IMG/VR virus record: IMGVR_UViG_3300021399_000139
Source of the DNA: an uncultured virus (IMG/VR IMGVR_UViG_3300021399_000139)
Lineage: Duplodnaviria > Heunggongvirae > Uroviricota > Caudoviricetes
DNA length: 64,000 nucleotides
Strand: one strand, 5' to 3'
The notes under the pieces: generated by a model
The model's database searches: none
The model's input: only the letters and a program-made list of their open reading frames with translations
What the model was told of the DNA's origin: nothing
Shown: positions 1 through 64,000 of the stretch, in pieces
Position numbering within the stretch: the first letter of the stretch is position 1
Layout: each line of letters begins with the position of its first letter
Translations under genes and position numbers: made by a program

Positions 1-354
1 GGTCGCAGCAAAGACAACGCTCTTCTCAGTTGGAATGACTGGATCACATCTCAAGACAACTCTGTCTTTTCCAAGCAGATTGATGAACTTGCTGTACCCT
101 TCAAGTGAGACATCTGCTTTAGGGACATTTGGCTCGATCTTAGTTCCACCAAAGCCGGTGACTGTGCAGTGGGCAATGATGTTAGGGCAGAAGCTATGCT
201 GATCTGCCATGCTAGTGACTTCAGTGAACAGCTTCAGCGGGTCTTTTGAGATGAGAATAGCTGGGCGTCTCTGCACAAACACCCAGTCTTCCCAAGAAGT
301 GTCAAGCGCTGCATCACCTCGCTCTGTTATTCCTATAAGGTTCTTGTTTTCCAT
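1..354 (-). CDS. DUF1848-like protein, N-terminal part (runs off window)
   Basis: Own translation from ATG 354: MENKNLIGITERGDAA...HCTVTGFGGTKIEPNVP...LGKDRVVLRCDPVIP, matching the DUF1848 pattern T.TG.G..IEPNVP...RV..R.DPI. Confidence 0.6.
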   Translation of the reverse strand, partial: MENKNLIGITERGDAALDTSWEDWVFVQRRPAILISKDPLKLFTEVTSMADQHSFCPNIIAHCTVTGFGGTKIEPNVPKADVSLEGYSKFINLLGKDRVVLRCDPVIPTEKSVVFAAT

Positions 355-368
355 AAATTTTGTTTTTA

Positions 369-1193
369 TTATGGGCAGAACAGCAACGTCATTCCATCTT
401 TGTGCAGCCAGCCGGTAAGCTTGTGCTTGATGTACTCATACTCTCCTGGTCCAACGTCTTTCCGCTCTTCAAATGTCTTCTGCCCTTCAAAGATGAGGTT
501 GCACTTCTCCTGAGCTTCCATCAGGTTGAATGGTGGAGTTATGATGTGAATTCCATGCCGAGTCTTGACTTCATACACTTGGTCTTCAAGCTTTGGCTCT
601 TGCTTGTCTTTTTCTTTCTTCTTGTCTTTTTCTTTCTTCGACTTAGACTTCTTGTTCAACTCTTGGATCTTGCGAAGCTGCTCAATGACAAGTGCTTTCA
701 CTTCTTCAACTGTCCATGTCTTTGTCCAATATGAAGAGCCACCAAAGTTCACTTGCTTCTTGTACTCTACCATCTCTCCTTCATCAAGGTCAAGAATCCA
801 CTGCTTCTTCCTAGTCTTGTGCCACTCACAGTATGACTGCCTTATGAGATGCTCTGGCTTGACAGAGTAGTTCTTGTTCTGGATGGTCTCAAGAATCTTC
901 TGTCCAAGGTTGAGCAAGCACTCAAAGTTGTCTTTTGGCTGGACAATGATGTAAGCACGAGCGTTGTTTGCTCGGCAGAGCTCTTTGATTGCCTCTCTCT
1001 TCCTGTCTAAGTACTCGATAGAGTCGACATAGTATGTCTTTATCAAGCGCTGAGACTCATTTGCTCCAAGTGCATTCTTGTACTCCGGAGTCAAGTCTTT
1101 AGGCCTGCGCAAGATGTGCACAATATACCTGTCCAACTTTGTGTCAACAAAGTCTAAATGCTGCCTAATGATGTCAAAGTTGTCAATTTCCAT
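369..1193 (-). CDS. Phage hypothetical protein, possible AEP/PrimPol-like motifs
   Basis: Long ORF with WILDLD and TRHGIHIIT motifs. Confidence 0.4.
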   Translation of the reverse strand: MEIDNFDIIRQHLDFVDTKLDRYIVHILRRPKDLTPEYKNALGANESQRLIKTYYVDSIEYLDRKREAIKELCRANNARAYIIVQPKDNFECLLNLGQKILETIQNKNYSVKPEHLIRQSYCEWHKTRKKQWILDLDEGEMVEYKKQVNFGGSSYWTKTWTVEEVKALVIEQLRKIQELNKKSKSKKEKDKKKEKDKQEPKLEDQVYEVKTRHGIHIITPPFNLMEAQEKCNLIFEGQKTFEERKDVGPGEYEYIKHKLTGWLHKDGMTLLFCP

Positions 1194-1238
1194 GACTATA
1201 TTGTATTTTCCTTGAAAATATGTGTAAACCAAAGCTTG

Positions 1239-1366
1239 TCAAGCTGCTGTGTGCATTTCATCAATGCACTTGATGACTGACTCATCTTGTATTCCAAACG
1301 GATAGTTCTTCATAGCTTTGACTTCTTCAAGTGTCTTGCCTTTGAATAGCAAGTTTGTCAATTTAT
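1239..1366 (-). pseudogene. 3' part of a BspA-like LRR gene interrupted by the IS
   Basis: KLTNLLFKGKTLEEVKAMKNYPFGI matches the C-terminus of paralog 19519-20244; joins in frame to 2791-3076 when the IS is removed. Confidence 0.85.
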
Positions 1367-2790
1367 AGTTCCTATGCCGAGAAAAGGCAACCTTCTTCAG
1401 AGGTTGCCATGAATCGGCATGAAATATTTTACAAATTTTTCTTAAAATGCTCAGATTTTGCACTTCAAAAGTGTAAATAATTTTAACAAGAAAAATATTT
1501 GAGATTTTCATTAAAAGATGATTTCTCAAGAGTAAATAAAATAGATGACAAAACTGAAAGCATATAAGGTTCGGATATATCCAAACGAGACTTAGAAGGT
1601 ACAACTTGCTAAGACATTTGGATCATGCCGTTTTCTCTACAACTAGATGCTTTCAGAAAGAAAAGAAGCATACGAGTAGTTCAAAAACGACAAAGACAAA
1701 CTGCATTCATACGCCTACAAGACAGAGAAGCAATACAAGTCAGAATTTGAGTTTTTAAGAGAAGTTGAGTCTACATGTCTGCAACAGTCCAGAATAGACT
1801 TGAATGCTGCATATGCTAACTTCTTCAGAAGAGTGAAGAATCCAAAGATTAAAGAAAAAGGATTTCCAAACTTCAAAAGAAAAAACGCTAAGAACTCATT
1901 CAGAGTCCAGTGTGTCAACTCAAACATAAAAGTTGACTTCAAAAGAAAGAAGGTAAAGCTGCCAAAAATAGGCTGGATCAACTGCCATGATCCAAGAATT
2001 ATAGAAAAACTGAACATTCATTCTGCTACTGTTTCCAAGACTACAACAGACAAATACTACGTCTCAATATTGTATGATGTTGAGATTCCAGAGCCAAAGC
2101 AATTAGATCTGAAAGCCAAAGACCTGAAAGTAAAAGGCTTGGATATGTCATTGACGAACTTCTTTGTCGATGATGAAGGTCATAGTCCTATGTATGACAG
2201 AAACTACAGGAAGTTCGAGAAGAGAATCCAAGACATCCAGAAAAGACTTAGTTCTGAAACTAAGAAATGCAAGAAGGCAAAGCTGAGAAAACGATTATCG
2301 AAAGTCCATGAGCATATCGCAAACAAAAGACATGACTTCATAGAGAAGTTGTCTTGCAAGCTAGTTCATGAAAATGATGTCATAGTCGTTGAGACACTGT
2401 CTTTGAAAGACATTGCCAAGTTCAGGACTTGGGAAGAAAGAAAGAACTCATCAGACAAGTCAAACCACGGAAAGTCAACATACGACCTTGGTTGGGGGAT
2501 TTTCTTGAACAGACTGAAGACAAAAGCGGAAGAGAATGGAAAAATGATAATAGAAGCAGACAAATGGTTTGCTTCATCCAAGACATGCAATCATTGTGGA
2601 TATGTCAACAAAGATCTAGCAATAGAAGACAGAGAATGGACATGTCCTAAATGCGGTTCTAAGATGATGAGAGACATGAATGCAGCTTAGAACTTGAAAT
2701 ACCTTGGACTAAGATTTCTTGCCGAAGGAAGTTCGGTCAATGCTGCCGAAAGGCGGAATGGCAATCATCTTCAGTGATTGCCTGCTTCAA
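1367..2790 (+). mobile_element. IS200/IS605-family tnpB-only (IS1341-like) element
   Basis: Preceded by TTTAT (1362-1366), ends in TTCAA; related subterminal hairpins GGCAACCT-TCTTCAG-AGGTTGCC (left) and GGCAATCA-TCTTCAG-TGATTGCC (right); precise removal restores the interrupted ORF. Confidence 0.9.
1545..2777 (+). CDS. tnpB: TnpB RNA-guided nuclease, 410 aa with TAG=Gln
   Basis: MTKLKAYKVRIYPNET*KVQLAKTFGSCRFLYN*ML; RuvC residues GLDMS, VVETL, RDMNAA*NL; zinc finger CNHC...CPKC; TAGs at 1593, 1644, 1677, 2688. Confidence 0.93.
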
Positions 2791-3076
2791 TGCACCTTCT
2801 GAATACCCAACCTCCAATGCTTGTCACGCTATTTGGAATCACTATCTTCTTGATGTCTTTTGAAACTATGTCTTCAGTCAATGCAGTTATTGCTGAAACG
2901 TCTTTTTCTTTTCCATTGACACTAAACAGATGACAGCTCCCATCATCAGTGACAACAAAGTAGTCATTTGAGTCTGCTAGCTTCTTTCCACCAGCATTCT
3001 TCAAGACATGCTCTTCATTGCCAACATGCAGCGCAAGCAAGACTTTGATCTCATATATGTCCATGTGCTCCTCCAC
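2791..3076 (-). pseudogene. 5' part of the IS-interrupted BspA-like LRR gene
   Basis: IVIPNSVTSIGGWVFRRC repeat unit; paralog of 19519-20244. Confidence 0.85.
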
Positions 3077-3088
3077 ACGTCAGATCAA

Positions 3089-3661
3089 CTACAGCAGTTT
3101 AAGGTCTTTTTCAATTAGAATCTGCTCAATTGTCTCATTTGGACGAAAAATCTTAATGCTGTTGCCGTGTACAGTAGAAACATCAATGCAGTCGCTGCAG
3201 TTTTCCATATAAGACACCAACCGTTTTTTCCCATCAACTGGAATGTCAAGCATGTTCAATTTAGCATATCCATTGTATTTGCTGAACTGCTCTAGTCTTG
3301 AGTATTCAAACCTGAACTTGTCCCATTTTTTCCCTATCTTAGCTAGTATGCTCATGCCGCCAAAGTACAGCGAGTCTTCAGTATGGCAGTTGAATAAGCA
3401 TACTCTCTGTAGATCGCTGGAGTAAAACCCTAGCCTATACTGCTGTTGGTCAAACAATTGTAGATCGCTGGAGTAAAACCCTAGCCTATACTGCTGGTCA
3501 AACAATACTGAATGAAAGTTAGACTTTGACAAGATGAAGCTGTTTTTTATGTCTAGAAATTGGTCTTGTCTTTTGCCTAAGCCAATGCAGAGCCGCCAAG
3601 CAAATGCATCAACCATCTTGTCAAACTGGCAGTCAACAGTTGTATATGTCTTTTTATCCAT
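3089..3661 (-). CDS. Hypothetical, C-terminal E..I..DL family
   Basis: Ends ETIEQILIEKDLKLL-TAG; contains an internal tandem duplication. Confidence 0.75.
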   Translation of the reverse strand: MDKKTYTTVDCQFDKMVDAFAWRLCIGLGKRQDQFLDIKNSFILSKSNFHSVLFDQQYRLGFYSSDLQLFDQQQYRLGFYSSDLQRVCLFNCHTEDSLYFGGMSILAKIGKKWDKFRFEYSRLEQFSKYNGYAKLNMLDIPVDGKKRLVSYMENCSDCIDVSTVHGNSIKIFRPNETIEQILIEKDLKLL

Positions 3662-4019
3662 GCACTAGATCTACATGTATTGCAAATTGTTCAAATGTTG
3701 CATAACCAACATCTACTATTTTCACCCATTTTGTTAACTTTCTGTTTAGCATCAGATATATAGCATATTTTTTGCTGCTCATCAGCAGAAACAAATCTAG
3801 AATGCACTCTATACTATTTTTTCCAAGACAACTGAGTAATATTGTTGGATGTGTAGATGTACCATAAGCAACGTTTAGCAACTGATTTGGCTTCTGCTTG
3901 CTTGTCCACATTAAAAATGAATAATCGTCTACTATGAACCTAGATATCCCATAGCTTGCCATCAATCTATGCATTACATAGATTTTCTGCTGTGGTAAAC
4001 TGCTTGAGTCATTCTGCAT
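3654..4019 (-). CDS. Hypothetical, DL-tag family
   Basis: Ends TFEQFAIHVDLVHG; overlaps the next start. Confidence 0.7.
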   Translation of the reverse strand: MQNDSSSLPQQKIYVMHRLMASYGISRFIVDDYSFLMWTSKQKPNQLLNVAYGTSTHPTILLSCLGKNSIECILDLFLLMSSKKYAIYLMLNRKLTKWVKIVDVGYATFEQFAIHVDLVHG

Positions 4020-4051
4020 ACACGCTATAGCACTTTAAAGCTATTAGTGCC

Positions 4052-4300
4052 TTATTTTCTACGTCTACGCTGAGCTTTTCGCATCTTCTTGGCATTTTTT
4101 GCTGCAACTGTGCGCTTCTTAGCAACATTCTTCTTGTGGTTCAAAGCACACTTTACACGAGCTACATATGCTCTACGCATTGCCTCAACAGCACATGTGA
4201 CTTTGTCTGCATATTCAATAGGAATACTGTCATCTACTGTGCTTGGCATAGATGTGCTATCTATGACTTCTACTTTGTCTGATGGTGAAATCTCTTCCAT
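4052..4300 (-). CDS. Small basic hypothetical protein
   Basis: ORF with upstream purine-rich RBS. Confidence 0.6.
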   Translation of the reverse strand: MEEISPSDKVEVIDSTSMPSTVDDSIPIEYADKVTCAVEAMRRAYVARVKCALNHKKNVAKKRTVAAKNAKKMRKAQRRRRK

Positions 4301-4441
4301 ATTAAACTTTCTTTGCTCTCTATTTCAATATTATTCTACAGCATAGTCTCTATTTTTAAACTCATAGACTAAGGAAAACAACTATTGAAGACAATTTGCA
4401 TTTTTGGTGTAAATAAGTTTAAGAAGAAAGGTAGGTAGGCT

Positions 4442-5131
4442 ATGGCAAGAAGAGCAAGACATTCATCTCTCACTAGACGTGATCTATTGAAGAACATCAT
4501 AGTTGGTGCAGCTACTGGCATTGCTGCCAAAGCATCTATAGGCAACGCAGCTAATGGTGCATTCTATTGGCAGAAGTACACTTTAGCATTGACCATCTAT
4601 GTTCCAAGAGTATACAGCAACTCGTAGTCTCTTGGATATAGAAAGTACCAAAGGCAGCGCATAGTAGGGAAGATGGCAATTGGCTTTGGACAAGACAACA
4701 ACATCATTGACATTTAGTTTTACAATTTGACTAACACTACACACAAATTATAGACTGGACAGCATGTAACATACAAAGGGACTATAGATGAACTAGCACG
4801 TCTTCCTTAGTTCAATGCTATTGGCAACAACAAAACAAACAAATTCAAGACAGCATCAATCTGCTTCTCTCTTGCCGCAGAGCCATCATACAACATTGGT
4901 GAATTTGATGAAGACACATCTCTGTATGTCACATTGGCTGGAAAAGGGACAATCAGCAGCTCAGGTAGAATAAAGACTGCAAGAGGCTATGCTGCTGGCA
5001 CGATTGGCTGTGGCTGTAGAGCATATGGCCACACATCGCCAACTAGAAAAATTGGACGGTATGGTGCAACAAGTGAAGTGACTGACATTGCTTCAGTATA
5101 TGGCACATGGACACTGAGGCAAGACACGTAA
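4442..5131 (+). CDS. 229 aa TAG-recoded protein with twin-arginine-like signal peptide
   Basis: Four in-frame TAGs join track ORFs 4442-4627 and 4934-5131; N-terminus SLTRRDLLKNIIVGAATGIAAKA; GTAAATA at 4409. Confidence 0.8.
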
Positions 5132-5314
5132 TAGCATATTTCTAACAGACTGCTCCCTATGGTGTAGATGCATTGAAAAGGAGATCTCTAGAAGACAATT
5201 GTGTGTATTGCACTCTAGTGTAGATGTAGGGTTCATCGAGACATCTTTGAAGACACAGCCAAACAGCATATCCTCAAACGGCTCCATCTTCCCTGCCTCC
5301 TTCTTAGCCATCTA

Positions 5315-5662
5315 CTAGCATGTCATACTAAAATCAGCTTTGATCGCAGCTGCTTCTGGTGTAAGATGGTAGAATGGATTCACCAGCTTGATCCAGCCAT
5401 CTCTAAGTGGATGGTCTATGCTATGGGCACGGCAGATGTGGATGTTCTTGCTATGGAGAATGTGGTAGAGAAGATCCTCATATGACAAGAATGTGATCAT
5501 CCTAAGATGCCCTGGACTAGAGAGCTCAACATTTGATGCTTGATCTGCATCTTCTCTCAAGCTATTCAATGCCAAGTGGCTACCACAGAAGCTAAAGACT
5601 TTGAGATTGAGAGCATGTGCAATCTTCTGCACTATGTCTGCTGCTGGGCTGTTGTCTATCAT
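5315..5662 (-). CDS. Hypothetical, DL-tag family
   Basis: Ends NPFYHLTPEAAAIKADF; paralog of 5671-6081. Confidence 0.75.
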   Translation of the reverse strand: MIDNSPAADIVQKIAHALNLKVFSFCGSHLALNSLREDADQASNVELSSPGHLRMITFLSYEDLLYHILHSKNIHICRAHSIDHPLRDGWIKLVNPFYHLTPEAAAIKADFSMTC

Positions 5663-5670
5663 GCTTTTCT

Positions 5671-6081
5671 CTATCTTTCTCCTTCTAAGTCAGCTTTGAT
5701 CGCTGCTGCTTCTTTACTGAGACCATAGAATGGGTTGGCAATCTTGCGGACACAGAAACTACCACCAAGACCTTCTTTGATTGGAATGAAGACTGCTTCA
5801 CTGTGCAAAAGGGTGTACAGTAGCTTGTCTATAGAGAAAAATATGTTCAACCTAAGGTGGAGGTCACCATACAACTCAACCAAGCGGCTTCTGTCTATGT
5901 TTTCATCTGTGCACCAGCTCTTCAGTGTGTACCAACCATACAGTGGGTCAAGCTCTACAGACATCTCAAGTGCATGCGTGATCTTGTAGACTATATGCAA
6001 GTCTTGAGACTCATCTTCATTGCTGTTTGCCATATTGCTTTTCTTCATGATTGTATGTAAAGTGTTGAAGCTGGCAATCAC
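5671..6081 (-). CDS. Hypothetical, DL-tag family (true start probably about 6048)
   Basis: Ends NPFYGLSKEAAAIKADL. Confidence 0.75.
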   Translation of the reverse strand: MIASFNTLHTIMKKSNMANSNEDESQDLHIVYKITHALEMSVELDPLYGWYTLKSWCTDENIDRSRLVELYGDLHLRLNIFFSIDKLLYTLLHSEAVFIPIKEGLGGSFCVRKIANPFYGLSKEAAAIKADLEGER

Positions 6082-6103
6082 TGAAGATGATTGCCAGCTT
6101 CAA
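6065..6103. repeat. Palindromic solo copy of the IS right end
   Basis: Minus strand GGCAATCATCTTCAGTGATTGCCAGCTTCAA vs IS end GGCAATCATCTTCAGTGATTGCCTGCTTCAA. Confidence 0.8.
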
Positions 6104-6125
6104 CTAGTTTATGTTTTTGAATACA

Positions 6126-6653
6126 TTATGCCGCCAAGTCTGCTTTTACTAGCAGCTCTTCTAGAGAGCTGACATCTAGAATTGTGTGGTCTAGACTATA
6201 GTCTTCTACTATGACTATACCAGTGTCAGAGCAATTCCACTGCTTGAACATGCTGACAACTCCATTAGCTATGTAGCGCTTTGCTCTGAGCATCTTACTG
6301 CACTTAGTGTCTAGTTCACGACATATGTTTGGGCGATGATAGTGGATAGTGCCAAAGCAAGATCTAGGCAATGCAATTGCATCTTCTCCAAGTATATTGA
6401 CCCGAAGCTGTGTGAGCAGCCTATCCATAGTTGACTGCTTTGGCCCTATCCACAGAGTACGTGGCAGCTCTTCAGAAGACAGCAGTGACCCTAAGACTGC
6501 GAAACTTGGCCAAACATTGAAGTCAACATCAATGTCATCCATTGACAGCAGATGCAGTTTGTCATACCGTCCAAAAACTAAGTTGAACACTTTGTCTAGA
6601 GTCATGTTGTCCATTGTCTTGTCTTCTATGCAGTCAAGCACAGCATGTGCCAT
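6126..6653 (-). CDS. Hypothetical, DL-tag family
   Basis: Ends DVSSLEELLVKADLAA. Confidence 0.75.
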   Translation of the reverse strand: MAHAVLDCIEDKTMDNMTLDKVFNLVFGRYDKLHLLSMDDIDVDFNVWPSFAVLGSLLSSEELPRTLWIGPKQSTMDRLLTQLRVNILGEDAIALPRSCFGTIHYHRPNICRELDTKCSKMLRAKRYIANGVVSMFKQWNCSDTGIVIVEDYSLDHTILDVSSLEELLVKADLAA

Positions 6654-6984
6654 CTCTCAACAAGTCTAGCTTTATCTTCAGCTCTTCTCTGCTCTGGGCC
6701 GGGCATGGCAGATCAACTTTTCCACTTCGCCATCTTTCAAGAAGACTCTCTAGAGCTTCTCTCTTTGTGCCACCAAGCCCTGCGCAGAGAACAGCAGATA
6801 TGTAGCTGTCTGCTGGTCTTATGATCTCATATGTGAAGCTTGTGCCAAATGAATGAAATGGCCTACTCCATAGTCGAAGCTGCACCTTGTCACGGCATGC
6901 ATCTACAACAAGGTCAAGCATGCTCTCAATCTCTCTTCTCAATCCACATCCCATCTCAGCACCTCTTATTTTGCCTATTGACAT
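6634..6984 (-). CDS. Hypothetical, DL-tag family
   Basis: SREELKIKLDL near the C-terminus. Confidence 0.7.
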   Translation of the reverse strand: MSIGKIRGAEMGCGLRREIESMLDLVVDACRDKVQLRLWSRPFHSFGTSFTYEIIRPADSYISAVLCAGLGGTKREALESLLERWRSGKVDLPCPAQSREELKIKLDLLRDGTCCA

Positions 6985-7486
6985 CCAAGAGTTTTTGCTC
7001 TAAGAGTTTTTGCAATGCAACTCGCAAGACTTTGTCTCCCTCAGCTAGTCGCCTGCTAGCATACTCTCTATACGTCTCACCATCTTTCTTTGCGCAGATG
7101 CACACATTTCCTATGAATCCTAGAAGTGCCATCCGCAGTGACACATCAATGTTATGGGCCAAGCACCGAGCTCCAGTGAGGTCAAGAGCTATCTTGTCTT
7201 CAATGACAGCAACTATGCCAACTATTCCACTGATGTTGAATGGAGAGTCAATCTTCAAGTCAAGGATGTCTGCAGCTAGCTTGACAGCAGTGCGCAGAGC
7301 TTTTGCATTTGCTTTTGCAAACTCACTAGCATTGAATGACTCTGGATCAAGATCATACTTGACAATCCATGCGTAGCAGTCAAACTTTTCATCTAAGACA
7401 TCAACAACTGCTTCTAGATGCTGCTCTTCTTCTAGACTACTGCTATTGCTTTGAGCATCTCTAAATATGTGAACTACTACTTTCAT
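6956..7486 (-). CDS. Hypothetical protein
   Basis: 176 aa ORF within the operon. Confidence 0.7.
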   Translation of the reverse strand: MKVVVHIFRDAQSNSSSLEEEQHLEAVVDVLDEKFDCYAWIVKYDLDPESFNASEFAKANAKALRTAVKLAADILDLKIDSPFNISGIVGIVAVIEDKIALDLTGARCLAHNIDVSLRMALLGFIGNVCICAKKDGETYREYASRRLAEGDKVLRVALQKLLEQKLLDVNRQNKRC

Positions 7487-7540
7487 GGCTCACAACATCT
7501 TTCTTTTCTTCTTCTCGTCTCTTCTTGTTTGCACTGCTAG

Positions 7541-7933
7541 TCAGCCAAGCAAGTCAAGCTTTATCTGCACTTCTTCCTTGCTCCTACATCCAAAGAGAGG
7601 GTTGCTAGTCCACCTAATGTCCGTGTCTTTTTCTCCATTCAAAGGCCAGTCATCTGATAGCCGTTCTTCTTTTGTCTCCATCCCAATCTCTCTGCTGTCA
7701 ACTAGCTTACCAAGAATGCTGCTCCAAGATGATGAGAAGGCAGGTAGTCCTTCAAAGAAGACATCACACTTCCCATCTGCAGTCTCTATGAGCATTCCCC
7801 AAAGCTCATGGACAATTTGAAAGCCTAAGACCACTAAAGCTCTCTGGACTAGCTGTCTTGCTTGCCACTCAGATCCAGCAACACTCTTTCCTAGCTTATC
7901 TGAGCTACTCATGTCTGTCTTCCATCTTTTCAT
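7541..7933 (-). CDS. Hypothetical, DL-tag family
   Basis: Ends NPLFGCRSKEEVQIKLDLLG. Confidence 0.75.
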   Translation of the reverse strand: MKRWKTDMSSSDKLGKSVAGSEWQARQLVQRALVVLGFQIVHELWGMLIETADGKCDVFFEGLPAFSSSWSSILGKLVDSREIGMETKEERLSDDWPLNGEKDTDIRWTSNPLFGCRSKEEVQIKLDLLG

Positions 7934-7951
7934 GTCTGTCTTCCATCTTTG

Positions 7952-8326
7952 TCATCCACACAGCAAGTCTGCTTCGACTAAGGCTCTCTCAATGCTGTCT
8001 CTAGAGTCAAACACAGTCTTTCGACCTATGCTAAAGCTCTTTCCTTCTCTAGCACCAGTTTCTAGAGTTCTAGCAAGATCTATCCATGACTTAGCATGCA
8101 CTTCTTTAAGATCTTCTGCCCAACGCAGCCAGCAGCAGCTTTCTTTGCAGACATTGTCTTCGTATACCACCGCCATCAAGCAACGAGTTGCAGGCGCCCG
8201 CGTATCTGTGAACCGCATCTCAACTTTCTCTGCTCCTAGTCTTCTCTCAAACAACAGCTTCAAAGCCTTCTTCAATGACCGCCAACTAGCTCTAGCAAAA
8301 TTCTTTTTGTCTTTAGCTTCTTTCAT
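7952..8326 (-). CDS. Hypothetical, DL-tag family
   Basis: Ends DSIERALVEADLLCG. Confidence 0.7.
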   Translation of the reverse strand: MKEAKDKKNFARASWRSLKKALKLLFERRLGAEKVEMRFTDTRAPATRCLMAVVYEDNVCKESCCWLRWAEDLKEVHAKSWIDLARTLETGAREGKSFSIGRKTVFDSRDSIERALVEADLLCG

Positions 8327-8389
8327 ACTGATACCGTGCTAAGTCTTAGTCTTTAGATTCTATTCTACAAAAACCTTAGAGATCTTAAA

Positions 8390-8941
8390 CTATGCCTGTA
8401 CTGTGCATGTCAAGTCTATGCCAACCAAGAACTCTTCTATAGATGAGACATCAACCAATGCCATGTCACCAAGACACACCTTGAAGCTGCCATGTGCAGC
8501 TGCAGTGCCATAGACAGCTTCTACAGCGCTGTAGACAACTTTTCCAATGGCTGCCTTCAGCAGTCTTCTTCTTTGTCTATGGCTTGTCAGTCTCAAAAGT
8601 CTTCTTGTGCTTCTATATTTGAGTCTCTGCAGAGTCTCTAGGTCAATTTTGACAATTAGCAGTGAGCGGCATCTAGGCTCAACAGAGTCATCTTGTTGTT
8701 CTCTACAATACTCTAAAAACACAATAGACTGCTCTAAAAGCACAGTAGATTGGGATAAACTGCTGCACACACAGAAGCTGATGTCATCTGGTGACAAAGA
8801 CAATGCCTTCAAGCAGACATCTTCGCTCAATGCTCTAAAGACATAGTCATATACTTTCTCAAAGAAGTCTATGCTTTCTAGTCTACTTTCTAGTCTATTA
8901 GTCTTCAAGATCTGCACCCTTCCCATCTCTCTTCTCTTCAA
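8390..8941 (-). CDS. Hypothetical, DL-tag family
   Basis: Ends DVSSIEEFLVGIDL; resembles 6126-6653. Confidence 0.7.
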   Translation of the reverse strand: MKRREMGRVQILKTNRLESRLESIDFFEKVYDYVFRALSEDVCLKALSLSPDDISFCVCSSLSQSTVLLEQSIVFLEYCREQQDDSVEPRCRSLLIVKIDLETLQRLKYRSTRRLLRLTSHRQRRRLLKAAIGKVVYSAVEAVYGTAAAHGSFKVCLGDMALVDVSSIEEFLVGIDLTCTVQA

Positions 8942-9293
8942 GCAAGTCTAGCTTCAATGCAACCTCTTCTAGACACTGCCATCTAAAAAATGGATTCTCA
9001 ACAGTCTTTCTAGAATGCATATACTCTAGAGTCTTAGCTTCTTTCAACATCTGCAGTAGACAGTGACTAGCCATTTGCCTAGCCGAAGTAGAAGCCTTGG
9101 TGTCTTCTGCTGCCACATACAAAGAAATGCCATTTCCAAAAGCGTCATATGGAATTACTAAGTCACGTGCCGTATCATCTATTAAAACAAATTGGTTCAT
9201 GACTCTCATATCTAGCATAAGTATGCCAAAGAAGTCTAGAACTCTGTCAATCAATTTGTCGCAGTCAATGTCTACCATAGAAGTCTTATGCAT
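8898..9293 (-). CDS. Hypothetical, DL-tag family
   Basis: NPFFRWQCLEEVALKLDL. Confidence 0.75.
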   Translation of the reverse strand: MHKTSMVDIDCDKLIDRVLDFFGILMLDMRVMNQFVLIDDTARDLVIPYDAFGNGISLYVAAEDTKASTSARQMASHCLLQMLKEAKTLEYMHSRKTVENPFFRWQCLEEVALKLDLLEEKRDGKGADLED

Positions 9294-9548
9294 ACTAAAT
9301 CCATAGATGACATTCTAGGCTTTATTTAGCATGCATTTAACAAGTAAATTCTATCATGATGATTTGAAAATTAAACATTTAGACCACAAATCTAGAAACT
9401 AATTGTCTATATATTCTAGCAGCTATCTAGATCATCGTACACTATAATGCACCTAATTTACCCAGCCATTTGCTAGATGACTTCTAGAGTAATCGCACAT
9501 ACTATCTTAAAGGTCCATTAGTCCAAGCACCGTCTCACCTAAAGTGCC

Positions 9549-9917
9549 CTAGCGTTTTTTCTGCAAATCATATTCAACCATCATCTGCTCAAAAGACGTG
9601 TCATCAAACAGTCTCATGTTCAAAGGATGCATATAGACTTTCTCGCCGCACAGTCTGTCTATCGTACTTCTCCAAGATGTCTTGAACAAGCCATAGACTT
9701 CCACAGTGCTTTTATTGTCAAATGCCATGCACAGCGTGTTCTCATGCCAAATCTTGGGAATGGAGCCATTGAGTCTGACCAATATCTCTCTGTTCTTTCC
9801 AATCTCCACATGGCATTCTGTAGTCTCATAGAAACGTACTCTGTCCTGCACCCTTTCCATGATGTATCTCTCTAGAGCCTTCTTCACATCTGTGTCTTCT
9901 CTTGCGCCGAGTGCCAC
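9549..9917 (-). CDS. Hypothetical, DL-tag family
   Basis: Ends TSFEQMMVEYDLQKKR. Confidence 0.65.
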   Translation of the reverse strand: MALGAREDTDVKKALERYIMERVQDRVRFYETTECHVEIGKNREILVRLNGSIPKIWHENTLCMAFDNKSTVEVYGLFKTSWRSTIDRLCGEKVYMHPLNMRLFDDTSFEQMMVEYDLQKKR

Positions 9918-9945
9918 GTCTTCTACTCTCCCGCTTCTCTTCTTT

Positions 9946-10398
9946 CTAGACTTCCATCAAGTCTCGTGTTATCAGCATCTCTTCCATGCATCGACAACCT
10001 AGATACGGATTCTTGATCTGCCGACCATCCATAGTCCTAAAAGACTGGATATTTCTACCAAGATCATTTTCTAGTGTGTCAAGAACGCAGTACCCTATAA
10101 TCGTGCTCCCACACGAAGACTGCATTTGAACATCAACTTCGCTATCCACAGTCTGCACCGCGTAGACAGGTTCTGCAATGACATGGTTGTTTATGTACAG
10201 TCTCAAGCCTAGAATCGACAAAAGAGAATTCAACAGATTCAAGTGCTCTAGATTTCTGCCACTCTCTGTCTCTTCTCTTGTTTTTATTTCTATTCTGCTG
10301 TTTCTAATCATGTCTAGAATCTCATTCAGCCTCTTTGCACAGAAGATCCACATCAACTGCGAATTTCCAAGGGTCGATCTCACACCAATCAAATCCAT
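9946..10398 (-). CDS. Hypothetical, DL-tag family (start probably about 10311)
   Basis: Ends NPYLGCRCMEEMLITRDLMEV. Confidence 0.7.
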   Translation of the reverse strand: MDLIGVRSTLGNSQLMWIFCAKRLNEILDMIRNSRIEIKTREETESGRNLEHLNLLNSLLSILGLRLYINNHVIAEPVYAVQTVDSEVDVQMQSSCGSTIIGYCVLDTLENDLGRNIQSFRTMDGRQIKNPYLGCRCMEEMLITRDLMEV

Positions 10399-10831
10399 TC
10401 CAGATTCGCCACTTGCCGTCGTGCATCAAATATCTAGACATGTTGTCTAGAAGTTCAGCGCAGAACATTTCTTCGATTTTCGGCAGCATGTCATTTCCAC
10501 CTAGGCTTTGAGCAAACAAGTCTAGAGACATAACGCAGTGCGGCTTAAACCTAATAGGTGACGCGTTATAGAAAGAACTTAGACTCCAAATAGCTATGTC
10601 TCTTTCAGCAGCAACTAGACGTCCTCTTGAGTTTCTAACTTCTTTTAGCACCAAAGAGTTGAATCCACCGTGCATGTATCCAGCCGCGCGTAGCACAGGT
10701 GTGTCGTCTTCTCCGAAGCTCAGGCCAAACATCTTGAACTCTAGGATTTCTGCGAGATGCTCAAGAATGCCGTGTGCATTCTTTGCCGTGGTCTTGATGT
10801 AAAAACCATTTGGTTTCTTTTCTTTGCTCAT
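10322..10831 (-). CDS. Hypothetical, DL-tag family
   Basis: Ends DPWKFAVDVDLLCKEAE. Confidence 0.7.
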   Translation of the reverse strand: MSKEKKPNGFYIKTTAKNAHGILEHLAEILEFKMFGLSFGEDDTPVLRAAGYMHGGFNSLVLKEVRNSRGRLVAAERDIAIWSLSSFYNASPIRFKPHCVMSLDLFAQSLGGNDMLPKIEEMFCAELLDNMSRYLMHDGKWRIWNGFDWCEIDPWKFAVDVDLLCKEAE

Positions 10832-10902
10832 GACGTCTCTACATTGTACTTTTCTGCTCTAGATCTTAAACTTGGCAATTTACGTTGATCTCTAGATTTT
10901 CA

Positions 10903-11211
10903 TCACGCATTCTCATTTAAATCTAGTAGAATCGATATCTCTTCGTCAGATCGACCAAAAAATGGATTTTTAATGGTGTCGCTTTCATCATTAAGCAGTT
11001 GTGTTTCTTTTAGCATGCGTAAAGTGGCTATGTGTATGTCTTCATTAGATTGAATTGCTTTCCTCGCAAGTATGCATCTAGTCTTAGGATTTATAAGAAA
11101 TACTATGTGGGAGGCTATCACTACCTCAAAACCTAGAAATCCAAGCATTCTTTCAATGAGACTTCTACTGCATATCTTCTTCATAAAGACATTATATAAC
11201 CATGTCCACAA
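10903..11211 (-). CDS. Hypothetical, DL-tag family
   Basis: Ends NPFFGRSDEEISILLDL. Confidence 0.7.
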   Translation of the reverse strand: MWTWLYNVFMKKICSRSLIERMLGFLGFEVVIASHIVFLINPKTRCILARKAIQSNEDIHIATLRMLKETQLLNDESDTIKNPFFGRSDEEISILLDLNENA

Positions 11212-11336
11212 AAACTAAATCATTGTTTTCAAGCGCCTTCAAGTCACTACCCTAGGCAATTGACGCGTCTGACTCGAACCTAGTAGTCCATTAAGCAAAA
11301 TACTAGGCGTTTTTGCTTAGTATTCTAGAGTCTTCG

Positions 11337-11633
11337 TCAGCAGACTTCAAATATGACTATTGACCTGTTCTTGCCGGTGAAGAATCCATTGTCTGCTGTA
11401 GCTGACACATTCTTTACATGCAGCTCTGGACACTTGTGCAGAAGAAACTCTTTGATCTTCAGTGCTGCATCTTGCGCTTGGTAGAACCATTCATGATACT
11501 GTACAATCTCATACTTCTGGCTCCAGACATAGACTGCATCTAGGCCATGAGACTTCAAGATGTTGATGACTAGATCTGGGCTCTTAGCTGCATTCTTCGC
11601 TAGAATCTTATTCACTAAAGAATCAATGTTCAT
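11337..11633 (-). CDS. 98 aa paralog in the PspA-like operon
   Basis: N-terminus MNIDSLVNKIL; ATGA-type overlap with the upstream gene. Confidence 0.7.
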   Translation of the reverse strand: MNIDSLVNKILAKNAAKSPDLVINILKSHGLDAVYVWSQKYEIVQYHEWFYQAQDAALKIKEFLLHKCPELHVKNVSATADNGFFTGKNRSIVIFEVC

Positions 11634-11926
11634 ACTGCATTCTCTGGATGGAACTTGAATACAGCATGCAGAGCATCAAAGTTTCTAGAGCACTTCTCAA
11701 TGGAGAACAGTGTCTGGCGCTGCTCAAATTCTAGAATACGCCTCTGCTTGTCTCTAGCTTCAGCAGAAAAATCAAATCTAGCTTTATACACATACTCATA
11801 CTTGCAGCAGCCAAGATCCACTTTGATGCCTAGAGCTTGCTCAAGATCTCTTACATATGAGTCAACATGCTTTTTCGCATGCCTGACAGAGATGTCTTCT
11901 AGAAGTCTGTTGATGTCACGGCTCAT
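11630..11926 (-). CDS. 98 aa paralog
   Basis: Shares the FKFHPENAV C-terminus with 11923-12219. Confidence 0.75.
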   Translation of the reverse strand: MSRDINRLLEDISVRHAKKHVDSYVRDLEQALGIKVDLGCCKYEYVYKARFDFSAEARDKQRRILEFEQRQTLFSIEKCSRNFDALHAVFKFHPENAV

Positions 11927-12219
11927 ACTGCATTCTCAGGATGGAACTTGAATGTGAAAGACAGCCTGTGGTGGCCTGAGATGTCATAGTCTTCAACACT
12001 GAACATCTTTGACTGCTGCCGCTTGAAATAGCTTAAGATGATACCTTTTGCATCTGATGCATCCGTATACCACTGGAAGTCTTTTGACCAAGTGAACTCA
12101 AAACTGCCAATAGACTTGAGCTTGATGCCTAGAGATTTCTCAAGCTCTGCTACATATTCACCGACATTCTTGCAAGCGTGTCTGATGCAGATGTCTTCTA
12201 GAAGCTGGTTGATGTTCAT
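11923..12219 (-). CDS. 98 aa paralog
   Basis: Tandem duplicate of 11630-11926. Confidence 0.75.
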   Translation of the reverse strand: MNINQLLEDICIRHACKNVGEYVAELEKSLGIKLKSIGSFEFTWSKDFQWYTDASDAKGIILSYFKRQQSKMFSVEDYDISGHHRLSFTFKFHPENAV

Positions 12220-12764
12220 ACGACAAAAGTCCCTGGAGCAGGTGGATTAGCAGCGACGGCTAGGATGTCTTTAGCTGTCATGCCTTGCTTGAAGAGGAAG
12301 AAGCCATTGCTGCCGTGGTAGTTGGCGTTGTCTTTGAAGAAGACAGATGACTTGCTGCTGATGTCTATCCCAAGAATGCCGTACTTCGCTGCCAACTCAA
12401 CTGCTTCAAGCAGCTCGTCTAGATTGCTAGAGCATTGGACTGGCGCACCATTGTAGATGAACTTCAAGCTATGGGTCTCTGGGGCATAGAACTTTGGCTG
12501 TATGCAGAATGTGACTTCTATGCCAACGAAGTCTTCTGCACCATTCTGCTGGATATACTGCTGGATTTCGACTTTCTGGAATCCAGGAAGGACTGCCTTC
12601 AAGTAATGGTGTAAGACTGCAAGCCCATCTACTTTGACTAAGCTAGAAGCCGGATCTAGAGTCTCACCATGCTTCTTTAGGATCTCTGACACAAATGCTT
12701 CACTGTCCATTTCTAGGCTCCTTGTCTCGCCAGTAGACTTCAACTGTATACTTAAGTTCGACAT
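12216..12764 (-). CDS. Hypothetical protein (start probably about 12710)
   Basis: ORF coupled to its neighbours. Confidence 0.65.
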   Translation of the reverse strand: MSNLSIQLKSTGETRSLEMDSEAFVSEILKKHGETLDPASSLVKVDGLAVLHHYLKAVLPGFQKVEIQQYIQQNGAEDFVGIEVTFCIQPKFYAPETHSLKFIYNGAPVQCSSNLDELLEAVELAAKYGILGIDISSKSSVFFKDNANYHGSNGFFLFKQGMTAKDILAVAANPPAPGTFVV

Positions 12765-13017
12765 ATTTGCTTGTGCATGGAGATATGTCTTTCAGCATGA
12801 CTTTGCTTTTCTTGGCATCAACTACCACATCACTGCGCTGTGAAAGCTTCTCCATGACACTGTTGAATTTCTCATATGCTGTGTGCTGAGAAGCTGTCTC
12901 ATACTTGAACATCTTCCATGTCTTGAACCAGCAGTAGACTAAGACGTGTTCAGGCTCTTCTAGAGTTTTTCTAGACTTGCCTAGAGCTTTGTCTACTATG
13001 TTGTCAATGTTGTCCAT
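12700..13017 (-). CDS. Hypothetical protein
   Basis: N-terminus MDNIDNIVDKAL. Confidence 0.7.
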   Translation of the reverse strand: MDNIDNIVDKALGKSRKTLEEPEHVLVYCWFKTWKMFKYETASQHTAYEKFNSVMEKLSQRSDVVVDAKKSKVMLKDISPCTSKYVELKYTVEVYWRDKEPRNGQ

Positions 13018-13021
13018 GATG

Positions 13022-13201
13022 TCAAATACTAGCTATTATGATGCCTACTGCTATTATTGCAGCAGCTATCAGAAATGGAAGAAATGGGACAATGATGACA
13101 GCTGCTTTGTTGACTATAGCAGATCTTCTAGCACGCTTACTGTCTTCAGCAGCAACATGGCTGAGAAGGATGTTGTCTACTATGTTGTCAATATCTATCA
13201 T
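13022..13201 (-). CDS. 59 aa membrane protein (not in ORF track)
   Basis: MIDIDNIVDNILL...AAVIIVPFLPFLIAAAIIAVGIIIASI. Confidence 0.7.
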   Translation of the reverse strand: MIDIDNIVDNILLSHVAAEDSKRARRSAIVNKAAVIIVPFLPFLIAAAIIAVGIIIASI

Positions 13202-13206
13202 ATAAG

Positions 13207-13374
13207 TTAGTTAGCTGCTTTCATGATTGCCATGACTATAAGAGGCGAGAAGCCAACCAGCAGCAGCAATACAACAAAGCTGAAGTCTTTGAGCTGCAGG
13301 CTGCTCGCTTTCCGCCACTCCTTGAGGCAGTGGCGGTGCTCAGCCTCAAATATGATCTTGTTGATGTCAGCCAT
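13207..13374 (-). CDS. 55 aa membrane protein (not in ORF track)
   Basis: MADINKIIFEA...FSFVVLLLLVGFSPLIVMAIMKAAN. Confidence 0.7.
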   Translation of the reverse strand: MADINKIIFEAEHRHCLKEWRKASSLQLKDFSFVVLLLLVGFSPLIVMAIMKAAN

Positions 13375-13396
13375 AGCTAGGCTGCTGGCGAGCTGG

Positions 13397-13903
13397 TCAC
13401 TTGGCCAACTCGTTCAGCTCATCATTTGCCTGGAACTCAGACTCAATGTCGCGGATCGTCTTGTCGATCTCTGCCATGATGACGTCGACGTCGAAGTCTG
13501 ATGTCTCAAAGCAGTTCGAAGTCATTCCCTTGAGCGACTCAATAGAGTCAAGCAGGCTCTTCTTGGCGACAAGGATGACGCGAGAGTCTTCAGTCTTCTG
13601 GAGCTTGGCTGCGATTCCTTCCTTGCTCTTCTTCAGGCGGGCAAGGGTAGTCTCAATGATCTCAGCATTCTTCTGCTTGACTGCCTTGACCTCAGGCTTC
13701 GCCTCATGCTCAGCTTCAGACTTGGCGTCCTTGAGCTTGGCATCAAGGTCATTGATTGTGACCGTCAGCTTCTTGTATGCCTGAGCAAGCGTGAACTGCT
13801 GGTTGTCGATGAGGTCAATGCAGTTGCTGATCTGCAGCTTGCGGTTTACCTTACGGACCTTCGATGAGAAGATCGAGCGGATTGTCTTGAATAGGTTGTT
13901 CAT
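13397..13903 (-). CDS. PspA/IM30-like coiled-coil protein
   Basis: Amphipathic N-terminal helix (LFKTIRSIF) followed by a long coiled coil; size and layout resemble PspA. Confidence 0.5.
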   Translation of the reverse strand: MNNLFKTIRSIFSSKVRKVNRKLQISNCIDLIDNQQFTLAQAYKKLTVTINDLDAKLKDAKSEAEHEAKPEVKAVKQKNAEIIETTLARLKKSKEGIAAKLQKTEDSRVILVAKKSLLDSIESLKGMTSNCFETSDFDVDVIMAEIDKTIRDIESEFQANDELNELAK

Positions 13904-14008
13904 GTCTGTTTTTTGTTTTAGGTTTTTTTGTAGTTTGTCTAGACAACAAGCTGTCTATCTATATAGTCTTAAGTAGACAGCTTGTTAGAAAAGCTTAGGC
14001 TATGCCAA

Positions 14009-14758
14009 TCACTTTCCGAGGGTTCGCCTCTTAGCGTTGTGGGCCCGCCAATAAGCCTTCTTCTCTTCGCTTGTGAACTGCGAGAACGGCTTGTCTGGGC
14101 GGACGTACTCCTGCCATGTCGCGCTAGATCCAGTAGATGTAGGAGCTGTCTTGCAGCACGAGCATGTAGACTCATTCAAAGGCTTCTGCGTTTTGCTTAG
14201 GCTATCAAGATAGGCATTTGCATCACGCTCAAGACGAATCTCTTCAGCACGCTTAGCAACACGGCGCTTCCATGCAGCATCATGCTCGGCCTTCTGGCGG
14301 GCGATGTGGTCAGCCTTTGCCTTGGCCTTCTTCTCCTTGACTAGCTTCTTCTCTACGTCCTGGTCAAAACCAGCAGCGGCGATCTTCTCAAGCTTGAGGC
14401 CAAGGCCATTGCCATCGACTTCATTCTCATAGAACTTCTTAGTCTTCTCATCAAGACGGCCAATCTTGCCAAACAGCCTCTTCACTAGAGCATACACGAC
14501 AGCAGTCTGGCGGTCGTAGTTGTCGTTTGAAGAGCACTTGACTGTAGTCTTAGTGCCGTCAGTGAAGAACACGGTTGTGGCATTTCCAGAATACGTCACG
14601 CGTGAGATTGGGATCTCAGCAATTGTAGGAAAATACTTCTTTGGTGCTGCAATGCTGCAAGGCTTTGATATGGTGACAAAGTCAGCAAAATCAAATGGCC
14701 GAGTAAGCTCATCTACAATCCGCTTCATGTCAACATCGCTTATTGTCAGTGTTTCCAT
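14009..14758 (-). CDS. Phage hypothetical protein
   Basis: ATTVFFTDGTKTTVKC motif plus coiled coil. Confidence 0.75.
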   Translation of the reverse strand: METLTISDVDMKRIVDELTRPFDFADFVTISKPCSIAAPKKYFPTIAEIPISRVTYSGNATTVFFTDGTKTTVKCSSNDNYDRQTAVVYALVKRLFGKIGRLDEKTKKFYENEVDGNGLGLKLEKIAAAGFDQDVEKKLVKEKKAKAKADHIARQKAEHDAAWKRRVAKRAEEIRLERDANAYLDSLSKTQKPLNESTCSCCKTAPTSTGSSATWQEYVRPDKPFSQFTSEEKKAYWRAHNAKRRTLGK

Positions 14759-14800
14759 ATGTGTTGTTCTTTCTTTTCTGTTTTTCTTAGGCTATAGAGA

Positions 14801-15034
14801 TCAACGGTAGATGGCCTTGCGGAGAGCGGCCATAGAGTAGTTGCCACCATTCGGGATCTTGGTCGCATTTGCAACCTTGAATCGACGGCTTCCACGGACA
14901 ACTGACTCGCCAATGTATGTCGCAGACTTGGTGCAAGTGACTGTGCCATATGGTCCACAGAAAGCACGGTCACCTTCAGAAAGTCCATTGATGTTCTTTA
15001 TAGTTGATGTACGGTTTAGTGTCTTTGTCTTCAT
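14801..15034 (-). CDS. Hypothetical protein
   Basis: AAGGA RBS upstream. Confidence 0.7.
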   Translation of the reverse strand: MKTKTLNRTSTIKNINGLSEGDRAFCGPYGTVTCTKSATYIGESVVRGSRRFKVANATKIPNGGNYSMAALRKAIYR

Positions 15035-15091
15035 GTTTGTTTCCTTTGTTAAATTATATCGTTTAAGCGTTTTTCTTAGGCTATAGAAATA

Positions 15092-15652
15092 TCAATTTTT
15101 ATTGACCGGTGGCAGCTTGCTCTTCATGACATGGGGAGCAATCAGGTTGACGCCAACGTTCTTGAGAAATGTGTCTTTGTCTGTTATAGAGTAGACCGTT
15201 CCGTCTGGAGCAGCATAGCCATCAACAACATACTTAGACCCTGGGTTGTACCCTTCATCACGCTTGGCGGTCTTGTTCTGCCAGCCCTGGAGAACCTTCT
15301 GTCCATATTCCCAGGTACGCAGCTTCTTCATCTTCTGGCCGAAGAAGCTTGCAATACGGCTGTTCTCTGAGCCATTGCCAACGCAGAGGAAATAGTCTAG
15401 ATTGTCATCTGGCCAGTGGCCACGCTCTAGACGACGGGAATCGTCAAGAAGATGGCGGACCATGTTGTTGTAGTCATCCTTCTTCCAAGATCTTGCGACC
15501 CATCGATACATTGACTTTGACCGATCAGTCTTTCCTGTTGAGGGGTCTTCTTCAGTGTGGTACTGCTCTGTCACTAGAGCAACTGTGTCGTCATCAACTT
15601 CCATCAATACTGCTTTGATGACTTGAATCTCGTCTTTAAGCATTTTTGCCAT
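15092..15652 (-). CDS. Hypothetical protein
   Basis: RBS and promoter-like element upstream. Confidence 0.75.
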   Translation of the reverse strand: MAKMLKDEIQVIKAVLMEVDDDTVALVTEQYHTEEDPSTGKTDRSKSMYRWVARSWKKDDYNNMVRHLLDDSRRLERGHWPDDNLDYFLCVGNGSENSRIASFFGQKMKKLRTWEYGQKVLQGWQNKTAKRDEGYNPGSKYVVDGYAAPDGTVYSITDKDTFLKNVGVNLIAPHVMKSKLPPVNKN

Positions 15653-15730
15653 ATTTTGTTCCTTTGTTCTCTCTTGAGACTATAATATCATTTCTAATAG
15701 GCTTTTAAACTCTCTAGTAGATTTTTTCAA

Positions 15731-15759
15731 TTAACAGACTTCTAGGCTTTTGATATAAT
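15731..15759 (+). promoter_or_regulatory. Early-type promoter on the + strand
   Basis: TTAACA-17-TATAAT with extended TG. Confidence 0.65.
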
Positions 15760-15766
15760 TAGGAGC

Positions 15767-15991
15767 TCAGCCAACAAGTTCGACGTGGTCAACGATCTTG
15801 CTGATTGGCATTTTGCTCAAGAGAGTGCAGTTCTTCCTGTAGTAGGCAAGAGCATTCTTCTGCGCTTCTTCAATAGTATTGCCATAGACAATAGCTGGTG
15901 AACCTAGACCTGACTTGAAATAAGCTTTCCAAGATGTCTTGTAGATGTCTGCTGTATTAGATGCAAACTTAGGGTTTACTTCATACTCCAT
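15767..15991 (-). CDS. Hypothetical protein
   Basis: AAGGA RBS before MEYEV. Confidence 0.65.
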   Translation of the reverse strand: MEYEVNPKFASNTADIYKTSWKAYFKSGLGSPAIVYGNTIEEAQKNALAYYRKNCTLLSKMPISKIVDHVELVG

Positions 15992-15993
15992 TT

Positions 15994-16284
15994 TCACTGT
16001 TCCTTTTTTAAGTCTTCTTTTGTCCAAAGCTTGGCAATGTCATCGCTGTAGAACTCACCACCATTGAAGATGTGTGCCACATAGTCAATCACGAGTTGGT
16101 CAGCGTTTCTGTCTGATGGCTTCCTAAGCTCTTCATGGTCTTTGATGTAGTCATCAGAGCAATACCAGACATCTGCATCTTTAAGCGTGCTGTTGATGTC
16201 TTTTGCAAGAGCCTTGAGCGACTTCTTCAGCGCAGACTCAATCTTCTTCAATGCTTGAAGTTTCTTCTTGTTTGTGTCTACCAT
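15994..16284 (-). CDS. Hypothetical protein
   Basis: Follows early promoter 16291-16321. Confidence 0.7.
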   Translation of the reverse strand: MVDTNKKKLQALKKIESALKKSLKALAKDINSTLKDADVWYCSDDYIKDHEELRKPSDRNADQLVIDYVAHIFNGGEFYSDDIAKLWTKEDLKKEQ

Positions 16285-16326
16285 AATATCAATTATATCA
16301 AAAGTCTTAGGCTATGTTAACTCAAC

Positions 16327-17106
16327 TTAAGCAGCTTTTGCTCTTTTCTTCTTTTTCTGCATTTTGTTGAACATGAGCAAGAATCGACTTGCAGCTGGAT
16401 ATCTGTCTTTGTTCTGCTCTAGCCAAGACACGACCTCAGGATTGTCTATCCTGCCATAGAAGTCATCATTGTTCTTTAGAAGATACATGAAGTTGTTCAT
16501 CCAACGATATGCGCTGCCAAGACGGCGGATCTCTGAACTAGGGTTGAAGAGTGCCTCAAGAAAGTCTACAATAGACTCAGGCAAGAGGTCTTTCCACGAC
16601 TCTTCACCTGCTAGATCTGCCTTAAGCATGGCAGAGTACATGTCTTCGCCTTTGATCTTAAACCATCGAGCAATGCGGAAGTACACATTGTTTGCCTCAA
16701 TGACATGCAGAATCTCTTTGCCAAAGTCTGTTATTGTGTAGAACTTTCTGCCATAGGCTTTTTTGCTAGACAAGGCTATCATGTTTCTGCTGATGAGAGA
16801 TCTCCAACAGTCAATGTCATGTCCATATGCTAAGTCAAGAGAATCACACACCTCATTGTAGTGGTGCTCATTGCCATCAGCATAGACTTTTAGCATCTTC
16901 ATAGTGACTTGACCAGCGACGGCATAAGACAAATTCTTAGCAATCTTAGCATGCTTAACGTTTGACAAGACTTTATGCCCTGACCAACCATCATATGATG
17001 CTGACAGTGTGTTTGCGTATTCATCTAGCTTAGTGAATCCGTTGAACACAAAATCAGTTGGCTCAAGTATCTTGTAGCTGTCGCATAGAGTCTTCTCTAA
17101 CTTCAT
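16327..17106 (-). CDS. Hypothetical protein, possible winged-helix segment
   Basis: FYTITDFGKE motif; AAGGAG RBS. Confidence 0.75.
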   Translation of the reverse strand: MKLEKTLCDSYKILEPTDFVFNGFTKLDEYANTLSASYDGWSGHKVLSNVKHAKIAKNLSYAVAGQVTMKMLKVYADGNEHHYNEVCDSLDLAYGHDIDCWRSLISRNMIALSSKKAYGRKFYTITDFGKEILHVIEANNVYFRIARWFKIKGEDMYSAMLKADLAGEESWKDLLPESIVDFLEALFNPSSEIRRLGSAYRWMNNFMYLLKNNDDFYGRIDNPEVVSWLEQNKDRYPAASRFLLMFNKMQKKKKRAKAA

Positions 17107-17109
17107 TTT

Positions 17110-17168
17110 GTTCTCCTTTAGGTTTTGTTGACAGCAGAATTATATCAAATTCTCTAGGCTTTGTTAAC
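17110..17168 (-). promoter_or_regulatory. Representative early promoter/leader/RBS module (about 30 related promoter copies in window)
   Basis: GTTAACA-N-TGATATAATTCTGCTGTCAACAAAACCTAAAGGAGAA. Promoter core also near 16291, 19043, 19488, 20283, 21995, 22468, 23219, 26564, 27832, 28519, 29755, 32101, 34524, 38023, 38787, 41767, 42513, 43063, 44068, 45869, 46600, 47382, 52361, 54542, 55941, 57267, 58435, 61176, 62289, 63094. Confidence 0.9.
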
Positions 17169-17568
17169 TCAAAGACTCTAGGTCTAGATTTATCAGCACT
17201 TGCTCTAATGTCGTGTATGGTCTCCAAAAGACATTTTTGTCTCGCCACATTGAGTTTGATATGAACAGCGTATGCCCTTCAAATGACAATTTCTCAAGAA
17301 CGCTTGGAATGTTCTGCCCTACATTGAACATGACTTGCTGAGGGACAGCATTTTTGTCCCAAGAAAACAATATGAATGGAAAAGACATAGGGTTCTCTTT
17401 TGAGTCAAATGCAAGTCTATATTGACTACCATACATATTCCAAAACCGCGTCACATGTTCAAGGCCAATGTGCTTGCCTATTCTGTTTGCGAAAGGGTCT
17501 TTTACAATAAAACCCATTGTGTATTCTGCTGTATAGATGTTGTCAATGTAGTCTCTATAGTTTTCCAT
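17164..17568 (-). CDS. Hypothetical, DL-tag family
   Basis: Ends TTLEQVLINLDLESLS. Confidence 0.75.
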   Translation of the reverse strand: MENYRDYIDNIYTAEYTMGFIVKDPFANRIGKHIGLEHVTRFWNMYGSQYRLAFDSKENPMSFPFILFSWDKNAVPQQVMFNVGQNIPSVLEKLSFEGHTLFISNSMWRDKNVFWRPYTTLEQVLINLDLESLS

Positions 17569-17571
17569 GTC

Positions 17572-18087
17572 TTATAAGTCTGGCATATTCGCAGAAGTGT
17601 CGTCGTCAAACACCATTAGGTCAGTCTCAATTGCTGCCATCTCGTATGTCTCAGAAGCATCTACAATCTTGATGTCTTGATTGAATGATATAGCAAACAA
17701 GTCAAATCCCATGCCATTAGTCTGGAGTGCTTGGATTATTGCATATGACACATAGTGCTTGACGCATGCAGGAAGAGAGTCAAGGTCATAGTCTATCGTG
17801 AAGGCGCCGCCATTAGATGTCTTCAAGAACTCCATGCATCTACGGCTAAGCTCTTCTCGCCAAGCTAGATACTCAGCATTGTCCATCTTCAGCTTGAAGA
17901 CTGCACGAGAATTGTTTTCCGTGAACCGCAGCATAAATGGCTCATTGTGTCCATCAAACATAATGGCAAGATAAGGGTATCTTGCTGTGTTCTTGTATAT
18001 GACTAGACGTGGATTGCTGAGGTTTAGATGTTGGCTGTTTCGTTGAGCTCTAAACAACAAGAACTGGACTATCTGCTTGTCTGTCAT
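17572..18087 (-). CDS. Hypothetical, DL-tag family
   Basis: ETYEMAAIETDL near the C-terminus. Confidence 0.75.
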   Translation of the reverse strand: MTDKQIVQFLLFRAQRNSQHLNLSNPRLVIYKNTARYPYLAIMFDGHNEPFMLRFTENNSRAVFKLKMDNAEYLAWREELSRRCMEFLKTSNGGAFTIDYDLDSLPACVKHYVSYAIIQALQTNGMGFDLFAISFNQDIKIVDASETYEMAAIETDLMVFDDDTSANMPDL

Positions 18088-18188
18088 GACACTCTCCTTT
18101 AGGTCAGTGGTAGAACTGCTGTAGAGACTCTATATGGTGTCTATAGTCATTGTGCCATAGACACCATTTTGCTTAGGCTATATACTGC

Positions 18189-18989
18189 TTAAGCTGCATC
18201 AGCTGAGAAATCAACATCGCCAAGTGGGACATATCCAGGCTTGATGAGCTTCATGAGCTCGTCATGCATGATCTTTGAGCTGTTCAGAGCCTGCAGTGGA
18301 TTAGCCATACGGTGCGTAGTGACTGCTGTGCAAGCATTCATGATCCTCCAAGCTGTAGCATCGTCATGGCGGTTGTACGAAGGGTTGTCAACTTCATCAA
18401 GGATCTTCATGATGTTCGTGTTGCCAATCGCCTTAGTGCGGCCAAGATTGACAATCAGCTTGCCAAGAAGCTCATCGCTGTAAGGGACAGTCTTCATGAA
18501 GGCAATGTTCTCTTCAGACTCCTTAGCATCATGGCGGAAGCGCTCAAGGCCAGCGTCAATCTTCGACTCAAGCAGATCATGGATAGTTGCCGTGTGCTTG
18601 CGACGGGAAGGAATAATCACCGAACTCATGCACATGTTTGCGCAGATCATCACACTTGTGCCACAGCTCATCTGGAAGCAGGAGCTCTCATCATTGAAAG
18701 AGCGGAAGCCAACAGCAAGGTGGTACTCGTCCTTGTCGCCAATCTCAGGGACAACATCAGCTACATACATGTAGCGTTCGCCATCCTTAGACAAAGCTCC
18801 CTGCTCATTGAAGAGCATAAGGCCCATAGACTCGCACTTGTCCCTGAACTTCTCAAGGATAAGAGCATGAGAGACTGGCACGTGGCGAGGGCCGTGCGAC
18901 TCAAGGTGCTCATGTGCCTTGATGAAGTCAATGTCCACAGCATTGTCAGAAAAGTACTTTCCATTCTTAAGAAGGGTAGCGTTGCTCAT
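18189..18989 (-). CDS. DUF932-like phage protein
   Basis: HVPVSH...GFRSFNDES...GTSVMICANM pattern. Confidence 0.6.
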   Translation of the reverse strand: MSNATLLKNGKYFSDNAVDIDFIKAHEHLESHGPRHVPVSHALILEKFRDKCESMGLMLFNEQGALSKDGERYMYVADVVPEIGDKDEYHLAVGFRSFNDESSCFQMSCGTSVMICANMCMSSVIIPSRRKHTATIHDLLESKIDAGLERFRHDAKESEENIAFMKTVPYSDELLGKLIVNLGRTKAIGNTNIMKILDEVDNPSYNRHDDATAWRIMNACTAVTTHRMANPLQALNSSKIMHDELMKLIKPGYVPLGDVDFSADAA

Positions 18990-19091
18990 ATGTTTCTCCT
19001 TTAGGTTAGGTGTTTGTGTTTTAGTTTTATTGACAGGCGAAATTATATCAAATTCTCTAGACTTTGTTAACTTCGACTAACAAGAAATATC

Positions 19092-19454
19092 TTAAATGCT
19101 AGGCATCTTCTCAAAGACAAAGCCACAGTGCAAAAAACTATATTCGTCGGTCAAATAGTCAGACAAAGCATCTTGAATCTCTTTATCTGTCGCATTGTCA
19201 GCAATAGATTCAGCCTTTTGAATTTCAGAAAAACTCACAGCAACTTCATTAGGCAAATCAACATCTATAGGAATGCCATCGCCATCAGTCTTGTCCCACT
19301 GGATGTTTTTGGCTACATACTTGCACTCATACAAGTCTTCATCTAGAAGAGCAAAGCCGATAGCCTGCAGAACAGTGCTAGCCTCATCTGCTTCAATGCC
19401 GTTGTCAATGAGAATCTTCTCTGCTGACTTGATCTTGTCAATAGATATGTTCAT
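19092..19454 (-). CDS. Hypothetical protein
   Basis: Follows an early promoter cassette. Confidence 0.75.
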   Translation of the reverse strand: MNISIDKIKSAEKILIDNGIEADEASTVLQAIGFALLDEDLYECKYVAKNIQWDKTDGDGIPIDVDLPNEVAVSFSEIQKAESIADNATDKEIQDALSDYLTDEYSFLHCGFVFEKMPSI

Positions 19455-19518
19455 TTTTGTTCTCCATTAGGTTTTGTTGACAGCGGAATTATATCAAAAA
19501 ACCTAGAGTCTGTTAATT

Positions 19519-20244
19519 CTAGGCTTGGCATTTTATGATCGATTTGTCTTTAATACTCCATGGGTAGTTTTCCATCGCTTTGACTTCCTTAAGCGTCTTG
19601 CCTTTGAAGACCAGCGACTTTAAGTTGTTGCAACGCAAGAATGCATAATCCCCAACGCTCGTCACACCATTTGGGATTGTCATGTTCATAAGACTTTTGC
19701 AATACTGGAATGCGCAATATCCAATGCTCCTCGCGCTGGCAGGTATTGTCACACTTGTAAGACTGCCACAGCTAGAGAACGTCCCATCTCCAATGCTCGT
19801 CACACCACTGTTAATTGTCACACTTGTAAGTCCTATACAACTATCAAACACCCAATCCCCAATACTCGTCACACTCGCAGGAATCGTCACGTTTGTAAGA
19901 CCTCTACAACTAGAGAATGCACTTTCCCCAATGCTCGTAACGCTGTTCGGTATAGTCACGCTCGTAAGACCGCTGCAGTCGTGGAACGCCCAATCCCCAA
20001 TACTCGTCACCGAGCTAGGCACAATAATTTTTATTAAATCTTTATTTTTGGAAAATATTTTATTAAAATTGATTAAACTATGTATGTCTTTTTCTTTACC
20101 ATTTTTGTCAAACAAATAGCAATATCCATCATTAGAATCAACAAATAACCAATCATCATTGCATTTTTTTGCATTGGTTTTTAAGATATCATCTAAATCT
20201 CCAATGTCAAGCAAAATCTTAAACTCGTAAATACTTAAGTTCAT
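19519..20244 (-). CDS. BspA-type leucine-rich repeat (LRR_5) protein
   Basis: Repeats of LTSVTIPxSVTSIGxxAFxxC. Confidence 0.9.
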   Translation of the reverse strand: MNLSIYEFKILLDIGDLDDILKTNAKKCNDDWLFVDSNDGYCYLFDKNGKEKDIHSLINFNKIFSKNKDLIKIIVPSSVTSIGDWAFHDCSGLTSVTIPNSVTSIGESAFSSCRGLTNVTIPASVTSIGDWVFDSCIGLTSVTINSGVTSIGDGTFSSCGSLTSVTIPASARSIGYCAFQYCKSLMNMTIPNGVTSVGDYAFLRCNNLKSLVFKGKTLKEVKAMENYPWSIKDKSIIKCQA

Positions 20245-20357
20245 TGATTGTTGATTTTCGCGTTTATTTTAATGATAGCAGCATTATATCAAAAAACCTA
20301 GAGTCTGTTAACTCTAGGCTTCTTGTTAGTGAGAAATATCAGAGAACAAAAGTCTTC

Positions 20358-20687
20358 TCACCAATCAATTATCTCATTCTTGCTCGAATACTTCAGCATC
20401 TGTGTCACAACAGATGTCACAAACAGCATTTGGTCTTTTGATTTTTTGCATGCTGTTAGATTGCAGCAGTACTTTTCATCAAATGCTTTTTCATCTAAAC
20501 CTAGTATTTTGTCATAGATGAAGTCTGAGACTTTTATCTTATGTGTTATGTCATCAAAAAACTTGTCTTTAAGATACTTGAAGAACTCACGTCCTAGATC
20601 TTTTGAATCATCAAACTCATCACAAAATTCTTCATATATGAATTCTGAAAGATCTAAGAGCTTATGCATCAACTTTGGCCGCATCAT
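20358..20687 (-). CDS. Hypothetical protein
   Basis: 109 aa ORF. Confidence 0.6.
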   Translation of the reverse strand: MMRPKLMHKLLDLSEFIYEEFCDEFDDSKDLGREFFKYLKDKFFDDITHKIKVSDFIYDKILGLDEKAFDEKYCCNLTACKKSKDQMLFVTSVVTQMLKYSSKNEIIDW

Positions 20688-20711
20688 AATAATATGGTAC
20701 TATGGTAGGCA

Positions 20712-21086
20712 TTAGTTTTTTTCATCTGTCTTCTTTTCATCCTTTGACGAGTTAACATCATCATTGGACTTTGATATATCTGACTTTTTCGCATTTGGAT
20801 TGACTATACTGTTTTTGTAGACTTTCTACAGTAGATAGTCTTTAAATGATCGAATAGCTTTTTTGCCAGCATCATAGTATATGACAAGGTCATCTGGTCT
20901 TTTTCTAGGTCTACCACGTTTTCTTTGAGCCTCTGGCGGAATCAAGTCTCTTTTCAATGTGCCTTTAGCACGTCTTATTTTGCCAGTAGACTTCTTCTTG
21001 AATATGAATTCAACAATGCCTTTCTTCATAAGTTCAACAAGCCTTTTGGCTTTGCTGTTCATCTCATTCAATTCTTTTAAGTTCAT
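20712..21086 (-). CDS. DUF2693/WYL-like SH3-fold protein, 124 aa with one TAG read through
   Basis: VEFIFKKKSTGKIRRAKGTL...YYDAGKKAIRSFK; frame stays open past TAG 20826 to TAA 20712; GTAAATA at 21117-21123. Confidence 0.7.
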
Positions 21087-21131
21087 ATCCTATAGACTAT
21101 TGGCCATACTATTTTATATTTACTTACCCTA

Positions 21132-21159
21132 AAAAAGCCGCTTCAAAAGAAGCGGCTTT
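21132..21159 (-). terminator. Intrinsic terminator
   Basis: AAAGCCGCTTC/GAAGCGGCTTT hairpin followed by a T tract. Confidence 0.8.
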
Positions 21160-21180
21160 GCTTGTCAACTAACCGTAGGA

Positions 21181-21942
21181 TCAATCGTCATTAGGCTCAA
21201 AATCTTCTCCAAACTGGCTGAAGAACTCTTCACGATGGCCAATAAGCTCTTCATCCTGTTCATCACGGCTGTCAGGAATAGACATATCGTCATTGTCATC
21301 GTCATCATCGTCATTGCCATCGTCATTCTCGCTGTCATCATCGATGTCAATGTTTGCAATTTCTCCAGCATCATTCACCTGGCCATTTTGTCCATATAGA
21401 TCACCAACAGGCACAGTCTCAACTGACTGAGACTCATCTTCATTTGCATCAGAAGAATCATCAACCTCAGCCACTTCAGCATCAACAACAGCATCTGCAG
21501 TCTTGACGTCATTGACATTGCCAGTAGTATTGACAACATCATCTACCTTGCTCTTCTTAGTCTTCTCAGGATAGAAGCGGACAACAACATTGCCATCAAC
21601 AGACTCAACATCATATCCCATCCAATAGATTGCCTTAGCCTTCTTGGCACGCTTTTCCTTAGGAAGCTGCGCCATCTGAATGGCAATCTGTTTCAAAGCT
21701 GCCTTGATGTTCTTAGCAGCTTCCTTAATGTCAATCTCTGGCTTAGCAGCAGTCTTGTCTACTACAGCAGTGGTCTTAGCCTTCTTCATCGTCTTAGCCT
21801 TCTCCTTAGCAAGACGCTTCTTTTCCTTGGGAGCGGCCTTCTTAGCCTTCTCCTTCTCAAGCTTTGCAAGCTTCTTGGCCTTCTTAGCCTTTGCTGCAGC
21901 CTTCTTAATAGCAATTTTGTCATTGTCAATAGTCTTAGCCAT
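21181..21942 (-). CDS. Lys/Ala-rich N-terminus, acidic C-terminus (histone-like/disordered)
   Basis: Amino acid composition. Confidence 0.75.
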   Translation of the reverse strand: MAKTIDNDKIAIKKAAAKAKKAKKLAKLEKEKAKKAAPKEKKRLAKEKAKTMKKAKTTAVVDKTAAKPEIDIKEAAKNIKAALKQIAIQMAQLPKEKRAKKAKAIYWMGYDVESVDGNVVVRFYPEKTKKSKVDDVVNTTGNVNDVKTADAVVDAEVAEVDDSSDANEDESQSVETVPVGDLYGQNGQVNDAGEIANIDIDDDSENDDGNDDDDDDNDDMSIPDSRDEQDEELIGHREEFFSQFGEDFEPNDD

Positions 21943-22038
21943 TTTTGTTTTCCTTTTGGTTAGTTGTTTGTGTTTTTAGTTTTATTGATGATTAAATTAT
22001 ATCAATTTCTAGAGATATTGTTAACCTTTGTCTATGGA

Positions 22039-22413
22039 TCAGCCAGCAATTTCCCATCCAGTCTGCTTAAGCATTTCAAGCAGTTCAGCAAGCTGCGCCG
22101 CGTCAAAGTTGTACTCAGTGATGTCAACATTCACATGCGTCTGCGAATTGTAGAGCGACATAGAGCCAGGCTTAAGCGTCCTAAACTTGTAGTTAGGGTT
22201 GTTAGGGTTAGAGATAGTGTCAAACTCAATAGCTGCATTGCTATCTCCACTCCTACAAGTAGTAGGAGCATCTCCATACTTCTTAGGGTCACGAGCACAG
22301 ATAGTCACGCCTCCATTGAATCGAAGGTTACGAACACGCTGAGGGTTACCGCCAAGCTCTTCAATCTTAGAAGCAATGGTCTTAGCAACGGTCTGGTACT
22401 GTTTGATTGTCAT
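22039..22413 (-). CDS. Hypothetical protein
   Basis: Follows an early cassette. Confidence 0.75.
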   Translation of the reverse strand: MTIKQYQTVAKTIASKIEELGGNPQRVRNLRFNGGVTICARDPKKYGDAPTTCRSGDSNAAIEFDTISNPNNPNYKFRTLKPGSMSLYNSQTHVNVDITEYNFDAAQLAELLEMLKQTGWEIAG

Positions 22414-22512
22414 TTTAGTTTTTCCTTTAGGTTAGGTGTTTGTGTTTTAGTTTTGTTGACAGGCGAAATTATATCAAATTCTCTAGGTTTTGTTAACTTT
22501 AATAGTAGTAGT

Positions 22513-23187
22513 TCAATTGAGGATGTTGTTTAATTTGCTTGTCCATAGATGCTTCTGTTCAGCAGGCACGAAAATTGTTGTAATACGGCAGCCAGCTGAA
22601 TTCCAGGTGTCAAGAATCTTCTTGCTCTTCATGTCAATTGCAGCAACATGATGGGCACTCATTGCAGCAATAATGCCATCATTGATGCCACTGTCTTTGA
22701 ATTTTCGAATGAACACTTTTGCTGTAATGCGCCTTGGAAGATCTAGCTCACAGAAATTACGCTTAAGCAAGCACTGCTTCCAAACTCTAGGAGAACGCCA
22801 TGTCACAGGTCCATAGTAGTTAGACTTCACCTCAGCAAGAATCTTAAACTGCTCCTTTTGAATAGTCTCATAGTCTATTCCAGTGCAGAAGCTGATGCAA
22901 CGTGTTGTGCAGTCACCATGGTGGTTGCCATTTCCACGGTTGTCAATGATGCTTATCATGTCATGAGAATCATCATTGCGAATCTTGTACTTTGGCACAG
23001 TGCAGTCAAGACTATAGTCAAATACTCTACGCCTTAGAATCTTATATCCAGATTCACAGATCTCTTTCCAGCACGCACAAAACTTAGCTTTAAGCTCTTC
23101 TCTGTCTTTGGTAGATTTTGCATTCCAAATGTCAATGTTCAGCTTTTCAAGACTTTTGCACTTGTCATTAGCTTCATCAATAGTCAT
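22513..23187 (-). CDS. Phage hypothetical protein (GDCxxRxI family)
   Basis: GDCTTRCIS...HHVAAID...DTWNS. Confidence 0.7.
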   Translation of the reverse strand: MTIDEANDKCKSLEKLNIDIWNAKSTKDREELKAKFCACWKEICESGYKILRRRVFDYSLDCTVPKYKIRNDDSHDMISIIDNRGNGNHHGDCTTRCISFCTGIDYETIQKEQFKILAEVKSNYYGPVTWRSPRVWKQCLLKRNFCELDLPRRITAKVFIRKFKDSGINDGIIAAMSAHHVAAIDMKSKKILDTWNSAGCRITTIFVPAEQKHLWTSKLNNILN

Positions 23188-23517
23188 TAGCTTCTCCTTT
23201 AGGTTTTGTTGACAGCAAAATTATATCAAATGCTCTAGGCTTTGTTAACCCATCTTGCATCAGTCAAATGGATCGAATGTTTCATCCGTTTTGTCTATAA
23301 GCCAAGAAACAAAGTCAATTGCTAGAAGACACATTGCAACTAAAATGACAACAATAAGTGCTACTATTCCAATTGACAGTAGAATTCCCATAATATCTCC
23401 TTTCAAATAGAAGTAATTGATGTCTAATATATCAAAAATTTTTTGCTTTGTTAACTTATATAAGCAAGGCCAGCAGTATTATGCTGGCCTTGTTCTACTT
23501 GCTTACGAATCTAGTTA

Positions 23518-25080
23518 TTAGACTGTGTAAGTCACTGTGTAGTCATCTTTTGGATTCATGCCAAATGTCAAGTCCAAAGGAATTCCTAGTTTGTTCAAAA
23601 CGTCAATTCCTTCAGCATTGCCAGTGTTTATGATCTCGAAATATGATGGAACAGCTATTTGAATTTCGCCACTGAATGGTCCCGCATTGACATACTTGTT
23701 GCGCATGACCATTGTGCCAACTTTGTATTTTCTGTTAGGGAAGAACAAGTCTTTGAATGGGAAGTTTGATGGACCACATCTCCAACCAGGCATCTTGCCT
23801 TTAGCTTTAGGGTCGAGCTGCTCAACAGAGTACCAACCAATGCTTGCACCACGAGGAGCTTTTCCACTTAGCTTTGAATATGAACGGCCAGTGCCACCAT
23901 AGCCGCCACCATACCATCCACGGCCTTCATTCACATCTTGCTTCTCTTTCTCAGACAACATAACAGCTTTCTCTTTCTCATAAGCGGCTAGACTTGCATC
24001 TGTGCCATCCATCAAGAAGAATGTTCCATTAGTTGGATATCCTTCTGGTCTGACATATTTTATTTTACTGAAGTCAACTACTTTTCCATTGACTATTCCT
24101 GCAATGTTGTCTAGAAGCCAAGCATCACTGTTGTTCTTGTAAGTGCTTTGTCCAAGCTTCTACAAGTCAGCTATAGTCATGAAGTCTTCAATTAGACTGT
24201 CTGCACCTAGCTCAATGTCTTCTTCTAGCATAGTCTGTGCTTTCATGTTTTGATATAGCTCCCATGCAGTTGAGCCATCTACTACTTCATCTTTTCCTGT
24301 AGGACTGCAGCCTGCTTTGAACAAGAATTGGTCCATCTGAGGTGCAAACTATTCGAGACGCTGCTCATCATCTTCAATAGGATAGCCATTTTTGTTGAAC
24401 CAGTCTGCTGCTTCTTGCCATTTTTCTATAGTGACTTCAGTTGACTCGTCTATCTACTTGCTAGTAGTGTCAATTGTGGCAATGCCACCTTTAGAGTCAA
24501 CATTGATTAGAATCATCTCTTTTTTGTCTACTCTAAGCACCAACTTGTCATCAAGCTTAGTCTTTCTTCTCAAAAGTTCAATGAAGTCTCCAACAGTCAC
24601 AACATTTTCTGGAGTCTCTATAGACTCATCAACTGCAGTGCCGTCATCTTTCTCAAAGAAGAACTATTCATTCTTGAACAATGCTTTGTCATCAATAGAC
24701 TCACCTTCATCTAGATTGTTTAGCATTCTACCAAGATCATATCCATTTCGTGCAAGCTTCAACAACTAGGCCTATGTGAATCCAAAATCTTTCTTGAATA
24801 GTTTCTCCCATTCTGCTATAGTCTTGCCCTAGTGAATGACAGCACCTATTGAATTGTCTTCATCTTCATGGACATATGGAAGTTTGGCGTTTGCAAGCTG
24901 ATCTTTTCTAGTCTACTCAACGTCGCTTAGAATCTTGCCATTTATCAAGACTTCTGCCTAGTATTCTCCATTAGCATTTGTCTAGTCTGCGTCATGAACA
25001 GCTTTAGTTATGTCATAGTATCTTTGCCTATCTACCATTTTGCCATCGTGGTCAAAGACAACAAGTTCAATTTTTACCAT
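23518..25080 (-). CDS. 520 aa TAG-recoded acidic protein, probable virion/internal protein
   Basis: About 10 in-frame TAGs and no TAA/TGA from ATG 25080 to TAA 23518; GTAAATA at 25112-25118. Confidence 0.8.
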
Positions 25081-25119
25081 TGCAAATATCCTTTTTGTTA
25101 ATTCTTAATCTTATTTACC

Positions 25120-26523
25120 TCACTCATAGTCATTGTCTGAATGCTTAAGGTGGATCTTTTGGCCCCAATCGCAGAAGTCTTCAGTGCCATCCTTTGTGAT
25201 GACCCAAAGAACAGGAACACCCAAAGGGTTTTTCTTAGGAGCATTGCCATATCCATCAGTCAAATATATGAACACATCACAGCTGATGTTGTTGTCAAGC
25301 ACGTAGTCAAATGCAGGGACAAAAGATGTTCCACCACCTCCTGCCATCTCAAAACCATCATTGTCAATGTCAAGAGGGTCATCTTGTGTATATGTGCTGC
25401 AAGAAGCTACTTCGGCATCTGCACATATTACTGTGAGTTCATACATGCCAAATGAATTTATTAGGCTATTGAGTTCGCCAAGAAACACTGTTCTATCGCT
25501 AGAAGTGCTTCCTGAAGTGTCAATGGCAAGAACTGCCTTAAGGCGCTGAGCCTGCCTGCTTTGGATGTAAAGCCCATTGTGGACATGCCTACGGTTTGGT
25601 GGAATCCATGAACGAGTGCCAGAATTATAGCACCGAGTTACGAACTGGGCTAGAATTTCCTGCCATTTCAGCTGAGGTGTCGTGCACTTCTTGACAAGTT
25701 CTTTTATGTTGCTAGGCAGATTGCCTTTAATCTTCTCGCAGCGCTGAGCTTCGGCAATGATAGTCTCACGCATTTTGTCAGCGAAGTCTTTGGAAATCTT
25801 AGGCTGGTAGTCAGAGTCAAAGCCTATCTTGCCATACTTGTCAGTCATTTCGCCATAGGCACTGCCATCAGCGTCTCCTTTGTCTCCATTACTAGATGCG
25901 GTGCTTTGGCCACCTTTTTGGCTACCCTTTTCGCCATCATAGATGTGCTTGTCAAACTGGCCAGTCAATTCTCCATTTTCATTGCCATTTGACTTGTTCT
26001 GCTTAGAACTAGATGAGCTAGAACCGCTGCCATTTGACATATTCGCATTGCTCTGCTTCTTGTTCTTCTTGTTCTTCAGAAGCATTTCATATATCTCTTC
26101 AGCACATTTTCCTTCTTCTTCTTTAGTAGGAAAGCAGAGGTTTTCAGGAGGGATGAAGCCATCTTTCTTGAGAAGAGCATTGACTTCTTTGTCTGTGGCA
26201 ATGTTGAAGAGTTCTGGATCACGATTCTGCCTGCGGATAAGATGCATCAACACAGCATGCCAAATCTCATGAGCTAGAACAAACTTCTGCTGCTCACGAG
26301 AAAGAGAAGACAGAAATGCAATGTCAAAGAACACTGAGTTGCCATCAGTGCAAGCTGTACGCACTCGAACATCTCGTATAGGCCGCATCTCCATTCTAAG
26401 TGCAATAGAGCCAATGAATGGATATTTAGCAAGTAGATCTCGACGGCAGACAGACAATATCTCCGAAGCCTTCTTCTTAAGGGTCTTTGTCTCTTCGTCT
26501 GTGAGTTCTTTTGCATTAAACAT
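25120..26523 (-). CDS. DUF2201-type metallopeptidase-like + vWA domain protein
   Basis: HEIWH motif; IDTSGS MIDAS; GGGGTSF; YLTDGY. Confidence 0.85.
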   Translation of the reverse strand: MFNAKELTDEETKTLKKKASEILSVCRRDLLAKYPFIGSIALRMEMRPIRDVRVRTACTDGNSVFFDIAFLSSLSREQQKFVLAHEIWHAVLMHLIRRQNRDPELFNIATDKEVNALLKKDGFIPPENLCFPTKEEEGKCAEEIYEMLLKNKKNKKQSNANMSNGSGSSSSSSKQNKSNGNENGELTGQFDKHIYDGEKGSQKGGQSTASSNGDKGDADGSAYGEMTDKYGKIGFDSDYQPKISKDFADKMRETIIAEAQRCEKIKGNLPSNIKELVKKCTTPQLKWQEILAQFVTRCYNSGTRSWIPPNRRHVHNGLYIQSRQAQRLKAVLAIDTSGSTSSDRTVFLGELNSLINSFGMYELTVICADAEVASCSTYTQDDPLDIDNDGFEMAGGGGTSFVPAFDYVLDNNISCDVFIYLTDGYGNAPKKNPLGVPVLWVITKDGTEDFCDWGQKIHLKHSDNDYE

Positions 26524-26605
26524 ATAATAGATCTCCTTTAGCTATTAGTTGGTTTGCATCAAGAATTATATCAAAAAGACTAGAATATGTTAACTCTAGA
26601 CGGCA

Positions 26606-26637
26606 AGCATGGCTAGTGGTCGACCACTAGCCATGCT
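26606..26637 (-). terminator. Perfect palindromic hairpin / terminator
   Basis: AGCATGGCTAGTGG-TCGA-CCACTAGCCATGCT. Confidence 0.65.
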
Positions 26638-26653
26638 TTGGCTACAAGATGTG

Positions 26654-27796
26654 TTAGATCTTCTTGTGCTTTGAGATCAGCGTATTGTAGCGGTCTAGGC
26701 ACTTACGGTAGAGCGGATGGTTGTAGATCTTCTTAGAGTACATCCTATTGTCATCAGAATTAAGGCCATACATAGCACTCTGTATGCACATCATCACAAA
26801 CTCAGGTGGCATTTCAGTAAGGATAGTGAAGAAGCCATTGAGACGCCGATTCTCATCATTTTCATCCTTTCCTCTCCAAAGCATGTAGATAAGCGAAGAG
26901 CACATAGCATAGAGCTGGTCATTCTTCTCAGGAATCTTCACAGGAATCTTTCCATACATCATGTCAAGAATACTGTCAAAGTTCTTGTTGAGGCGGTGGA
27001 ATTCCATAAACTCAACGCCCTTTGCCGGACCAACAAGTCCATATGTGATCTTACGGAGAAGCTGCTCATTGTTTCCATATATCTTGCACATCTGAGACAC
27101 ACGGTCCCAAGAACGAGGGCTTGGCCAACCACGCTCAAGGTTCTCCTTCTCCATGTTGAAGAGATTTTCAGGACGATACTGGATGAAGCCAGTGACAGAA
27201 GGATGGATGTTGTTTGTGATAGCCCACTTGATCCACTGTTCAGAGTCAGCCTCAAGCTCAACATGGAGAAAGCGGTTAGACAGTGCCGAAGACATTGTCA
27301 TTGCAACAGCACGGTCAGTTGTGAGGTTGCCAGCTGACACAATGTACCACCCACTGGGCACTTTGTAGAAGTCACCAATTTTACGGTCAAGAATGAGCTC
27401 ATATGCAGCAACCTGGCAAGACTTGTCGCAAGATGTGATCTCGTCAAGGAAGATGATTCCCTTAGACTTAGGGTCACGCGGCCAAAAGTCAGGAGCATTC
27501 CACTTCATGACGCCTTTGTCCTTGTCGACAGAAGGAAGACCACGGATGTCAACAGACTCCATCTCAGCAAGACGCACATCAACAAAGCCAATGTCAAGCT
27601 TTTCTGCTACACGCCGCACGATAGAAGACTTGCCAATGCCAGGAGATGAGTGGATAAGAATAGGCGGAATAGTCATAGCCAATTCAGGGTTTTCGATGAT
27701 GAGCTGGCAGTTTGTGCGAAGAATCTCTTCAAGCTCATCCATAGTCATGCGGTTGTGTGTATCAATCGCTGTTGCATCGTCATTTCTTGTAGCCAT
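26654..27796 (-). CDS. MoxR-like AAA+ ATPase
   Basis: SPGIGKS Walker A, IIFLDE Walker B, ALSNRF, SPRSW. Confidence 0.88.
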   Translation of the reverse strand: MATRNDDATAIDTHNRMTMDELEEILRTNCQLIIENPELAMTIPPILIHSSPGIGKSSIVRRVAEKLDIGFVDVRLAEMESVDIRGLPSVDKDKGVMKWNAPDFWPRDPKSKGIIFLDEITSCDKSCQVAAYELILDRKIGDFYKVPSGWYIVSAGNLTTDRAVAMTMSSALSNRFLHVELEADSEQWIKWAITNNIHPSVTGFIQYRPENLFNMEKENLERGWPSPRSWDRVSQMCKIYGNNEQLLRKITYGLVGPAKGVEFMEFHRLNKNFDSILDMMYGKIPVKIPEKNDQLYAMCSSLIYMLWRGKDENDENRRLNGFFTILTEMPPEFVMMCIQSAMYGLNSDDNRMYSKKIYNHPLYRKCLDRYNTLISKHKKI

Positions 27797-27951
27797 TTTG
27801 TTATCCTTTGTTTGTTGATTGTTTACGCTGCTAATTATATCAAAATTTCTAGATTTTGTTAATTGTACCGACGGTTACGTTGAATAATTGTGTCGATGTA
27901 GATATAGACAGTCACTGTAGTGGAATAGTTCATTTTTCAACTAGCTAAGCA

Positions 27952-28236
27952 TTAGATTGGCTTTCCATATTCACGATACCGTGGCTCACATACATCAGAC
28001 AAATTCTTTATTCCATACCGATCACGAAGAAGTCTACGAATTTTGTCTAGAACTCTTCGTTCAAACTTCAGCATTCCCATGCACGTCATCGGTCGTTTCT
28101 CAGTCTTTGGATCCCAAATTGCAACTGCTGTCTCTTCAAGAGTAAGTGTCTTGCCTTCTGCGCGCTTTGCAAGCGCGTCGTGCTTCATCCGGATCCAATG
28201 CTGCCTGTCTTTTGTCTTTCTACTTTCATATGCCAT
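27952..28236 (-). CDS. Small protein with sigma region-4-like HTH
   Basis: TLEETAVAI...FERRVLDKIRR. Confidence 0.5.
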   Translation of the reverse strand: MAYESRKTKDRQHWIRMKHDALAKRAEGKTLTLEETAVAIWDPKTEKRPMTCMGMLKFERRVLDKIRRLLRDRYGIKNLSDVCEPRYREYGKPI

Positions 28237-28238
28237 GT

Positions 28239-28520
28239 CTATACTCCTCTGTTTAGGTCATCTACAACAGCGATGCAGTAGTGTGTGCTTTCAATCTTGA
28301 ACAGGGCCTTGTGCCCATGGATGCTTATTTTGGCACGAAGAAACTCGTTCTCTAAGATTTCAGCGAGCAGCTTGTTTACCCGCTCATTGAACAGTGTAAG
28401 CGCCAAGTCTTTGCTCTCATATTCCCACGACTCGGCCACCATGTCATCAGCATGGTCGAGAGTCTTAGTGCAGACAACTTTGTACATTTGCATTCTCCTT
28501 TGAGTTGGTTTATACTGCAA
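28239..28520 (-). CDS. Hypothetical protein
   Basis: AAGGAG RBS before MQMYK. Confidence 0.65.
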   Translation of the reverse strand: MQYKPTQRRMQMYKVVCTKTLDHADDMVAESWEYESKDLALTLFNERVNKLLAEILENEFLRAKISIHGHKALFKIESTHYCIAVVDDLNRGV

Positions 28521-28585
28521 ATTATATCAAAGCACTTTTTAGTTTGTTAACTTTATCTAGAGAAAAGTATTTTTCTAGAAAAATG

Positions 28586-29749
28586 TCATTCCTTGTATCC
28601 AAGATGCTTCAGCAGCTTGTCAGTTGGACAAGTCATGAAGAAGTCCCTAGCTGACTTGATCTTGCCATCAAGCAAGCCAAATGCAATTCCTGGCATCTTG
28701 AAGTTCTTTGTTATCCAGAGAGCCTTGTCTTTGCGAGTTGGAAGAGAAGCATCGATTTTCAAGTAGTCGCTCCATGCCTTCTCAGTGTCTTCAACAAACT
28801 TCCAGAACCGAGCTTTGCACTCTTCAAGAGCAGGACGGAACTCCTCAAAGTACTCGCATATCTCTTCTATCTCATTTGTGCGGACAAGCTCAATTGCACG
28901 AGCATATGACATCACACCATTTCCTTTGAGATGGTGCGCAGCGACATATGATGGAGACTTCACCTTCACTCTGTTGAACTTGCTGTCGCAGACAACATAG
29001 CCTTCTTCATCCCATGGCATTGCTTTTGTAGCAGCAAGGCACTCGTCAATTGACTTCAGAGGAAAGACCTTTGGAGTGTCAAAGATCTTTGAGAAGACAG
29101 GGTCATCTGTGAAGTAAGTCTCCTCAAAAGTCTCATTGTTGCGCTTTCCAAGGAAGTAGAGCTTGTTCTCTTTGTGAGGCACAACTACACGAGTCCATGG
29201 CGAGCAAAGCTCAAACATGTATGTATAGCCTTCTTCCCAAAGAGCACATAGTCCTTCCTCTTGTAGCTTCTTCTGCCAGCCAGACTTCTCAAGGACTACA
29301 TCAAGCTGCTCAGCGACAATGTCTCCAAAGAATTGGTACTTGCAGCCAATCTGCTCTGCAATAGGTGCCTTAGAAGCAAGAATAGTCCCATTAGTAGAGA
29401 CAAGAAGGTTGTCTCCAACATTCACAATCTTAATCAAACTTCCGTCGATTTTTTCTCCGCAGCGAGCAGTTGACCAGTCAATCTTTGGGCAATAGCTCTC
29501 TCCCCAATTTCCAAATTTTGTAAATGGAAATGAGACAATCTCATTAGTGTCTTCATTGAGAATCAGCCCACGGCACTCACGCACAATAGGAAGACTAAAG
29601 TCCGAATCTATCTGGCTATATTTAAGCATCAAGAGATTCATGCCATTCCACTGCTCTCTTGACATAGTCAAGCAGTAAGGCTTCTCAGACAGCAGCTTCT
29701 CCCAGTCAGAATGCTGCTCTATGAAATACTGTACATTAAGTTTCTTCAT
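28586..29749 (-). CDS. T4 Rnl1-like RNA ligase
   Basis: ECRG, PFTKFGN, EKIDGSLI, FEL, EGYVV, RVKVK motifs. Confidence 0.9.
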   Translation of the reverse strand: MKKLNVQYFIEQHSDWEKLLSEKPYCLTMSREQWNGMNLLMLKYSQIDSDFSLPIVRECRGLILNEDTNEIVSFPFTKFGNWGESYCPKIDWSTARCGEKIDGSLIKIVNVGDNLLVSTNGTILASKAPIAEQIGCKYQFFGDIVAEQLDVVLEKSGWQKKLQEEGLCALWEEGYTYMFELCSPWTRVVVPHKENKLYFLGKRNNETFEETYFTDDPVFSKIFDTPKVFPLKSIDECLAATKAMPWDEEGYVVCDSKFNRVKVKSPSYVAAHHLKGNGVMSYARAIELVRTNEIEEICEYFEEFRPALEECKARFWKFVEDTEKAWSDYLKIDASLPTRKDKALWITKNFKMPGIAFGLLDGKIKSARDFFMTCPTDKLLKHLGYKE

Positions 29750-29781
29750 GCTACAAATTATATCAAATTTCTAGACTGTTG

Positions 29782-30120
29782 TTAACTCTGCTGCTTTAAG
29801 TCTTTCTCGATTTTCAAGATTTCTAGAGACTTTCCATACAGCGGATTTGGTTGTGCATCTCGAGGATATGTGCCATAGCAGATCTCCTTTGCCTTGAACA
29901 ATGTGTCCACTAAGTCATCTAGAGAGTCAAAGTTGATCTTGTACATCTGTTGCTCTCGGTTGACAAATGCATACTGCCATGACTCATAGTCTTTGTTGAG
30001 AGCTTTGTTCAAGATTGTCTTGAATGGAACCATGACAAAACCGCGTGCCATGTTCCGGATGATCATGCTTGGCATTCCATTATAGCTCAATGCCATAAAT
30101 GCATCTGAAATAGGTGTCAT
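29782..30120 (-). CDS. Hypothetical, DL-tag family
   Basis: NPLYGKSLEILKIEKDL. Confidence 0.75.
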   Translation of the reverse strand: MTPISDAFMALSYNGMPSMIIRNMARGFVMVPFKTILNKALNKDYESWQYAFVNREQQMYKINFDSLDDLVDTLFKAKEICYGTYPRDAQPNPLYGKSLEILKIEKDLKQQS

Positions 30121-30398
30121 AGATTGAGATAGTCATGGATCTTTGTGAACACTGGATATTTGGAGTAGATCTTTCTTGGACTAGTCGTGCATTGCGTATC
30201 GCGCTCAATGAGGTCCTTCATGTATGCATTAGCTTCATCAAAAGTCTTGTATGCAATCCGCTGCGAGTTTACTTCAGGACAAGGATGCGTCTTGCATATA
30301 TATCTCCAACCATGCCACCAGTCGCCCATCTGTGGCATGAACCAGACACTGCCATCATCATAGTGCTTCTCTAGAACGCGGTATTTGTGTTTCATCAC
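30117..30398 (-). CDS. Hypothetical protein
   Basis: Coupled ORF. Confidence 0.7.
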   Translation of the reverse strand: MMKHKYRVLEKHYDDGSVWFMPQMGDWWHGWRYICKTHPCPEVNSQRIAYKTFDEANAYMKDLIERDTQCTTSPRKIYSKYPVFTKIHDYLNL

Positions 30399-30403
30399 TT
30401 AGC

Positions 30404-30657
30404 CTCCAATGACAATCTTCCTTGCTTGCTCTTAATAGTCTCCACCGGTGTCACGTCTGCCTGCATCACTTCATCCTAGACAGGGCGACTGCTACGCAAT
30501 ACACTAGAAATAGCACGTGGATTGCAGAGCTCCATGGCAAGCCAGCCTCTATCGTCTTCTCCACTGCACACGATGCAATACCTATCCCTATAAGGGGCAG
30601 TAGCCTGTTTAGTTCTCGTATCATCTCATTCTCCAATGACAATCTTCCTTGCTTGCT
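30404..30657. repeat. 27 bp direct repeat flanking a 200 bp insert
   Basis: CTCCAATGACAATCTTCCTTGCTTGCT at 30404-30430 and 30631-30657. Confidence 0.9.
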
Positions 30658-31843
30658 TGGCGGTCTCAGTGGCAATGAACTTACCAGCAAATTCACCAAG
30701 CTGCTTGACAACTTCGGATTCTTCTTTCAAGCAGTCGTCAAAGCAACGTTTTGGAAGCTGCTTCATCACTGCACCCATGTCTTTAGGCTGCAGCTCAACT
30801 GGGACTAAGCCTTCATCGACAAGCTTGAGGATGAGCTTGCGGACACGAGCTTCAGTCACAATGCTAGCAGCAAGCTTTGCAGCTTCAGCTTTTGCAGCTT
30901 CAGCTTCAGGATCAAGCGGCTTCTTCTCCTTCTTGGAGTGCTGAGACTCTTTGAAGCGCTCGTTCACAATCTTCAAGTAAGCTGGTGCCTTGTTGTTCTC
31001 ATTGTTAAGCTTGCTCTGGTTTTTGATGACGATTCCCTCTTGCTCAGGGCCATAAGCAGTAGATTTGTTCAAGAAACTTCTGCAGTGGTCCCAACTGATG
31101 AATGGCCCATAGTAGAGCTCTTCGATGTACTCAAGGCCGAGCTGCTTGCAGATATTCTTGACTGAGGACTGCAGCAAGTAGCTGCCAAGGCGCTTATCCC
31201 AGATATCATAGACTCGCCACTTGTTATACCATTCGGAATTATATGTCACCGAGTGTTTGACGCACCATTCGCCAAAGAATACGAGATCGAACAACTGGCT
31301 CCAGTCGGTCTTAGGCTCGACTTCAGTCTTGACATAGTCATAGAATCCACGCAGTGCTCCAGGCTGGTCTAGCAAGTTTGTGCGAGAGAATACCTCAAGC
31401 TTACCAGTCGTCTCGTCCCAAGCAATTGAAGCGTTGGCACCATCAATCTTAGTCGTGATCTGGATGATATCTCCAAGCTCAAAAGCTCCAGTGTTCTTAG
31501 GCCTAATAGCATTAGTGCCATCTTCTTTCTTGCCAATGACAAGGTCCTCTTCACGGATGTAGTCGATGTCAATGAACTTCTTCTGGACAGGCTCAAGCTC
31601 ATCTGCCTTGAACCAGCAGTTGCCATCATCACCAGCAAACTTGACTTTTGCATACCAAGTCATCTTTGGCTCAAGACCATCTACATATGCCTGCTTTAGC
31701 TGCTCTTTGTCGACAAGTGGATTGATTGACTTGCCATCGATGTCGACCTTAAGCTCTGTGACGACTCCACGCTGCCCATAGCCAATGCAGTCTTTGCGTA
31801 CTACCTTTACTTCAGTCTTCTCTTGGAAGTTTGGTCTCTTCAT
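30626..31843 (-). CDS. Rnl2-family RNA ligase
   Basis: TKIDGAN motif I, FGEW, YDI, EGIVIK, KIVNERFKE. Confidence 0.88.
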   Translation of the reverse strand: MKRPNFQEKTEVKVVRKDCIGYGQRGVVTELKVDIDGKSINPLVDKEQLKQAYVDGLEPKMTWYAKVKFAGDDGNCWFKADELEPVQKKFIDIDYIREEDLVIGKKEDGTNAIRPKNTGAFELGDIIQITTKIDGANASIAWDETTGKLEVFSRTNLLDQPGALRGFYDYVKTEVEPKTDWSQLFDLVFFGEWCVKHSVTYNSEWYNKWRVYDIWDKRLGSYLLQSSVKNICKQLGLEYIEELYYGPFISWDHCRSFLNKSTAYGPEQEGIVIKNQSKLNNENNKAPAYLKIVNERFKESQHSKKEKKPLDPEAEAAKAEAAKLAASIVTEARVRKLILKLVDEGLVPVELQPKDMGAVMKQLPKRCFDDCLKEESEVVKQLGEFAGKFIATETAKQARKIVIGE

Positions 31844-32070
31844 GTCTCTTGTCCTTTCGCATTGATTCCAAGATGAGAGTAGATGTAGTCTTTATCAAAC
31901 CAGACAAAGTCATTGATCCGAGTCTTGGTTGGAATCTCATTTGCAAATGCTTCTTCAATTACAGACTGCAGCTCATCCATCTTATTAGCTTTCCGCACTT
32001 TTGCGACAGTGTCTTCAGCTCCAGCCCACCAGGGAAATGTGTCAATGTTGAACTCTAGAGTGTACTTCAT
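31840..32070 (-). CDS. Hypothetical protein
   Basis: RBS and early promoter upstream. Confidence 0.7.
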   Translation of the reverse strand: MKYTLEFNIDTFPWWAGAEDTVAKVRKANKMDELQSVIEEAFANEIPTKTRINDFVWFDKDYIYSHLGINAKGQET

Positions 32071-32137
32071 GTCTTTTCTCCTTTGGTTAATGACATAGTA
32101 ATTATATCAAATTTCAAGAAACTTGTTAACTTTTAAA

Positions 32138-32144
32138 GTAAATA
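32138..32144 (+). promoter_or_regulatory. Putative late promoter GTAAATA (representative copy)
   Basis: Also at 1473, 1532, 4409, 35777 (+) and 21117, 25112, 41739, 50219, 59584 (-); nearly all lie directly upstream of TAG-containing genes. Confidence 0.75.
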
Positions 32145-32149
32145 CTAAT

Positions 32150-32941
32150 ATGCAACTAGTTTCTAGAGAAGTTCTTTTTGATGTTATGGCAAAAAAGAAA
32201 GCTATAACATTGTCTTAGTTAATTGATGAGGCTGAAACATCTGCCTATAAGACTTTCTGCAGAAAAGCGACAACGGAATATTCAAAGTCTAAAGACATGG
32301 ATGCTTTTTCAGAAGCTATGCTGAAATATCTAAAAAGCAACAAACAAGATATTCGATTTGTAGGTCAAGGGTCATCTCGTCTTGTATTTGCTTTAGCTGA
32401 TGGCACAGCTTTAAAACTAGCTAAAACAGATGCTGGAATTGCTTAGAACAAGTATGAAGCAAAAATATGCATGGACCCAAGACTAAAATATGCTATTTTT
32501 CCAGATTTCTATGGAGCTGACAAAAAGAATGGTCTTTCTTTAAACTGTGAACTATGTGCAAAAGCTACAGCAGCTGACTTCAAAGATGTTTTCATGGCTT
32601 AGCCACAAGTCATAACCTATGTTGTTGAGTTTGCTGTAAAACTAGTAAAAGAGTTGAATTTTGGCCTTAAAGACTGCCTAAAGTATTTTGACTCTATTGG
32701 AGATGTTGTCAAGTCAAATCTTACTCAATAGATGATTGACAACAAGACATTAGCAGCTAAAGCTTTGAATTCTCTTCTAGACTTCTATATGACCCACAGC
32801 TTAGATGACTTGCTGTTGTCAGATCTAGAATAGATTGACAATTGGGGAATAGCAATCAGAGACAACCAGAAGATTCTAGTGATAATAGATGCAGGGTTCA
32901 ATGACGACATCTATCAAAAATTCTACAAAGGAAAAGACTAA
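32150..32941 (+). CDS. Protein kinase-like protein, 263 aa with TAG=Gln (absent from ORF track)
   Basis: VGQGSSRLVF G-loop, ALKLAK, GIA*NKYE, DLE*IDNWG, LVIIDAG; 5 TAGs. Confidence 0.85.
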
Positions 32942-33768
32942 TGGACAAACAAATATATTATTGGGCTCACATGCTTGACGAAAGTAGTCATGCATCATAT
33001 TATGATGTCTATATGCAAGAGCACCCAGAAGACAAACTTCCTAGACTAGTTGATTCTTTGATTGGTGAATTCTCAAAAGCTCTAAAAAAAGATGGCATTC
33101 ACATGCAAGACTGTTTTGTAGATGGCAAAGTTGACTACAGCATTGTTGAGTCAATGTAGAAAAAGATCAAGACAAAATACTATTGGCATAGAATAAAAGC
33201 TTAGACTTATGCAGCAATCATAAGTAGAATGACTGCACTTCTTGACAGGTCTAAAAGTTCTAGATTTGATGAAAATGAGATTGAGTATGGAGATGTAGTG
33301 CATCTTGTCTCAAGGCACGTCATTGAAGACTGTCTTGACATAATGTGCCACAACACAAATGTCCTAGAGGCTAACAATGGAATATTGCTTGATGCCTACA
33401 ATGGTTCTCCAATCTATGGCAAATTTTTCTAGAAGCATGGCATTAAACCACTGCTTAGGCACGACTCATGGCACAACAAAGATGTTGAAGACTACTTGAT
33501 AGCAACATAGCTATATAAAGCTTGGGCATCTTATGTTAAAGGAGACTACGGCGAAGAATATGTGTGTGACAGTGACAATGGTCCTGAGCAATTGAAGAAA
33601 GTGCTAAATGGCGTTGACTATTCAGCTAGCACTATTGACTTGACAATTGCTCTCAACAAGTCTCTAGATGTTGTCCACTTTAGAAGTGACCTTGCTGCCG
33701 CATTTGTTGAAGGCGGCAAATAGACGTGCGCTCTAGTCAGCAATCTACCAAACAAATTTGTCATTTGA
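32941..33768 (+). CDS. 275 aa TAG-recoded hypothetical protein
   Basis: 5 in-frame TAGs; TAATG coupling to the kinase; ends in TGA. Confidence 0.8.
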
Positions 33769-34270
33769 AGTACAGTAGAATTTTCTCTAGAGAAATAGGG
33801 TAGCCATCAGAAAACTGCACACATGAACAGATGCTTGTTTGAGAATTCAATGGGCGTTCTAGATCTCTATGAAGATGCCCAAAAACTTCTTTGCTAGTCT
33901 TTGCATTAGTTCCTGGCACATGGTGTATAGACAAATCAAAGTCTTCTAGGACAATTTCATCTACAACATCTGCAAAAACCGCTTTGTAGATGCCATCACT
34001 GAACTTCTCATGATTGCCACGAATCAAGACAATCTGTCCATTCAGCTGCTTGAAGTAGTTGCACAAGTCTCTGAAGTTGCCATCACAGAAGTCACCATTG
34101 TAGTAGACAATGTCATTTTTGCCTACAACAGAGTTCCACTTCTCAATGAGCTCCTTCTCTTGCTCTTGAGTGAAGACTTTCAAGAATCCAGGAAGCTGCC
34201 ATGACCCAAAATGGTGGTCACTTGTCACAAAAGTGTGCTTTAAGTTAAATGACATTTCAATGTAGGTCAC
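33761..34270 (-). CDS. Calcineurin-like metallophosphoesterase
   Basis: SDHHFG, GDF, GNHE, GHLH. Confidence 0.88.
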   Translation of the reverse strand: MTYIEMSFNLKHTFVTSDHHFGSWQLPGFLKVFTQEQEKELIEKWNSVVGKNDIVYYNGDFCDGNFRDLCNYFKQLNGQIVLIRGNHEKFSDGIYKAVFADVVDEIVLEDFDLSIHHVPGTNAKTSKEVFGHLHRDLERPLNSQTSICSCVQFSDGYPISLEKILLYFK

Positions 34271-34524
34271 TTTCCATTTTCATACTCTTCATGCGTGACA
34301 ACGCTCTTTGTTGGCTTGCCATAGACAGCAACGTTGCAGCAGTTGAACATTGTCTTCAGTTTTTCGACAGCATTTTCAGCCGTAGATGCTTCTACATTGT
34401 AAGTAGAAAATGGTCTACTCTTGTTGACTAGTCCGCCATCAGCAAACTGTATGCATGCGGTAATTGCCCAAACATTATGGTCCATAGTGTTTTCCTTATT
34501 GTTTCTGTCCATTATACAACGCAA
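34267..34524 (-). CDS. Hypothetical protein
   Basis: Follows an early cassette. Confidence 0.6.
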   Translation of the reverse strand: MRCIMDRNNKENTMDHNVWAITACIQFADGGLVNKSRPFSTYNVEASTAENAVEKLKTMFNCCNVAVYGKPTKSVVTHEEYENGK

Positions 34525-34586
34525 TTATATCAAAACCGCCTAGAGCTTGTTAACTCTAGGCGACTTGGGGTCTGCAACGTGGGAAA

Positions 34587-34778
34587 TCACTTAGCGTCTT
34601 TCTTTTCACGCTTCTTCTGTCGGCGATTAAGTTCCTTATGCGCCTCAGGAAGCTTAGATTCTGCAAGAGCTTCATTGCTCATTGACTTGACAATAGGCTT
34701 CATCTTTGTCAACCAACTTAGATGCTTGCTAGAACGATTCTTGATGTTTGGTGCATGACTGCCAGGTATGCGTCTCAT
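34587..34778 (-). CDS. Small basic hypothetical protein
   Basis: AAGGAG RBS. Confidence 0.65.
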   Translation of the reverse strand: MRRIPGSHAPNIKNRSSKHLSWLTKMKPIVKSMSNEALAESKLPEAHKELNRRQKKREKKDAK

Positions 34779-34838
34779 GTCATCTCCTTTGTGATTTAAT
34801 TGTTAATTTAAGAGTATTATACAACAAATATGCGAGAC

Positions 34839-35285
34839 TTAAACTCCTTTGAGGTCAAGTTCGATCAACATGCCGTCAATAGTCTTTCCATTTACTAACT
34901 CTGCTCCTTTGCTCTTCAAATTCAATAGGCATTCTTTCAAGTACTTGTCATTGTGCTCAGGATATATCATTGAATTAGGCATATATATGTATGTTCCTAT
35001 ATCACATAATGATGTTGCTAATTCTGGAATGTTTTTTCCTCGATATGTTCTTCTATACCAATGAATGTCTACGCCAAATTTGTCAAGTCTTCTTTGCAGC
35101 TCATGCATTACCTCAATGTGATAAGCATATAGTCGTGATAGACCATATTTGAATACATAGTCAACTGTTGCATGCTTACGCTTCCACCCTTTGCCACGAA
35201 GAGCACAGCACTCACGATGTTGGCCCATAAGACGTTTGTTGTCAAGGTATGGAATTAAAGATTGGTGCCATAGACGCATATGCAA
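34839..35285 (-). CDS. TIGR02328 / pyrimidine-dimer DNA glycosylase-like protein, with DL tag
   Basis: MRLWHQSLIPYL...GQHRECCALRG...YPEHNDKYLKEC. Confidence 0.75.
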   Translation of the reverse strand: MHMRLWHQSLIPYLDNKRLMGQHRECCALRGKGWKRKHATVDYVFKYGLSRLYAYHIEVMHELQRRLDKFGVDIHWYRRTYRGKNIPELATSLCDIGTYIYMPNSMIYPEHNDKYLKECLLNLKSKGAELVNGKTIDGMLIELDLKGV

Positions 35286-35300
35286 ATGACGTGTTAGCTT

Positions 35301-35774
35301 TCATTGAGCATTGAGATCGACCCAAATCAAGAATTCAGTGAAACTTGTGAATGTAGGTTTTTCTGCAATGCTTGGTTCTACAAAGATGCTTACAGTAGAT
35401 GGATGATAGTAATTCAACTTTTTCTTCATTCTACTACGGATACTCTTCAGTATCTCTATAGAAATTTTCTCTTTGTCAAGCTTGAACTTAGTCACTAAGT
35501 GTTCAATCGGCATAAAAGACACTGGTTTCAACAAAAAGTCTGGCCAAACTTCATTCACAAGCTTCTTTAGTCCTGGAACTTTGATGTCATCATATGAAAC
35601 TTTGACATAATGCGATGTTTGGTCAAATTTACCATAATTTGAAGCAGCAACTAATTTGAATTTGTTTCCTAGTTTTCCACATTCAACTTTCACACCTAGC
35701 ACTAAATTGCTGCCAAGTGCTTTTTCTAAACAGTCTATGACTATGCTGCAGTTTTTTGGAAGTCTTTCCACCAT
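35301..35774 (-). CDS. Hypothetical, DL-tag family
   Basis: Ends SFTEFLIWVDLNAQ. Confidence 0.7.
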   Translation of the reverse strand: MVERLPKNCSIVIDCLEKALGSNLVLGVKVECGKLGNKFKLVAASNYGKFDQTSHYVKVSYDDIKVPGLKKLVNEVWPDFLLKPVSFMPIEHLVTKFKLDKEKISIEILKSIRSRMKKKLNYYHPSTVSIFVEPSIAEKPTFTSFTEFLIWVDLNAQ

Positions 35775-35815
35775 AAGTAAATAATATTGTACAAATTAAT
35801 GAAAGAACTTAAACT

Positions 35816-37483
35816 ATGGCAATACGTAGAGTATCAGATTTACCAGAATTGACTTCAATATATCAAAATGCAGACCTTGACAAATGCTTGTTTGAGGTGT
35901 CATACAAGAATGACAACATCTACCAGTCATTTTATGCAAAGGGCAAAACAGTCACAGACAAAGTTGTTGAGAAGATTGGTGGATCTATAGACCTTAATAA
36001 ATATGTCACTAAAGACACAGAACAGCAGATTACTGGATTCAAGTCATTCAGAAATGACAATGGAATAATGGTGAATGGAACATATCTTAGTTCTGTAAAT
36101 GCTAGCGGAGATGCTATAGAAAATTCTTCTAGAGAAGGTGTCATCAAGCAGGTGCCATCACTAAAAGCAGTCAAAGATTTCGTTGAGAACAAAGGATACA
36201 TCACCAGTGAAAGCAAAGAGTGGCAAGAACCATTAGAGATGCTAAAGTCAATGCTAAATGAATCAAATTTATCTGTATATGTCAATTAGGAAAGTGGTGA
36301 TAACACTAAAGATGGCAAAAGTGTATCTACAGCAGTAAAGACTTTTGAAAAAGCTTTAGAGATTGCAAATAAAAGAAAATATATAGGTTCATCGTATTTT
36401 ACAATTTATCTTATTGGAGAATATACTGTTTCAGCAAATTCTTCTGGTGGTTTTAATGCATTACAAGTATATCATCCAGATATGACTGGATCAAGATATG
36501 GTCGTATTCAAGGATATAATCCTCCAGAAGGATCTAGTATTCCAGCAGCAGAAATAAAAATTGATTTTAATGGTATAAGCAATTGGTATTCTACCTGGCT
36601 ATATATATAGTGTAATATTAGAATAGAAAATATAAAGATTACTGCAATATGGGATAAGAATAATACTCGTGGTGTGTCTCCAACAGGTGAGTTTCCAGAA
36701 AATGGAACTTATGCATAGAAAATAAATTATATATATTATGCATCTTGGGCAAGCACAGGTATAACTACACAATATACTGGATTAGTTATTGTTAAAAACG
36801 TAAAAATAACCGGGTTTAGATGGGGTGTTGTAGGTAATGCAAGAATTAATGATGGTGTAGAATTTAATAATTGTACAATATCGTGCGCGCCAGGAAGTAA
36901 TGGGCAAATATACTTTGAGGCACGGTCAAGAATACGTATAAAAGAAATTTGCTAGGAAGTAATTGGCGCAACAAATTAGAATAGCGCAGCTATAGTGCAT
37001 TATGGAGCGCATATAGATGTTGATCAATGCAAAAAGTTTATTGGTAATGATTCAGGTAGTGCATTTACATTTAGATTATATAATACTGCAGTGCCAACAT
37101 ATTTAGATAATCCCACCAATCCTTATGGAATCAAAATATATAAAATAATAGGAGAAGAAAAAGCTGATGGTACAAATTATGAATTTAATATGCGTGATGA
37201 TGTAGGAAAATGGCATTTTCTAGTAAAAAATACTGATAATGATAATACAAAATTAAATAAGCTTAAAAATTATTTAACTAGTATATTTGGTACTTATTCT
37301 AATAAAATATTTGTTGAAGCTGAATCAATCACTCCAAACTTTACAAGTAATACATAGAAGAATAAGCATTTTAACTTTAATTATGGTCCTGGAAGTAATA
37401 AGATAGAAGCTAATTATTCCAAGTAGGCTTTAGATTATTAGATTAAAATTTGCTATTTAAGAGAATCTGATTGGCAGTCATAA
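35816..37483 (+). CDS. 555 aa TAG-recoded tail fibre/tailspike-like protein
   Basis: Open from ATG 35816 to TAA 37483 with only TAGs in frame; VYVN*ESGDNTKDGKSVSTAVKTFEKAL motif typical ahead of beta-helix domains. Confidence 0.75.
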
Positions 37484-37569
37484 ACATAAGTTTTTAAATA
37501 ACTTCAAATAGTTGCTAGATTTTCTACAGCTAGGGTGCCATCTTTTTGAAGCCATTTTGCCACGTCTTG

Positions 37570-38013
37570 TCAGTGAATACGTTTAATGAGATAGTTCAAA
37601 TTTGATGGAAGATCATTGCTTAGATTAAGCTTTATGATAGCTTCATAGACGTCTTCTCCTTCAGCAATGTTCGTATAGTATTCATCATACCCCACAAGTC
37701 CATATTTATAGCATTTGGCATCTATTTCTGCAATTTCTTGAACAGTTGCTAATCTATTATAGCCAGCAAGACAGTGTCTTATAGGATATGAAAAACTGAA
37801 TCTTAAACTTAGTGCTCTAACATTACGTCCCCATCGACGATCTAGCAAGGCAATAGATTCAAGTTTGAATGGATATCCATTGTATTGGTGCTGTTTCCAA
37901 AAATAGTTTCCATTTGTAGATCGATGTTTCAAAGCAAAGTCTATGAACTCTCTAGGAAGCTGCTCGACCTTTGTAGAAGTCATAATCTCAATGTCATCGA
38001 CTAGTAGTTTCAT
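37570..38013 (-). CDS. Hypothetical, DL-tag-like
   Basis: EDVYEAIIKLNL. Confidence 0.7.
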   Translation of the reverse strand: MKLLVDDIEIMTSTKVEQLPREFIDFALKHRSTNGNYFWKQHQYNGYPFKLESIALLDRRWGRNVRALSLRFSFSYPIRHCLAGYNRLATVQEIAEIDAKCYKYGLVGYDEYYTNIAEGEDVYEAIIKLNLSNDLPSNLNYLIKRIH

Positions 38014-38073
38014 ACAACTTAACTATATCAAAAGATATGTGCTATGTTAACCATTGATAGTTGATAGCTTAAA

Positions 38074-38436
38074 TGGTGGACTCGCCGGGAGTCGAACCCG
38101 GGTCTTGCTCAGTCTTTCATGCAACTCATTCACATGCTTAGCTTGCTTAAAGTATGATCAGTCGCAAGCAGCAAGCGGCTTACGCAATCGAGCTTTGGAA
38201 GGATGACTAACCTCAAGCGCCCTTCCACCTTGAGGACGTTGTGCTATGTAGATTAAGCCAGACAAGATACTTGCACATGACCTCTCTTGTCCAACTGCTG
38301 TCTTATAGATTCAAAGAATCAAGCAGCGATCGCATAGTCTGCGTCATTTATTGTTTTTGCATGTTTTAAAGAAGACATACTCTTCTGCATGTATCATCAC
38401 CTTATAGATTCTGCCAATCGATACCGTTACGAGCCC
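38074..38436 (-). ncRNA. ssrA: tmRNA
   Basis: GGGCUCG/CGAGUCC-ACCA acceptor stem with G3:U70; T arm CCGGG-UUCGACU-CCCGG; AUAAAU followed by tag ORF DADYAIAA-UGA. Confidence 0.93.
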
Positions 38437-38442
38437 TTAAAA

Positions 38443-38652
38443 TCACTTCTTAGCCTTACGTCCCTTCTTTGGAGTAGGAATTATGCTTAGACTTGCAATG
38501 CTTAAAGCATCAAGCGTGCTATCATTCTTCTTGAACATTGCAGTCATGAAAGTCTCAAACTTTCGCGCTGCATCAAACATTGTATTAGCTTTTGTATGGA
38601 ATGTCTTTGGCCTACCATCTGAACAGACATATGCAAATGTATAGTCTTGCAT
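38443..38652 (-). CDS. Small hypothetical protein within the RNA island
   Basis: AAGGA RBS, MQDYTFAYVC. Confidence 0.6.
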   Translation of the reverse strand: MQDYTFAYVCSDGRPKTFHTKANTMFDAARKFETFMTAMFKKNDSTLDALSIASLSIIPTPKKGRKAKK

Positions 38653-38679
38653 TTTGTTTTCCTTATTTTGTTGTTTTAA

Positions 38680-38766
38680 TGGTCGAGCTGACTGGAGTCG
38701 AACCAGCATGGTTATACAACCGTCTCCTTAGAAGGGAGGTGCCTTATCCATTCGGCGCACAGCTCG
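38680..38766 (-). tRNA. tRNA-Arg(UCU) with long variable arm
   Basis: CGAGCUG/CAGCUCG-ACCA; loop CU-UCU-AA; A20. Confidence 0.85.
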
Positions 38767-38822
38767 TTGTTTAAATACGAAATTAAATATATCAAATATT
38801 TTCAATTTTGTTAACTTCAAGC

Positions 38823-38897
38823 TGGTGCTGAGTCGTAGAATCGAACTACGATCTTAGGCTTATGAAACCCATAGTTTTCCACTTAGCTTAACCCAGC
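38823..38897 (-). tRNA. tRNA-CAU (Met or Ile2)
   Basis: GCUGGGU/ACUCAGC-ACCA; UU-CAU-AA. Confidence 0.85.
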
Positions 38898-38905
38898 AAA
38901 ATAGA

Positions 38906-39019
38906 CAAGACACATTTTAGACTGGACTCGAACCAGCATCTCCCGAATTATCAGTTCGGCGTTCTACCATTGAACTACATGCCCGAAGCGTGGACACAGA
39001 TTTTTGCTGTTAGTGTCTT
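38906..39019 (-). ncRNA. Wrapper RNA W1 carrying a permuted tRNA-Ile(GAU)-like body
   Basis: AAGACAC-UAACAGCAA...GUGUCUUG enclosing an acceptor hairpin and D, anticodon and T arms. Confidence 0.75.
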
Positions 39020-39167
39020 AGAAAGGATGAGGTGATTATTCTGACTTTTACGGCAACTGTCTGGTATATGCTGAAGCATTCTGTACAAAACAACATCAGC
39101 CTTACAGACATAAACTACACCCCGGAGTTGTTGTCTTCTGCTAGCTGATATCAAGGCTAGCATTAAA

Positions 39168-39582
39168 ATGGTTGAAGGCGCAATAAATGCTATTTGGGAC
39201 TTTTACCCCACCGTACAGCATAATGCAGAGCCCTTAGTCGACACTATCTATTACCGCATAATGCTGCATATCCAGAACCTCCTTATCTGGCAGTGTTGTC
39301 TGCTCTACATCGATTTAGAGCATTGAAATCAACACGACTCATTTTGCATACACCGCTGCTCTGCTGTACGCGGTTCCTGTGAGCGTGACTTGCTGTTAGA
39401 GCCGTAAAAGGAAGCAGAGTCCCCGATGCGGACTTTTACCGCTACCTATATCCAGACAGGCGAATATTTTTTACCTGACACCTTCTCTCGCTCGGGACTC
39501 GTCTCCACCTGCGCAACTAGCTCATGGAACTAGGTCGGATGGTACTCTGCATTTGTACACGAGAGCTTGCTTCTGTTCGAAC
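39168..39582 (-). ncRNA. Unknown structured RNA of about 410 nt with an embedded wrapper motif
   Basis: Noncoding, many helices, two GGUAAAAGUCC hairpins, 3' ACCA. Confidence 0.45.
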
Positions 39583-39586
39583 ATGA

Positions 39587-39666
39587 TGGAGCACGAGACC
39601 GGACTCGAACCGGCAAATTTGCCACATTGGAAGTGTGGTGAGTTGACCAATTCCTCTCACTCGTGC
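39587..39666 (-). tRNA. tRNA-Gly(UCC)
   Basis: GCACGAG/CUCGUGC-UCCA; CU-UCC-AA. Confidence 0.92.
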
Positions 39667-39671
39667 AAAAA

Positions 39672-39835
39672 CAAGACGCAAGATTTACATTGTTCTTTAC
39701 TGTCTTCAACATAGAAAAAAGACGAGCTCAATTCACAAGGTTTGAACTTGCAGTATGGCAGAGCATTACCATTTCATTGATTCATTTTGAGTGAATTATG
39801 TTTACCGATTGTTTGACTTTGCAGTATTGCGTCTT
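39672..39835 (-). ncRNA. Wrapper RNA W2
   Basis: AAGACGC-AAUACUGCAA...GCGUCUUG; internal T-arm-like hairpin. Confidence 0.65.
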
Positions 39836-40109
39836 TAAAAACAAAAATTCGCAGTGCCACCTCCACTTTTATTGTGTGAATCATTGGGACGAGAATAAGT
39901 TTCATGTCATTTCGCTCGTCGTTACCTGGGTTGTTGCGAATAATATCATCTCATCCGACTGAGACCTAGTGGAACAGGTTTCGCAGGACTTCCCACAACT
40001 ATTTGTATTTCCACAATATCCCATTGTGTTTCGGGTATGCACCATTACTGGCTGCCGTTGAAGCATTAAGCACACTGAGTTTGACTCCTCATCTGAGATG
40101 ACAGAGTTT

Positions 40110-40184
40110 TGGAGCTACCTGAAGTACTCGCAACTCCGTATTCCGTCTTACAAGGACGGCGCCTAACTTCTCAGCCAAGGTAGC
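40110..40184 (-). tRNA. tRNA-Thr(UGU)
   Basis: GCUACCU/AGGUAGC-UCCA; CU-UGU-AA. Confidence 0.88.
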
Positions 40185-40195
40185 AATTAAAAAGT

Positions 40196-40327
40196 CAAGA
40201 CACATGTTTTCTGTCAATTGCTCTAAGCATCTGAGCTACAGGCGAAATCATCACGTGGTTCGCCTGGAGGGACTCCAACCATCGACCCATTGATTACCCA
40301 TTTAGATGTATTTGCTGCTAGTGTCTT
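40196..40327 (-). ncRNA. Wrapper RNA W3 with circularly permuted tRNA
   Basis: 3' half (T arm, CAGGCGA-ACCA) precedes 5' half (UCGCCUG, D arm, AUUGA). Confidence 0.8.
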
Positions 40328-40336
40328 TAAAAGAAA

Positions 40337-40429
40337 CAAGACCCGTATATTTGTGGGAATTGAACCCACTCGTTTTAGTTTTGTAAAAACTAATTCTTAA
40401 TCCATAAGTAGATTGCAGTTACGGGTCTT
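40337..40429 (-). ncRNA. Wrapper RNA W4 (anticodon arm UAC + T arm)
   Basis: AAGACCCG-UAACUGCAA...CGGGUCUUG. Confidence 0.7.
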
Positions 40430-40435
40430 TCAAAG

Positions 40436-40509
40436 TCAGTCTGGTCGGATTTGAACCGACGTGGACCTCAGCCCAAGTGAGGTGGGAAACCAGGCTCCCC
40501 AACAGACTG
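40436..40509 (-). tRNA. tRNA-Pro(UGG), CCA not encoded
   Basis: CAGUCUG/CAGACUG-A; CU-UGG-GC. Confidence 0.9.
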
Positions 40510-40525
40510 TAAATCTTCAAATCAT

Positions 40526-40585
40526 CAAGACGCGTTTAACTTTCGAATTTAACAGATTCGGGGTTTAAGTTGCTGTATGCGTCTT
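40526..40585 (-). ncRNA. Wrapper RNA W5 (anticodon stem-loop GUU only)
   Basis: Internal CGAAU-CUGUUAA-AUUCG. Confidence 0.7.
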
Positions 40586-40590
40586 TCAAA

Positions 40591-40668
40591 TGGTGGACCT
40601 AAGGAGCTACGATCTCCTCGCCTCCTGAATGCAAATCAGGCGCTCTACCAATAATGAGCTATAGGCCC
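40591..40668 (-). tRNA. tRNA-Ala(UGC)
   Basis: GGGCCUA/UAGGUCC-ACCA with G3:U70. Confidence 0.92.
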
Positions 40669-40722
40669 ATAAGAACTTCATGATAACTATTCATAACTTT
40701 TAATTATCATGAAGTTTAAACA

Positions 40723-40857
40723 CTAGATGCATTTTTGCATTACAGTCGCGTCTTCCACCTTCCGCCATATCCCACATTTAAGCAGGATAGCTGGACTCGA
40801 ACCAGCACGTCTTTATAGACAACTGTTCCCATTAGCATATATTGCTGTTAGCATCTA
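40723..40857 (-). ncRNA. Wrapper RNA W6 with permuted Leu-type tRNA
   Basis: Variable arm, T arm, UAUCCUGC-loop-GUGGGAUA, then D arm UGGCGGAA...GACGC. Confidence 0.8.
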
Positions 40858-40859
40858 AA

Positions 40860-40934
40860 TGGCTCATCAGGCTGGACTCGAACCAGCAGTCGCTCGGTTA
40901 ACAGCCGAGTGCTTCACCGTTAAGCTACTGATGA
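40860..40934 (-). tRNA. tRNA-Asn(GUU)
   Basis: UCAUCAG/CUGAUGA-GCCA. Confidence 0.92.
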
Positions 40935-40944
40935 ATAAATCAAA

Positions 40945-41091
40945 CAAGACACGCTGATGCTCTTTTTGTATGTAAGCATCAGATCACCAAGCTCACATTT
41001 TAAGCCATTGGAGCTTTTGATGGCCGATAGTCCTTTGCTATCTTGTTTTGTGTTTTTATGATCTAATTTAACTTTGCAGTTGACGTGTCTT
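40945..41091 (-). ncRNA. Wrapper RNA W7
   Basis: AAGACACG-UCAACUGCAA...CGUGUCUUG. Confidence 0.65.
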
Positions 41092-41308
41092 CAAATAGCA
41101 TCCTTTTTAACTGAATCTTACATCAGTCTCCGTACTTTAGGACAACGTTTAGCAACTAGTATTTCTGCTGCTATCTCTTTTCCTCATTTAAACTCGAAGG
41201 AAGAGCGAAACACGAGTTTCATCTACATGCATATTGATGATAGAGATTATAGGGAATGACTTTTCAGTCATTGCCTCCACCAATGTGTTTTGAGAAAACA
41301 CATAAAAC

Positions 41309-41394
41309 TGGTAGCGGGTGTGGGAAGTGCGCCCAACGAGGATTTCTCCGGTAGGTTATGGGCCTACTGACTTTGACTTCTAGTCTAACCCGCA
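41309..41394 (-). tRNA. Initiator-like tRNA-Met(CAU) with long variable arm
   Basis: 1:72 mismatch; GUAGG-CCCAUAA-CCUAC; ACCA end. Confidence 0.75.
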
Positions 41395-41545
41395 ATCTAA
41401 ATTTCGTCATTCCCATGAAAAACAACTAGCAAAGGAGAAAAAAGCCAGTTGATAACTTCCGGGCCAATGCATGCAAACAAACAACTAATCTATCAACTTG
41501 CTATGCATAAGTTTTTCTCTTAACCAATACTGACTTACTAATTGC

Positions 41546-41597
41546 CAAGATACATCAATCTATACCCAAAGATCTATAATGTTGCTGTATGTATCTT
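41546..41597 (-). ncRNA. Wrapper RNA W8 (minimal)
   Basis: AAGAUAC-AUACAGCAA...GUAUCUUG. Confidence 0.65.
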
Positions 41598-41602
41598 AAG
41601 TC

Positions 41603-41697
41603 GTCCACGCTAATCTACCATCAATGCATTGTCTGCTGCATTTAAGATAGACAGCCGCTCGGAGCTTGAGGACCTGTTTAACGACGCTCCGACGTCT
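41603..41697 (-). ncRNA. Pistol self-cleaving ribozyme
   Basis: P1 GACG/CGUC; loop UCGGAG pseudoknots with CUCCGA; UUAAACAG; P2 GUCC/GGAC; GCG; P3; GU cleavage site. Confidence 0.85.
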
Positions 41698-41813
41698 TTA
41701 CCACCAACTATCACCTGTCAAAGATCAACTACAAGTAGTATTTACTCATCAACTACTTGCATCTATATTATATCAAACTCCAAAGAATTTGTAAACGTTG
41801 CATCTTAAATTTT

Positions 41814-41889
41814 TGGTTGGGGATCCGAGACTCGAACTCGGACGTACAGGATCAAAACCTGCTCTGCTGGCCAATTACAGTAATCCCCA
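41814..41889 (-). tRNA. tRNA-Gln(UUG)
   Basis: UGGGGAU/AUCCCCA-ACCA; UU-UUG-AU. Confidence 0.92.
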
Positions 41890-41896
41890 ATGCAAT

Positions 41897-42127
41897 TCAC
41901 ATGTTGAAGTACTGCCAGTAGCAGTTGACGCCGTTCTTAAGCGTCACCATGTAGTAGTCAAGAGTCTTTGGCTTGATCCATCCACAGTTGATAGATCCAG
42001 GGTGCTTTGTACAGAAGAATGCTGCATCGTCTTCAATGTGCTGCTTTGCTGCTACATTGTTCTTGAACGTCTTACAGCAGACAGAAGTAAGTCTCTCATT
42101 GTCTTTACGAAATGCTACAATTGTCAT
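41897..42127 (-). CDS. Hypothetical protein
   Basis: AAGGAG RBS. Confidence 0.7.
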   Translation of the reverse strand: MTIVAFRKDNERLTSVCCKTFKNNVAAKQHIEDDAAFFCTKHPGSINCGWIKPKTLDYYMVTLKNGVNCYWQYFNM

Positions 42128-42140
42128 GGTTGATTCTCCT

Positions 42141-42479
42141 TTATTTCCAAAACTCTACGTGCTTTGGAAGATTAAGTCTCCAAGAACACACTTTCAAATG
42201 CAGTCCATGATTAGGAAGCACTGCAACTTTTGCAAAAGTGCTACCAGATGTCTCATCACATTGGATGTTTCTTGCATATGGCCTTTTGTCAATGTAGCGC
42301 TTGAGAGCATCATAGACATTCACTCCATAGATGATTGCATCTGGATGTGGCTCATCTGGTGTAGCTAAGTCAGCTATGTATATGTCATTGATGTCATCAA
42401 AGCCAAACATTGACTTGGAGAACCAGACTTTCCATGTCTTGATTTTCTGTCTAAGTTTCTTCACTTTATTGACATTCAT
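42141..42479 (-). CDS. Hypothetical protein
   Basis: Early promoter upstream. Confidence 0.7.
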   Translation of the reverse strand: MNVNKVKKLRQKIKTWKVWFSKSMFGFDDINDIYIADLATPDEPHPDAIIYGVNVYDALKRYIDKRPYARNIQCDETSGSTFAKVAVLPNHGLHLKVCSWRLNLPKHVEFWK

Positions 42480-42564
42480 AGTGGCACTTTTCCTTTAGTT
42501 GTTTGACATCGTAATTATATCAAACTACTATAGTAGTGTTAACTCTAGCCAATGCGCATATTCA

Positions 42565-43080
42565 TCAATTTATGTCTATGCACAACTCTTCTTGGATTAC
42601 AAGCTGCTCAAGATTGTCTATCTTGAAGATGCACTGTCTATAATCATCCCACTTCACAACATTGCCTGCTTGTTCAATCTCAATGAGATAGTGCTTTCGT
42701 AGTGCACCAAGAACCTGCTTCACTATCTCATGCTTTATGTCTGTCAAGTTCTTGGCAGTCATCTTGAAAGCCCACGAGACTTCTTTAAGACAGCCATAGA
42801 AGTACTCTATGCTGACTGCCATGTCAGGCATCTTGCCTTGCCAACTAAGACATCTACGGTACAAATGGTCTGTTGCCCATGTAAATTCTATTCTTCTATG
42901 GTTTGCATACAATGGACGGACACGGCTGTTCTTGAAGACATCTAAGTACATCTTATGGCTGCGTGGACTCCACTCAACCATGAATTGGTCTACATTGAAG
43001 TGCTTCAGCAGCACTTTGTACAAGATGTCAGCTCTCTTCTTTGTTGCTCGCATTGCAGAAGGAATTATATCAAAATACAA
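42565..43080 (-). CDS. Hypothetical, DL-tag-like (start probably about 43053)
   Basis: DNLEQLVIQEEL. Confidence 0.65.
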   Translation of the reverse strand: MYFDIIPSAMRATKKRADILYKVLLKHFNVDQFMVEWSPRSHKMYLDVFKNSRVRPLYANHRRIEFTWATDHLYRRCLSWQGKMPDMAVSIEYFYGCLKEVSWAFKMTAKNLTDIKHEIVKQVLGALRKHYLIEIEQAGNVVKWDDYRQCIFKIDNLEQLVIQEELCIDIN

Positions 43081-43099
43081 ATAAGATGTTAACTAAAGA

Positions 43100-43177
43100 T
43101 GGTGGGCCCGAGTGGGAACGATCCACTGCCTCAGGATTTTCAGTCCCGTATACGACAACCAACTATACGACAGACCC
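43100..43177 (-). tRNA. tRNA-Phe(GAA)
   Basis: GGGUCUG/CGGGCCC-ACCA; CU-GAA-AA. Confidence 0.88.
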
Positions 43178-43184
43178 ATTAGAA

Positions 43185-43259
43185 TGGTCACAGTGACGAG
43201 TGCTGCCCTCGTTTCCCCCGTCTTAAAAGGACGATGCCTAACTGTTCGGCCACACTGTG
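43185..43259 (-). tRNA. tRNA-Lys(UUU)
   Basis: CACAGUG/CACUGUG-ACCA; CU-UUU-AA. Confidence 0.88.
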
Positions 43260-43283
43260 TTATTAATTTAAATATGGCGTTTC

Positions 43284-43685
43284 TTATGTACTACTATATA
43301 AGTCTAAACTGATCATTGCTGAATATCGATCTAATTTGCCATACAATGGATTTGATATTCGTCTATCAAGACAATCTTTCCAGCTTATTGTGTAGTTACC
43401 AAGAAAAAATGACTTACCTATGAACAAGAACCAATCTAACTCTTCTATAGTGCAAGACTCCAGTCTCTTTGTTCCACCATCTTCAAGCATCACTTCACCA
43501 TAAGTTGTATCTTTGCCAACATCATATGTCTTAATTGACTTGACTGCTCGATATTGGTCGAGCTCAAACCAATTGTAGCCAAAGAGCTTTAGATATATCA
43601 TTTTAAGCTCATCAAGTGAGAACCTACATGGCCATCTCCAATTGCCTGGAGGATCAAACCTATGTGCTTTTAGCTTAGCATTCAT
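43284..43685 (-). CDS. Hypothetical, DL-tag family
   Basis: NPLYGKLDRYSAMISLDL. Confidence 0.7.
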   Translation of the reverse strand: MNAKLKAHRFDPPGNWRWPCRFSLDELKMIYLKLFGYNWFELDQYRAVKSIKTYDVGKDTTYGEVMLEDGGTKRLESCTIEELDWFLFIGKSFFLGNYTISWKDCLDRRISNPLYGKLDRYSAMISLDLYSST

Positions 43686-43704
43686 GAATGTTTACCTATA
43701 AAAT

Positions 43705-43791
43705 TGGTCCCGGAAGGGAGATGCGCGCTCCCACGAAGTTTCCTTCAACAGATTTTGAGTCTGTCATGTCTGCTTATTCCATCATTCCGGG
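43705..43791 (-). tRNA. tRNA-Leu(CAA)
   Basis: CCCGGAA/UUCCGGG-ACCA; CU-CAA-AA; variable arm. Confidence 0.88.
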
Positions 43792-43833
43792 TTATATAAA
43801 ATCTTTTAGCTTTGTCAACTAAACCAATAATAG

Positions 43834-44061
43834 CTAAGCCAATCTTGGTATGAAACAACTTGTAACTTGTAACTTGACATTTGGCAGATTTAAGTCAATG
43901 AATATTTTGCACTCTTCAAAAGTATTGAACTCTGCTATAAAGTCAAAACTAATAGATGAATAGACATTCTTCACTTTGTAGTACGAACCTTCTAGCATCC
44001 ATGTGCCGCCACCGCACTCACACGCTTTCAAAGTCTTGATTTTGTCAAATTCCAACTTCAT
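43834..44061 (-). CDS. Hypothetical, DL-tag-like
   Basis: NTFEECKIFIDL. Confidence 0.6.
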   Translation of the reverse strand: MKLEFDKIKTLKACECGGGTWMLEGSYYKVKNVYSSISFDFIAEFNTFEECKIFIDLNLPNVKLQVTSCFIPRLA

Positions 44062-44119
44062 GACTTAAATTATATCAAGGCTTCTATTCTTTGTTAACTT
44101 AGTACCTCAAATGAAGTAT

Positions 44120-44194
44120 TGGCGTCGCATACCGGTACCGCCCCGGTGTCACCTCCTTGAAAGAGAGGGGATCTAACTTTTAATCAAATGCGAC
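44120..44194 (-). tRNA. tRNA-Glu(UUC)
   Basis: GUCGCAU/AUGCGAC-GCCA; CU-UUC-AA. Confidence 0.88.
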
Positions 44195-44304
44195 TAAGAC
44201 GTGAAACCTAAGAGATGAGCCAAAACCACAGGTTTTCTTCCTGTTCAAAAATTCTCATCGCCGCCGTTTAGACATTTTGCTTGGTTGATCTATTCTTAGG
44301 TTTC

Positions 44305-44458
44305 TAGGAGTTGCATCTAGTGCATTCAACCAGACTCTGCCACAGTAGCACAAGCCGTGCTATAGAAGGATTTGAACCTTCGATTAGGGATACTAGGACT
44401 ACTAAAGCTACCGGTCTTGCGGAAGTAGCCACCTAATTCTAGATGTTGTTTGCTCCTA
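44305..44458 (-). ncRNA. Circularly permuted Ser-type tRNA mimic with a variant outer stem
   Basis: UAGGAG/CUCCUA and CAUCUAG/CUAGAUG outer helices; T arm precedes D arm. Confidence 0.7.
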
Positions 44459-44474
44459 TCTAAATCTTTAAAAT

Positions 44475-44556
44475 CGGAGAGAGCGTGACTTGCACACGCA
44501 CACCCTTTCGGGCGACTCCTTAGCAAGGAGTTCCAATACTATTATGGGATCTCTCC
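44475..44556 (-). tRNA. tRNA-Ser(GCU), CCA not encoded
   Basis: GGAGAGA/UCUCUCC-G; variable arm. Confidence 0.88.
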
Positions 44557-44564
44557 AAAATCGA

Positions 44565-44717
44565 ATACGGCGTTCCCGTCTAGCAGGGTCATGAACCTTG
44601 GACTACGTAGACTCAAGAGCTACTTGTGGTGGCTGGCAACATCTTCCGGAAGTTTTACGCGCTTGGCTGTTTAGCGCCTCCAGTTGGCACTTTTTCGCTC
44701 ATCAGGCATGCCGTCAT
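44565..44717 (-). ncRNA. 6S RNA-like candidate
   Basis: Ends pair (ACGGC/GCCGU); 3' side CUUGAG...GUUCAUGA-CCCUGC..ACGG resembles 6S. Confidence 0.35.
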
Positions 44718-44777
44718 ACCTCCAGATTTAATGCTCGCCGCGGAGATAAATCTGGAAAAATTTTATTGCAAGTCTAG

Positions 44778-44863
44778 TGGTCGTCGGGGTTGGACTCGCA
44801 CCAACGGTGTTTCTAATGTGGCAGATTTACAGTCTGCTGCGCTCGCTACTTAGCCACCCGACG
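44778..44863 (-). tRNA. tRNA-Tyr(GUA) with C1:G72
   Basis: CGUCGGG/CCCGACG-ACCA; CU-GUA-AA. Confidence 0.88.
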
Positions 44864-45007
44864 ATTAAATGACTTCTGCATTTAGCACTTACCACCACGC
44901 CGACCAGTTGACTGTTAAGAACATTCAGCGTTCTTTTTATTGTTCCATTGGAGTAGGAAGCGACCGCGCCCTGCCATGCAGAAAAATAGTATTTCACTTC
45001 AATAAAA

Positions 45008-45144
45008 CAAGATCCAAGTGGCCAAACCACTATGATACGCTGCTCTATCAGCTGAGCTACATCCTCATTTCTGGCGAGGATGGCTGGACTTAAACCAGCG
45101 ACCAGCGGCTTAACATGCAAAATGAACATTGCTGTATGGATCTT
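45008..45144 (-). ncRNA. Wrapper RNA W9 with circularly permuted tRNA
   Basis: T arm, CAUCCUC-GCCA-GAAAU-GAGGAUG, then D arm GCUC..GAGC. Confidence 0.8.
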
Positions 45145-45148
45145 AAAT

Positions 45149-45241
45149 TGGTAGGAGAGGTGGGACTCGAACCCACGATTGATGTAATCTCAAGAACCAA
45201 CTACGTGTCTACGGCTTATAAGACCGCGTCGCTACTCTCCT
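45149..45241 (-). tRNA. Atypical tRNA-Ile(UAU), no D arm, large variable region
   Basis: AGGAGAG/CUCUCCU-ACCA; GCGGU-CUUAUAA-GCCGU; canonical T arm. Confidence 0.7.
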
Positions 45242-45552
45242 ATTAAATCCGGGAGGGTTTGTTTGTCGGAGCCATCGTATCAAATACGCTTGCGGCCAAT
45301 TCCAACAGAGCAAGCTGAACGTGATGCATGCACGTAGCTTCCACCCACAACTCTTTGCAAGTAGCATCTACTGAACCGTCAAGCAGTTCCCGGCAGATGC
45401 CTTTTGTAAAAGCGAACTAGCACTATCTATTTGACATATAGAAGATTCCCAGCTCCGAACTGAGTCTTTCAACAACTAAGTCTATAGCCATCGTGTTGTC
45501 AATACGCCAACTATAGTCCTAGCAGACGCGTTTATCTCGTCAATCTTGTCGT

Positions 45553-45659
45553 GCCATAAGAAAAAGCTAACTTAAGCCATGCTGGAGTCGAACCAACTTC
45601 AGTCTCCTGTACCCGAGACTAATCCTAGCCGTTAGAATGAGTGGCATAGTCTTTCTCTC
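45553..45659 (-). ncRNA. tRNA-like RNA with extended acceptor helix and non-canonical anticodon loop
   Basis: D-like arm, AGUCUC/GAGACU stem, GUUGG-UUCGACU-CCAGC T arm, no CCA. Confidence 0.5.
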
Positions 45660-45911
45660 ATTTGTTCCGTAGCGCACTATAGATACTGTGCACTACCGCG
45701 TTTGGCCTAAAAACCTGTTTTTTCGTCGCCAAACCGACGGGCAAAAGCTCTCAACTTCTGCCAGAGGCTCACAACCTCTCTTAGTCTTACTCACTAGTCT
45801 GTCAAGTAAGACTGCCATCAACTATAAATGTCAAAGATCAAATTCAACAGCGTTCTGCTGTTGGTAGCAATTATATCAAGTTTTTTCGAGTTTGTTAACT
45901 ACTTTGTCAAG

Positions 45912-45975
45912 AAAAAATAAAACTTCCACATTTTGTGTGGAAGTCTTGATATAACTGCATTTGTAGACTTCCACG
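45912..45975 (-). terminator. Terminator with a competing antiterminator
   Basis: ACUUCCACA/UGUGGAAGU plus U tract; upstream GUGGAAGUCU is also complementary to AGACUUCCAC. Confidence 0.8.
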
Positions 45976-46059
45976 TCAAGAAATTATATAACGTTCAAAT
46001 GCTGGGTTTTTGCTGAATCCAGTTATTTGCAACGCTTTAAATTGTCTTTCCATTTTCAT
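45976..46059 (-). CDS. Putative 27 aa leader peptide MKMERQFKALQITGFSKNPAFERYIIS
   Basis: Stop codon abuts the antiterminator strand. Confidence 0.6.
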   Translation of the reverse strand: MKMERQFKALQITGFSKNPAFERYIIS

Positions 46060-46133
46060 CTTACAAAATATATATACTCATGAAAGATGCACACCTTTTG
46101 AAAATATTTCAACTATTTTCTAGGCAATTTGTC

Positions 46134-46559
46134 TTAAGTTTCATCAGTCTCAACAAGAGCACGCATCTGGTCAATGACTTTGTAGCACTTCTCAGACGAG
46201 CAGTAGGTGTTGCCATACTTCTTGAAGAAGCGCTTCATAGTCTTCAAAACATTTTTTGCTTCATTGACCATTTTCTTCTCATTAGTGGTATCAATGAACT
46301 CCCAGTCACGGACCATCGTAGACATGTCAGTTCCAGCGCCAACCTCGCTGAGCTTGAACTTCTTAGCAAGACCATAGACAAGCTGGTTTGCTTTGTCCCA
46401 GCCACCGACTTTGTTTGTGTCAACCCAGATCTGCACAGTTACACCTGTCTTAGATACCGAGCACTTGAAGCCTTTAGGCAAGTTTTCAAGGATACGAGCC
46501 TTCAAAGATGATGTCACTGTCTTCTGCGATGGACGCTTGTAGTTGTCGAATGTTGCCAT
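46134..46559 (-). CDS. Hypothetical protein
   Basis: Early cassette and RBS. Confidence 0.75.
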   Translation of the reverse strand: MATFDNYKRPSQKTVTSSLKARILENLPKGFKCSVSKTGVTVQIWVDTNKVGGWDKANQLVYGLAKKFKLSEVGAGTDMSTMVRDWEFIDTTNEKKMVNEAKNVLKTMKRFFKKYGNTYCSSEKCYKVIDQMRALVETDET

Positions 46560-46632
46560 TTGTCTTCTTCTCCTTTAGTAGTGGTGGTTGACAATGCTGA
46601 TTATATCAAAAGCCTAGAGATTTGTTAATTGC

Positions 46633-47031
46633 TCATAGCATGAAGTCTAATTTGATTTTCAACGCTTCATAGTTGCTGATGCCAAAGAAGATGTTTTGGA
46701 TCATCTTGTCATTGACCTGGTCATAAAAGTACTTTATTGTCCCTAGGCTTTCTGGTGTATCTGGTCCTTCATCAACAAAATCATCATTCTCATCAAAACT
46801 AGACATGCCAAAATAGCGTTTGGGCATATGTGGCGTTCTTACGTATACTTCCCATGTCTTTTTGTTCCGCTTGAAGACAAGACCCATCTTCTTCAAAGCT
46901 GCATGCATCAATGCGTCATTCTTCTTCCACTTTTCTTCTAAAGACTTTGTCATATAGCTTTCCTCAAGCAACAGGCTTAACTTCTTTGAACGAGTCGATG
47001 CGTACTCCAAGAGAGTTGATTTTTCTCTCAA
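46633..47031 (-). CDS. Hypothetical, DL-tag family (start probably about 46953)
   Basis: NIFFGISNYEALKIKLDF. Confidence 0.7.
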   Translation of the reverse strand: MREKSTLLEYASTRSKKLSLLLEESYMTKSLEEKWKKNDALMHAALKKMGLVFKRNKKTWEVYVRTPHMPKRYFGMSSFDENDDFVDEGPDTPESLGTIKYFYDQVNDKMIQNIFFGISNYEALKIKLDFML

Positions 47032-47167
47032 TAGCCTTTTTGAGTTTTGCCTTGACAGAAGAAGATGAATTCAATATGCTGACAATCGTCTTTCCAGAAC
47101 CAAGATTTGTGCCATTCCAAGGCTTGACATTTGTATATTCAACTTCATAGTCGGTAAAGTTAGGCAT
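46964..47167 (-). CDS. Hypothetical protein
   Basis: AAGGAG RBS. Confidence 0.65.
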   Translation of the reverse strand: MPNFTDYEVEYTNVKPWNGTNLGSGKTIVSILNSSSSVKAKLKKAIERKINSLGVRIDSFKEVKPVA

Positions 47168-47351
47168 TGTTAGTCTCCTTTGTCTCTTGTTTTTTCACAA
47201 TCTTTGTTCTAGATCCATAATGTCCTTTTGCTCTGTCAATGGCAGTCATTTGACGAAGTTTCTTTGCAACTTCAGGCCGCCATTCAGACTTAGCAACACA
47301 AAACCATTCAGTCTTGTATTTAGCTGACTCTCTATAATAGCCATAGTACAT
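47160..47351 (-). CDS. Hypothetical protein
   Basis: Early cassette and RBS before MYYGYY. Confidence 0.7.
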   Translation of the reverse strand: MYYGYYRESAKYKTEWFCVAKSEWRPEVAKKLRQMTAIDRAKGHYGSRTKIVKKQETKETNNA

Positions 47352-47456
47352 GTTTTCTCCTTTTGTTTTAGTTGACAGCAGAATTATATCAAAAAACCTA
47401 GAGTTCATTAACTCTAGGTTTTGCGCATCTAGGTGCTGCTCTTCTCAACAGAAATC

Positions 47457-47756
47457 TCACTTTATGGGGTCAGGCACTGCTGCATCAAGGCCACCTTCAA
47501 CATGCTTGACAATACGGCCATTGCTCTTGCGGAACTCTTCATTGAACCAAGCAAGATATTCCTGACTCTGCCTATCAAGATTCATGTTCTTTAGAATACG
47601 AGGCTTTCCATACCACGAGCCATTCTTGCTGTCGCTTGTATAGCGAATACTTACAGGATCTGGAATAGGGTAAGGAGTCTCAGGACCAAGCATACGGTCC
47701 ATGATTTCCTTCTTCTTGCGCTCATGATAAGCAATTCGTTCAGTGTCGTTTAGCAT
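47457..47756 (-). CDS. Hypothetical protein
   Basis: AAGGAG RBS. Confidence 0.7.
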   Translation of the reverse strand: MLNDTERIAYHERKKKEIMDRMLGPETPYPIPDPVSIRYTSDSKNGSWYGKPRILKNMNLDRQSQEYLAWFNEEFRKSNGRIVKHVEGGLDAAVPDPIK

Positions 47757-47807
47757 TTTAGACTTCTCCTTTTGGATTTGTTTGCAAAGACAATTATATC
47801 AATTTTT

Positions 47808-48101
47808 CTAGGTTTTGTTAACTGTTGGGCTAGCAATTTTTACAAGGTGGAATTTCCAATCACGTAGTTCATATTCTCCTTTAAAGAAGTCTATCCATTG
47901 TTTAGGAGTGCCAAACCCTTTGGTGCCATATACATTGATAGATGGAAACTTCATCGCATCTTCTAGAGAGTCAACAATTCTATAGACATCTTTTGATGTT
48001 CTAGACTTGTCTATGCTAAGGAATCCTGTATTGTCATGGTCATTCAAGTTGAAACAACGAATGACATACCATTTAGCATTAGTTGCTGTCACTTTTGGCA
48101 T
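47808..48101 (-). CDS. Hypothetical protein
   Basis: ORF in operon. Confidence 0.65.
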   Translation of the reverse strand: MPKVTATNAKWYVIRCFNLNDHDNTGFLSIDKSRTSKDVYRIVDSLEDAMKFPSINVYGTKGFGTPKQWIDFFKGEYELRDWKFHLVKIASPTVNKT

Positions 48102-48399
48102 CTTCTATGTTTTCTTCATTTTCACTCTCATTCTGTGGTTTTCTACGGCCTATTCTCTTCATAAGTCGATCTTTAAACTCTTGCATGCCAGAGTCAATGT
48201 TCTTCTTTACTACTAGAATATATGTCAAAAAGATCCAGAATTCTGCTGCTAGCATCGAGACATATGTCTTAAGCAATAGATAGATGCTGACTGTAAACAA
48301 TACTTCAATGACAAACACAACTACCATTGATCTATTGAATGCCAATTCTATCTCTTCATCAGACTTGTTTGACCAAAACTTCTTGATTCGATCTTCCAT
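48079..48399 (-). CDS. Two-TM membrane protein
   Basis: Two hydrophobic segments. Confidence 0.65.
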   Translation of the reverse strand: MEDRIKKFWSNKSDEEIELAFNRSMVVVFVIEVLFTVSIYLLLKTYVSMLAAEFWIFLTYILVVKKNIDSGMQEFKDRLMKRIGRRKPQNESENEENIEDAKSDSN

Positions 48400-48464
48400 A
48401 TAGATATTTTACTCGCTTTTACATTGGCTAGAACAATGAAAACATCATCAGTGGTTTGCTAGCT

Positions 48465-48956
48465 TTAATTTTCATCTATGCCTACTAATTCTTTATCTAT
48501 ACCTGCTAGGTCTATATTGATCCTAAATGTGATATCATCAATGTCAGCAATTCCATAGAGAGGGTTGCCTATGCGCACTGACTCATGAGAATATGCTTTC
48601 TTCTCTCCAGCTAATAGTTTCATTTGAAACACAAATTCAATCGTTGGAATATATGTGTTTACTCTCCAAAACTCGCAGATAGACTCTTCGTTTCTCCAAG
48701 ATATTCCAAAGATTATTAGCCTAGATTTTCCAATAGCTAAATCATGTCTAGAACTCTTAAGGCATAGGTCAAAACTGTCCTTGCTTACAAGCACTCTTGC
48801 ATTCTTTAGATTTTTACTGTCTTTTGGAGATTCGTTTGGAACACATTCAAGAATAGTTGCATTGAAAATCTTACATAGCGCCTTAAGAGTTAGAATATTT
48901 GGCTCAACTTCAACAAAAGTGTAGCGTTCAGTCTCAATTCTTCTATTAGTCTTCAT
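48465..48956 (-). CDS. Hypothetical, DL-tag family
   Basis: NPLYGIADIDDITFRINIDL. Confidence 0.7.
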   Translation of the reverse strand: MKTNRRIETERYTFVEVEPNILTLKALCKIFNATILECVPNESPKDSKNLKNARVLVSKDSFDLCLKSSRHDLAIGKSRLIIFGISWRNEESICEFWRVNTYIPTIEFVFQMKLLAGEKKAYSHESVRIGNPLYGIADIDDITFRINIDLAGIDKELVGIDEN

Positions 48957-49069
48957 ATAACTTCTCTATTCTATTAGTCTTATGGAATAGCTTTAAGCGC
49001 TATTAAGTTTATCTCTCCTCAATGTCAATATATCAAAAACCATGAGAAATATTAATTTCTCATGGTCAT

Positions 49070-49124
49070 CAAGACTCAATTAGTTATCTATGAAAGATAA
49101 TTGTATTTGCTGTTGACGAGTCTT
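49070..49124 (-). ncRNA. Wrapper RNA W10
   Basis: AAGACUC-GUCAACAGCAA...GAGUCUUG. Confidence 0.7.
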
Positions 49125-49134
49125 AAGTTGTTTG

Positions 49135-49230
49135 TCATGCCACTGAATTAAAAGCGTCTTCAATTGGCTGATAACGAGGCACATTGATTGCATCCTTTAG
49201 GACTTCAAATGGGTCAAGCTTAGCGCTGAA
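49135..49230 (-). pseudogene. Orphaned alternative 3' end of the DUF2828 gene
   Basis: FSAKLDPFEVLKDAINVPRYQPIEDAFNSVA* vs MSNKTDPYEVLVEALNVERYQPVEDAIKNLI*. Confidence 0.85.
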
Positions 49231-49232
49231 TA

Positions 49233-50171
49233 TTATTTCTTCTTTTTATCTGTTCCAAAAACATAGCCCTAGTCTAAATATATCTAAAAATTCTATGGTT
49301 TTACATATTTATATTTTCCAGTGTTTGGATTTATCATTTTTCTAGTTGTTTTCATTTTTCCAATATTCCAACCATTAGCAATGTATTCATTTATTTTCAT
49401 AGGATGAACTTGCATTTCTTTAAATCCATTATTTATCCATTTATATCCTTTTGATGTTTGAAGCCCAGTACCTTTAATATATCCAAGATCTAGATATTTC
49501 TAAATTTCATCTTCAAAAACATAAACTTTATCTTTAGTATTAGGATTATATAACCATCTTTTACCATAACAGCCATTATTTTCAGCTGTTGTAGACTTAC
49601 TAATTTTTAATTTAATTTCTTGAGCTTTATTTTTACCAAATATTTCTTCAAATTTCTTTCCTTTTCGTCTTTTATTTTCTGCTCTAAATCCTTTAGTATG
49701 TTCAAAATCACCATACATTGCATTGTTTTTACCAGAACTAGCAATACTTAATTTCTTTAACCACTGTAGTCGTTGATCGCATGTTAAATTAGAAAGTCGT
49801 TGTGATTGTGATTTAGATAATTTGTCTAATGATTCTTGAGAATGCTATCCATTAAATCCACCTTCACGAAGATTATAGCTCATTGGATCATTAGGATAAC
49901 ATGCAGACAAAGGAACAAGCTCTTTCTCTTTGTTGTTCATGTCTTCAAAATTGTCAAAATCAAAAAGAATTTCTTTAGTAAAACAGCTTAAGTCATATTT
50001 CTTAAGTGCTTTAAGCATAAGTCTTCCAGATCCAAAATAAGTATCAAATGGATCATCAGTTACATGTTGTCCAATGTAGTGCTTTCCATTAATGATATTT
50101 GTTATTTTATAAATAAGAAAATGGGTCTACAAAGACTCATTTATGTTTTTTAATCCTATTATATTATTCAT
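49233..50171 (-). CDS. GIY-YIG (Seg-like) homing endonuclease, 312 aa with TAG=Gln
   Basis: LIYKITNIINGKHYIGQH, YFGSG, YNLREGG; 6 TAGs; AT-rich; GTAAATA at 50219. Confidence 0.88.
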
Positions 50172-50319
50172 ATGTAATTACCTTTATTTTTATAACGTTA
50201 TGTCAGTAACGTTATTATTATTTACTCTTATAATAATTATATTATACATAAAACAGTTAGGCGAAGAGCATATGAACTCTTCGCCAAATTGTCTGACAAC
50301 AATCTGTCCTGTTATAATC

Positions 50320-51894
50320 TTAAATAAGATTCTTTATTGCATCCTCAACAGGCTGATATCGTTCAACATTCAACGCTTCAACAAGAACTTCATATGGATC
50401 AGTCTTGTTTGACATAAGCATCTTGAACTGTGTCTGACTGAAGCCAGAACAAAGAACAACACCATTTTCATTCTGCTGAAGTGGAATAGTTCCAGTTCTA
50501 GAATTGACATTCCAGAATATGATTCGTGGAAACTTATATCCAGCCGCTTCCCATTTCTGACGAATTCTCTCAAACAATGCATTCTTTGAAGCAGAGTAGT
50601 CTGAAGGTCTGTTCCAATAAGAATATCCTCCACCAAAATCAATTGCAGAATTGAACTCCATGTCACTGATTATGCAAAGATCTGGAATGTCTTCTTGCTT
50701 AAGATGATTGCGAACAGACGTCTCAAGCATAAGATCCATTACTGCCTCAATGTTTGTGCTAGCACACTCATCATGCTGATAAGTGATGTTCAGCTTCTCA
50801 GCAAGAGACTTTGCATTGCTGAAGTCAACATACTGAGGATGATCAGAGAAAGTAATGTACTTGTTTTTGAATGGACCAGTCAAATGCTCAGAACAATAGA
50901 TTCCAAGCGCATTGCAGACCTCAAGTGCTGTCATTTTAGAATGTGGATCAACTTGTGTTGTCATGCTTCCACTTCCATCGCAACAGCAAATAAGACTACC
51001 ATTAATCTTTACTTCAGGCAATGCCTTCCACATAGCTTCAAGCGCAGCATCAGCAGTGATTTGAGAACGACGCCAACCAAAATTGCCATTCTTGCTGTAT
51101 GCATGGACGATGTCGCATGGGAAGTTTGCTGAAGAGTTGATCTTAGCTTCACCATTCTTCAAGGCATCAAGAAATGCGCGGCGGCGGGTCTCATCATTAC
51201 GGAGAAATGCAGCATTGTACTTGATGTTTGCCTTCGAAGGAACAGCTTCATAGTCAATCTCACTCCACTGCTTTGCAGACATCTTGACCTCAATGACCTT
51301 CAAGTAAGCACGAAGCTTTGCCAAAGTCTTGCGGTACTGCCTGTCGGTCATCTCAAGTGCAGATGCAAGCTTGTGAGCAAGTGCACGAGATGCAGCAGAA
51401 GAAGTGTTGATTGAGGGAAGCCACTTTGCCAAAAGTGTCACTGGCTTGCCTTCATCATATGCCTGAAGATCTGCAGTGAGCTTGTCACCGATGTATCCAA
51501 CAACATCATTCCACAGAGAAGTTCCATCAAGAACAAAGAGATCATCCTCACGTCCATATTCTGCAACAAGAGGAATAAGCTTCTTCACAAGCTCTGGACG
51601 AGTGTTAGCAAGCCACTTAAAGCAGATGCGGAAAGAACGACGCTCGCCCATGCCGTTGCCGCGGATGTCGCGAAGCATGAACATCCACTTAAGAGCAAGA
51701 AGAGCATTGAAGTAGAATGCATCTGAGAACATCTTCTCAACTTCTGAGTCAGACTTACTGCGAAGTGAAGACACTGCAAAGTTGATGTCAAGAAGTGGAT
51801 TTCCTGCTGTCTTGAATCCTACAGCTCCATTCTCGGTCACCGAGACTTCGTCATTCATTGTTGCCTTAAGGGCACTCTCGAACTTACTAGACAT
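50320..51894 (-). CDS. DUF2828 helical domain + vWA protein (Ro60/TROVE-like architecture)
   Basis: TENGA, RDIRG..GER, YGREDDL, AKWLPS, DGSGSM MIDAS, ISDMEF, IFWNV. Confidence 0.8.
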   Translation of the reverse strand: MSSKFESALKATMNDEVSVTENGAVGFKTAGNPLLDINFAVSSLRSKSDSEVEKMFSDAFYFNALLALKWMFMLRDIRGNGMGERRSFRICFKWLANTRPELVKKLIPLVAEYGREDDLFVLDGTSLWNDVVGYIGDKLTADLQAYDEGKPVTLLAKWLPSINTSSAASRALAHKLASALEMTDRQYRKTLAKLRAYLKVIEVKMSAKQWSEIDYEAVPSKANIKYNAAFLRNDETRRRAFLDALKNGEAKINSSANFPCDIVHAYSKNGNFGWRRSQITADAALEAMWKALPEVKINGSLICCCDGSGSMTTQVDPHSKMTALEVCNALGIYCSEHLTGPFKNKYITFSDHPQYVDFSNAKSLAEKLNITYQHDECASTNIEAVMDLMLETSVRNHLKQEDIPDLCIISDMEFNSAIDFGGGYSYWNRPSDYSASKNALFERIRQKWEAAGYKFPRIIFWNVNSRTGTIPLQQNENGVVLCSGFSQTQFKMLMSNKTDPYEVLVEALNVERYQPVEDAIKNLI

Positions 51895-51988
51895 ATTTGT
51901 TTTTCCTTTATTTTGCTGTCAATGTCATTTAAAATATACTTAAATTTTGGCAAAAAGCCTAAAGTACTGCTCTAGGCTTTTAGCATCA

Positions 51989-52261
51989 TCAAGCATTTTC
52001 AAGCGGCAGCCAAATCTGACAATAGTAGACTTCACGTCCAAACTTCTTGTACAGAAGATTGTAAGTGAACTGCTCAATGATGTCATTGAAGCTGTTCTTG
52101 TTCTTGTTTGCCTGCTGCAGGACAGTAGGTGGAACATCAAGAGAAATCTGGTCAGGCAGATCGGCCTGTGCAATCTTCTTTGCTGCTCCGTTATGGACCT
52201 TTGTCCCGTACTTGATGTTGCATACTAGAATCTGGTATGCTGTTGACTCATTTGCTTCCAT
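51989..52261 (-). CDS. Hypothetical protein
   Basis: AAGGA RBS. Confidence 0.65.
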   Translation of the reverse strand: MEANESTAYQILVCNIKYGTKVHNGAAKKIAQADLPDQISLDVPPTVLQQANKNKNSFNDIIEQFTYNLLYKKFGREVYYCQIWLPLENA

Positions 52262-52390
52262 TTATTTCCTTAATTGGATGCAAGCTTAGATCTAGTTTCA
52301 AGTCTAGCTACTGCTAGATTCTTGCACAGTAAAGACTAAGCACTCCTTACTGTTGAATGCATTATATCAAATTTATGTGCTTTGTAAACT

Positions 52391-52933
52391 TCAAATTTTG
52401 AAAAGCTTGACATTTTTTCTCTTAAGCGTGGCAAGAACGGTGTTGGCTTTAGCTCTAGGCAAGTCTAGACTTTTAAGCTTCTTGTTGTTGTAGACTACAA
52501 TGCTTATGTTGCCAGATTCTTCTTTATGGACAATTGCATATGCTGCAGATGCAAATGGCAGCAGCTTCTCTTCATAGCTCTTTGGGTCGAGGGCATCGCC
52601 TTGGACAATGTTGCAAGGAGGGACGCCAAGCTTAGAAAGACGGAGCTGGGCGACTTTGTGCACTACTGGATCTAGCTCAATGCCATAGCACTTGCTTGGG
52701 TCTGCGCCTGCTATTATTGCAGCGGCAATGAGATTTCCTGCGCCAAGGCAAGGGTCAAGGACATTGCCATCAAGACTCTCAAACTTTTCAAGCATCTTGA
52801 TCGTGAGTTGAGGAGGGGTCGCAAACTGGCCAAGCTTTTGGCGCTCTTCTTTTGTCTTGCCTGCCCAGAGCTTGTCTTTCCAGTTGTCATATTCAGCTTG
52901 GATCTCTGCTTTTATGTTGTCACTTATTATCAC
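52391..52933 (-). CDS. N6-adenine MTase SAM-binding half
   Basis: GQFATPP, LDPCLGAGNL, GIELD, GDAL; no NPPY. Confidence 0.85.
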   Translation of the reverse strand: MIISDNIKAEIQAEYDNWKDKLWAGKTKEERQKLGQFATPPQLTIKMLEKFESLDGNVLDPCLGAGNLIAAAIIAGADPSKCYGIELDPVVHKVAQLRLSKLGVPPCNIVQGDALDPKSYEEKLLPFASAAYAIVHKEESGNISIVVYNNKKLKSLDLPRAKANTVLATLKRKNVKLFKI

Positions 52934-52954
52934 ATCGTTTTACCTTTAATATTT

Positions 52955-53389
52955 TTATTTCCAAATACTAATTATATATGATTTAAGACAGAATCCATTT
53001 GTTATTTTATCAAAGAAAATCTTAATAACTGGAATTATTGGAATAGCATAACATAATATAAATTTTGCCCAATTAAAATTATCACGTGCTTCTTTCTTTG
53101 TTATTTTAATTGGTGCTACCCATGATTGATATTCTTTTAATTTATCTTTTGCTTTTTGACTATTTTTATCTGGAATATTCTTCCATTCATTCCATAATGT
53201 TTTAACATATTCTTGTATATCACTATTTTGTTGATATTGTTTAAATCGTATAATACGTTTATTTTCTTCAATAGTTGAATCTTCAATTAAATCTTCAATA
53301 TATCTATCATATTGTTTATTAAACCACCAACCAATTATAGCATAAATAATAATTGAACTATCATTAAATAGTAATTTAGTTATTTCCAT
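52955..53389 (-). CDS. AT-rich membrane protein
   Basis: Two hydrophobic segments, very low GC. Confidence 0.6.
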   Translation of the reverse strand: MEITKLLFNDSSIIIYAIIGWWFNKQYDRYIEDLIEDSTIEENKRIIRFKQYQQNSDIQEYVKTLWNEWKNIPDKNSQKAKDKLKEYQSWVAPIKITKKEARDNFNWAKFILCYAIPIIPVIKIFFDKITNGFCLKSYIISIWK

Positions 53390-53391
53390 TT

Positions 53392-54531
53392 TTATTTCTC
53401 CATTGTCTCTTCAATAACTTTCTGCTTTTCTGGAGTTATGTTGAAGAACTGGTACAAGTCAGCATCTGTCCATTCGCCAGTATAACCCTTAAGGGCAGTG
53501 CGAGGGTTGATGACATCACCAAGGAAAGGCAAGAATCTAAGCGGAATATTCTGATCAAAAAGAAATCGCTTGCTAAGCCACTTACAGAATGTTGTCTTCC
53601 AACTATCATAAAAGTTTTGAGCTTCTACTTCTGTTGCAAACTTTATACTGATTGGAATTGGAATACCTTCTTCTTTCTCATAGCCACCATTATTCTTGCA
53701 CTTAGTCCAGTCTTTTCCATCTTTCATTCCATCAACTACATAAGCAATATCTTTGTAGATTGGCAATGTCCCACGATTTCCGGCAATAAAAGCAATTGGC
53801 ACACGTATTCCATCACGTTTGTTGTTTTCACATTTGTCTTCAATATGTGTCTTCAATGCATAGACTTTATCAAACACTTCAACTTCCCAATCTTCAAAAT
53901 TCCTCTTCCAGAAATTCTTGCTGTCAATGCCTTTTGCATTCTTCTTGCATACATATATTCCAAGATTTGCAAATAAACCAGTGCTGAACAACTGATTTGC
54001 AGTGTCTTTGTCAACAACATTAAGTTGTTCACATTTATGGACAATACTGTTATCAAACTTAAAGAGATTTGACTTAGACTTCATATGAGCATGCGGATCT
54101 TCTAGCCATAGAATCGGACTCAAGTTCACACATACGCTCTTCTCGTCCTTCAAATACTTGATCGCTTCAGCAAGGATCTTCAAGTGCAAGTTCCGCTGAT
54201 ATGGTGGGTTCATTACTATGCAGTCAAACTTCATATTAGTCTTTTCAAAGTCAAATTCTTTTATATATTTTACATCTATAGCTTTGTCTAAGACAACCTG
54301 CAAAGCATTGTTCACAGCATCATTTGACACGACAACATAGTGTGCCTTGCTGTTCATATTTACAATCTTGTAGATGCAAGACAAGCTGTCAATCTTGTAG
54401 AGCAAGACAATACTGTCCTGGTCAAGATTTCTAGGAACGTGCTTCTCAAAGAGCTTGAAGTATGCATTTCCATTAGCATGCATCTTAGATGCTGCAATCT
54501 GGAAGCTAGATATGTCGATTTTGTCTGTCAT
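53392..54531 (-). CDS. N6-adenine MTase catalytic/TRD half (Eco57I-like)
   Basis: FDCIVMNPPY; C-terminus WTDADLYQFFNIT. Confidence 0.8.
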   Translation of the reverse strand: MTDKIDISSFQIAASKMHANGNAYFKLFEKHVPRNLDQDSIVLLYKIDSLSCIYKIVNMNSKAHYVVVSNDAVNNALQVVLDKAIDVKYIKEFDFEKTNMKFDCIVMNPPYQRNLHLKILAEAIKYLKDEKSVCVNLSPILWLEDPHAHMKSKSNLFKFDNSIVHKCEQLNVVDKDTANQLFSTGLFANLGIYVCKKNAKGIDSKNFWKRNFEDWEVEVFDKVYALKTHIEDKCENNKRDGIRVPIAFIAGNRGTLPIYKDIAYVVDGMKDGKDWTKCKNNGGYEKEEGIPIPISIKFATEVEAQNFYDSWKTTFCKWLSKRFLFDQNIPLRFLPFLGDVINPRTALKGYTGEWTDADLYQFFNITPEKQKVIEETMEK

Positions 54532-54575
54532 AGATGTAAACAATTATATCAATGTCTCTAGACTTTGTTAATTCG

Positions 54576-55913
54576 TCAATCTCCAAAACTGTCAATGATC
54601 TTCTCACTAAGATGACTGTTCAAGAACTCAGCCATCTCTGCATCTTGGACAACATACAAGAATGCGGATTTCCTGTCTTTGCGCCAGAGCAGCTTGAACA
54701 CGTCATTATCAAGCTGCTTCATGATCCAGTCTCTGAACCGTAGCATCATCTCTTTTGGGTCATCTCTTGTAGCTTTTCCAGCCCAGACTTCTACCATCCC
54801 TTCAGACTTCTTCTTCTCAATCAAGCTCTTGAACTCTTCTGCGTCAGGAATGCCATTGCCGTCATTGTCTTCAAGCTCGTCAAAGAAGCTGTCAAAGCAT
54901 GCTGTCAAGACTTTCTTCTTAGCAGTATTCAGCACTTCAATGATCTCAGGGCTGACAGCATCGAGTGCATTCCAGCTTGGCTTCTGCAGCTTAGCTGAGT
55001 CTTCTTCATCTAGAACACCAGGAGAAGACCCTTCATTTATGTCAAGCTTGTCGCCCCAGCTGAAGCATGAGCTTGTCAAGTCGTAGTTGCTCAGGCCTAC
55101 GATCAAGTTGGTCAACGTCCTCAAGTTGTCATTGATGACATACACATTCGCTGTGCCATCATCTACTTTGCTGAATGTCTTCTCAACTTGAGTCTCTACA
55201 ACTTTGGTCTTCTTGAACAGCTTGTTGAAGAAGCCATCTAGCTTCTCTTCATGCTTCTCAACAACAGTCTTCTTGACATAGAAGTTCCTGAGGACGCGGC
55301 CAATCTGCTGCATGGCGGTCTTGTCGCAGTTAGAAGCTGTCACAACCGCGTTGAATGACTTGACGTTTATCCCTTCGCCAATCATCTGGACTTGGAACAC
55401 GACTACAGGCAGATTGTCTTCTTGCTTGTCTATGTTTGATATTGCATTGTAGGCTTCTTCAGCTTCTACAGCTTTTCCATCAATCTCTGCGCACAGGTCT
55501 CTGACAGTGCCAGAATTGTCATGGACGGTCTTTCTAGAGTGGATAGATATCAGGTGGAACAGCTTTCCAACATTGTCTTTGAACCAAGGAACTTCTCTGA
55601 GGTTTGCTACGTCGTCAATTGACTTGCAGTTGACAAGAATAGTCGGCTTGAACAGCTTGCCATTGCTCTCATATGTCTTCAGCTCGCGGTAGAACACGGC
55701 TTTGACTGCTGCTGGCCAGTCAGCGTCACTGCAGTTGACAAGATTCAAGACAGGCTTGCAGATCCAGCCATTCTCCATTGCAAGCTTAGGAGAGCACTTG
55801 CACTCATTCTTCCTGTTCTTAGCTGTCATCTCACGCTGCACCCAGTCAGGAGTGCCAGACATAGTGATGACATTCTTGAAAAGATGAGCTATGTTCTTGT
55901 CTTGCTTTCTCAT
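54576..55913 (-). CDS. SF2 helicase C-terminal half
   Basis: MSGTP (III), MIGEGINV (V), QQIGRVLR (VI). Confidence 0.8.
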   Translation of the reverse strand: MRKQDKNIAHLFKNVITMSGTPDWVQREMTAKNRKNECKCSPKLAMENGWICKPVLNLVNCSDADWPAAVKAVFYRELKTYESNGKLFKPTILVNCKSIDDVANLREVPWFKDNVGKLFHLISIHSRKTVHDNSGTVRDLCAEIDGKAVEAEEAYNAISNIDKQEDNLPVVVFQVQMIGEGINVKSFNAVVTASNCDKTAMQQIGRVLRNFYVKKTVVEKHEEKLDGFFNKLFKKTKVVETQVEKTFSKVDDGTANVYVINDNLRTLTNLIVGLSNYDLTSSCFSWGDKLDINEGSSPGVLDEEDSAKLQKPSWNALDAVSPEIIEVLNTAKKKVLTACFDSFFDELEDNDGNGIPDAEEFKSLIEKKKSEGMVEVWAGKATRDDPKEMMLRFRDWIMKQLDNDVFKLLWRKDRKSAFLYVVQDAEMAEFLNSHLSEKIIDSFGD

Positions 55914-55956
55914 AGTAAGTCCTTTTGATGTTGACAAGACAATTATATCAAAAAGC

Positions 55957-56697
55957 CTAGATTTTGTTAACAGCTTCAGCTACTTCAGCAAACATCATCC
56001 ATTTTGCCGATTCTCTAGTCTTAGTAGATCCTGTTATTCGCTTACTGTCTAGCCACTTTGGCCCTAAGAACACAACTGAGCCTTTGAACCTGTCATCTAA
56101 GCAGCTTTCAGCTTCAGAAGTTGATATGATGTACTGGCAAGGAGATGTCATGTCTAGATTAGGCATTTGGTCTCGGCGCAGCCAAAGGTCAGACTGAGCA
56201 GCTGCCTTCAAGAAGACTTCTAGGCTAACTTTGTTGAACTTGCTGTAGTTCTTCACTTGGATTCCAACAAGCATGCCGTTGCGCTTAGCTGTTGCGTCAA
56301 AGAACTCTTCTCTTGTTGGGTCAACAGGGTCATATGTCCCAGGCTTGATGAAGTCTAGCAGTCCATTCTCAGCAAGCATCTCAACTAGCATCTCACCTAG
56401 ATTGCCACGGAACTTGGTGGTGACGCGGTTGACACTTGCCTCATCTACATCAATATGGCTGCCGTGGCATGCATTAGACACGGCATTCTGCACAGATCTG
56501 CATGCATCATCGCATATAGGCTGCCAGACGTTGTCTACAAATGAGTTGACTTTTGCATTCTTCAGTAGATTTGCGCAGTCTTCAAATACTGCAGCATAGT
56601 GTGACTTCAAGAACATCTCATCTCCACCTACAGCAGAGACATAGATGTTAGACATGTTCTCATTACGCTTCCAAGCTACTAAGTCTAGCGTTTTCAT
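55957..56697 (-). CDS. PD-(D/E)XK (Mrr-like) endonuclease
   Basis: GNLGE...FFDAT...GIQVK. Confidence 0.6.
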   Translation of the reverse strand: MKTLDLVAWKRNENMSNIYVSAVGGDEMFLKSHYAAVFEDCANLLKNAKVNSFVDNVWQPICDDACRSVQNAVSNACHGSHIDVDEASVNRVTTKFRGNLGEMLVEMLAENGLLDFIKPGTYDPVDPTREEFFDATAKRNGMLVGIQVKNYSKFNKVSLEVFLKAAAQSDLWLRRDQMPNLDMTSPCQYIISTSEAESCLDDRFKGSVVFLGPKWLDSKRITGSTKTRESAKWMMFAEVAEAVNKI

Positions 56698-57233
56698 TAA
56701 GCTGCTCCTTCACCATAGATTTTGCCACGATTCACAGTGAAGTTGTGAGCTTCGTCAAACACAGCATTTCCAAGAAGATATCCCTTTTCTTCAGTGAGCT
56801 TGCTCAGAAACTGCATCCACTTGCTCCATCTACGCTCTGTACCATCTTGCTCAACTCCCCACAAGCTCTCATCACAGACAACAAACACTGCGTGCTGGCT
56901 TGAGAATGTCTTGCTCTTCAAGTCAAGGTCATGCTGCGTGCAGTCCTTGCGGATGATGTCAAAGTCTCTGCCATTCTTCAAGTTGAACTCAGCCTCAAGA
57001 AAGCTTGCAATCTCTTCGGCCTGCTGGGCGCAGAGCCGAATTCTTGGAGTGACAAACATCTGAGCAGTCTTTGATGACCTGTTCTTCATGATGAAGTCAC
57101 CAATCGCATAAGCTGCTACATTTGTCTTGCCAGACCCTACGCACGCATTCACTGGAATGATATTGTGCTGAGTGTTTGCATTGCACCGCCCAACAACTTC
57201 AAATGCATTTTTCTGCCAGCTTCTGTGTTCCAT
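56697..57233 (-). CDS. SF2 helicase N-terminal half
   Basis: RSWQ, VGSGKT (I), TPRIRL (Ia), FDEAH (II). Confidence 0.85.
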   Translation of the reverse strand: MEHRSWQKNAFEVVGRCNANTQHNIIPVNACVGSGKTNVAAYAIGDFIMKNRSSKTAQMFVTPRIRLCAQQAEEIASFLEAEFNLKNGRDFDIIRKDCTQHDLDLKSKTFSSQHAVFVVCDESLWGVEQDGTERRWSKWMQFLSKLTEEKGYLLGNAVFDEAHNFTVNRGKIYGEGAA

Positions 57234-57306
57234 ACTGTGCCTTTAAAATAGTTTAACTACGTCAACAATTATATCAAAAAGCCTAGAGTCTGTTAACTCC
57301 AGGCAA

Positions 57307-57933
57307 TCACTTGAAAAATGCCATCTTGCCATTTATTTGTCTTTTGCACCTAAATAGCTCGTCTGGCCTTTTCTTGAACAATTTGTTTAGATAATCTATT
57401 AGTTCGTCATCTGACACTATCTTGAAGTCCCATACCATACAGCCCATATTTATGTTCAAGATACGGTGGTCAAGGTCAAGACAATGCCGCCAACAGCCGT
57501 GGATATGCCCGCAGAGATGTATAGGTGATGTCAAACATGATGGATCTATTTTTTTGTCATACGTTGGGTAGTGAGAAAGAGATACAGATGGATATCTCTT
57601 GCTCAAATATATGTGCATTGAGTCGCAGATAGACCTGACTTTGTTGTTCAAGTCATGGTTGCCACGGATGTTGATGAATGTTGCTGGTATGTCTTTCAGC
57701 AATTCACTTGGCTTTATGTCTAGACCTTTACTGTTTATTCTATAGTGGCAGTCATTGCCATATTGAGCAACATCTCCCAAATGATAGATGGTGTCTTCAG
57801 GCTTAGTACGTTGTTTACAAGAGCAGATCAATGCCTGGTCATGCTTCTCAATAGACTCAAATGGCCATTTTTCTATTGCCATTAAGCCAGTCGCACCAAG
57901 ATGAAAATCACTAGAGAAAAACTTATGCCCCAT
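57307..57933 (-). CDS. Calcineurin-like metallophosphoesterase
   Basis: SDFHLG, LGD, GNHD, GHIH. Confidence 0.88.
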   Translation of the reverse strand: MGHKFFSSDFHLGATGLMAIEKWPFESIEKHDQALICSCKQRTKPEDTIYHLGDVAQYGNDCHYRINSKGLDIKPSELLKDIPATFINIRGNHDLNNKVRSICDSMHIYLSKRYPSVSLSHYPTYDKKIDPSCLTSPIHLCGHIHGCWRHCLDLDHRILNINMGCMVWDFKIVSDDELIDYLNKLFKKRPDELFRCKRQINGKMAFFK

Positions 57934-57963
57934 TCATAGAATATCATACTCTCAAAAAGGCAA

Positions 57964-58425
57964 CTACATTGGATCATCCAAATGTGAATAAGTAGGAGCA
58001 TCTAGATCGATACCGATTAGGACTTCTGACCCTTTATTTTTCTCTAGAATAATATTTTTGCTAGCAATAATGTTATATCCTGCATCAGACAGTTCACATA
58101 TTTTTTCTAGAATAAGTCGTTCAAGCTTGTAGTCAAATTGTAGATTTATTGCCTCTATGCCTATAACAGGTACTCGAGTAACTGAATGATGACCTAAGTC
58201 AAATTGAATTTGCTTAGCGCTTTCCATAGTGTCATTACAGTATCTTAAACTGTCAAACGAACATCGTCCTAATGAAGGCATGTATGTTTGAACTTTGACT
58301 TTCCATTTAAGATGTGGTTGCCAATACTCTCCACCAGGCACATATGCCCACATAGTCCAAGCACCTTTTGAAACAAAAATGTTTCTAAATGCTAAATGTG
58401 ATGCATATAGTAGAGAGTTATTCAT
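57964..58425 (-). CDS. Hypothetical, DL-tag family
   Basis: SEVLIGIDL. Confidence 0.65.
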   Translation of the reverse strand: MNNSLLYASHLAFRNIFVSKGAWTMWAYVPGGEYWQPHLKWKVKVQTYMPSLGRCSFDSLRYCNDTMESAKQIQFDLGHHSVTRVPVIGIEAINLQFDYKLERLILEKICELSDAGYNIIASKNIILEKNKGSEVLIGIDLDAPTYSHLDDPM

Positions 58426-58519
58426 AGCAGCGCAATTTTATCAAAAAACCTAGAGTTCGTTAACTAAAAAGTCTAGAGAAAAATCTCTAGACTTTGCATT
58501 CTTCAGATATGTCTATCAA

Positions 58520-58966
58520 TTATTTTTGGTATTTCAATTGATATGCTCCAATGTCATCTATGCTGAGTATCTTTAGATGTCCAGGTATATTCTCTTTAAT
58601 TATTGCTGGACGATCACTAAACCATATTATAGGTTTTTCTTCGACTGTTGTCAAATCTACAAGTCTACGCTGTAGACTTATTTGACGGTCATTGTAGTTA
58701 GTTAGATTTCCAGTCCACCAATCTTTTTCTGGAACAACATATCTAACCAAAGTTACTGTCATGTTTGATGGATTAAAGTCTACGATTCTAGAATAGTCAT
58801 AGTCAATTGTTGCATATAGTGAATTGTCAGTGAAGTTTGTGACAACTAGATTTGACTTCTCTGCTGTGTCATAGTCAACAAATGTCAATCCTGTTGACGT
58901 CATGCAGCCTGTCAATGCCGCTAAAGCACATATGCCAATAAGATTTTTTAATGTTTTCTTGTTCAT
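58520..58966 (-). CDS. Putative lipoprotein
   Basis: Signal peptide with LTGC lipobox. Confidence 0.75.
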   Translation of the reverse strand: MNKKTLKNLIGICALAALTGCMTSTGLTFVDYDTAEKSNLVVTNFTDNSLYATIDYDYSRIVDFNPSNMTVTLVRYVVPEKDWWTGNLTNYNDRQISLQRRLVDLTTVEEKPIIWFSDRPAIIKENIPGHLKILSIDDIGAYQLKYQK

Positions 58967-58984
58967 AATTTTGTCCTTTTAACT

Positions 58985-59575
58985 TTAATAACTCAAATAT
59001 TTTCCTTCTAGTAGATTCTTCAAAAAATAGTCAGTGTCTAGAAATGACAATATCGCTTCAAGTTTTACAACATCAACTAGAAGTAGCTCTCCATTTTCAA
59101 GCATTGGCTTGACGTTTTTGTTGAATGTCTTCTAAGTGTCAAGCAGTCTATAGTATGTCTTTTTTGCTATCTACTTGAACATCTCAGACTTGAAGAAGTT
59201 GGCACGTTCTTCTACAGTCATTTCAGCTTTTGGAGAATTAGCTATCTCAACTTGCCAAAGTGCCTTGTTGTTGTCAAATCTAAGACTATATGCCATGTCA
59301 TCATCAACATTTACAAGCTTGAACTAGGCTATGTAGAAATACGAAGCTTCAACATCTTGGGTCAAACTCTTCTCTAGCTCATCTTTTTCTATCAAATGCT
59401 GGCCAACATCTTCAATTTGATCAGCTATAAACTTCCAATTCTGTCCAGAAGCAGAGCCAAAACATCTGGCAGACCTTAAGTCAAGTCCAGCAAAAGGTTC
59501 ATTTGACATAGTCTAGTCATCTATGTCATCAGCTTCAAAAAGCACTTTGTCAAATCTACTTACATCTATTGCCAT
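58985..59575 (-). CDS. 196 aa TAG-recoded hypothetical protein
   Basis: 4 in-frame TAGs; ends in TAA; GTAAATA at 59584. Confidence 0.8.
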
Positions 59576-59688
59576 AACAAGATTATTTACCTCACGTTGC
59601 AGCAAAACTTGAGGCTATGCAAAACAAGCCCTACTCATAAGTAGGGCTTACTTATAGCATATGCATTGATCTAGAAAAACTTAGGCTG

Positions 59689-60399
59689 TCAATTGCCTCC
59701 TCTCTTGAGGCTGTCAATCCAACCACACAGCTGTTCAAGAGCGCTCGACAGTCGATCATAGCCATTCTTAAGATGTTCACATTCCTTTGTCTTCTTGTCA
59801 AGTTCAGCAGCTGTGTTCTGCTGATACTCCTGCTTGCGTGCAATCTGCTCTTTTAGATCAGCATTCTCTATTCTTAGGCGAACAATCTCTTCTTCATTGC
59901 CATAGTCAATAGTCTTCTTAGGCTTGTCAACAATGTTGTCAATCTCGTCAGGTGCATTCTTTACTGGACTGCTAGCATCTGCATTTTCATTTTGCTTAGG
60001 CTGTGCACCATATGACTGTGTTACAATGTCAGCAAACATCTTGACAAGACCGTCAATATCAATCATGCGTGCCTTTTCAGTTTTGCTAGGCTGTGGCAAG
60101 CTAGCAAAATTAGGCACCTCTAGATCAGTGTTTTCATCGATAAGCCATTCAGCATAGTCTTTACCGTCATCAGTCAACCAATAGCCAGACGTGCCATTTA
60201 GAAGTCGACCAGACTTTATTAGGCCCTTGTTGCGCAGATTGTAGAATAGATTAGTTAAAGCCTTCTTGTCCTTTGCAATTCCATAGGCTATTGCGTCATC
60301 AATACAGCTTGCTATTGTCAACGTCTTAGTTGTTGCGCATTCATGCGAATACATGTAGATAAGTAGCTTGTTCTTCTTAGTGAGATCATTCCAAGTCAT
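59689..60399 (-). CDS. Winged-HTH + coiled-coil protein
   Basis: LRNKGLI...YWLTDDG; C-terminal heptads. Confidence 0.65.
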   Translation of the reverse strand: MTWNDLTKKNKLLIYMYSHECATTKTLTIASCIDDAIAYGIAKDKKALTNLFYNLRNKGLIKSGRLLNGTSGYWLTDDGKDYAEWLIDENTDLEVPNFASLPQPSKTEKARMIDIDGLVKMFADIVTQSYGAQPKQNENADASSPVKNAPDEIDNIVDKPKKTIDYGNEEEIVRLRIENADLKEQIARKQEYQQNTAAELDKKTKECEHLKNGYDRLSSALEQLCGWIDSLKRGGN

Positions 60400-60461
60400 T
60401 TTGTCTCCTTTTTAGTTTGTTGTTTAATTTGCTGTTTGCCAAAAACTTTAGGCTATTGATA

Positions 60462-61139
60462 TTAGACAAACTCCCACTTCTTATGGAGAATTCGGTCAAC
60501 AGCGACAGTCTTCTTTGTACGAGTGCCATAGTCCTTCTCAAGAAGGATGTTCTTGCTAGTCACATGGGCAATTGTGTCATAGATTGGCTCCTTCTTCCAA
60601 TTGTACCCAATGCGAAGCTTAGTTCCAACAACAAGCTTAGACTCAATCTCTTTGATGTTCTGAAAATACTCTTGCTCTTTGCGTTCACGTTCCATCTTCT
60701 CAAGCTCATAGCGAGCTTTATTGTATGCCCTGTATGCAGCTTTGTAGGCGCTTTCATCAAGAGCATCAAACCTCTTCTGGAGAGTCTTCAAACTAGAAGC
60801 AAGAGCTCCAGCAACAAGGTAGTAGTCAATAGCTGACTGGTCATTGCAGTCAAATGACCCAAACGTGCAGGTGTTCAGCTCAACTCTGCGCTTCTCGTCT
60901 TTGCTTTCCCAAGGAATGCGGAAGGAGATATCAATAGTACGGTTATGGCAGCTATGACAAGGGACAACAACTTCAGCAGACTCAAGACCATGCATCTTAA
61001 GAGAAGAAATATTGTCAATCTTCATCTCAGACATCACGCCAGAGATTATTGCTTGCATTTTGGCTTGAAGAGCATCTCGCTCAGCAAGATATGGCACCTT
61101 GAGCGATTCAACTTCTGCAAGAAGGGTGGCGTGGTCCAT
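60462..61139 (-). CDS. Hypothetical protein
   Basis: Early cassette and RBS before MDHATL. Confidence 0.75.
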   Translation of the reverse strand: MDHATLLAEVESLKVPYLAERDALQAKMQAIISGVMSEMKIDNISSLKMHGLESAEVVVPCHSCHNRTIDISFRIPWESKDEKRRVELNTCTFGSFDCNDQSAIDYYLVAGALASSLKTLQKRFDALDESAYKAAYRAYNKARYELEKMERERKEQEYFQNIKEIESKLVVGTKLRIGYNWKKEPIYDTIAHVTSKNILLEKDYGTRTKKTVAVDRILHKKWEFV

Positions 61140-61222
61140 CTGTTTTCTCCTTTGTTTGGTGGTTGTTGACAGTTGAATTATATCAAAAAGCCTAGAGTCT
61201 GTTAACTCTAGAACTGCAGATG

Positions 61223-61531
61223 TCAACTTGTTTCAAAGTTCCAGTCGAATCCAAGTGCAGACACATCAATTGAAATCTCAATCTTCACTGGAATGCTTGT
61301 CAATGAGTTCTTGTCTTCAAGATACTCCCAATAGCAAGTCTTCCAAAACTCAAGCGCAGTCTCTTTAGACTCAAACAAGTTGTCATATACACCCTCCTCC
61401 AACGGCGTGTCATGCACTACGCCATATCTTGTCCCTTCTGCAGTCTTATAGAAACCAAGAAAGTACTTGCGTCCTTTACGGTCGATAAGGCCAACTGTCC
61501 ATCCTTTGAATGTCTGTTTCATAGTGCTCAC
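61223..61531 (-). CDS. Hypothetical protein
   Basis: Coupled ORF. Confidence 0.65.
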   Translation of the reverse strand: MSTMKQTFKGWTVGLIDRKGRKYFLGFYKTAEGTRYGVVHDTPLEEGVYDNLFESKETALEFWKTCYWEYLEDKNSLTSIPVKIEISIDVSALGFDWNFETS

Positions 61532-61761
61532 TTGCTCCTCTTCAGGCGGTCATGTTCAATTGCGTACTGCATGTACTTGTTGATTGCGTTGTCAAGCTCT
61601 TCCCACCACTTGTCTTCAAGCTCAGGCTCTGTCTCATTCCTGATCTTAATCACTGCTTTGTACACCGCAGCATTCAGCTCAGCATCAGGAGCAAGCAGCT
61701 CCTCAAGCTCCTCTTCACGAGTCTTGGCTTCTAATGCAATTACTGAGTCAATCTTGACCAT
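61528..61761 (-). CDS. Hypothetical protein
   Basis: AAGGAG RBS. Confidence 0.65.
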   Translation of the reverse strand: MVKIDSVIALEAKTREEELEELLAPDAELNAAVYKAVIKIRNETEPELEDKWWEELDNAINKYMQYAIEHDRLKRSK

Positions 61762-61779
61762 AGGAGTTGTTCTCCTTTC

Positions 61780-61974
61780 TCAAACTATGTTGTTGCAAGA
61801 CACTGCTGGAGCATTAGCATTAGCGGGCTCATACTGCTTCTTGTTGTATGCTGACATTGCATCAAGCGTCTGCTGCAGCTCTTCAGCGTCTTTAGCGTAG
61901 ATCATCTGTCCATTTAGGTCACACCAAGCGCAATTGCCATCTTGATGGATGTACACTTTGACTGTCTTCATCAT
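61780..61974 (-). CDS. Hypothetical protein
   Basis: AAGGAG RBS. Confidence 0.65.
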   Translation of the reverse strand: MMKTVKVYIHQDGNCAWCDLNGQMIYAKDAEELQQTLDAMSAYNKKQYEPANANAPAVSCNNIV

Positions 61975-62009
61975 TGCTTCTCCTTTAAGTTCTTTTGCTC
62001 TGTTTTTTG

Positions 62010-62252
62010 TTATCTCAATGCTCTGATTTCTACATCATCAGCAAACAACTCTTTAGCGGGTTTAGATGACACAAGATGCACTATGTCAGTGTAGAATCCA
62101 GATGCTCCATCACTTGGCTCTCCACAGTTCACTAAGTCAAGAATTTCATTAGTTGTCTCTTTCTCAATGACTTGATACAGCTTTCCTTTTCTGAGAATCA
62201 AGACATGGTCATCTTTAGTGTCTTCAACGTGTGTGAATAGTTTTCTAGACAT
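62010..62252 (-). CDS. Hypothetical protein
   Basis: Early cassette upstream. Confidence 0.65.
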   Translation of the reverse strand: MSRKLFTHVEDTKDDHVLILRKGKLYQVIEKETTNEILDLVNCGEPSDGASGFYTDIVHLVSSKPAKELFADDVEIRALR

Positions 62253-62339
62253 AGATATAATCTTTCTTTAGTTGTTTGTTGACAGCGGAATTATATCAAA
62301 AAGCCTAGAGTCTGTTAACTCTAGGCTCAACTTATGTTG

Positions 62340-62804
62340 TCATACCCACTTTATTGTCCAATGCCATTTGAACCGTGCCATCTTCTCTTCACAGCCTCGC
62401 CAATTGTACTTCAAGCTAACTGTGTCATCTATGCCATCTATCTCAATTTGACCAATGGCTTTGAATGTTGTTGGGGCTTTTATCCAATGCTCTCCAGTCA
62501 CTTCTGCATCAGGAACCTGTCTTGAAGATGGTCTATGGACTTTGTTTGCCTTGAATAGACTATTGAGATCAAGAGGCACATGGACCCAAAACTTCAATCC
62601 ACGTGGGCATGAGATTGAGTCAGCAAGAGATGACACTGCACCATCAATAGATGTAGACACGCATATACGAGGGACTTTCCAGTCTTCACCTTCCATGACA
62701 CGCATCTTGTCCATTTGCCGCGGCTCAAGAGTCTTGCCATCTATGTTCTCTTCAGACAGATGGAATAGCTTGAATGGCTTGTCAAAATGGCGCTTGCTGT
62801 CCAT
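62340..62804 (-). CDS. Phage hypothetical protein
   Basis: FHLS...PRICVS...VPDAEVTGEHW. Confidence 0.7.
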   Translation of the reverse strand: MDSKRHFDKPFKLFHLSEENIDGKTLEPRQMDKMRVMEGEDWKVPRICVSTSIDGAVSSLADSISCPRGLKFWVHVPLDLNSLFKANKVHRPSSRQVPDAEVTGEHWIKAPTTFKAIGQIEIDGIDDTVSLKYNWRGCEEKMARFKWHWTIKWV

Positions 62805-62818
62805 TTGGTAATGTCGTC

Positions 62819-63061
62819 TTACCGTTGGTTGCTGCAGAAGCCATGATACGTGCAATTGAACCCTACTTCACAATACCGGCACAGGCCAAAGTCAGTGTTG
62901 CATATAGGTAGTTTGCCAGCTTCGCGCTTTTGGTACGCATTCACAAAATTACTATACACATGCGCAGAGCCAGTCTCTATGAGGTACTTGCTGAGCCACG
63001 ACCAGTCAGATGGGGTCATCGTCAGGTCTTTCATCTTCTGCGTTATGCCGTAGTAAGTCAT
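62819..63061 (-). CDS. Hypothetical protein
   Basis: Early cassette upstream. Confidence 0.65.
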   Translation of the reverse strand: MTYYGITQKMKDLTMTPSDWSWLSKYLIETGSAHVYSNFVNAYQKREAGKLPICNTDFGLCRYCEVGFNCTYHGFCSNQR

Positions 63062-63109
63062 TTGTTTTCTCTTTTAAGTTCTACTGACAGTCGAATTATA
63101 TCAAAAAGC

Positions 63110-63430
63110 CTAGACTTTGTTAACCAATGGAGTTAGACCATGCAAGTCTGCTGTTATGTGCAGCTCATCAAGCGAGTCAGATATGGCCAATGCTATTTGC
63201 TTGTCATAAGGATCTGAACAAATTTCAAGTACTACCCCATACAATACATATAGTTCTTTGTCAAGACTGTTGTATATCTTGCTTATTGTTAGACTGTCAA
63301 AGCAGAGAAAGTTTAAAGACCACCCTCTTAAGAAGTCTAATATTGTGAACTTCTCAATCTCATATCTATAGTATTCTTTAAAATTGCTGTTGTTGAAATC
63401 TATGCTAGTGAATATCATATTGTACTGCAC
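63110..63430 (-). CDS. Hypothetical, DL-tag family
   Basis: DSLDELHITADL. Confidence 0.65.
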   Translation of the reverse strand: MQYNMIFTSIDFNNSNFKEYYRYEIEKFTILDFLRGWSLNFLCFDSLTISKIYNSLDKELYVLYGVVLEICSDPYDKQIALAISDSLDELHITADLHGLTPLVNKV

Positions 63431-63525
63431 CCAAAAAGCTTAGGCTATACCATTAAAGCTGAGAAGGAATCCTTCTCAGCCACTTGACTACTCCAAAGTC
63501 AAGATTTTTGTCAACCAACTAGGAG

Positions 63526-64000
63526 TTATGCAAATTCATTTACTTTCTTCTCAGCATTGTCAAACTCATACTTCATCTCTTCTTCATCTACGCAGACAGG
63601 GATGCTAGTTCCACCTACCTCATCATAGTGAAGGTCAATCTCTTCGCCAAGGTTGTCATATACAGCTTCTGCTCCATATATTCCAAAACGAGCATCAACG
63701 CTCATCCACATACGCTGCTTCTCATCCCACTTCTCAACGATGATGCCATACACATGGCCATTGTACCAGTCTTCATAGAGGCGGTGCTCAATCTCAGCAA
63801 ACTCCTTGAGCTTCGGAAGAGTCCAGTAGGAAGGGTCTTCAGCAACCATCTCCTTGCAGCGCTCAGCTGTCGTGAAGAACCAGATAGACTCATGTCCATA
63901 CGGCTGGAACTTCCACTTGTAGAGAGCATTCTCAGGGATGTGGTCTTCGTCTTCAGCCTTCTCAAAGACAAGGTCTTCATTGTCGCAAGGCTCACGAGGA
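63526..64000 (-). CDS. Hypothetical protein, 3' part (5' end off window)
   Basis: YEDWYNGHVYGIIVE motif; frame open to the window edge. Confidence 0.65.
   Translation of the reverse strand, partial: PREPCDNEDLVFEKAEDEDHIPENALYKWKFQPYGHESIWFFTTAERCKEMVAEDPSYWTLPKLKEFAEIEHRLYEDWYNGHVYGIIVEKWDEKQRMWMSVDARFGIYGAEAVYDNLGEEIDLHYDEVGGTSIPVCVDEEEMKYEFDNAEKKVNEFA

Follow-up and report, generated by a model that had tools for sequence, protein, structure and literature searches.

A permuted, closed-acceptor tRNA-like element in an uncultured phage as a candidate Y-RNA-like mimic

The tRNA array of the uncultured phage analysed here contains, at positions 38906..39019 of the minus strand, an element (W1) that has the arms of a tRNA but carries the 3' strand of its acceptor stem ahead of all of them. 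This raises the question of whether W1 is a broken tRNA gene, a permuted gene for a working tRNA, or an RNA that imitates a tRNA for another purpose. All positions refer to the window, that is, the whole 64,000-nucleotide stretch of DNA. By its DNA runs, the window derives from an animal gut metagenome. The array lies between 38000 and 46000, in a part of the window where every gene and RNA is on the minus strand, and comprises a tmRNA, 11 tRNAs called by ARAGORN (9 of the 11 with encoded CCA ends), more Rfam tRNA matches and a Pistol ribozyme. We consider W1 to be probably, though by no means certainly, a functional Y-RNA-like tRNA mimic, a third permutation beside those of YrlA and Yrn1, and not a broken tRNA.

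Table 1. Parts of W1, other features of the window, and the elements that share the closed acceptor
Feature	Position	Strand	Basis or remark
Outer (wrapper) helix, 5' strand AAGACAC	39013..39019	-	7/7 pairs with 38913-38907
Stretch UAACAGCAAAAAUC, joining AAGACAC to UGUGUCC	between 39013 and 38998	-	sequence
Single-stranded ACAGCAA, within the bulge that follows AAGACAC	39004..39010	-	conserved motif
Acceptor 3' strand placed upstream, UGUGUCC	38992..38998	-	7/7 pairs with GGGCAUG, three of them G-U
Acceptor loop ACGCUUC (A73-like base, CGC, UUC)	38985..38991	-	CGC stands at the CCA site of relatives
Acceptor 5' strand GGGCAUG	38978..38984	-	pairs with upstream UGUGUCC
U8 A9 and D arm GUUC-AAUGGUA-GAAC (arm 38975-38961)	38961..38977	-	Rfam tRNA alignment
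Anticodon arm CCGAA-CUGAUAA-UUCGG (GAU at 38952-38950)	38943..38959	-	Rfam tRNA alignment
Variable stretch GAGAU	between anticodon and T arms	-	sequence
T arm GCUGG-UUCGAGU-CCAGU	38921..38937	-	Rfam tRNA alignment
Linker CUAAAAU, outer 3' strand GUGUCUU (38913-38907) and conserved G (38906)	38906..38920	-	sequence
U-rich tail UCUAUUUU, reaching the tRNA-Met 5' end (38897)	38898..38905	-	ARAGORN tRNA-Met 38823-38897
One-piece tmRNA	38074-38436	-	array member
Wrapper copy	49124-49071	-	repeat and pairing scan
Wrapper copy, YrlA-type cargo	45144-45009	-	Rfam YrlA 38.4 bits, below gathering
Wrapper copy	41597-41547	-	repeat and pairing scan
Wrapper copy	41091-40946	-	repeat and pairing scan
Wrapper copy	40585-40527	-	repeat and pairing scan
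Wrapper copy	40429-40338	-	repeat and pairing scan
Wrapper copy, YrlA-type cargo	40327-40197	-	Rfam YrlA 29.2 bits, below gathering
Wrapper copy	39835-39673	-	repeat and pairing scan
Wrapper copy	39405-39334	-	repeat and pairing scan
DUF2828 and DUF7788 protein, 524 aa, presumed partner	50320..51894	-	Pfam; AF2; Foldseek
Rnl1-like RNA ligase	28586-29749		Pfam
Rnl2-like RNA ligase	30626-31843		Pfam
Closed-acceptor set			W1, L158, L073, L125, L162, L128, L061, L117, L047
Closed-acceptor set, continued			L194, L075, L135, L142, L124, L052, L160, L067

A preliminary description had delimited W1 exactly. Its observations that the D, anticodon (CUGAUAA) and T arms are intact and in tRNA order, and that the acceptor 3' strand is placed upstream and closed with GGGCAUG, are both confirmed on the minus strand (39019-38906). 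The upstream strand forms 7/7 pairs with GGGCAUG, compared with 2/7 for the 7 nt that follow the T stem. Bases of the usual tertiary contacts can also be read from the sequence (U8, A14, G18G19, U33, the UUCGA T-loop and A15:U48). The Rfam tRNA model (RF00005) matches 38920-38978 on the minus strand with 50.8 bits (gathering threshold 29); model positions 1-6 and 65-71 are unmatched, and the acceptor stem is missing from the match because this is limited to positions 7-64 of 71. ARAGORN made no tRNA call at W1, and the next tRNA, a tRNA-Met, starts eight nt past its end. Having no ordinary acceptor stem, W1 is not a tRNA. Its 5' and 3' ends pair in a terminal stem, inside which lies a tRNA-like domain whose acceptor is a closed stem-loop, as in YrlA. 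It scores 18.9 bits with the Rfam YrlA model (RF02553; gathering threshold 69), and the motif GNCGAAN0-1G is absent from 39025-38999, ACAGCAA standing in its place; by score and by motif alike, W1 lies outside Rfam YrlA.

The minimum free energy structure of W1 given by RNAfold includes the outer stem, the D, anticodon and T arms and 4/7 pairs of the acceptor hairpin. Its z-score is only -0.61 (45/200 shuffles fold equally well), and therefore folding energy alone does not beat chance; support for the structure beyond chance is, as far as sequences can tell, comparative and comes from the model score and from covarying relatives. An RNA run of the same sample (X14; contigs, which cannot show ends) covered the tmRNA and several stretches, W1 not being among them, and in X19 (contigs) the contig of a relative covers 38902-38980 and diverges on both sides. 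A 62-aa open reading frame (38975-39163, minus strand) overlaps the 5' half of W1. Its sequence resembles a spurious reading of RNA-coding DNA. A promoter-like site at 39063-39035 (minus strand) is weak, two being found where shuffled sequences gave a mean of 2.8, and is not above expectation.

The missing acceptor stem in the Rfam match, the lack of an ARAGORN call and a fold energy no better than that of shuffles would all suit a decayed tRNA-Ile pseudogene that had lost its 3' acceptor strand and had acquired the upstream complement and the outer stem by chance. By our own arithmetic, a 7/7 complement (G-U allowed) arises 3-15 nt upstream with a chance of about 0.01. The relatives of W1 bear directly on this reading. 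The window itself is without a close relative in INPHARED or IMG/VR: megablast of positions 38000-41000 gave no match in INPHARED, an exact 42-nt string of W1 had 0 matches in IMG/VR, and the Rnl2-like protein and a 147-aa ORF, used as queries, found no related loci in IMG/VR. Blastn of 38800-39200 retrieved tRNA bodies only; tRNA-Ile of phAPEC8-type phages matched at 79% across 63 nt. A search with AAGACACTARCAGCAAA returned 44 IMG/VR loci, 25 of which carry GTGTCTT 56-122 nt downstream by manual count. A pattern describing the W1 layout (ACAGCAA, 60-90 nt, T loop, 8-20 nt, RTCTTG) matched at 47 loci in IMG/VR and at no fewer than 118 in metagenomes, with DNA for 80.

Among the matches listed, the outer helix has at least 6/7 pairs in 97 of 122 distinct parsed sequences; the remaining 25 resemble chance matches on ordinary tRNAs. 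Six of the 97 (L098, L100, L113, L134, L145 and L171) were rejected as ordinary tRNA-Met genes, their 5' strand being GAGAGGC and not of the AAGA type. One of the matches listed, L130, lies on a second contig and is identical to W1. ARAGORN called a tRNA in 29 of 39 non-redundant IMG/VR elements, through an AU-rich, often mismatched downstream strand; these 29 have an open acceptor end to which the wrapper is joined, as in Yrn1, and many also have an upstream complement. A closed acceptor with no usable downstream strand is found in 17 elements among the matches listed, W1 included (Table 1), and in 6/17 a tRNA begins 4-8 nt downstream.

We built a covariance model (R1) on the topology of W1 and aligned the matches to it. 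In 114 matches from 89 sources, part of them retrieved with a pattern already requiring ACAGCAA, the T loop and RTCTTG, 94.4% of the positions are paired, compared with 67.9% after shuffling (0/500 shuffles reach this value). The outer helix is 98.7% paired over 109 distinct family rows, with 6/7 pairs changing on both sides. The 17 closed-acceptor elements are 93.4% paired (72.0% shuffled, 0/500 reaching it), and only 31-52% with slid partners. Their individual helices in alignment A5, which like A4 was fitted to the model so that the structure is favoured, are paired at 98.3% (outer helix), 87.5% (acceptor hairpin, helix 2), 100% (D), 88.1% (anticodon) and 94.1% (T; n=17). For L075, L135, L158 and L162, which have odd anticodon arms, the register comes from the model-based alignment and not from the block parser. 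ACAGCAA is invariant in alignments A3 and A5, the motif itself being part of the search pattern.

The acceptor strands differ widely between elements, from UGUGUCC/GGGCAUG in W1 to UGUUCGC/GCGGAUG (L075), UUUUUCC/GGGAAAA (L125), UUCUGCU/AGCAGAG (L124) and UAUCUCC/GGGGAUA (L194), and a pair of elements such as L047 and L061 differs on both sides of a pair (UUAGGCG/CGCCUCA versus UUAGGCA/UGCCUCG). An alternative pairing of GGGCAUG with a downstream UGUGUCU, after a 6-nt insert, was rejected: L128 keeps the hairpin of W1, and its downstream strand is GCAUCUU, in an outer helix that differs from that of W1 (AAGAUGC/GCAUCUU). With 17 elements and covarying helices, the permuted closed-acceptor layout is real and conserved. 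Nor are the homologs plain decayed tRNAs: the upstream strand is kept in 17/17 with compensatory changes, and when they were checked for covariation, as the preliminary description had proposed, 6/7 pairs of the acceptor hairpin proved to be changed on both sides. A pseudogene would hardly share its topology with 16 more elements whose hairpin and outer helix both carry compensatory changes, nor have an identical copy in L130, nor would its wrapper motif be conserved in gut phages and equally in FelixO1 and a Bacillus phage; we regard decay as extremely improbable.

The wrapper is not confined to W1. Repeat finding and a pairing scan located ten copies in the array, all of them minus-strand (Table 1), with the consensus 5'-AAGAYNC, 2-5 nt, C(A/U)GCAA ... 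GNRUCUU-G-3' and a paired outer helix, which W1 fits. The outer helices show compensatory changes between copies (AAGACAC/GUGUCUU, AAGAUCC/GGAUCUU, AAGACGC/GCGUCUU, AAGACCC/GGGUCUU, ACGGCUC/GAGUCGU and others), and 8/10 contain ACAGCAA, two having CUGCAA. Within the window, the cargo ranges from a small hairpin or a lone T arm to the YrlA layout (T arm, closed acceptor, D arm) and the cloverleaf of W1, which is the only full one among the ten copies (R1 score 111.6 bits; others 26-40). Together with the ordinary-acceptor cloverleaf of other phages, these cargos show the wrapper to be a portable module, in support of the earlier suggestion that it can be grafted at different positions of the cloverleaf.

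The wrapper, a 7-bp terminal helix (5'-AAGAYNC/GNRUCUU-G-3') with ACAGCAA, would be the counterpart of the terminal stem of Y RNAs. YrlA (RF02553), as described in PMC4201824, resembles W1 in its terminal stem, T arm, D arm, closed acceptor and location near a Ro60-type gene, and the copies at 45144-45009 and 40327-40197 have exactly the YrlA layout. YrlA, however, ends at the anticodon position, has no anticodon arm and runs in the order T, acceptor, D, whereas W1 has all four, the acceptor first and then the D, anticodon and T arms, and its ends leave at the T/acceptor junction. The terminal modules differ as well, with ACAGCAA in W1 and GNCGAAN0-1G in YrlA; the latter motif, near the 5' end, is the presumed Rsr site of bacterial Y RNAs according to the same source (PMC4201824). 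Yrn1 of D. radiodurans is described there with D-loop features, an 'anticodon arm', a T arm and a Ro-binding stem at its ends. Its terminal stem replaces the acceptor stem, as in the ordinary-acceptor members of our family, whereas W1 adds a closed acceptor hairpin. The cargo of W1 would thus be a complete tRNA-shaped fold, derived from tRNA-Ile(GAU), in a circularly permuted chain whose ends leave at the T-stem/acceptor junction (65/66) and whose loop-closed acceptor has the 3' strand first. To the two known layouts of tRNA-mimicking Y RNAs, YrlA and Yrn1, W1 would add a third, a four-arm cloverleaf permuted at the T/acceptor junction, on a compact terminal module (AAGAYNC/GNRUCUU-G plus ACAGCAA) that is apparently undescribed and that carries very different cargos within one phage. 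Neither the module nor the permutation was found described in Rfam or in the literature searched, which did not extend to Burroughs and Aravind 2016 (PMC5062991).

What may become of the closed acceptor is indicated by its loop. Reading the 17 elements by hand, we found N73-CCA directly after the upstream strand in 8/17 (L158, L128, L125, L194, L075, L135, L142 and L124). The linker that comes next, 2-12 nt long, shows free variation in length and sequence: A-CCA-UUC in L128 and L158, U-CCA-UCAUU in L075, G-CCA-UCAUU in L135, A-CCA-UU in L125, G-CCA-ACAAUU in L124, A-CCA-ACAAAUUA in L194 and G-CCA-AAAUCCGUCCGU in L142. The other 9/17 lack an exact CCA, five having CCU or CCC and four neither. 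The two YrlA-type copies of the window also carry it, as CAUCCUC-G-CCA-GAAAU-GAGGAUG (45144-45009) and GGCGA-A-CCA-...-UCGCC (40327-40197). W1 has A-CGC-UUC where L128 and L158, its closest relatives among the matches listed, have ACCAUUC between identical stem strands, and appears on this comparison to have lost the encoded CCA. That CCA is kept while the stems have turned over completely and the linkers differ argues for selection; alternatively, the CCA could be in decay and left over from tandem tRNAs at the origin of the family, since nine of the 17 elements, W1 among them, are without an exact CCA. As far as sequence goes, the acceptor loop is laid out as in permuted genes for tRNA or tmRNA; it would also be expected at the junction of tandem tRNA genes.

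The simplest reason for a kept CCA, suggested by analogy, is that RNase P recognises and opens the loop, followed by 3' trimming. In M. smegmatis YrlA, the closed 7-bp 'acceptor stem' is cut by RNase P and CCA is added in vivo (Chen et al. 2014, PMC4201824), and for permuted tRNA genes RNase P is proposed to open the acceptor loop together with a 3' nuclease (PMC3978253). The N73-CCA in 8/17 relatives and in the two YrlA-type copies makes doubtful the preliminary view that such a mimic has no free 3' end and cannot be charged. Five copies in the window stop 6-17 nt ahead of a tRNA by manual reading and are therefore probably released by RNase P acting on that tRNA. W1 would likewise probably be cut from a polycistronic transcript by RNase P at the downstream tRNA-Met, and the N73-CCA-linker loop of the family would probably be opened by RNase P with 3' trimming. 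The product would be a tRNA mimic in two pieces, joined by the acceptor and wrapper helices and exposing a free CCA end; W1 itself, with CGC, would need the CCA-adding enzyme of the host or remain closed. In two-piece tmRNA, the acceptor piece with the CCA comes first in the gene, and base pairs hold the two pieces together once the loop is gone; the N73-CCA loops predict a comparable conversion by RNase P to two-piece tRNA mimics. This two-piece (permuted) tmRNA offers a bacterial precedent for a permuted tRNA-like gene (PMC3978253), with the difference that tmRNA is charged and acts on the ribosome, whereas nothing suggests either for W1.

The preliminary description had taken W1 for an anticodon decoy, an RNA whose acceptor loop stays closed, which is not charged, and which draws host anticodon nucleases directed against tRNA-Ile(GAU). 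W1 alone would suit this role, with its canonical CUGAUAA loop on a 5-bp stem and an acceptor loop without encoded CCA, and the RNA-repair genes in the window (Rnl1-like and Rnl2-like) would be in keeping with a conflict in which tRNAs are cleaved. Among close relatives, no part varies more than the anticodon arm, as expected under an arms race or under no pressure. Within the family, however, a canonical 7-nt anticodon loop was read by hand in only 3/17 elements (W1 and L073, both CUGAUAA, and L160); the anticodon helix is kept in the 17 and the loop is not conserved. L158 and L117, which lie 4 nt upstream of a tRNA-Met, as W1 does at 8 nt, and share its wrapper and T arm, have loops of 3 nt and 11 nt, respectively. 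Since most relatives have non-canonical loops, a family-wide anticodon decoy is therefore unlikely, and a loop that is never opened would leave the N73-CCA in 8/17 without explanation. The decoy claim is weakened accordingly, and we think it unlikely for W1. The variable anticodon arm sits in an otherwise conserved scaffold.

The order of the parts, with the 3' part first, also recalls the permuted tRNA genes known from one archaeon and from algae such as Cyanidioschyzon merolae (PMC3978253). In UGUGUCC-ACGCUUC-GGGCAUG, the 3' part stands ahead of the 5' part with an intervening sequence, as in the definition of Soma-type genes. These genes share with W1 an acceptor closed into a loop by the intervening sequence and the pairing of leader with trailer, and the known order of leader, 3' strand (with N73, and CCA in relatives), loop, 5' part and trailer is that of W1 (PMC3978253). 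W1 might then be a true permuted tRNA-Ile gene, its wrapper serving as a BHB-like excision signal: after a cut at 65/66, an Rnl1- or Rnl2-like phage ligase would seal the nick in the stacked T/acceptor helix, and RNase P, 3' trimming and CCA addition would open the acceptor loop to give a linear tRNA-Ile(GAU). Two RNA ligases are encoded 7-10 kb away, no ordinary tRNA-Ile(GAU) is found among the 11 ARAGORN tRNAs of the window, and the inner helix abuts the 65/66 junction exactly in L075 and L073. W1 also has A73 and GAU, which we take to be identity elements for IleRS. If this were true, the product would be a working tRNA-Ile(GAU), otherwise missing from the array, and W1 and L073 would be the first circularly permuted tRNA genes outside algae and archaea, a 2014 account having them in algae and one archaeon only (PMC3978253).

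Several features speak against such a gene. The algal and archaeal genes, as described in PMC3978253, depend on a BHB motif, a splicing endonuclease and ligation, passing through a circular intermediate to a normal tRNA. The W1 family differs from these Soma-type genes in showing no evident BHB, in a cargo that is mostly non-decoding and in that ligation is not indicated. Read by hand, the leader and trailer of W1 show no 3-nt bulge / 4-bp helix / 3-nt bulge, nor does W1 have an inner helix that would define the cut sites. No endonuclease candidate was identified, and no joined form was seen, in contigs that do not cover W1. In 14/17 relatives the anticodon loop is non-canonical and could not decode, and the same wrapper surrounds cargo that is not a tRNA. 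We therefore hold a permuted gene for a working tRNA to be very improbable, and return to the reading of W1 as a Y-RNA-like mimic.

A Y-RNA-like mimic calls for a Ro-type partner, and a candidate is encoded 11 kb from W1 (Table 1). The AlphaFold (AF2) model of the 50320-51894 product has a mean pLDDT of 75.4. In a Foldseek search of the PDB with this predicted model, the 11 top-ranked matches are all Ro60/TROVE proteins, over the full length, and include Ro60 of the Thermus phage phiLo (E 6.6e-7), the best structural match, D. radiodurans Rsr, and human and Xenopus Ro60. A sequence search of the PDB with the same protein gave 0 matches, and Pfam TROVE did not match it; the literature found on DUF2828 consists of unrelated plant and animal papers. 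The family is large, with more than 7,400 matches at E <= 1e-10 among 8,000 candidates scored. It occurs in 708 INPHARED records, some of them annotated 'Ro-like RNA binding protein'.

Wrapper and protein are also linked in other genomes. A minimal wrapper hairpin stands directly before the start of a DUF2828 gene in 12 IMG/VR loci (Pfam checked on 2), and the W1-type element L075 lies directly upstream of a DUF2828 gene. PF11443 was found in 8/10 contigs with wrapped tRNA-like elements, the two lacking it being 37% and 66% complete, compared with 1/5 contigs with chance motif matches and 0/14 control genomes. ACAGCAA also occurs in FelixO1 and in Bacillus phage PK-3, found independently of the search pattern. 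FelixO1 has four wrappers between its first tRNAs, right after the Ro-like gene, in the variant form AGAAGACCnnUUACAGCAA...nnGGUCUGG, and one copy has YrlA-type cargo. The wrappers of PK-3 (AAAGACAC-AYACAGCAA...GUGUCUUG) are as in the window and are grouped within 3 kb ahead of the DUF2828 gene. A search of three whole cultured phage genomes (FelixO1, Fnu1 and PK-3) gave no W1-type element; the best full-length score, 56.7 bits, belongs to a short wrapper with an ordinary tRNA. The module thus recurs beside Ro60-like genes in phages of Gram-positive and Gram-negative hosts, culturable ones included. Judged by this linkage, the wrapper most likely docks W1 on the phage Ro60-like protein, and the mimic would present the shape of a tRNA to tRNA-binding enzymes on a Ro-like platform, with possible roles in RNA repair, quality control or counter-defence. 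That an RNase P step alone turns the RNA into a two-piece, CCA-ended tRNA mimic on a Ro-like ring is a tentative proposal, about which we are somewhat more doubtful than about the mimic itself.

Phage Ro60-like proteins have been placed beside small RNAs before. In phage phiLo, the Ro60 gene is accompanied by Yrl1 and Yrl2, small RNAs that were picked by their CGAA motif and are not tRNA-shaped as described (PMC12135203). Bas63 (PMC11482910) and Listeria phage CKA15 (PMC12282133) combine a Ro60-type protein with small RNAs or a tRNA array, and the passages of the two reports that concern them define no RNA motif or structure. In the Bas63 study, some of the annotated tRNAs were guessed to be Y RNAs, and gp130 is reported to counter the ppl defence (PMC11482910). 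The wrapped RNAs offer a concrete candidate for phage Ro60-like proteins whose partners were only guessed, Bas63 gp130 (PMC11482910) for example. The set of neighbouring genes fits RNA repair or counter-defence, by comparison with jumbo phages (PMC7824862). Two metallophosphoesterases, a MoxR-type AAA ATPase and a DUF2201 metallopeptidase/VWA protein are also encoded nearby. Finally, a degenerate copy of the wrapper (GACAU-UGACAGCAA...-AUGUC, 51930-51886) takes in the start codon of the Ro60-like gene.

The wrapper module, an outer 7-bp helix with a single-stranded ACAGCAA bulge, is not confined to W1, the permuted tRNA-Ile(GAU)-like RNA; nine more copies, all on the minus strand and with differing cargos, are found in the window. 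The cargos include hairpins, one lone T arm, YrlA-type tRNA-like domains with N73-CCA loops (two of the nine copies) and long inserts of ~145 and ~160 nt (likewise two of the nine). The same module is present in cultured phages, between or before tRNA genes and adjoining a Ro-like gene, and the wrapper stretches of FelixO1 and PK-3 carry no annotation in their records.

Among the AU-rich wrapped 'tRNAs', close IMG/VR relatives (L050 versus L070/L076/L080; L063/L068) differ by single-base indels in the anticodon loop, with a 7-nt CUGUUAA versus an 8-nt CUUGUUAA, and a 6-nt loop is seen too. Since loop length varies among such close relatives, sequence comparison argues against a decoding role for these RNAs. 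In L005, a 155-kb IMG/VR contig, tRNA-like genes lie ~70-260 nt past the wrapper; their acceptor ends are ordinary and an inside-out wrapper replaces the anticodon region (..GAAUCUUG-UAUG-AAGAUUUGCACAGCAAC..), which is another mode of joining wrapper module and cloverleaf.

A degenerate wrapper, GACAU-UGACAGCAAAAUAAAGGAAAAACAAAU-AUGUC, occupies window 51930-51886 (-), and the Ro60-like gene has its start codon within the 3' strand of this element. The element reaches only 16.7 bits (E 0.11) with R1, the covariance model of the W1 topology. The Ro60-like protein might control its own translation.

Coordinates of wrapper copies and other elements
Feature	Position	Strand
Wrapper copy, window	49124-49071	-
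Wrapper copy, window	45144-45009	-
Wrapper copy, window	41597-41547	-
Wrapper copy, window	41091-40946	-
Wrapper copy, window	40585-40527	-
Wrapper copy, window	40429-40338	-
Wrapper copy, window	40327-40197	-
Wrapper copy, window	39835-39673	-
Wrapper copy, window	39405-39334	-
Wrapper module, Salmonella phage FelixO1 (L215)	10709-10775, 10876-10940, 11330-11403, 11416-11545	
Wrapper module, Bacillus phage PK-3 (L217)	3300-5883	
Promoter-like units, window	38816-38785, 41796-41767, 42544-42513, 43093-43064	-
Promoter-like units, window	44099-44068, 45900-45869, 46629-46600, 38061-38021	-
57-aa ORF, window	39902-40075	-

The tRNA array of the window has further features. A promoter-like repeat, GTTAACA-N-GATATAAT, stands upstream of tRNAs and small ORFs, and two Pistol ribozyme matches lie at 45663-45739 (-) and 41631-41697 (-); one, at 38.6 bits, exceeds the gathering score of 34.5, and the other, at 32.8, falls slightly short of it. 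The unannotated stretch 39862-40097, between a wrapper and tRNA-Thr, contains the 57-aa ORF and is matched exactly by contigs of the RNA libraries X14 and X8. Adjoining the phage tmRNA (38074-38436), a tRNA of the amber suppressor type at 38680-38766 (-) carries a CUA anticodon together with a long variable arm (ARAGORN label Pyl); TAG may be a sense codon in this phage.

Elsewhere in the window, a TnpB-like ORF (OrfB_IS605 and Cas12f1-like TNB domain) is located at the start, 1800-2690 (+). A MoxR-type AAA ATPase and a DUF2201 metallopeptidase/VWA protein (25120-27796 (-)) adjoin Rnl1-like and Rnl2-like RNA ligases (28586-31843 (-)), and these genes together look like an RNA-repair or counter-defence set.

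Follow-up and report, generated by a model that had tools for sequence, protein, structure and literature searches.

The window, that is, the whole 64,000-nucleotide stretch of DNA analysed here, is phage-like, and its gene content includes a Ro60/TROVE-like gene, two RNA ligases, phosphoesterases and helicase fragments. Nearly all of its genes lie on the minus strand, and so does a small module, composed of a mini-ORF and a terminator, at the site where a block of early protein genes borders an island of tRNA, tmRNA and small-RNA genes. Runs labelled as animal-gut metagenomes contain DNA that is near-identical to the window, and no match to it was obtained among GenBank phages by blastn and tblastn. 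As a separate observation, a Ro60/Y-RNA pair, a tmRNA, RNA-repair genes and an amber suppressor are found together in this same phage.

Directly upstream of the mini-ORF, the window carries a gene for a protein of 141 amino acids (46559..46134, minus strand), 101 homologues of which were found in metagenomes, mostly on ENA/Logan contigs. A Pfam search with this protein gave nothing above cut-off, and its AF2 model (pLDDT 86.6) had no match in the PDB at E ≤ 0.001 by Foldseek. In a HutP-like layout, antitermination is mediated by a protein, and the regulator is encoded just upstream. Such a role was considered for the 141-aa protein and set aside, as neither the Pfam nor the PDB fold search supported it, although the lack of a match does not amount to a lack of RNA binding.

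The mini-ORF (46059..45976, minus strand) starts with ATG, has 27 codons, ends with a TGA at 45978-45976 and would encode the peptide MKMERQFKALQITGFSKNPAFERYIIS. A single base (45975) separates its stop codon from segment A (GUGGAAGUCU, 45974-45965), the 5′ arm of an antiterminator. Next come segment B (AGACUUCCAC, 45946-45937), which is common to the antiterminator (with A) and to a terminator (with C), segment C (UGUGGAAGU, 45930-45922), which is the 3′ arm of that terminator, and, directly after C, a U-run (UUUAUUUUUU, 45921-45912), all of them on the minus strand. Fourteen bases past the U-run, a consensus promoter scan placed the promoter of the island on the same strand (TTAACA-17-TGATATAAT, 45898-45870). 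The island itself (about 38000-45900, minus strand) contains a tmRNA, 11 confident tRNAs, weak tRNA-like matches, two YrlA-like RNAs and Pistol matches. The first RNA element behind the promoter is a Pistol self-cleaving ribozyme (45663..45739, minus strand; Rfam RF02679, 38.6 bits against a gathering score of 34.5), and the same relative place is occupied by this ribozyme in two of the relatives described below (L004, 47.6 bits; L008, 35.0 bits).

Six relative loci from a JGI metagenome scan were compared, four of which (L004, L006, L007 and L008) have the module. With L004 and L006, a near-identical pair, counted as one, the alignment of five sequences holds four independent versions, namely the window, L004/L006, L007 and L008, and all of them have the ATG, the in-frame distance, the stop one base before A and the three segments. 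In L005 and L009, other DNA is found behind the 141-aa gene, and in a distant locus (L001, whose Ro60-like protein is 53% identical) a promoter lies ahead of the tRNAs and the module is absent. In L007, the module is 1.8 kb away from the 141-aa gene, with two other ORFs between them, but the promoter, the Pistol ribozyme and the tRNAs still follow it directly. This arrangement indicates that the module belongs to the head of the island and not to the upstream gene.

IMG/VR was searched both with the 141-aa protein and its alignment and with two DNA patterns, which yielded either nothing or chance matches in unrelated genes; no relative was found in GTDB genomes with the alignment, and a covariance model (R1) recovered only its five training sequences in 158,134 bases. 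A DNA contig about 96% alike (X3) has a single change within the element among the 19 of 28 changes listed, a G-to-A change at 46006 that turns AAC into AAT and is synonymous. Additionally, the assembled contigs from three RNA-library runs leave positions 45684-46700 uncovered, and such contigs say nothing on expression.

The terminator and antiterminator segments

Segments A and B can form a hairpin of -14.6 kcal/mol with an 18-base loop. Alternatively, B can pair with C in a hairpin with a 12-bp stem and a 5-nt loop (-14.8 kcal/mol), which together with the U-run constitutes an intrinsic terminator. This B:C hairpin was the longest-stemmed match of a terminator scan of positions 37000-47000, and it is the predicted centroid structure of a 76-base stretch (z = -2.6). 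The word triple GGAAG..CTTCC..GGAAG occurs once in the 64 kb, where 0.04 occurrences are expected, and at least one match to it was seen in four of 100 shuffles.

Both helices recur in the relatives. Across the five sequences, the 11 pairs of A:B are paired in 90.9% of cases (29-47% in slid controls), with two compensatory pairs, and the 12 pairs of B:C are paired in 100% (38-66% in slid controls), with three. Compared with the window, L004 and L006 have a U-to-C change in A and an A-to-G change in B, while C keeps its U and forms a G-U pair; A tracks B independently of C, which argues for selection on A:B itself. In L008, a concerted change of A, B and C is found at one position, and the U-run of this version is weak.

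When A:B or B:C was forced in the folding of the whole leader, the energies of the two states (A:B/B:C) were -30.3/-33.2 kcal/mol in the window, -42.7/-42.2 in L004, -41.7/-38.1 in L006, -46.7/-46.3 in L007 and -44.8/-54.5 in L008, so that the two full-length states lie within about 4 kcal/mol of each other in four of the five sequences. Additionally, when the folded RNA ends with B, as a nascent transcript would, A:B is part of the minimum-energy fold in all five. Since the two states are nearly equal in energy and A:B belongs to the best fold of the RNA that ends at B, the element is, according to these predictions, a two-state switch in which A:B would form first unless A is held. That the locus holds a real, conserved terminator/antiterminator switch with a mini-frame attached to it, we consider very likely. 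Other roles were considered for the same bases. A promoter inside the A-B loop (TTGACG..TTATAT) was rejected because of its poor spacing and because it is not conserved in L004, L007 and L008, and it is unlikely that A, B and C are protein-binding repeats serving the downstream promoter, as the relatives have the -35 box anywhere between roughly 8 and 30 bases from C.

The leader frame and its hairpin

The leader frames of the window, L004, L006, L007 and L008 have 27, 25, 25, 25 and 24 codons, respectively, and the aligned distances from ATG to stop are 84, 78, 78, 78 and 75 bases, all of them multiples of three. The ATG is aligned in the five sequences, and the stop codon, TGA in four of them and TAA in L008, is always one base ahead of A. 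The frame is also preserved by the indels of the alignment, which are 6 and 3 bases long. It has no internal stop in four of the five sequences, the exception being L008, and the other two frames contain from zero to three stops. In shuffles of such composition, the frame is open in a fraction of 0.16-0.30 (20% for the window's own frame), and an in-frame distance would be found by chance in one third of cases. Leaving out the window, as it was selected for its ORF, we estimate the probability that the ORF was retained by chance at roughly 0.01-0.05, a value that, with four independent sequences, is suggestive but not decisive.

The peptides themselves vary. The peptide of the window (MKMERQFKALQITGFSKNPAFERYIIS) contains exactly 15 kinds of residue; that of L004 is MKTSKDITARQLDSFKPANECYFVS, from which the peptide of L006 differs by one change, and L007 has MKTIKDIIARQLDGRKPANESYFVL. 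The leader of L008 reads MATTR-TAG-SKAYLLACNKQADECYAL, with an in-frame TAG at codon 6. In a hand count on the A3 alignment, L004 and L007 differ in seven codons, one of them synonymously, and no excess of third-position changes was seen. Judged from these sequences, the peptide is poorly conserved, which fits a frame where translation would matter and the product would not. The codons of the leader show no tandem run, the commonest one (AAA) being present in three scattered copies.

The same bases may also fold extensively. In the predicted leader hairpin (45975..46053, minus strand), the 5′ half of the ORF pairs with its 3′ half, and the AUG region pairs with part of A at the base. The hairpin was predicted separately for each of the five sequences. 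Its inner stems (21 pairs) are 83.5% paired, with six compensatory pairs, and its base helix (seven pairs) is 85.7% paired, with three, although these counts are biased in favour of the hairpin, as RNAalifold took the helices from the same alignment that was scored. The fold of the 226-base leader has z = -4.5, a value not equalled in any of 200 shuffles. No Rfam 15 family was found in 45910-46135 at E ≤ 1, nor did any reach its gathering score.

No SD is found ahead of the leader ATG in the window, as an earlier, sequence-only reading of this locus had already noted. The anatomy given in that reading, namely a 27-codon ORF that ends one base before A and encodes exactly 15 kinds of residue, holds on the minus strand. 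Equally, the classic attenuator geometry that it described, with A:B opposed to B:C and a U-run, recurs in four independent sequences with compensatory changes in both helices, and the ORF and segment A, on whose conservation the reading had been made to depend, are both kept in the five sequences.

Promoters, tRNA genes and TAG recoding

The island has its own means of being transcribed. The separate promoter that had been noticed between the module and the island is real (45898-45870), and six further promoters lie inside the island. The minus strand of the window has 26 promoters that are nearly identical and conform to GTTAACA-N17-TGATATAAT; many of them carry a built-in terminator hairpin, and a terminator followed by a promoter is a layout seen throughout the phage. 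Because of the strong promoter at 45898-45870 and the six internal ones, read-through of the module can only add to the expression of the island. Dependence of the island on read-through was therefore not found, and the switch might instead serve mainly to end an upstream or local transcript.

How the leader is transcribed is less clear from the promoters listed. A promoter at 46628-46600 (minus strand) is a possible source of transcripts across the module; if it were the only one, the leader AUG would be internal and SD-less. Additionally, the leader ATG is preceded, at a distance of 9-12 bases, by a candidate (extended) -10 box (TGAGTATATATAT, 46068..46080, minus strand). It has one exact copy in the window, it is found in L004, L006 and L007 (three of the 17 loci searched) and, in a looser form, in L008, and it was not listed by the consensus promoter scan. 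From its sequence and position, it is plausible that this box acts as a promoter and would give rise to a leaderless or near-leaderless transcript. In the same phage, several genes, among them those starting at 29749, 38013 and 58425, look leaderless, with a -10 box 7-9 bases before the start, which makes the missing SD a lesser objection than it might seem; an AAGGAG-like SD box was found at 20 of the 38 gene starts inspected.

The sequence-only reading went beyond anatomy. It equated the 15 kinds of residue in the leader peptide with the amino acids served by the downstream tRNAs, and from this it inferred that the phage raises its tRNA expression when host tRNAs are depleted or cleaved. With its default settings, ARAGORN found tRNAs for M, G, T, P, A, N, Q, F, S and Y, a tRNA with the amber-suppressor-like anticodon CTA (38680-38766) and the tmRNA. 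Rfam added tRNA matches at 38920-38978, 43708-43791 and 45152-45241, and relaxed ARAGORN settings added Leu(caa) and Glu(ttc) and called 45149-45241 a tRNA-Tyr. In our own reading of the sequence, the match at 38920-38978 has a GAU anticodon loop (Ile-like) and lacks the acceptor stem, while the one at 45149-45241 may have a UAU anticodon, that is, it may be Ile(UAU), where ARAGORN says Tyr. Neither a Lys nor an Arg tRNA turned up in the island with ARAGORN (default or relaxed), with Rfam or in BLAST searches with the tRNA-Lys and tRNA-Arg of the relatives, and K and R make up five of the 27 leader residues. Consequently, the claimed identity of both sets is not borne out. In a test of the kind that the reading itself had suggested, with random 27-mers sampled from proteins of the window, the coverage of leader residues by phage tRNAs was not significant, whether the strict set (16 of 27, P = 0.13) or the relaxed one (22 of 27, P = 0.11) was used; the 15-residue set of that reading, if right, would cover 27 of 27 (P = 0.004).

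The relatives do not favour the match either. The reading had stressed the absence of C, D and V from the leader, and all three residues are present in the leaders of relatives. D is found in those of L004, L006 and L007, and a tRNA-Asp is present in the islands of L004 and L007; for C and V, no tRNA was seen in the parts of the relatives' islands that are available, these islands being incomplete. As the same reading had conceded, the codons CGT and TCT are not covered by the tRNAs. With a composition match that is not significant and a peptide that is poorly conserved, the sensing of exactly matching tRNAs is not supported; in short, of the interpretation as a whole, the attenuator geometry finds support and the idea that the peptide mirrors the phage tRNA set does not.

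A frame of 528 codons (25104..23518) contains 10 TAGs and no other stop, and a GIY-YIG homing-endonuclease frame (50177..49233) contains six, with a PHROG family match that runs across them. In L004 and L007, three of the four TAG-interrupted frames scanned match homing, HNH or other endonuclease families. These TAG-containing frames, together with the CTA tRNA, show that this phage group decodes TAG in part of its genes, and the in-frame TAG of the L008 leader may, in consequence, be readable.

Possible mechanisms and comparison with known attenuators

A possibly leaderless leader-peptide attenuator of transcription that senses translation in general, and not a matched tRNA pool, is the explanation that we tentatively prefer, with a probability that we put a little short of even. 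The sequences show the features themselves, their conservation and the covariation of both helices, while translation of the frame, promoter activity of the box and a dependence of read-through on translation are inferred. In this model, RNA polymerase would come in from the gene upstream, or would start at a weak local promoter that would leave the mini-ORF leaderless, and would then copy the 24-27-codon frame, the segments A to C and the U-run in turn. A ribosome that followed closely and stood on the stop codon would cover A, B would pair with C and transcription would end at about 45912. If the ribosome were late, stalled upstream or absent, A would pair with B as soon as B was made, the terminator would not form and the island would be transcribed. 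As every sequence has its stop codon right against A, the ribosome is the obvious candidate to hold this segment. With about 12 downstream bases covered by a terminating ribosome, most of A would be masked. As there is no codon run and the peptide is not conserved, the signal would be the general capacity or speed of translation. Against this attenuator stand the missing SD, the putative status of the local promoter, the TAG of L008, which is readable only if that phage, too, decodes TAG, the absence of a codon run and a covarying hairpin over the whole frame, as well as the island's own promoters, the general occurrence of terminator-then-promoter layouts in the phage and the fact that the independent sequences are only four.

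A stable, covarying hairpin over the frame is the pattern expected of a non-coding structured RNA. It is conceivable, though in our judgement rather unlikely, that the leader hairpin is a sensor domain whose ligand is a protein, small molecule or RNA, that A, B and C are the expression platform of such a switch and that the frame is incidental. The long hairpin is present in all five sequences with compensatory pairs (6 of 21 in the inner stems, 3 of 7 at the base), the fold of the 226-base leader was not matched by any shuffle, A:B and B:C covary, the L008 frame is broken by a TAG, and no SD is found. On the opposite side, the ATG, the frame and the stop abutting A are kept in five of five sequences, even through a change from TGA to TAA and through indels of 6 and 3 bases; besides, no Rfam family was found in 45910-46135 at E ≤ 1, and the searches with the 141-aa protein, which is not adjacent in L007, revealed no known family or fold of RNA-binding proteins. 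A further explanation, to which we also give a minor share of the probability, takes the module to be a self-contained small gene. Its transcript of some 150 bases would run from the local box to B:C and would act as a small RNA and/or encode a peptide of 24-27 residues, with A:B as an alternative or structural pairing and B:C as terminator or insulator. The layout, a -10-like box followed by a structured RNA and a strong terminator, suits this explanation, and so do the rule in this phage that a promoter directly follows a terminator and the independence of the island from read-through. On the other hand, A covaries with B where C is unchanged (L004/L006), the exclusive A:B and B:C pairings, close in energy in four of five sequences, would be needless for a plain terminator, and the peptide is poorly conserved.

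Two other explanations fare much worse. That the leader codons match the phage tRNAs, so that these would be raised whenever precisely their host counterparts are depleted or cleaved, now seems very improbable. It would gain from the 15-residue set of the sequence-only reading, which, if right, fits random 27-mers in only 0.4% of cases, from the tRNA-Asp genes of L004 and L007, whose leaders (like that of L006) contain D, and from the RNA ligases, phosphoesterases and Ro60-like protein of the phage, which make tRNA damage a plausible pressure; it is contradicted by the missing Lys and Arg tRNAs, by coverage that is not significant, by the C and V of relatives whose available, incomplete islands hold no tRNA for them and by the uncovered CGT and TCT codons. 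About as improbable is a chance origin, in which an ordinary terminator would have acquired its third repeat and its open frame by accident. AT-rich intergenic DNA commonly contains short repeats and frames of 27 codons, and 20% of the frame shuffles are open, but the word triple is expected 0.04 times per window, compensatory changes are conserved in four independent sequences, and the module is mobile relative to the upstream gene.

If the attenuator that senses general translation is taken further, the switch would be a gauge of translation capacity at the door of the tRNA, tmRNA and amber-suppressor island of a TAG-recoding phage, and in L008 the completion of the leader would need the suppressor tRNA. 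We regard this extension as distinctly unlikely. Under it, slow decoding of the leaderless frame, caused by damaged or scarce tRNAs or by few free ribosomes, would favour the antiterminator and thereby lead to extra transcription of the island. Were it true, termination in L008 would require the phage's own suppressor tRNA, so that this code-switching tRNA would be under direct negative feedback. More generally, where a conserved, covarying switch is coupled to a frame free of codon bias, the result would be a simple sensor of the general speed of decoding, and in a phage that has a tmRNA, RNA-repair genes, a Ro60/Y-RNA pair and an amber suppressor it would offer a possible, testable link between translation stress (e.g., from host anticodon nucleases) and the countermeasures of phages. 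Even if the frame were untranslated, the locus would still hold a new conserved structured leader RNA that belongs to no Rfam family. To our knowledge, the regulation of phage tRNA genes is largely unknown, and no account of leader-peptide attenuation before phage tRNA genes was found in open-access full text.

Leader-peptide attenuation is a textbook mechanism of amino-acid operons, classically represented by attenuators of the trpL, hisL, pheL and leuL type. The module resembles these in its short upstream frame and in its intrinsic terminator, one arm of which is also used by the antiterminator; here, too, the antiterminator would be blocked by a ribosome that has reached the end of the frame, and the pairing of the 5′ leader with A resembles the 1:2 helix. 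Unlike them, it lacks both a run of regulatory codons and a downstream amino-acid pathway, its targets being phage genes for tRNAs, tmRNA and other RNAs, and it lacks an SD, is possibly leaderless and precedes a block with a strong promoter of its own. Leader-peptide attenuators of amino-acid operons are summarised in the relevant passages of PMC4007540, where leaderless leader peptides are also proposed in Deinococcus deserti. As in the latter, to judge from those passages, the frame of the phage would start at or near the 5′ end of the transcript, with a -10 box close by and no SD. By contrast, the Deinococcus deserti peptides are described there as rich in the cognate residue and as preceding tRNA-synthetase or biosynthesis genes, and the start site in the phage is putative (PMC4007540).

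The bmrB leader of the Bacillus subtilis bmrCD operon is reported to belong to the ribosome-mediated attenuators that sense general translation stress (PMC4191407). In such attenuators, as in the frame discussed here, the leader has no amino-acid-specific runs, and any slowing of ribosomes would favour the antiterminator. They control bacterial drug-efflux or resistance genes in response to antibiotics, whereas the candidate switch of the phage precedes RNA genes. The two also share their setting, as extended -10 boxes and AAGGAG SD boxes give that of the phage a Gram-positive-like character.

Promoters of the window and self-cleaving ribozymes of the tRNA island

The minus strand of the window carries 26 near-identical promoters of the form GTTAACA-N17-TGATATAAT (for instance, at 62318-62290, 57296-57268, 20311-20283 and in the 47395 region). 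Many of them contain a perfect hairpin (CCTAGAGTTAACAGACTCTAGG followed by a T-run) whose loop holds the -35 box, and these hairpin-bearing promoters look like combined terminator-promoter cassettes placed between early genes. Immediately downstream of phage promoters, both at the head of the tRNA island (45663-45739, minus strand) and within it (41631-41697, minus strand), there are Pistol self-cleaving ribozymes, which may process the island transcripts. Their position is kept in relatives, namely the related metagenome loci L004 (10818-10893) and L008 (797-851).

Other RNAs of the island

The stretch at 45250-45638 (minus strand), which separates the Pistol ribozyme from the tRNA-like gene that follows it, is covered by RNA-library contigs from three studies, one of them matching over 394 bases with no mismatches, and two of these contigs end at 45638 without a loose end. 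This coverage weakly hints at a stable RNA, about 390 bases long and abundant. The stretch matched no family in the Rfam search, and its 5′ part shares 95% identity with a segment of L004 read by ARAGORN as a 91-base tRNA-Pro(cgg). Another tRNA-like gene, at 38920-38978 (minus strand), matches only positions 7-64 of the Rfam tRNA model (50.8 bits), and has a readable GAU anticodon loop and no acceptor stem. The island's distal end holds a phage-encoded tmRNA (38074-38436, minus strand) with the tag peptide DADYAIAA, which lies downstream of its own promoter (38814-38786 or 38050-38022).

Apparent decoding of TAG as sense

Some genes of the window, of L004 and of the related locus L007 appear to decode TAG as sense, the standard code being used in most other genes. 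The TAG-containing frames are found at 23518-25104 (minus), 49233-50177 (minus) and 35813-37483 (plus) in the window, at 13144-14178 in L004 and at 4124-5287 in L007. One frame of 528 codons has ten in-frame TAGs and no other stop, and homing endonucleases (GIY-YIG, HNH) have 3-13 each, with the family match spanning them. The island also encodes an amber-suppressor-like tRNA(CTA) (38680-38766, minus strand). As the TAG-rich genes are for the most part selfish endonucleases, suppressor-dependent expression is suggested.

Ro60-like gene and Y-RNA-like elements

Two YrlA-like (Y RNA-like) matches, both scoring below the Rfam gathering score and both with permuted, tRNA-like arms, are present on the minus strand (45035-45107 and 40193-40301). 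The window also contains a Ro60/TROVE-like gene of 524 aa (50320-51894, minus strand; phrog_850, E = 4.5e-123), and this co-occurrence suggests a phage-borne Ro/Y-RNA pair adjoining RNA ligases and phosphoesterases.
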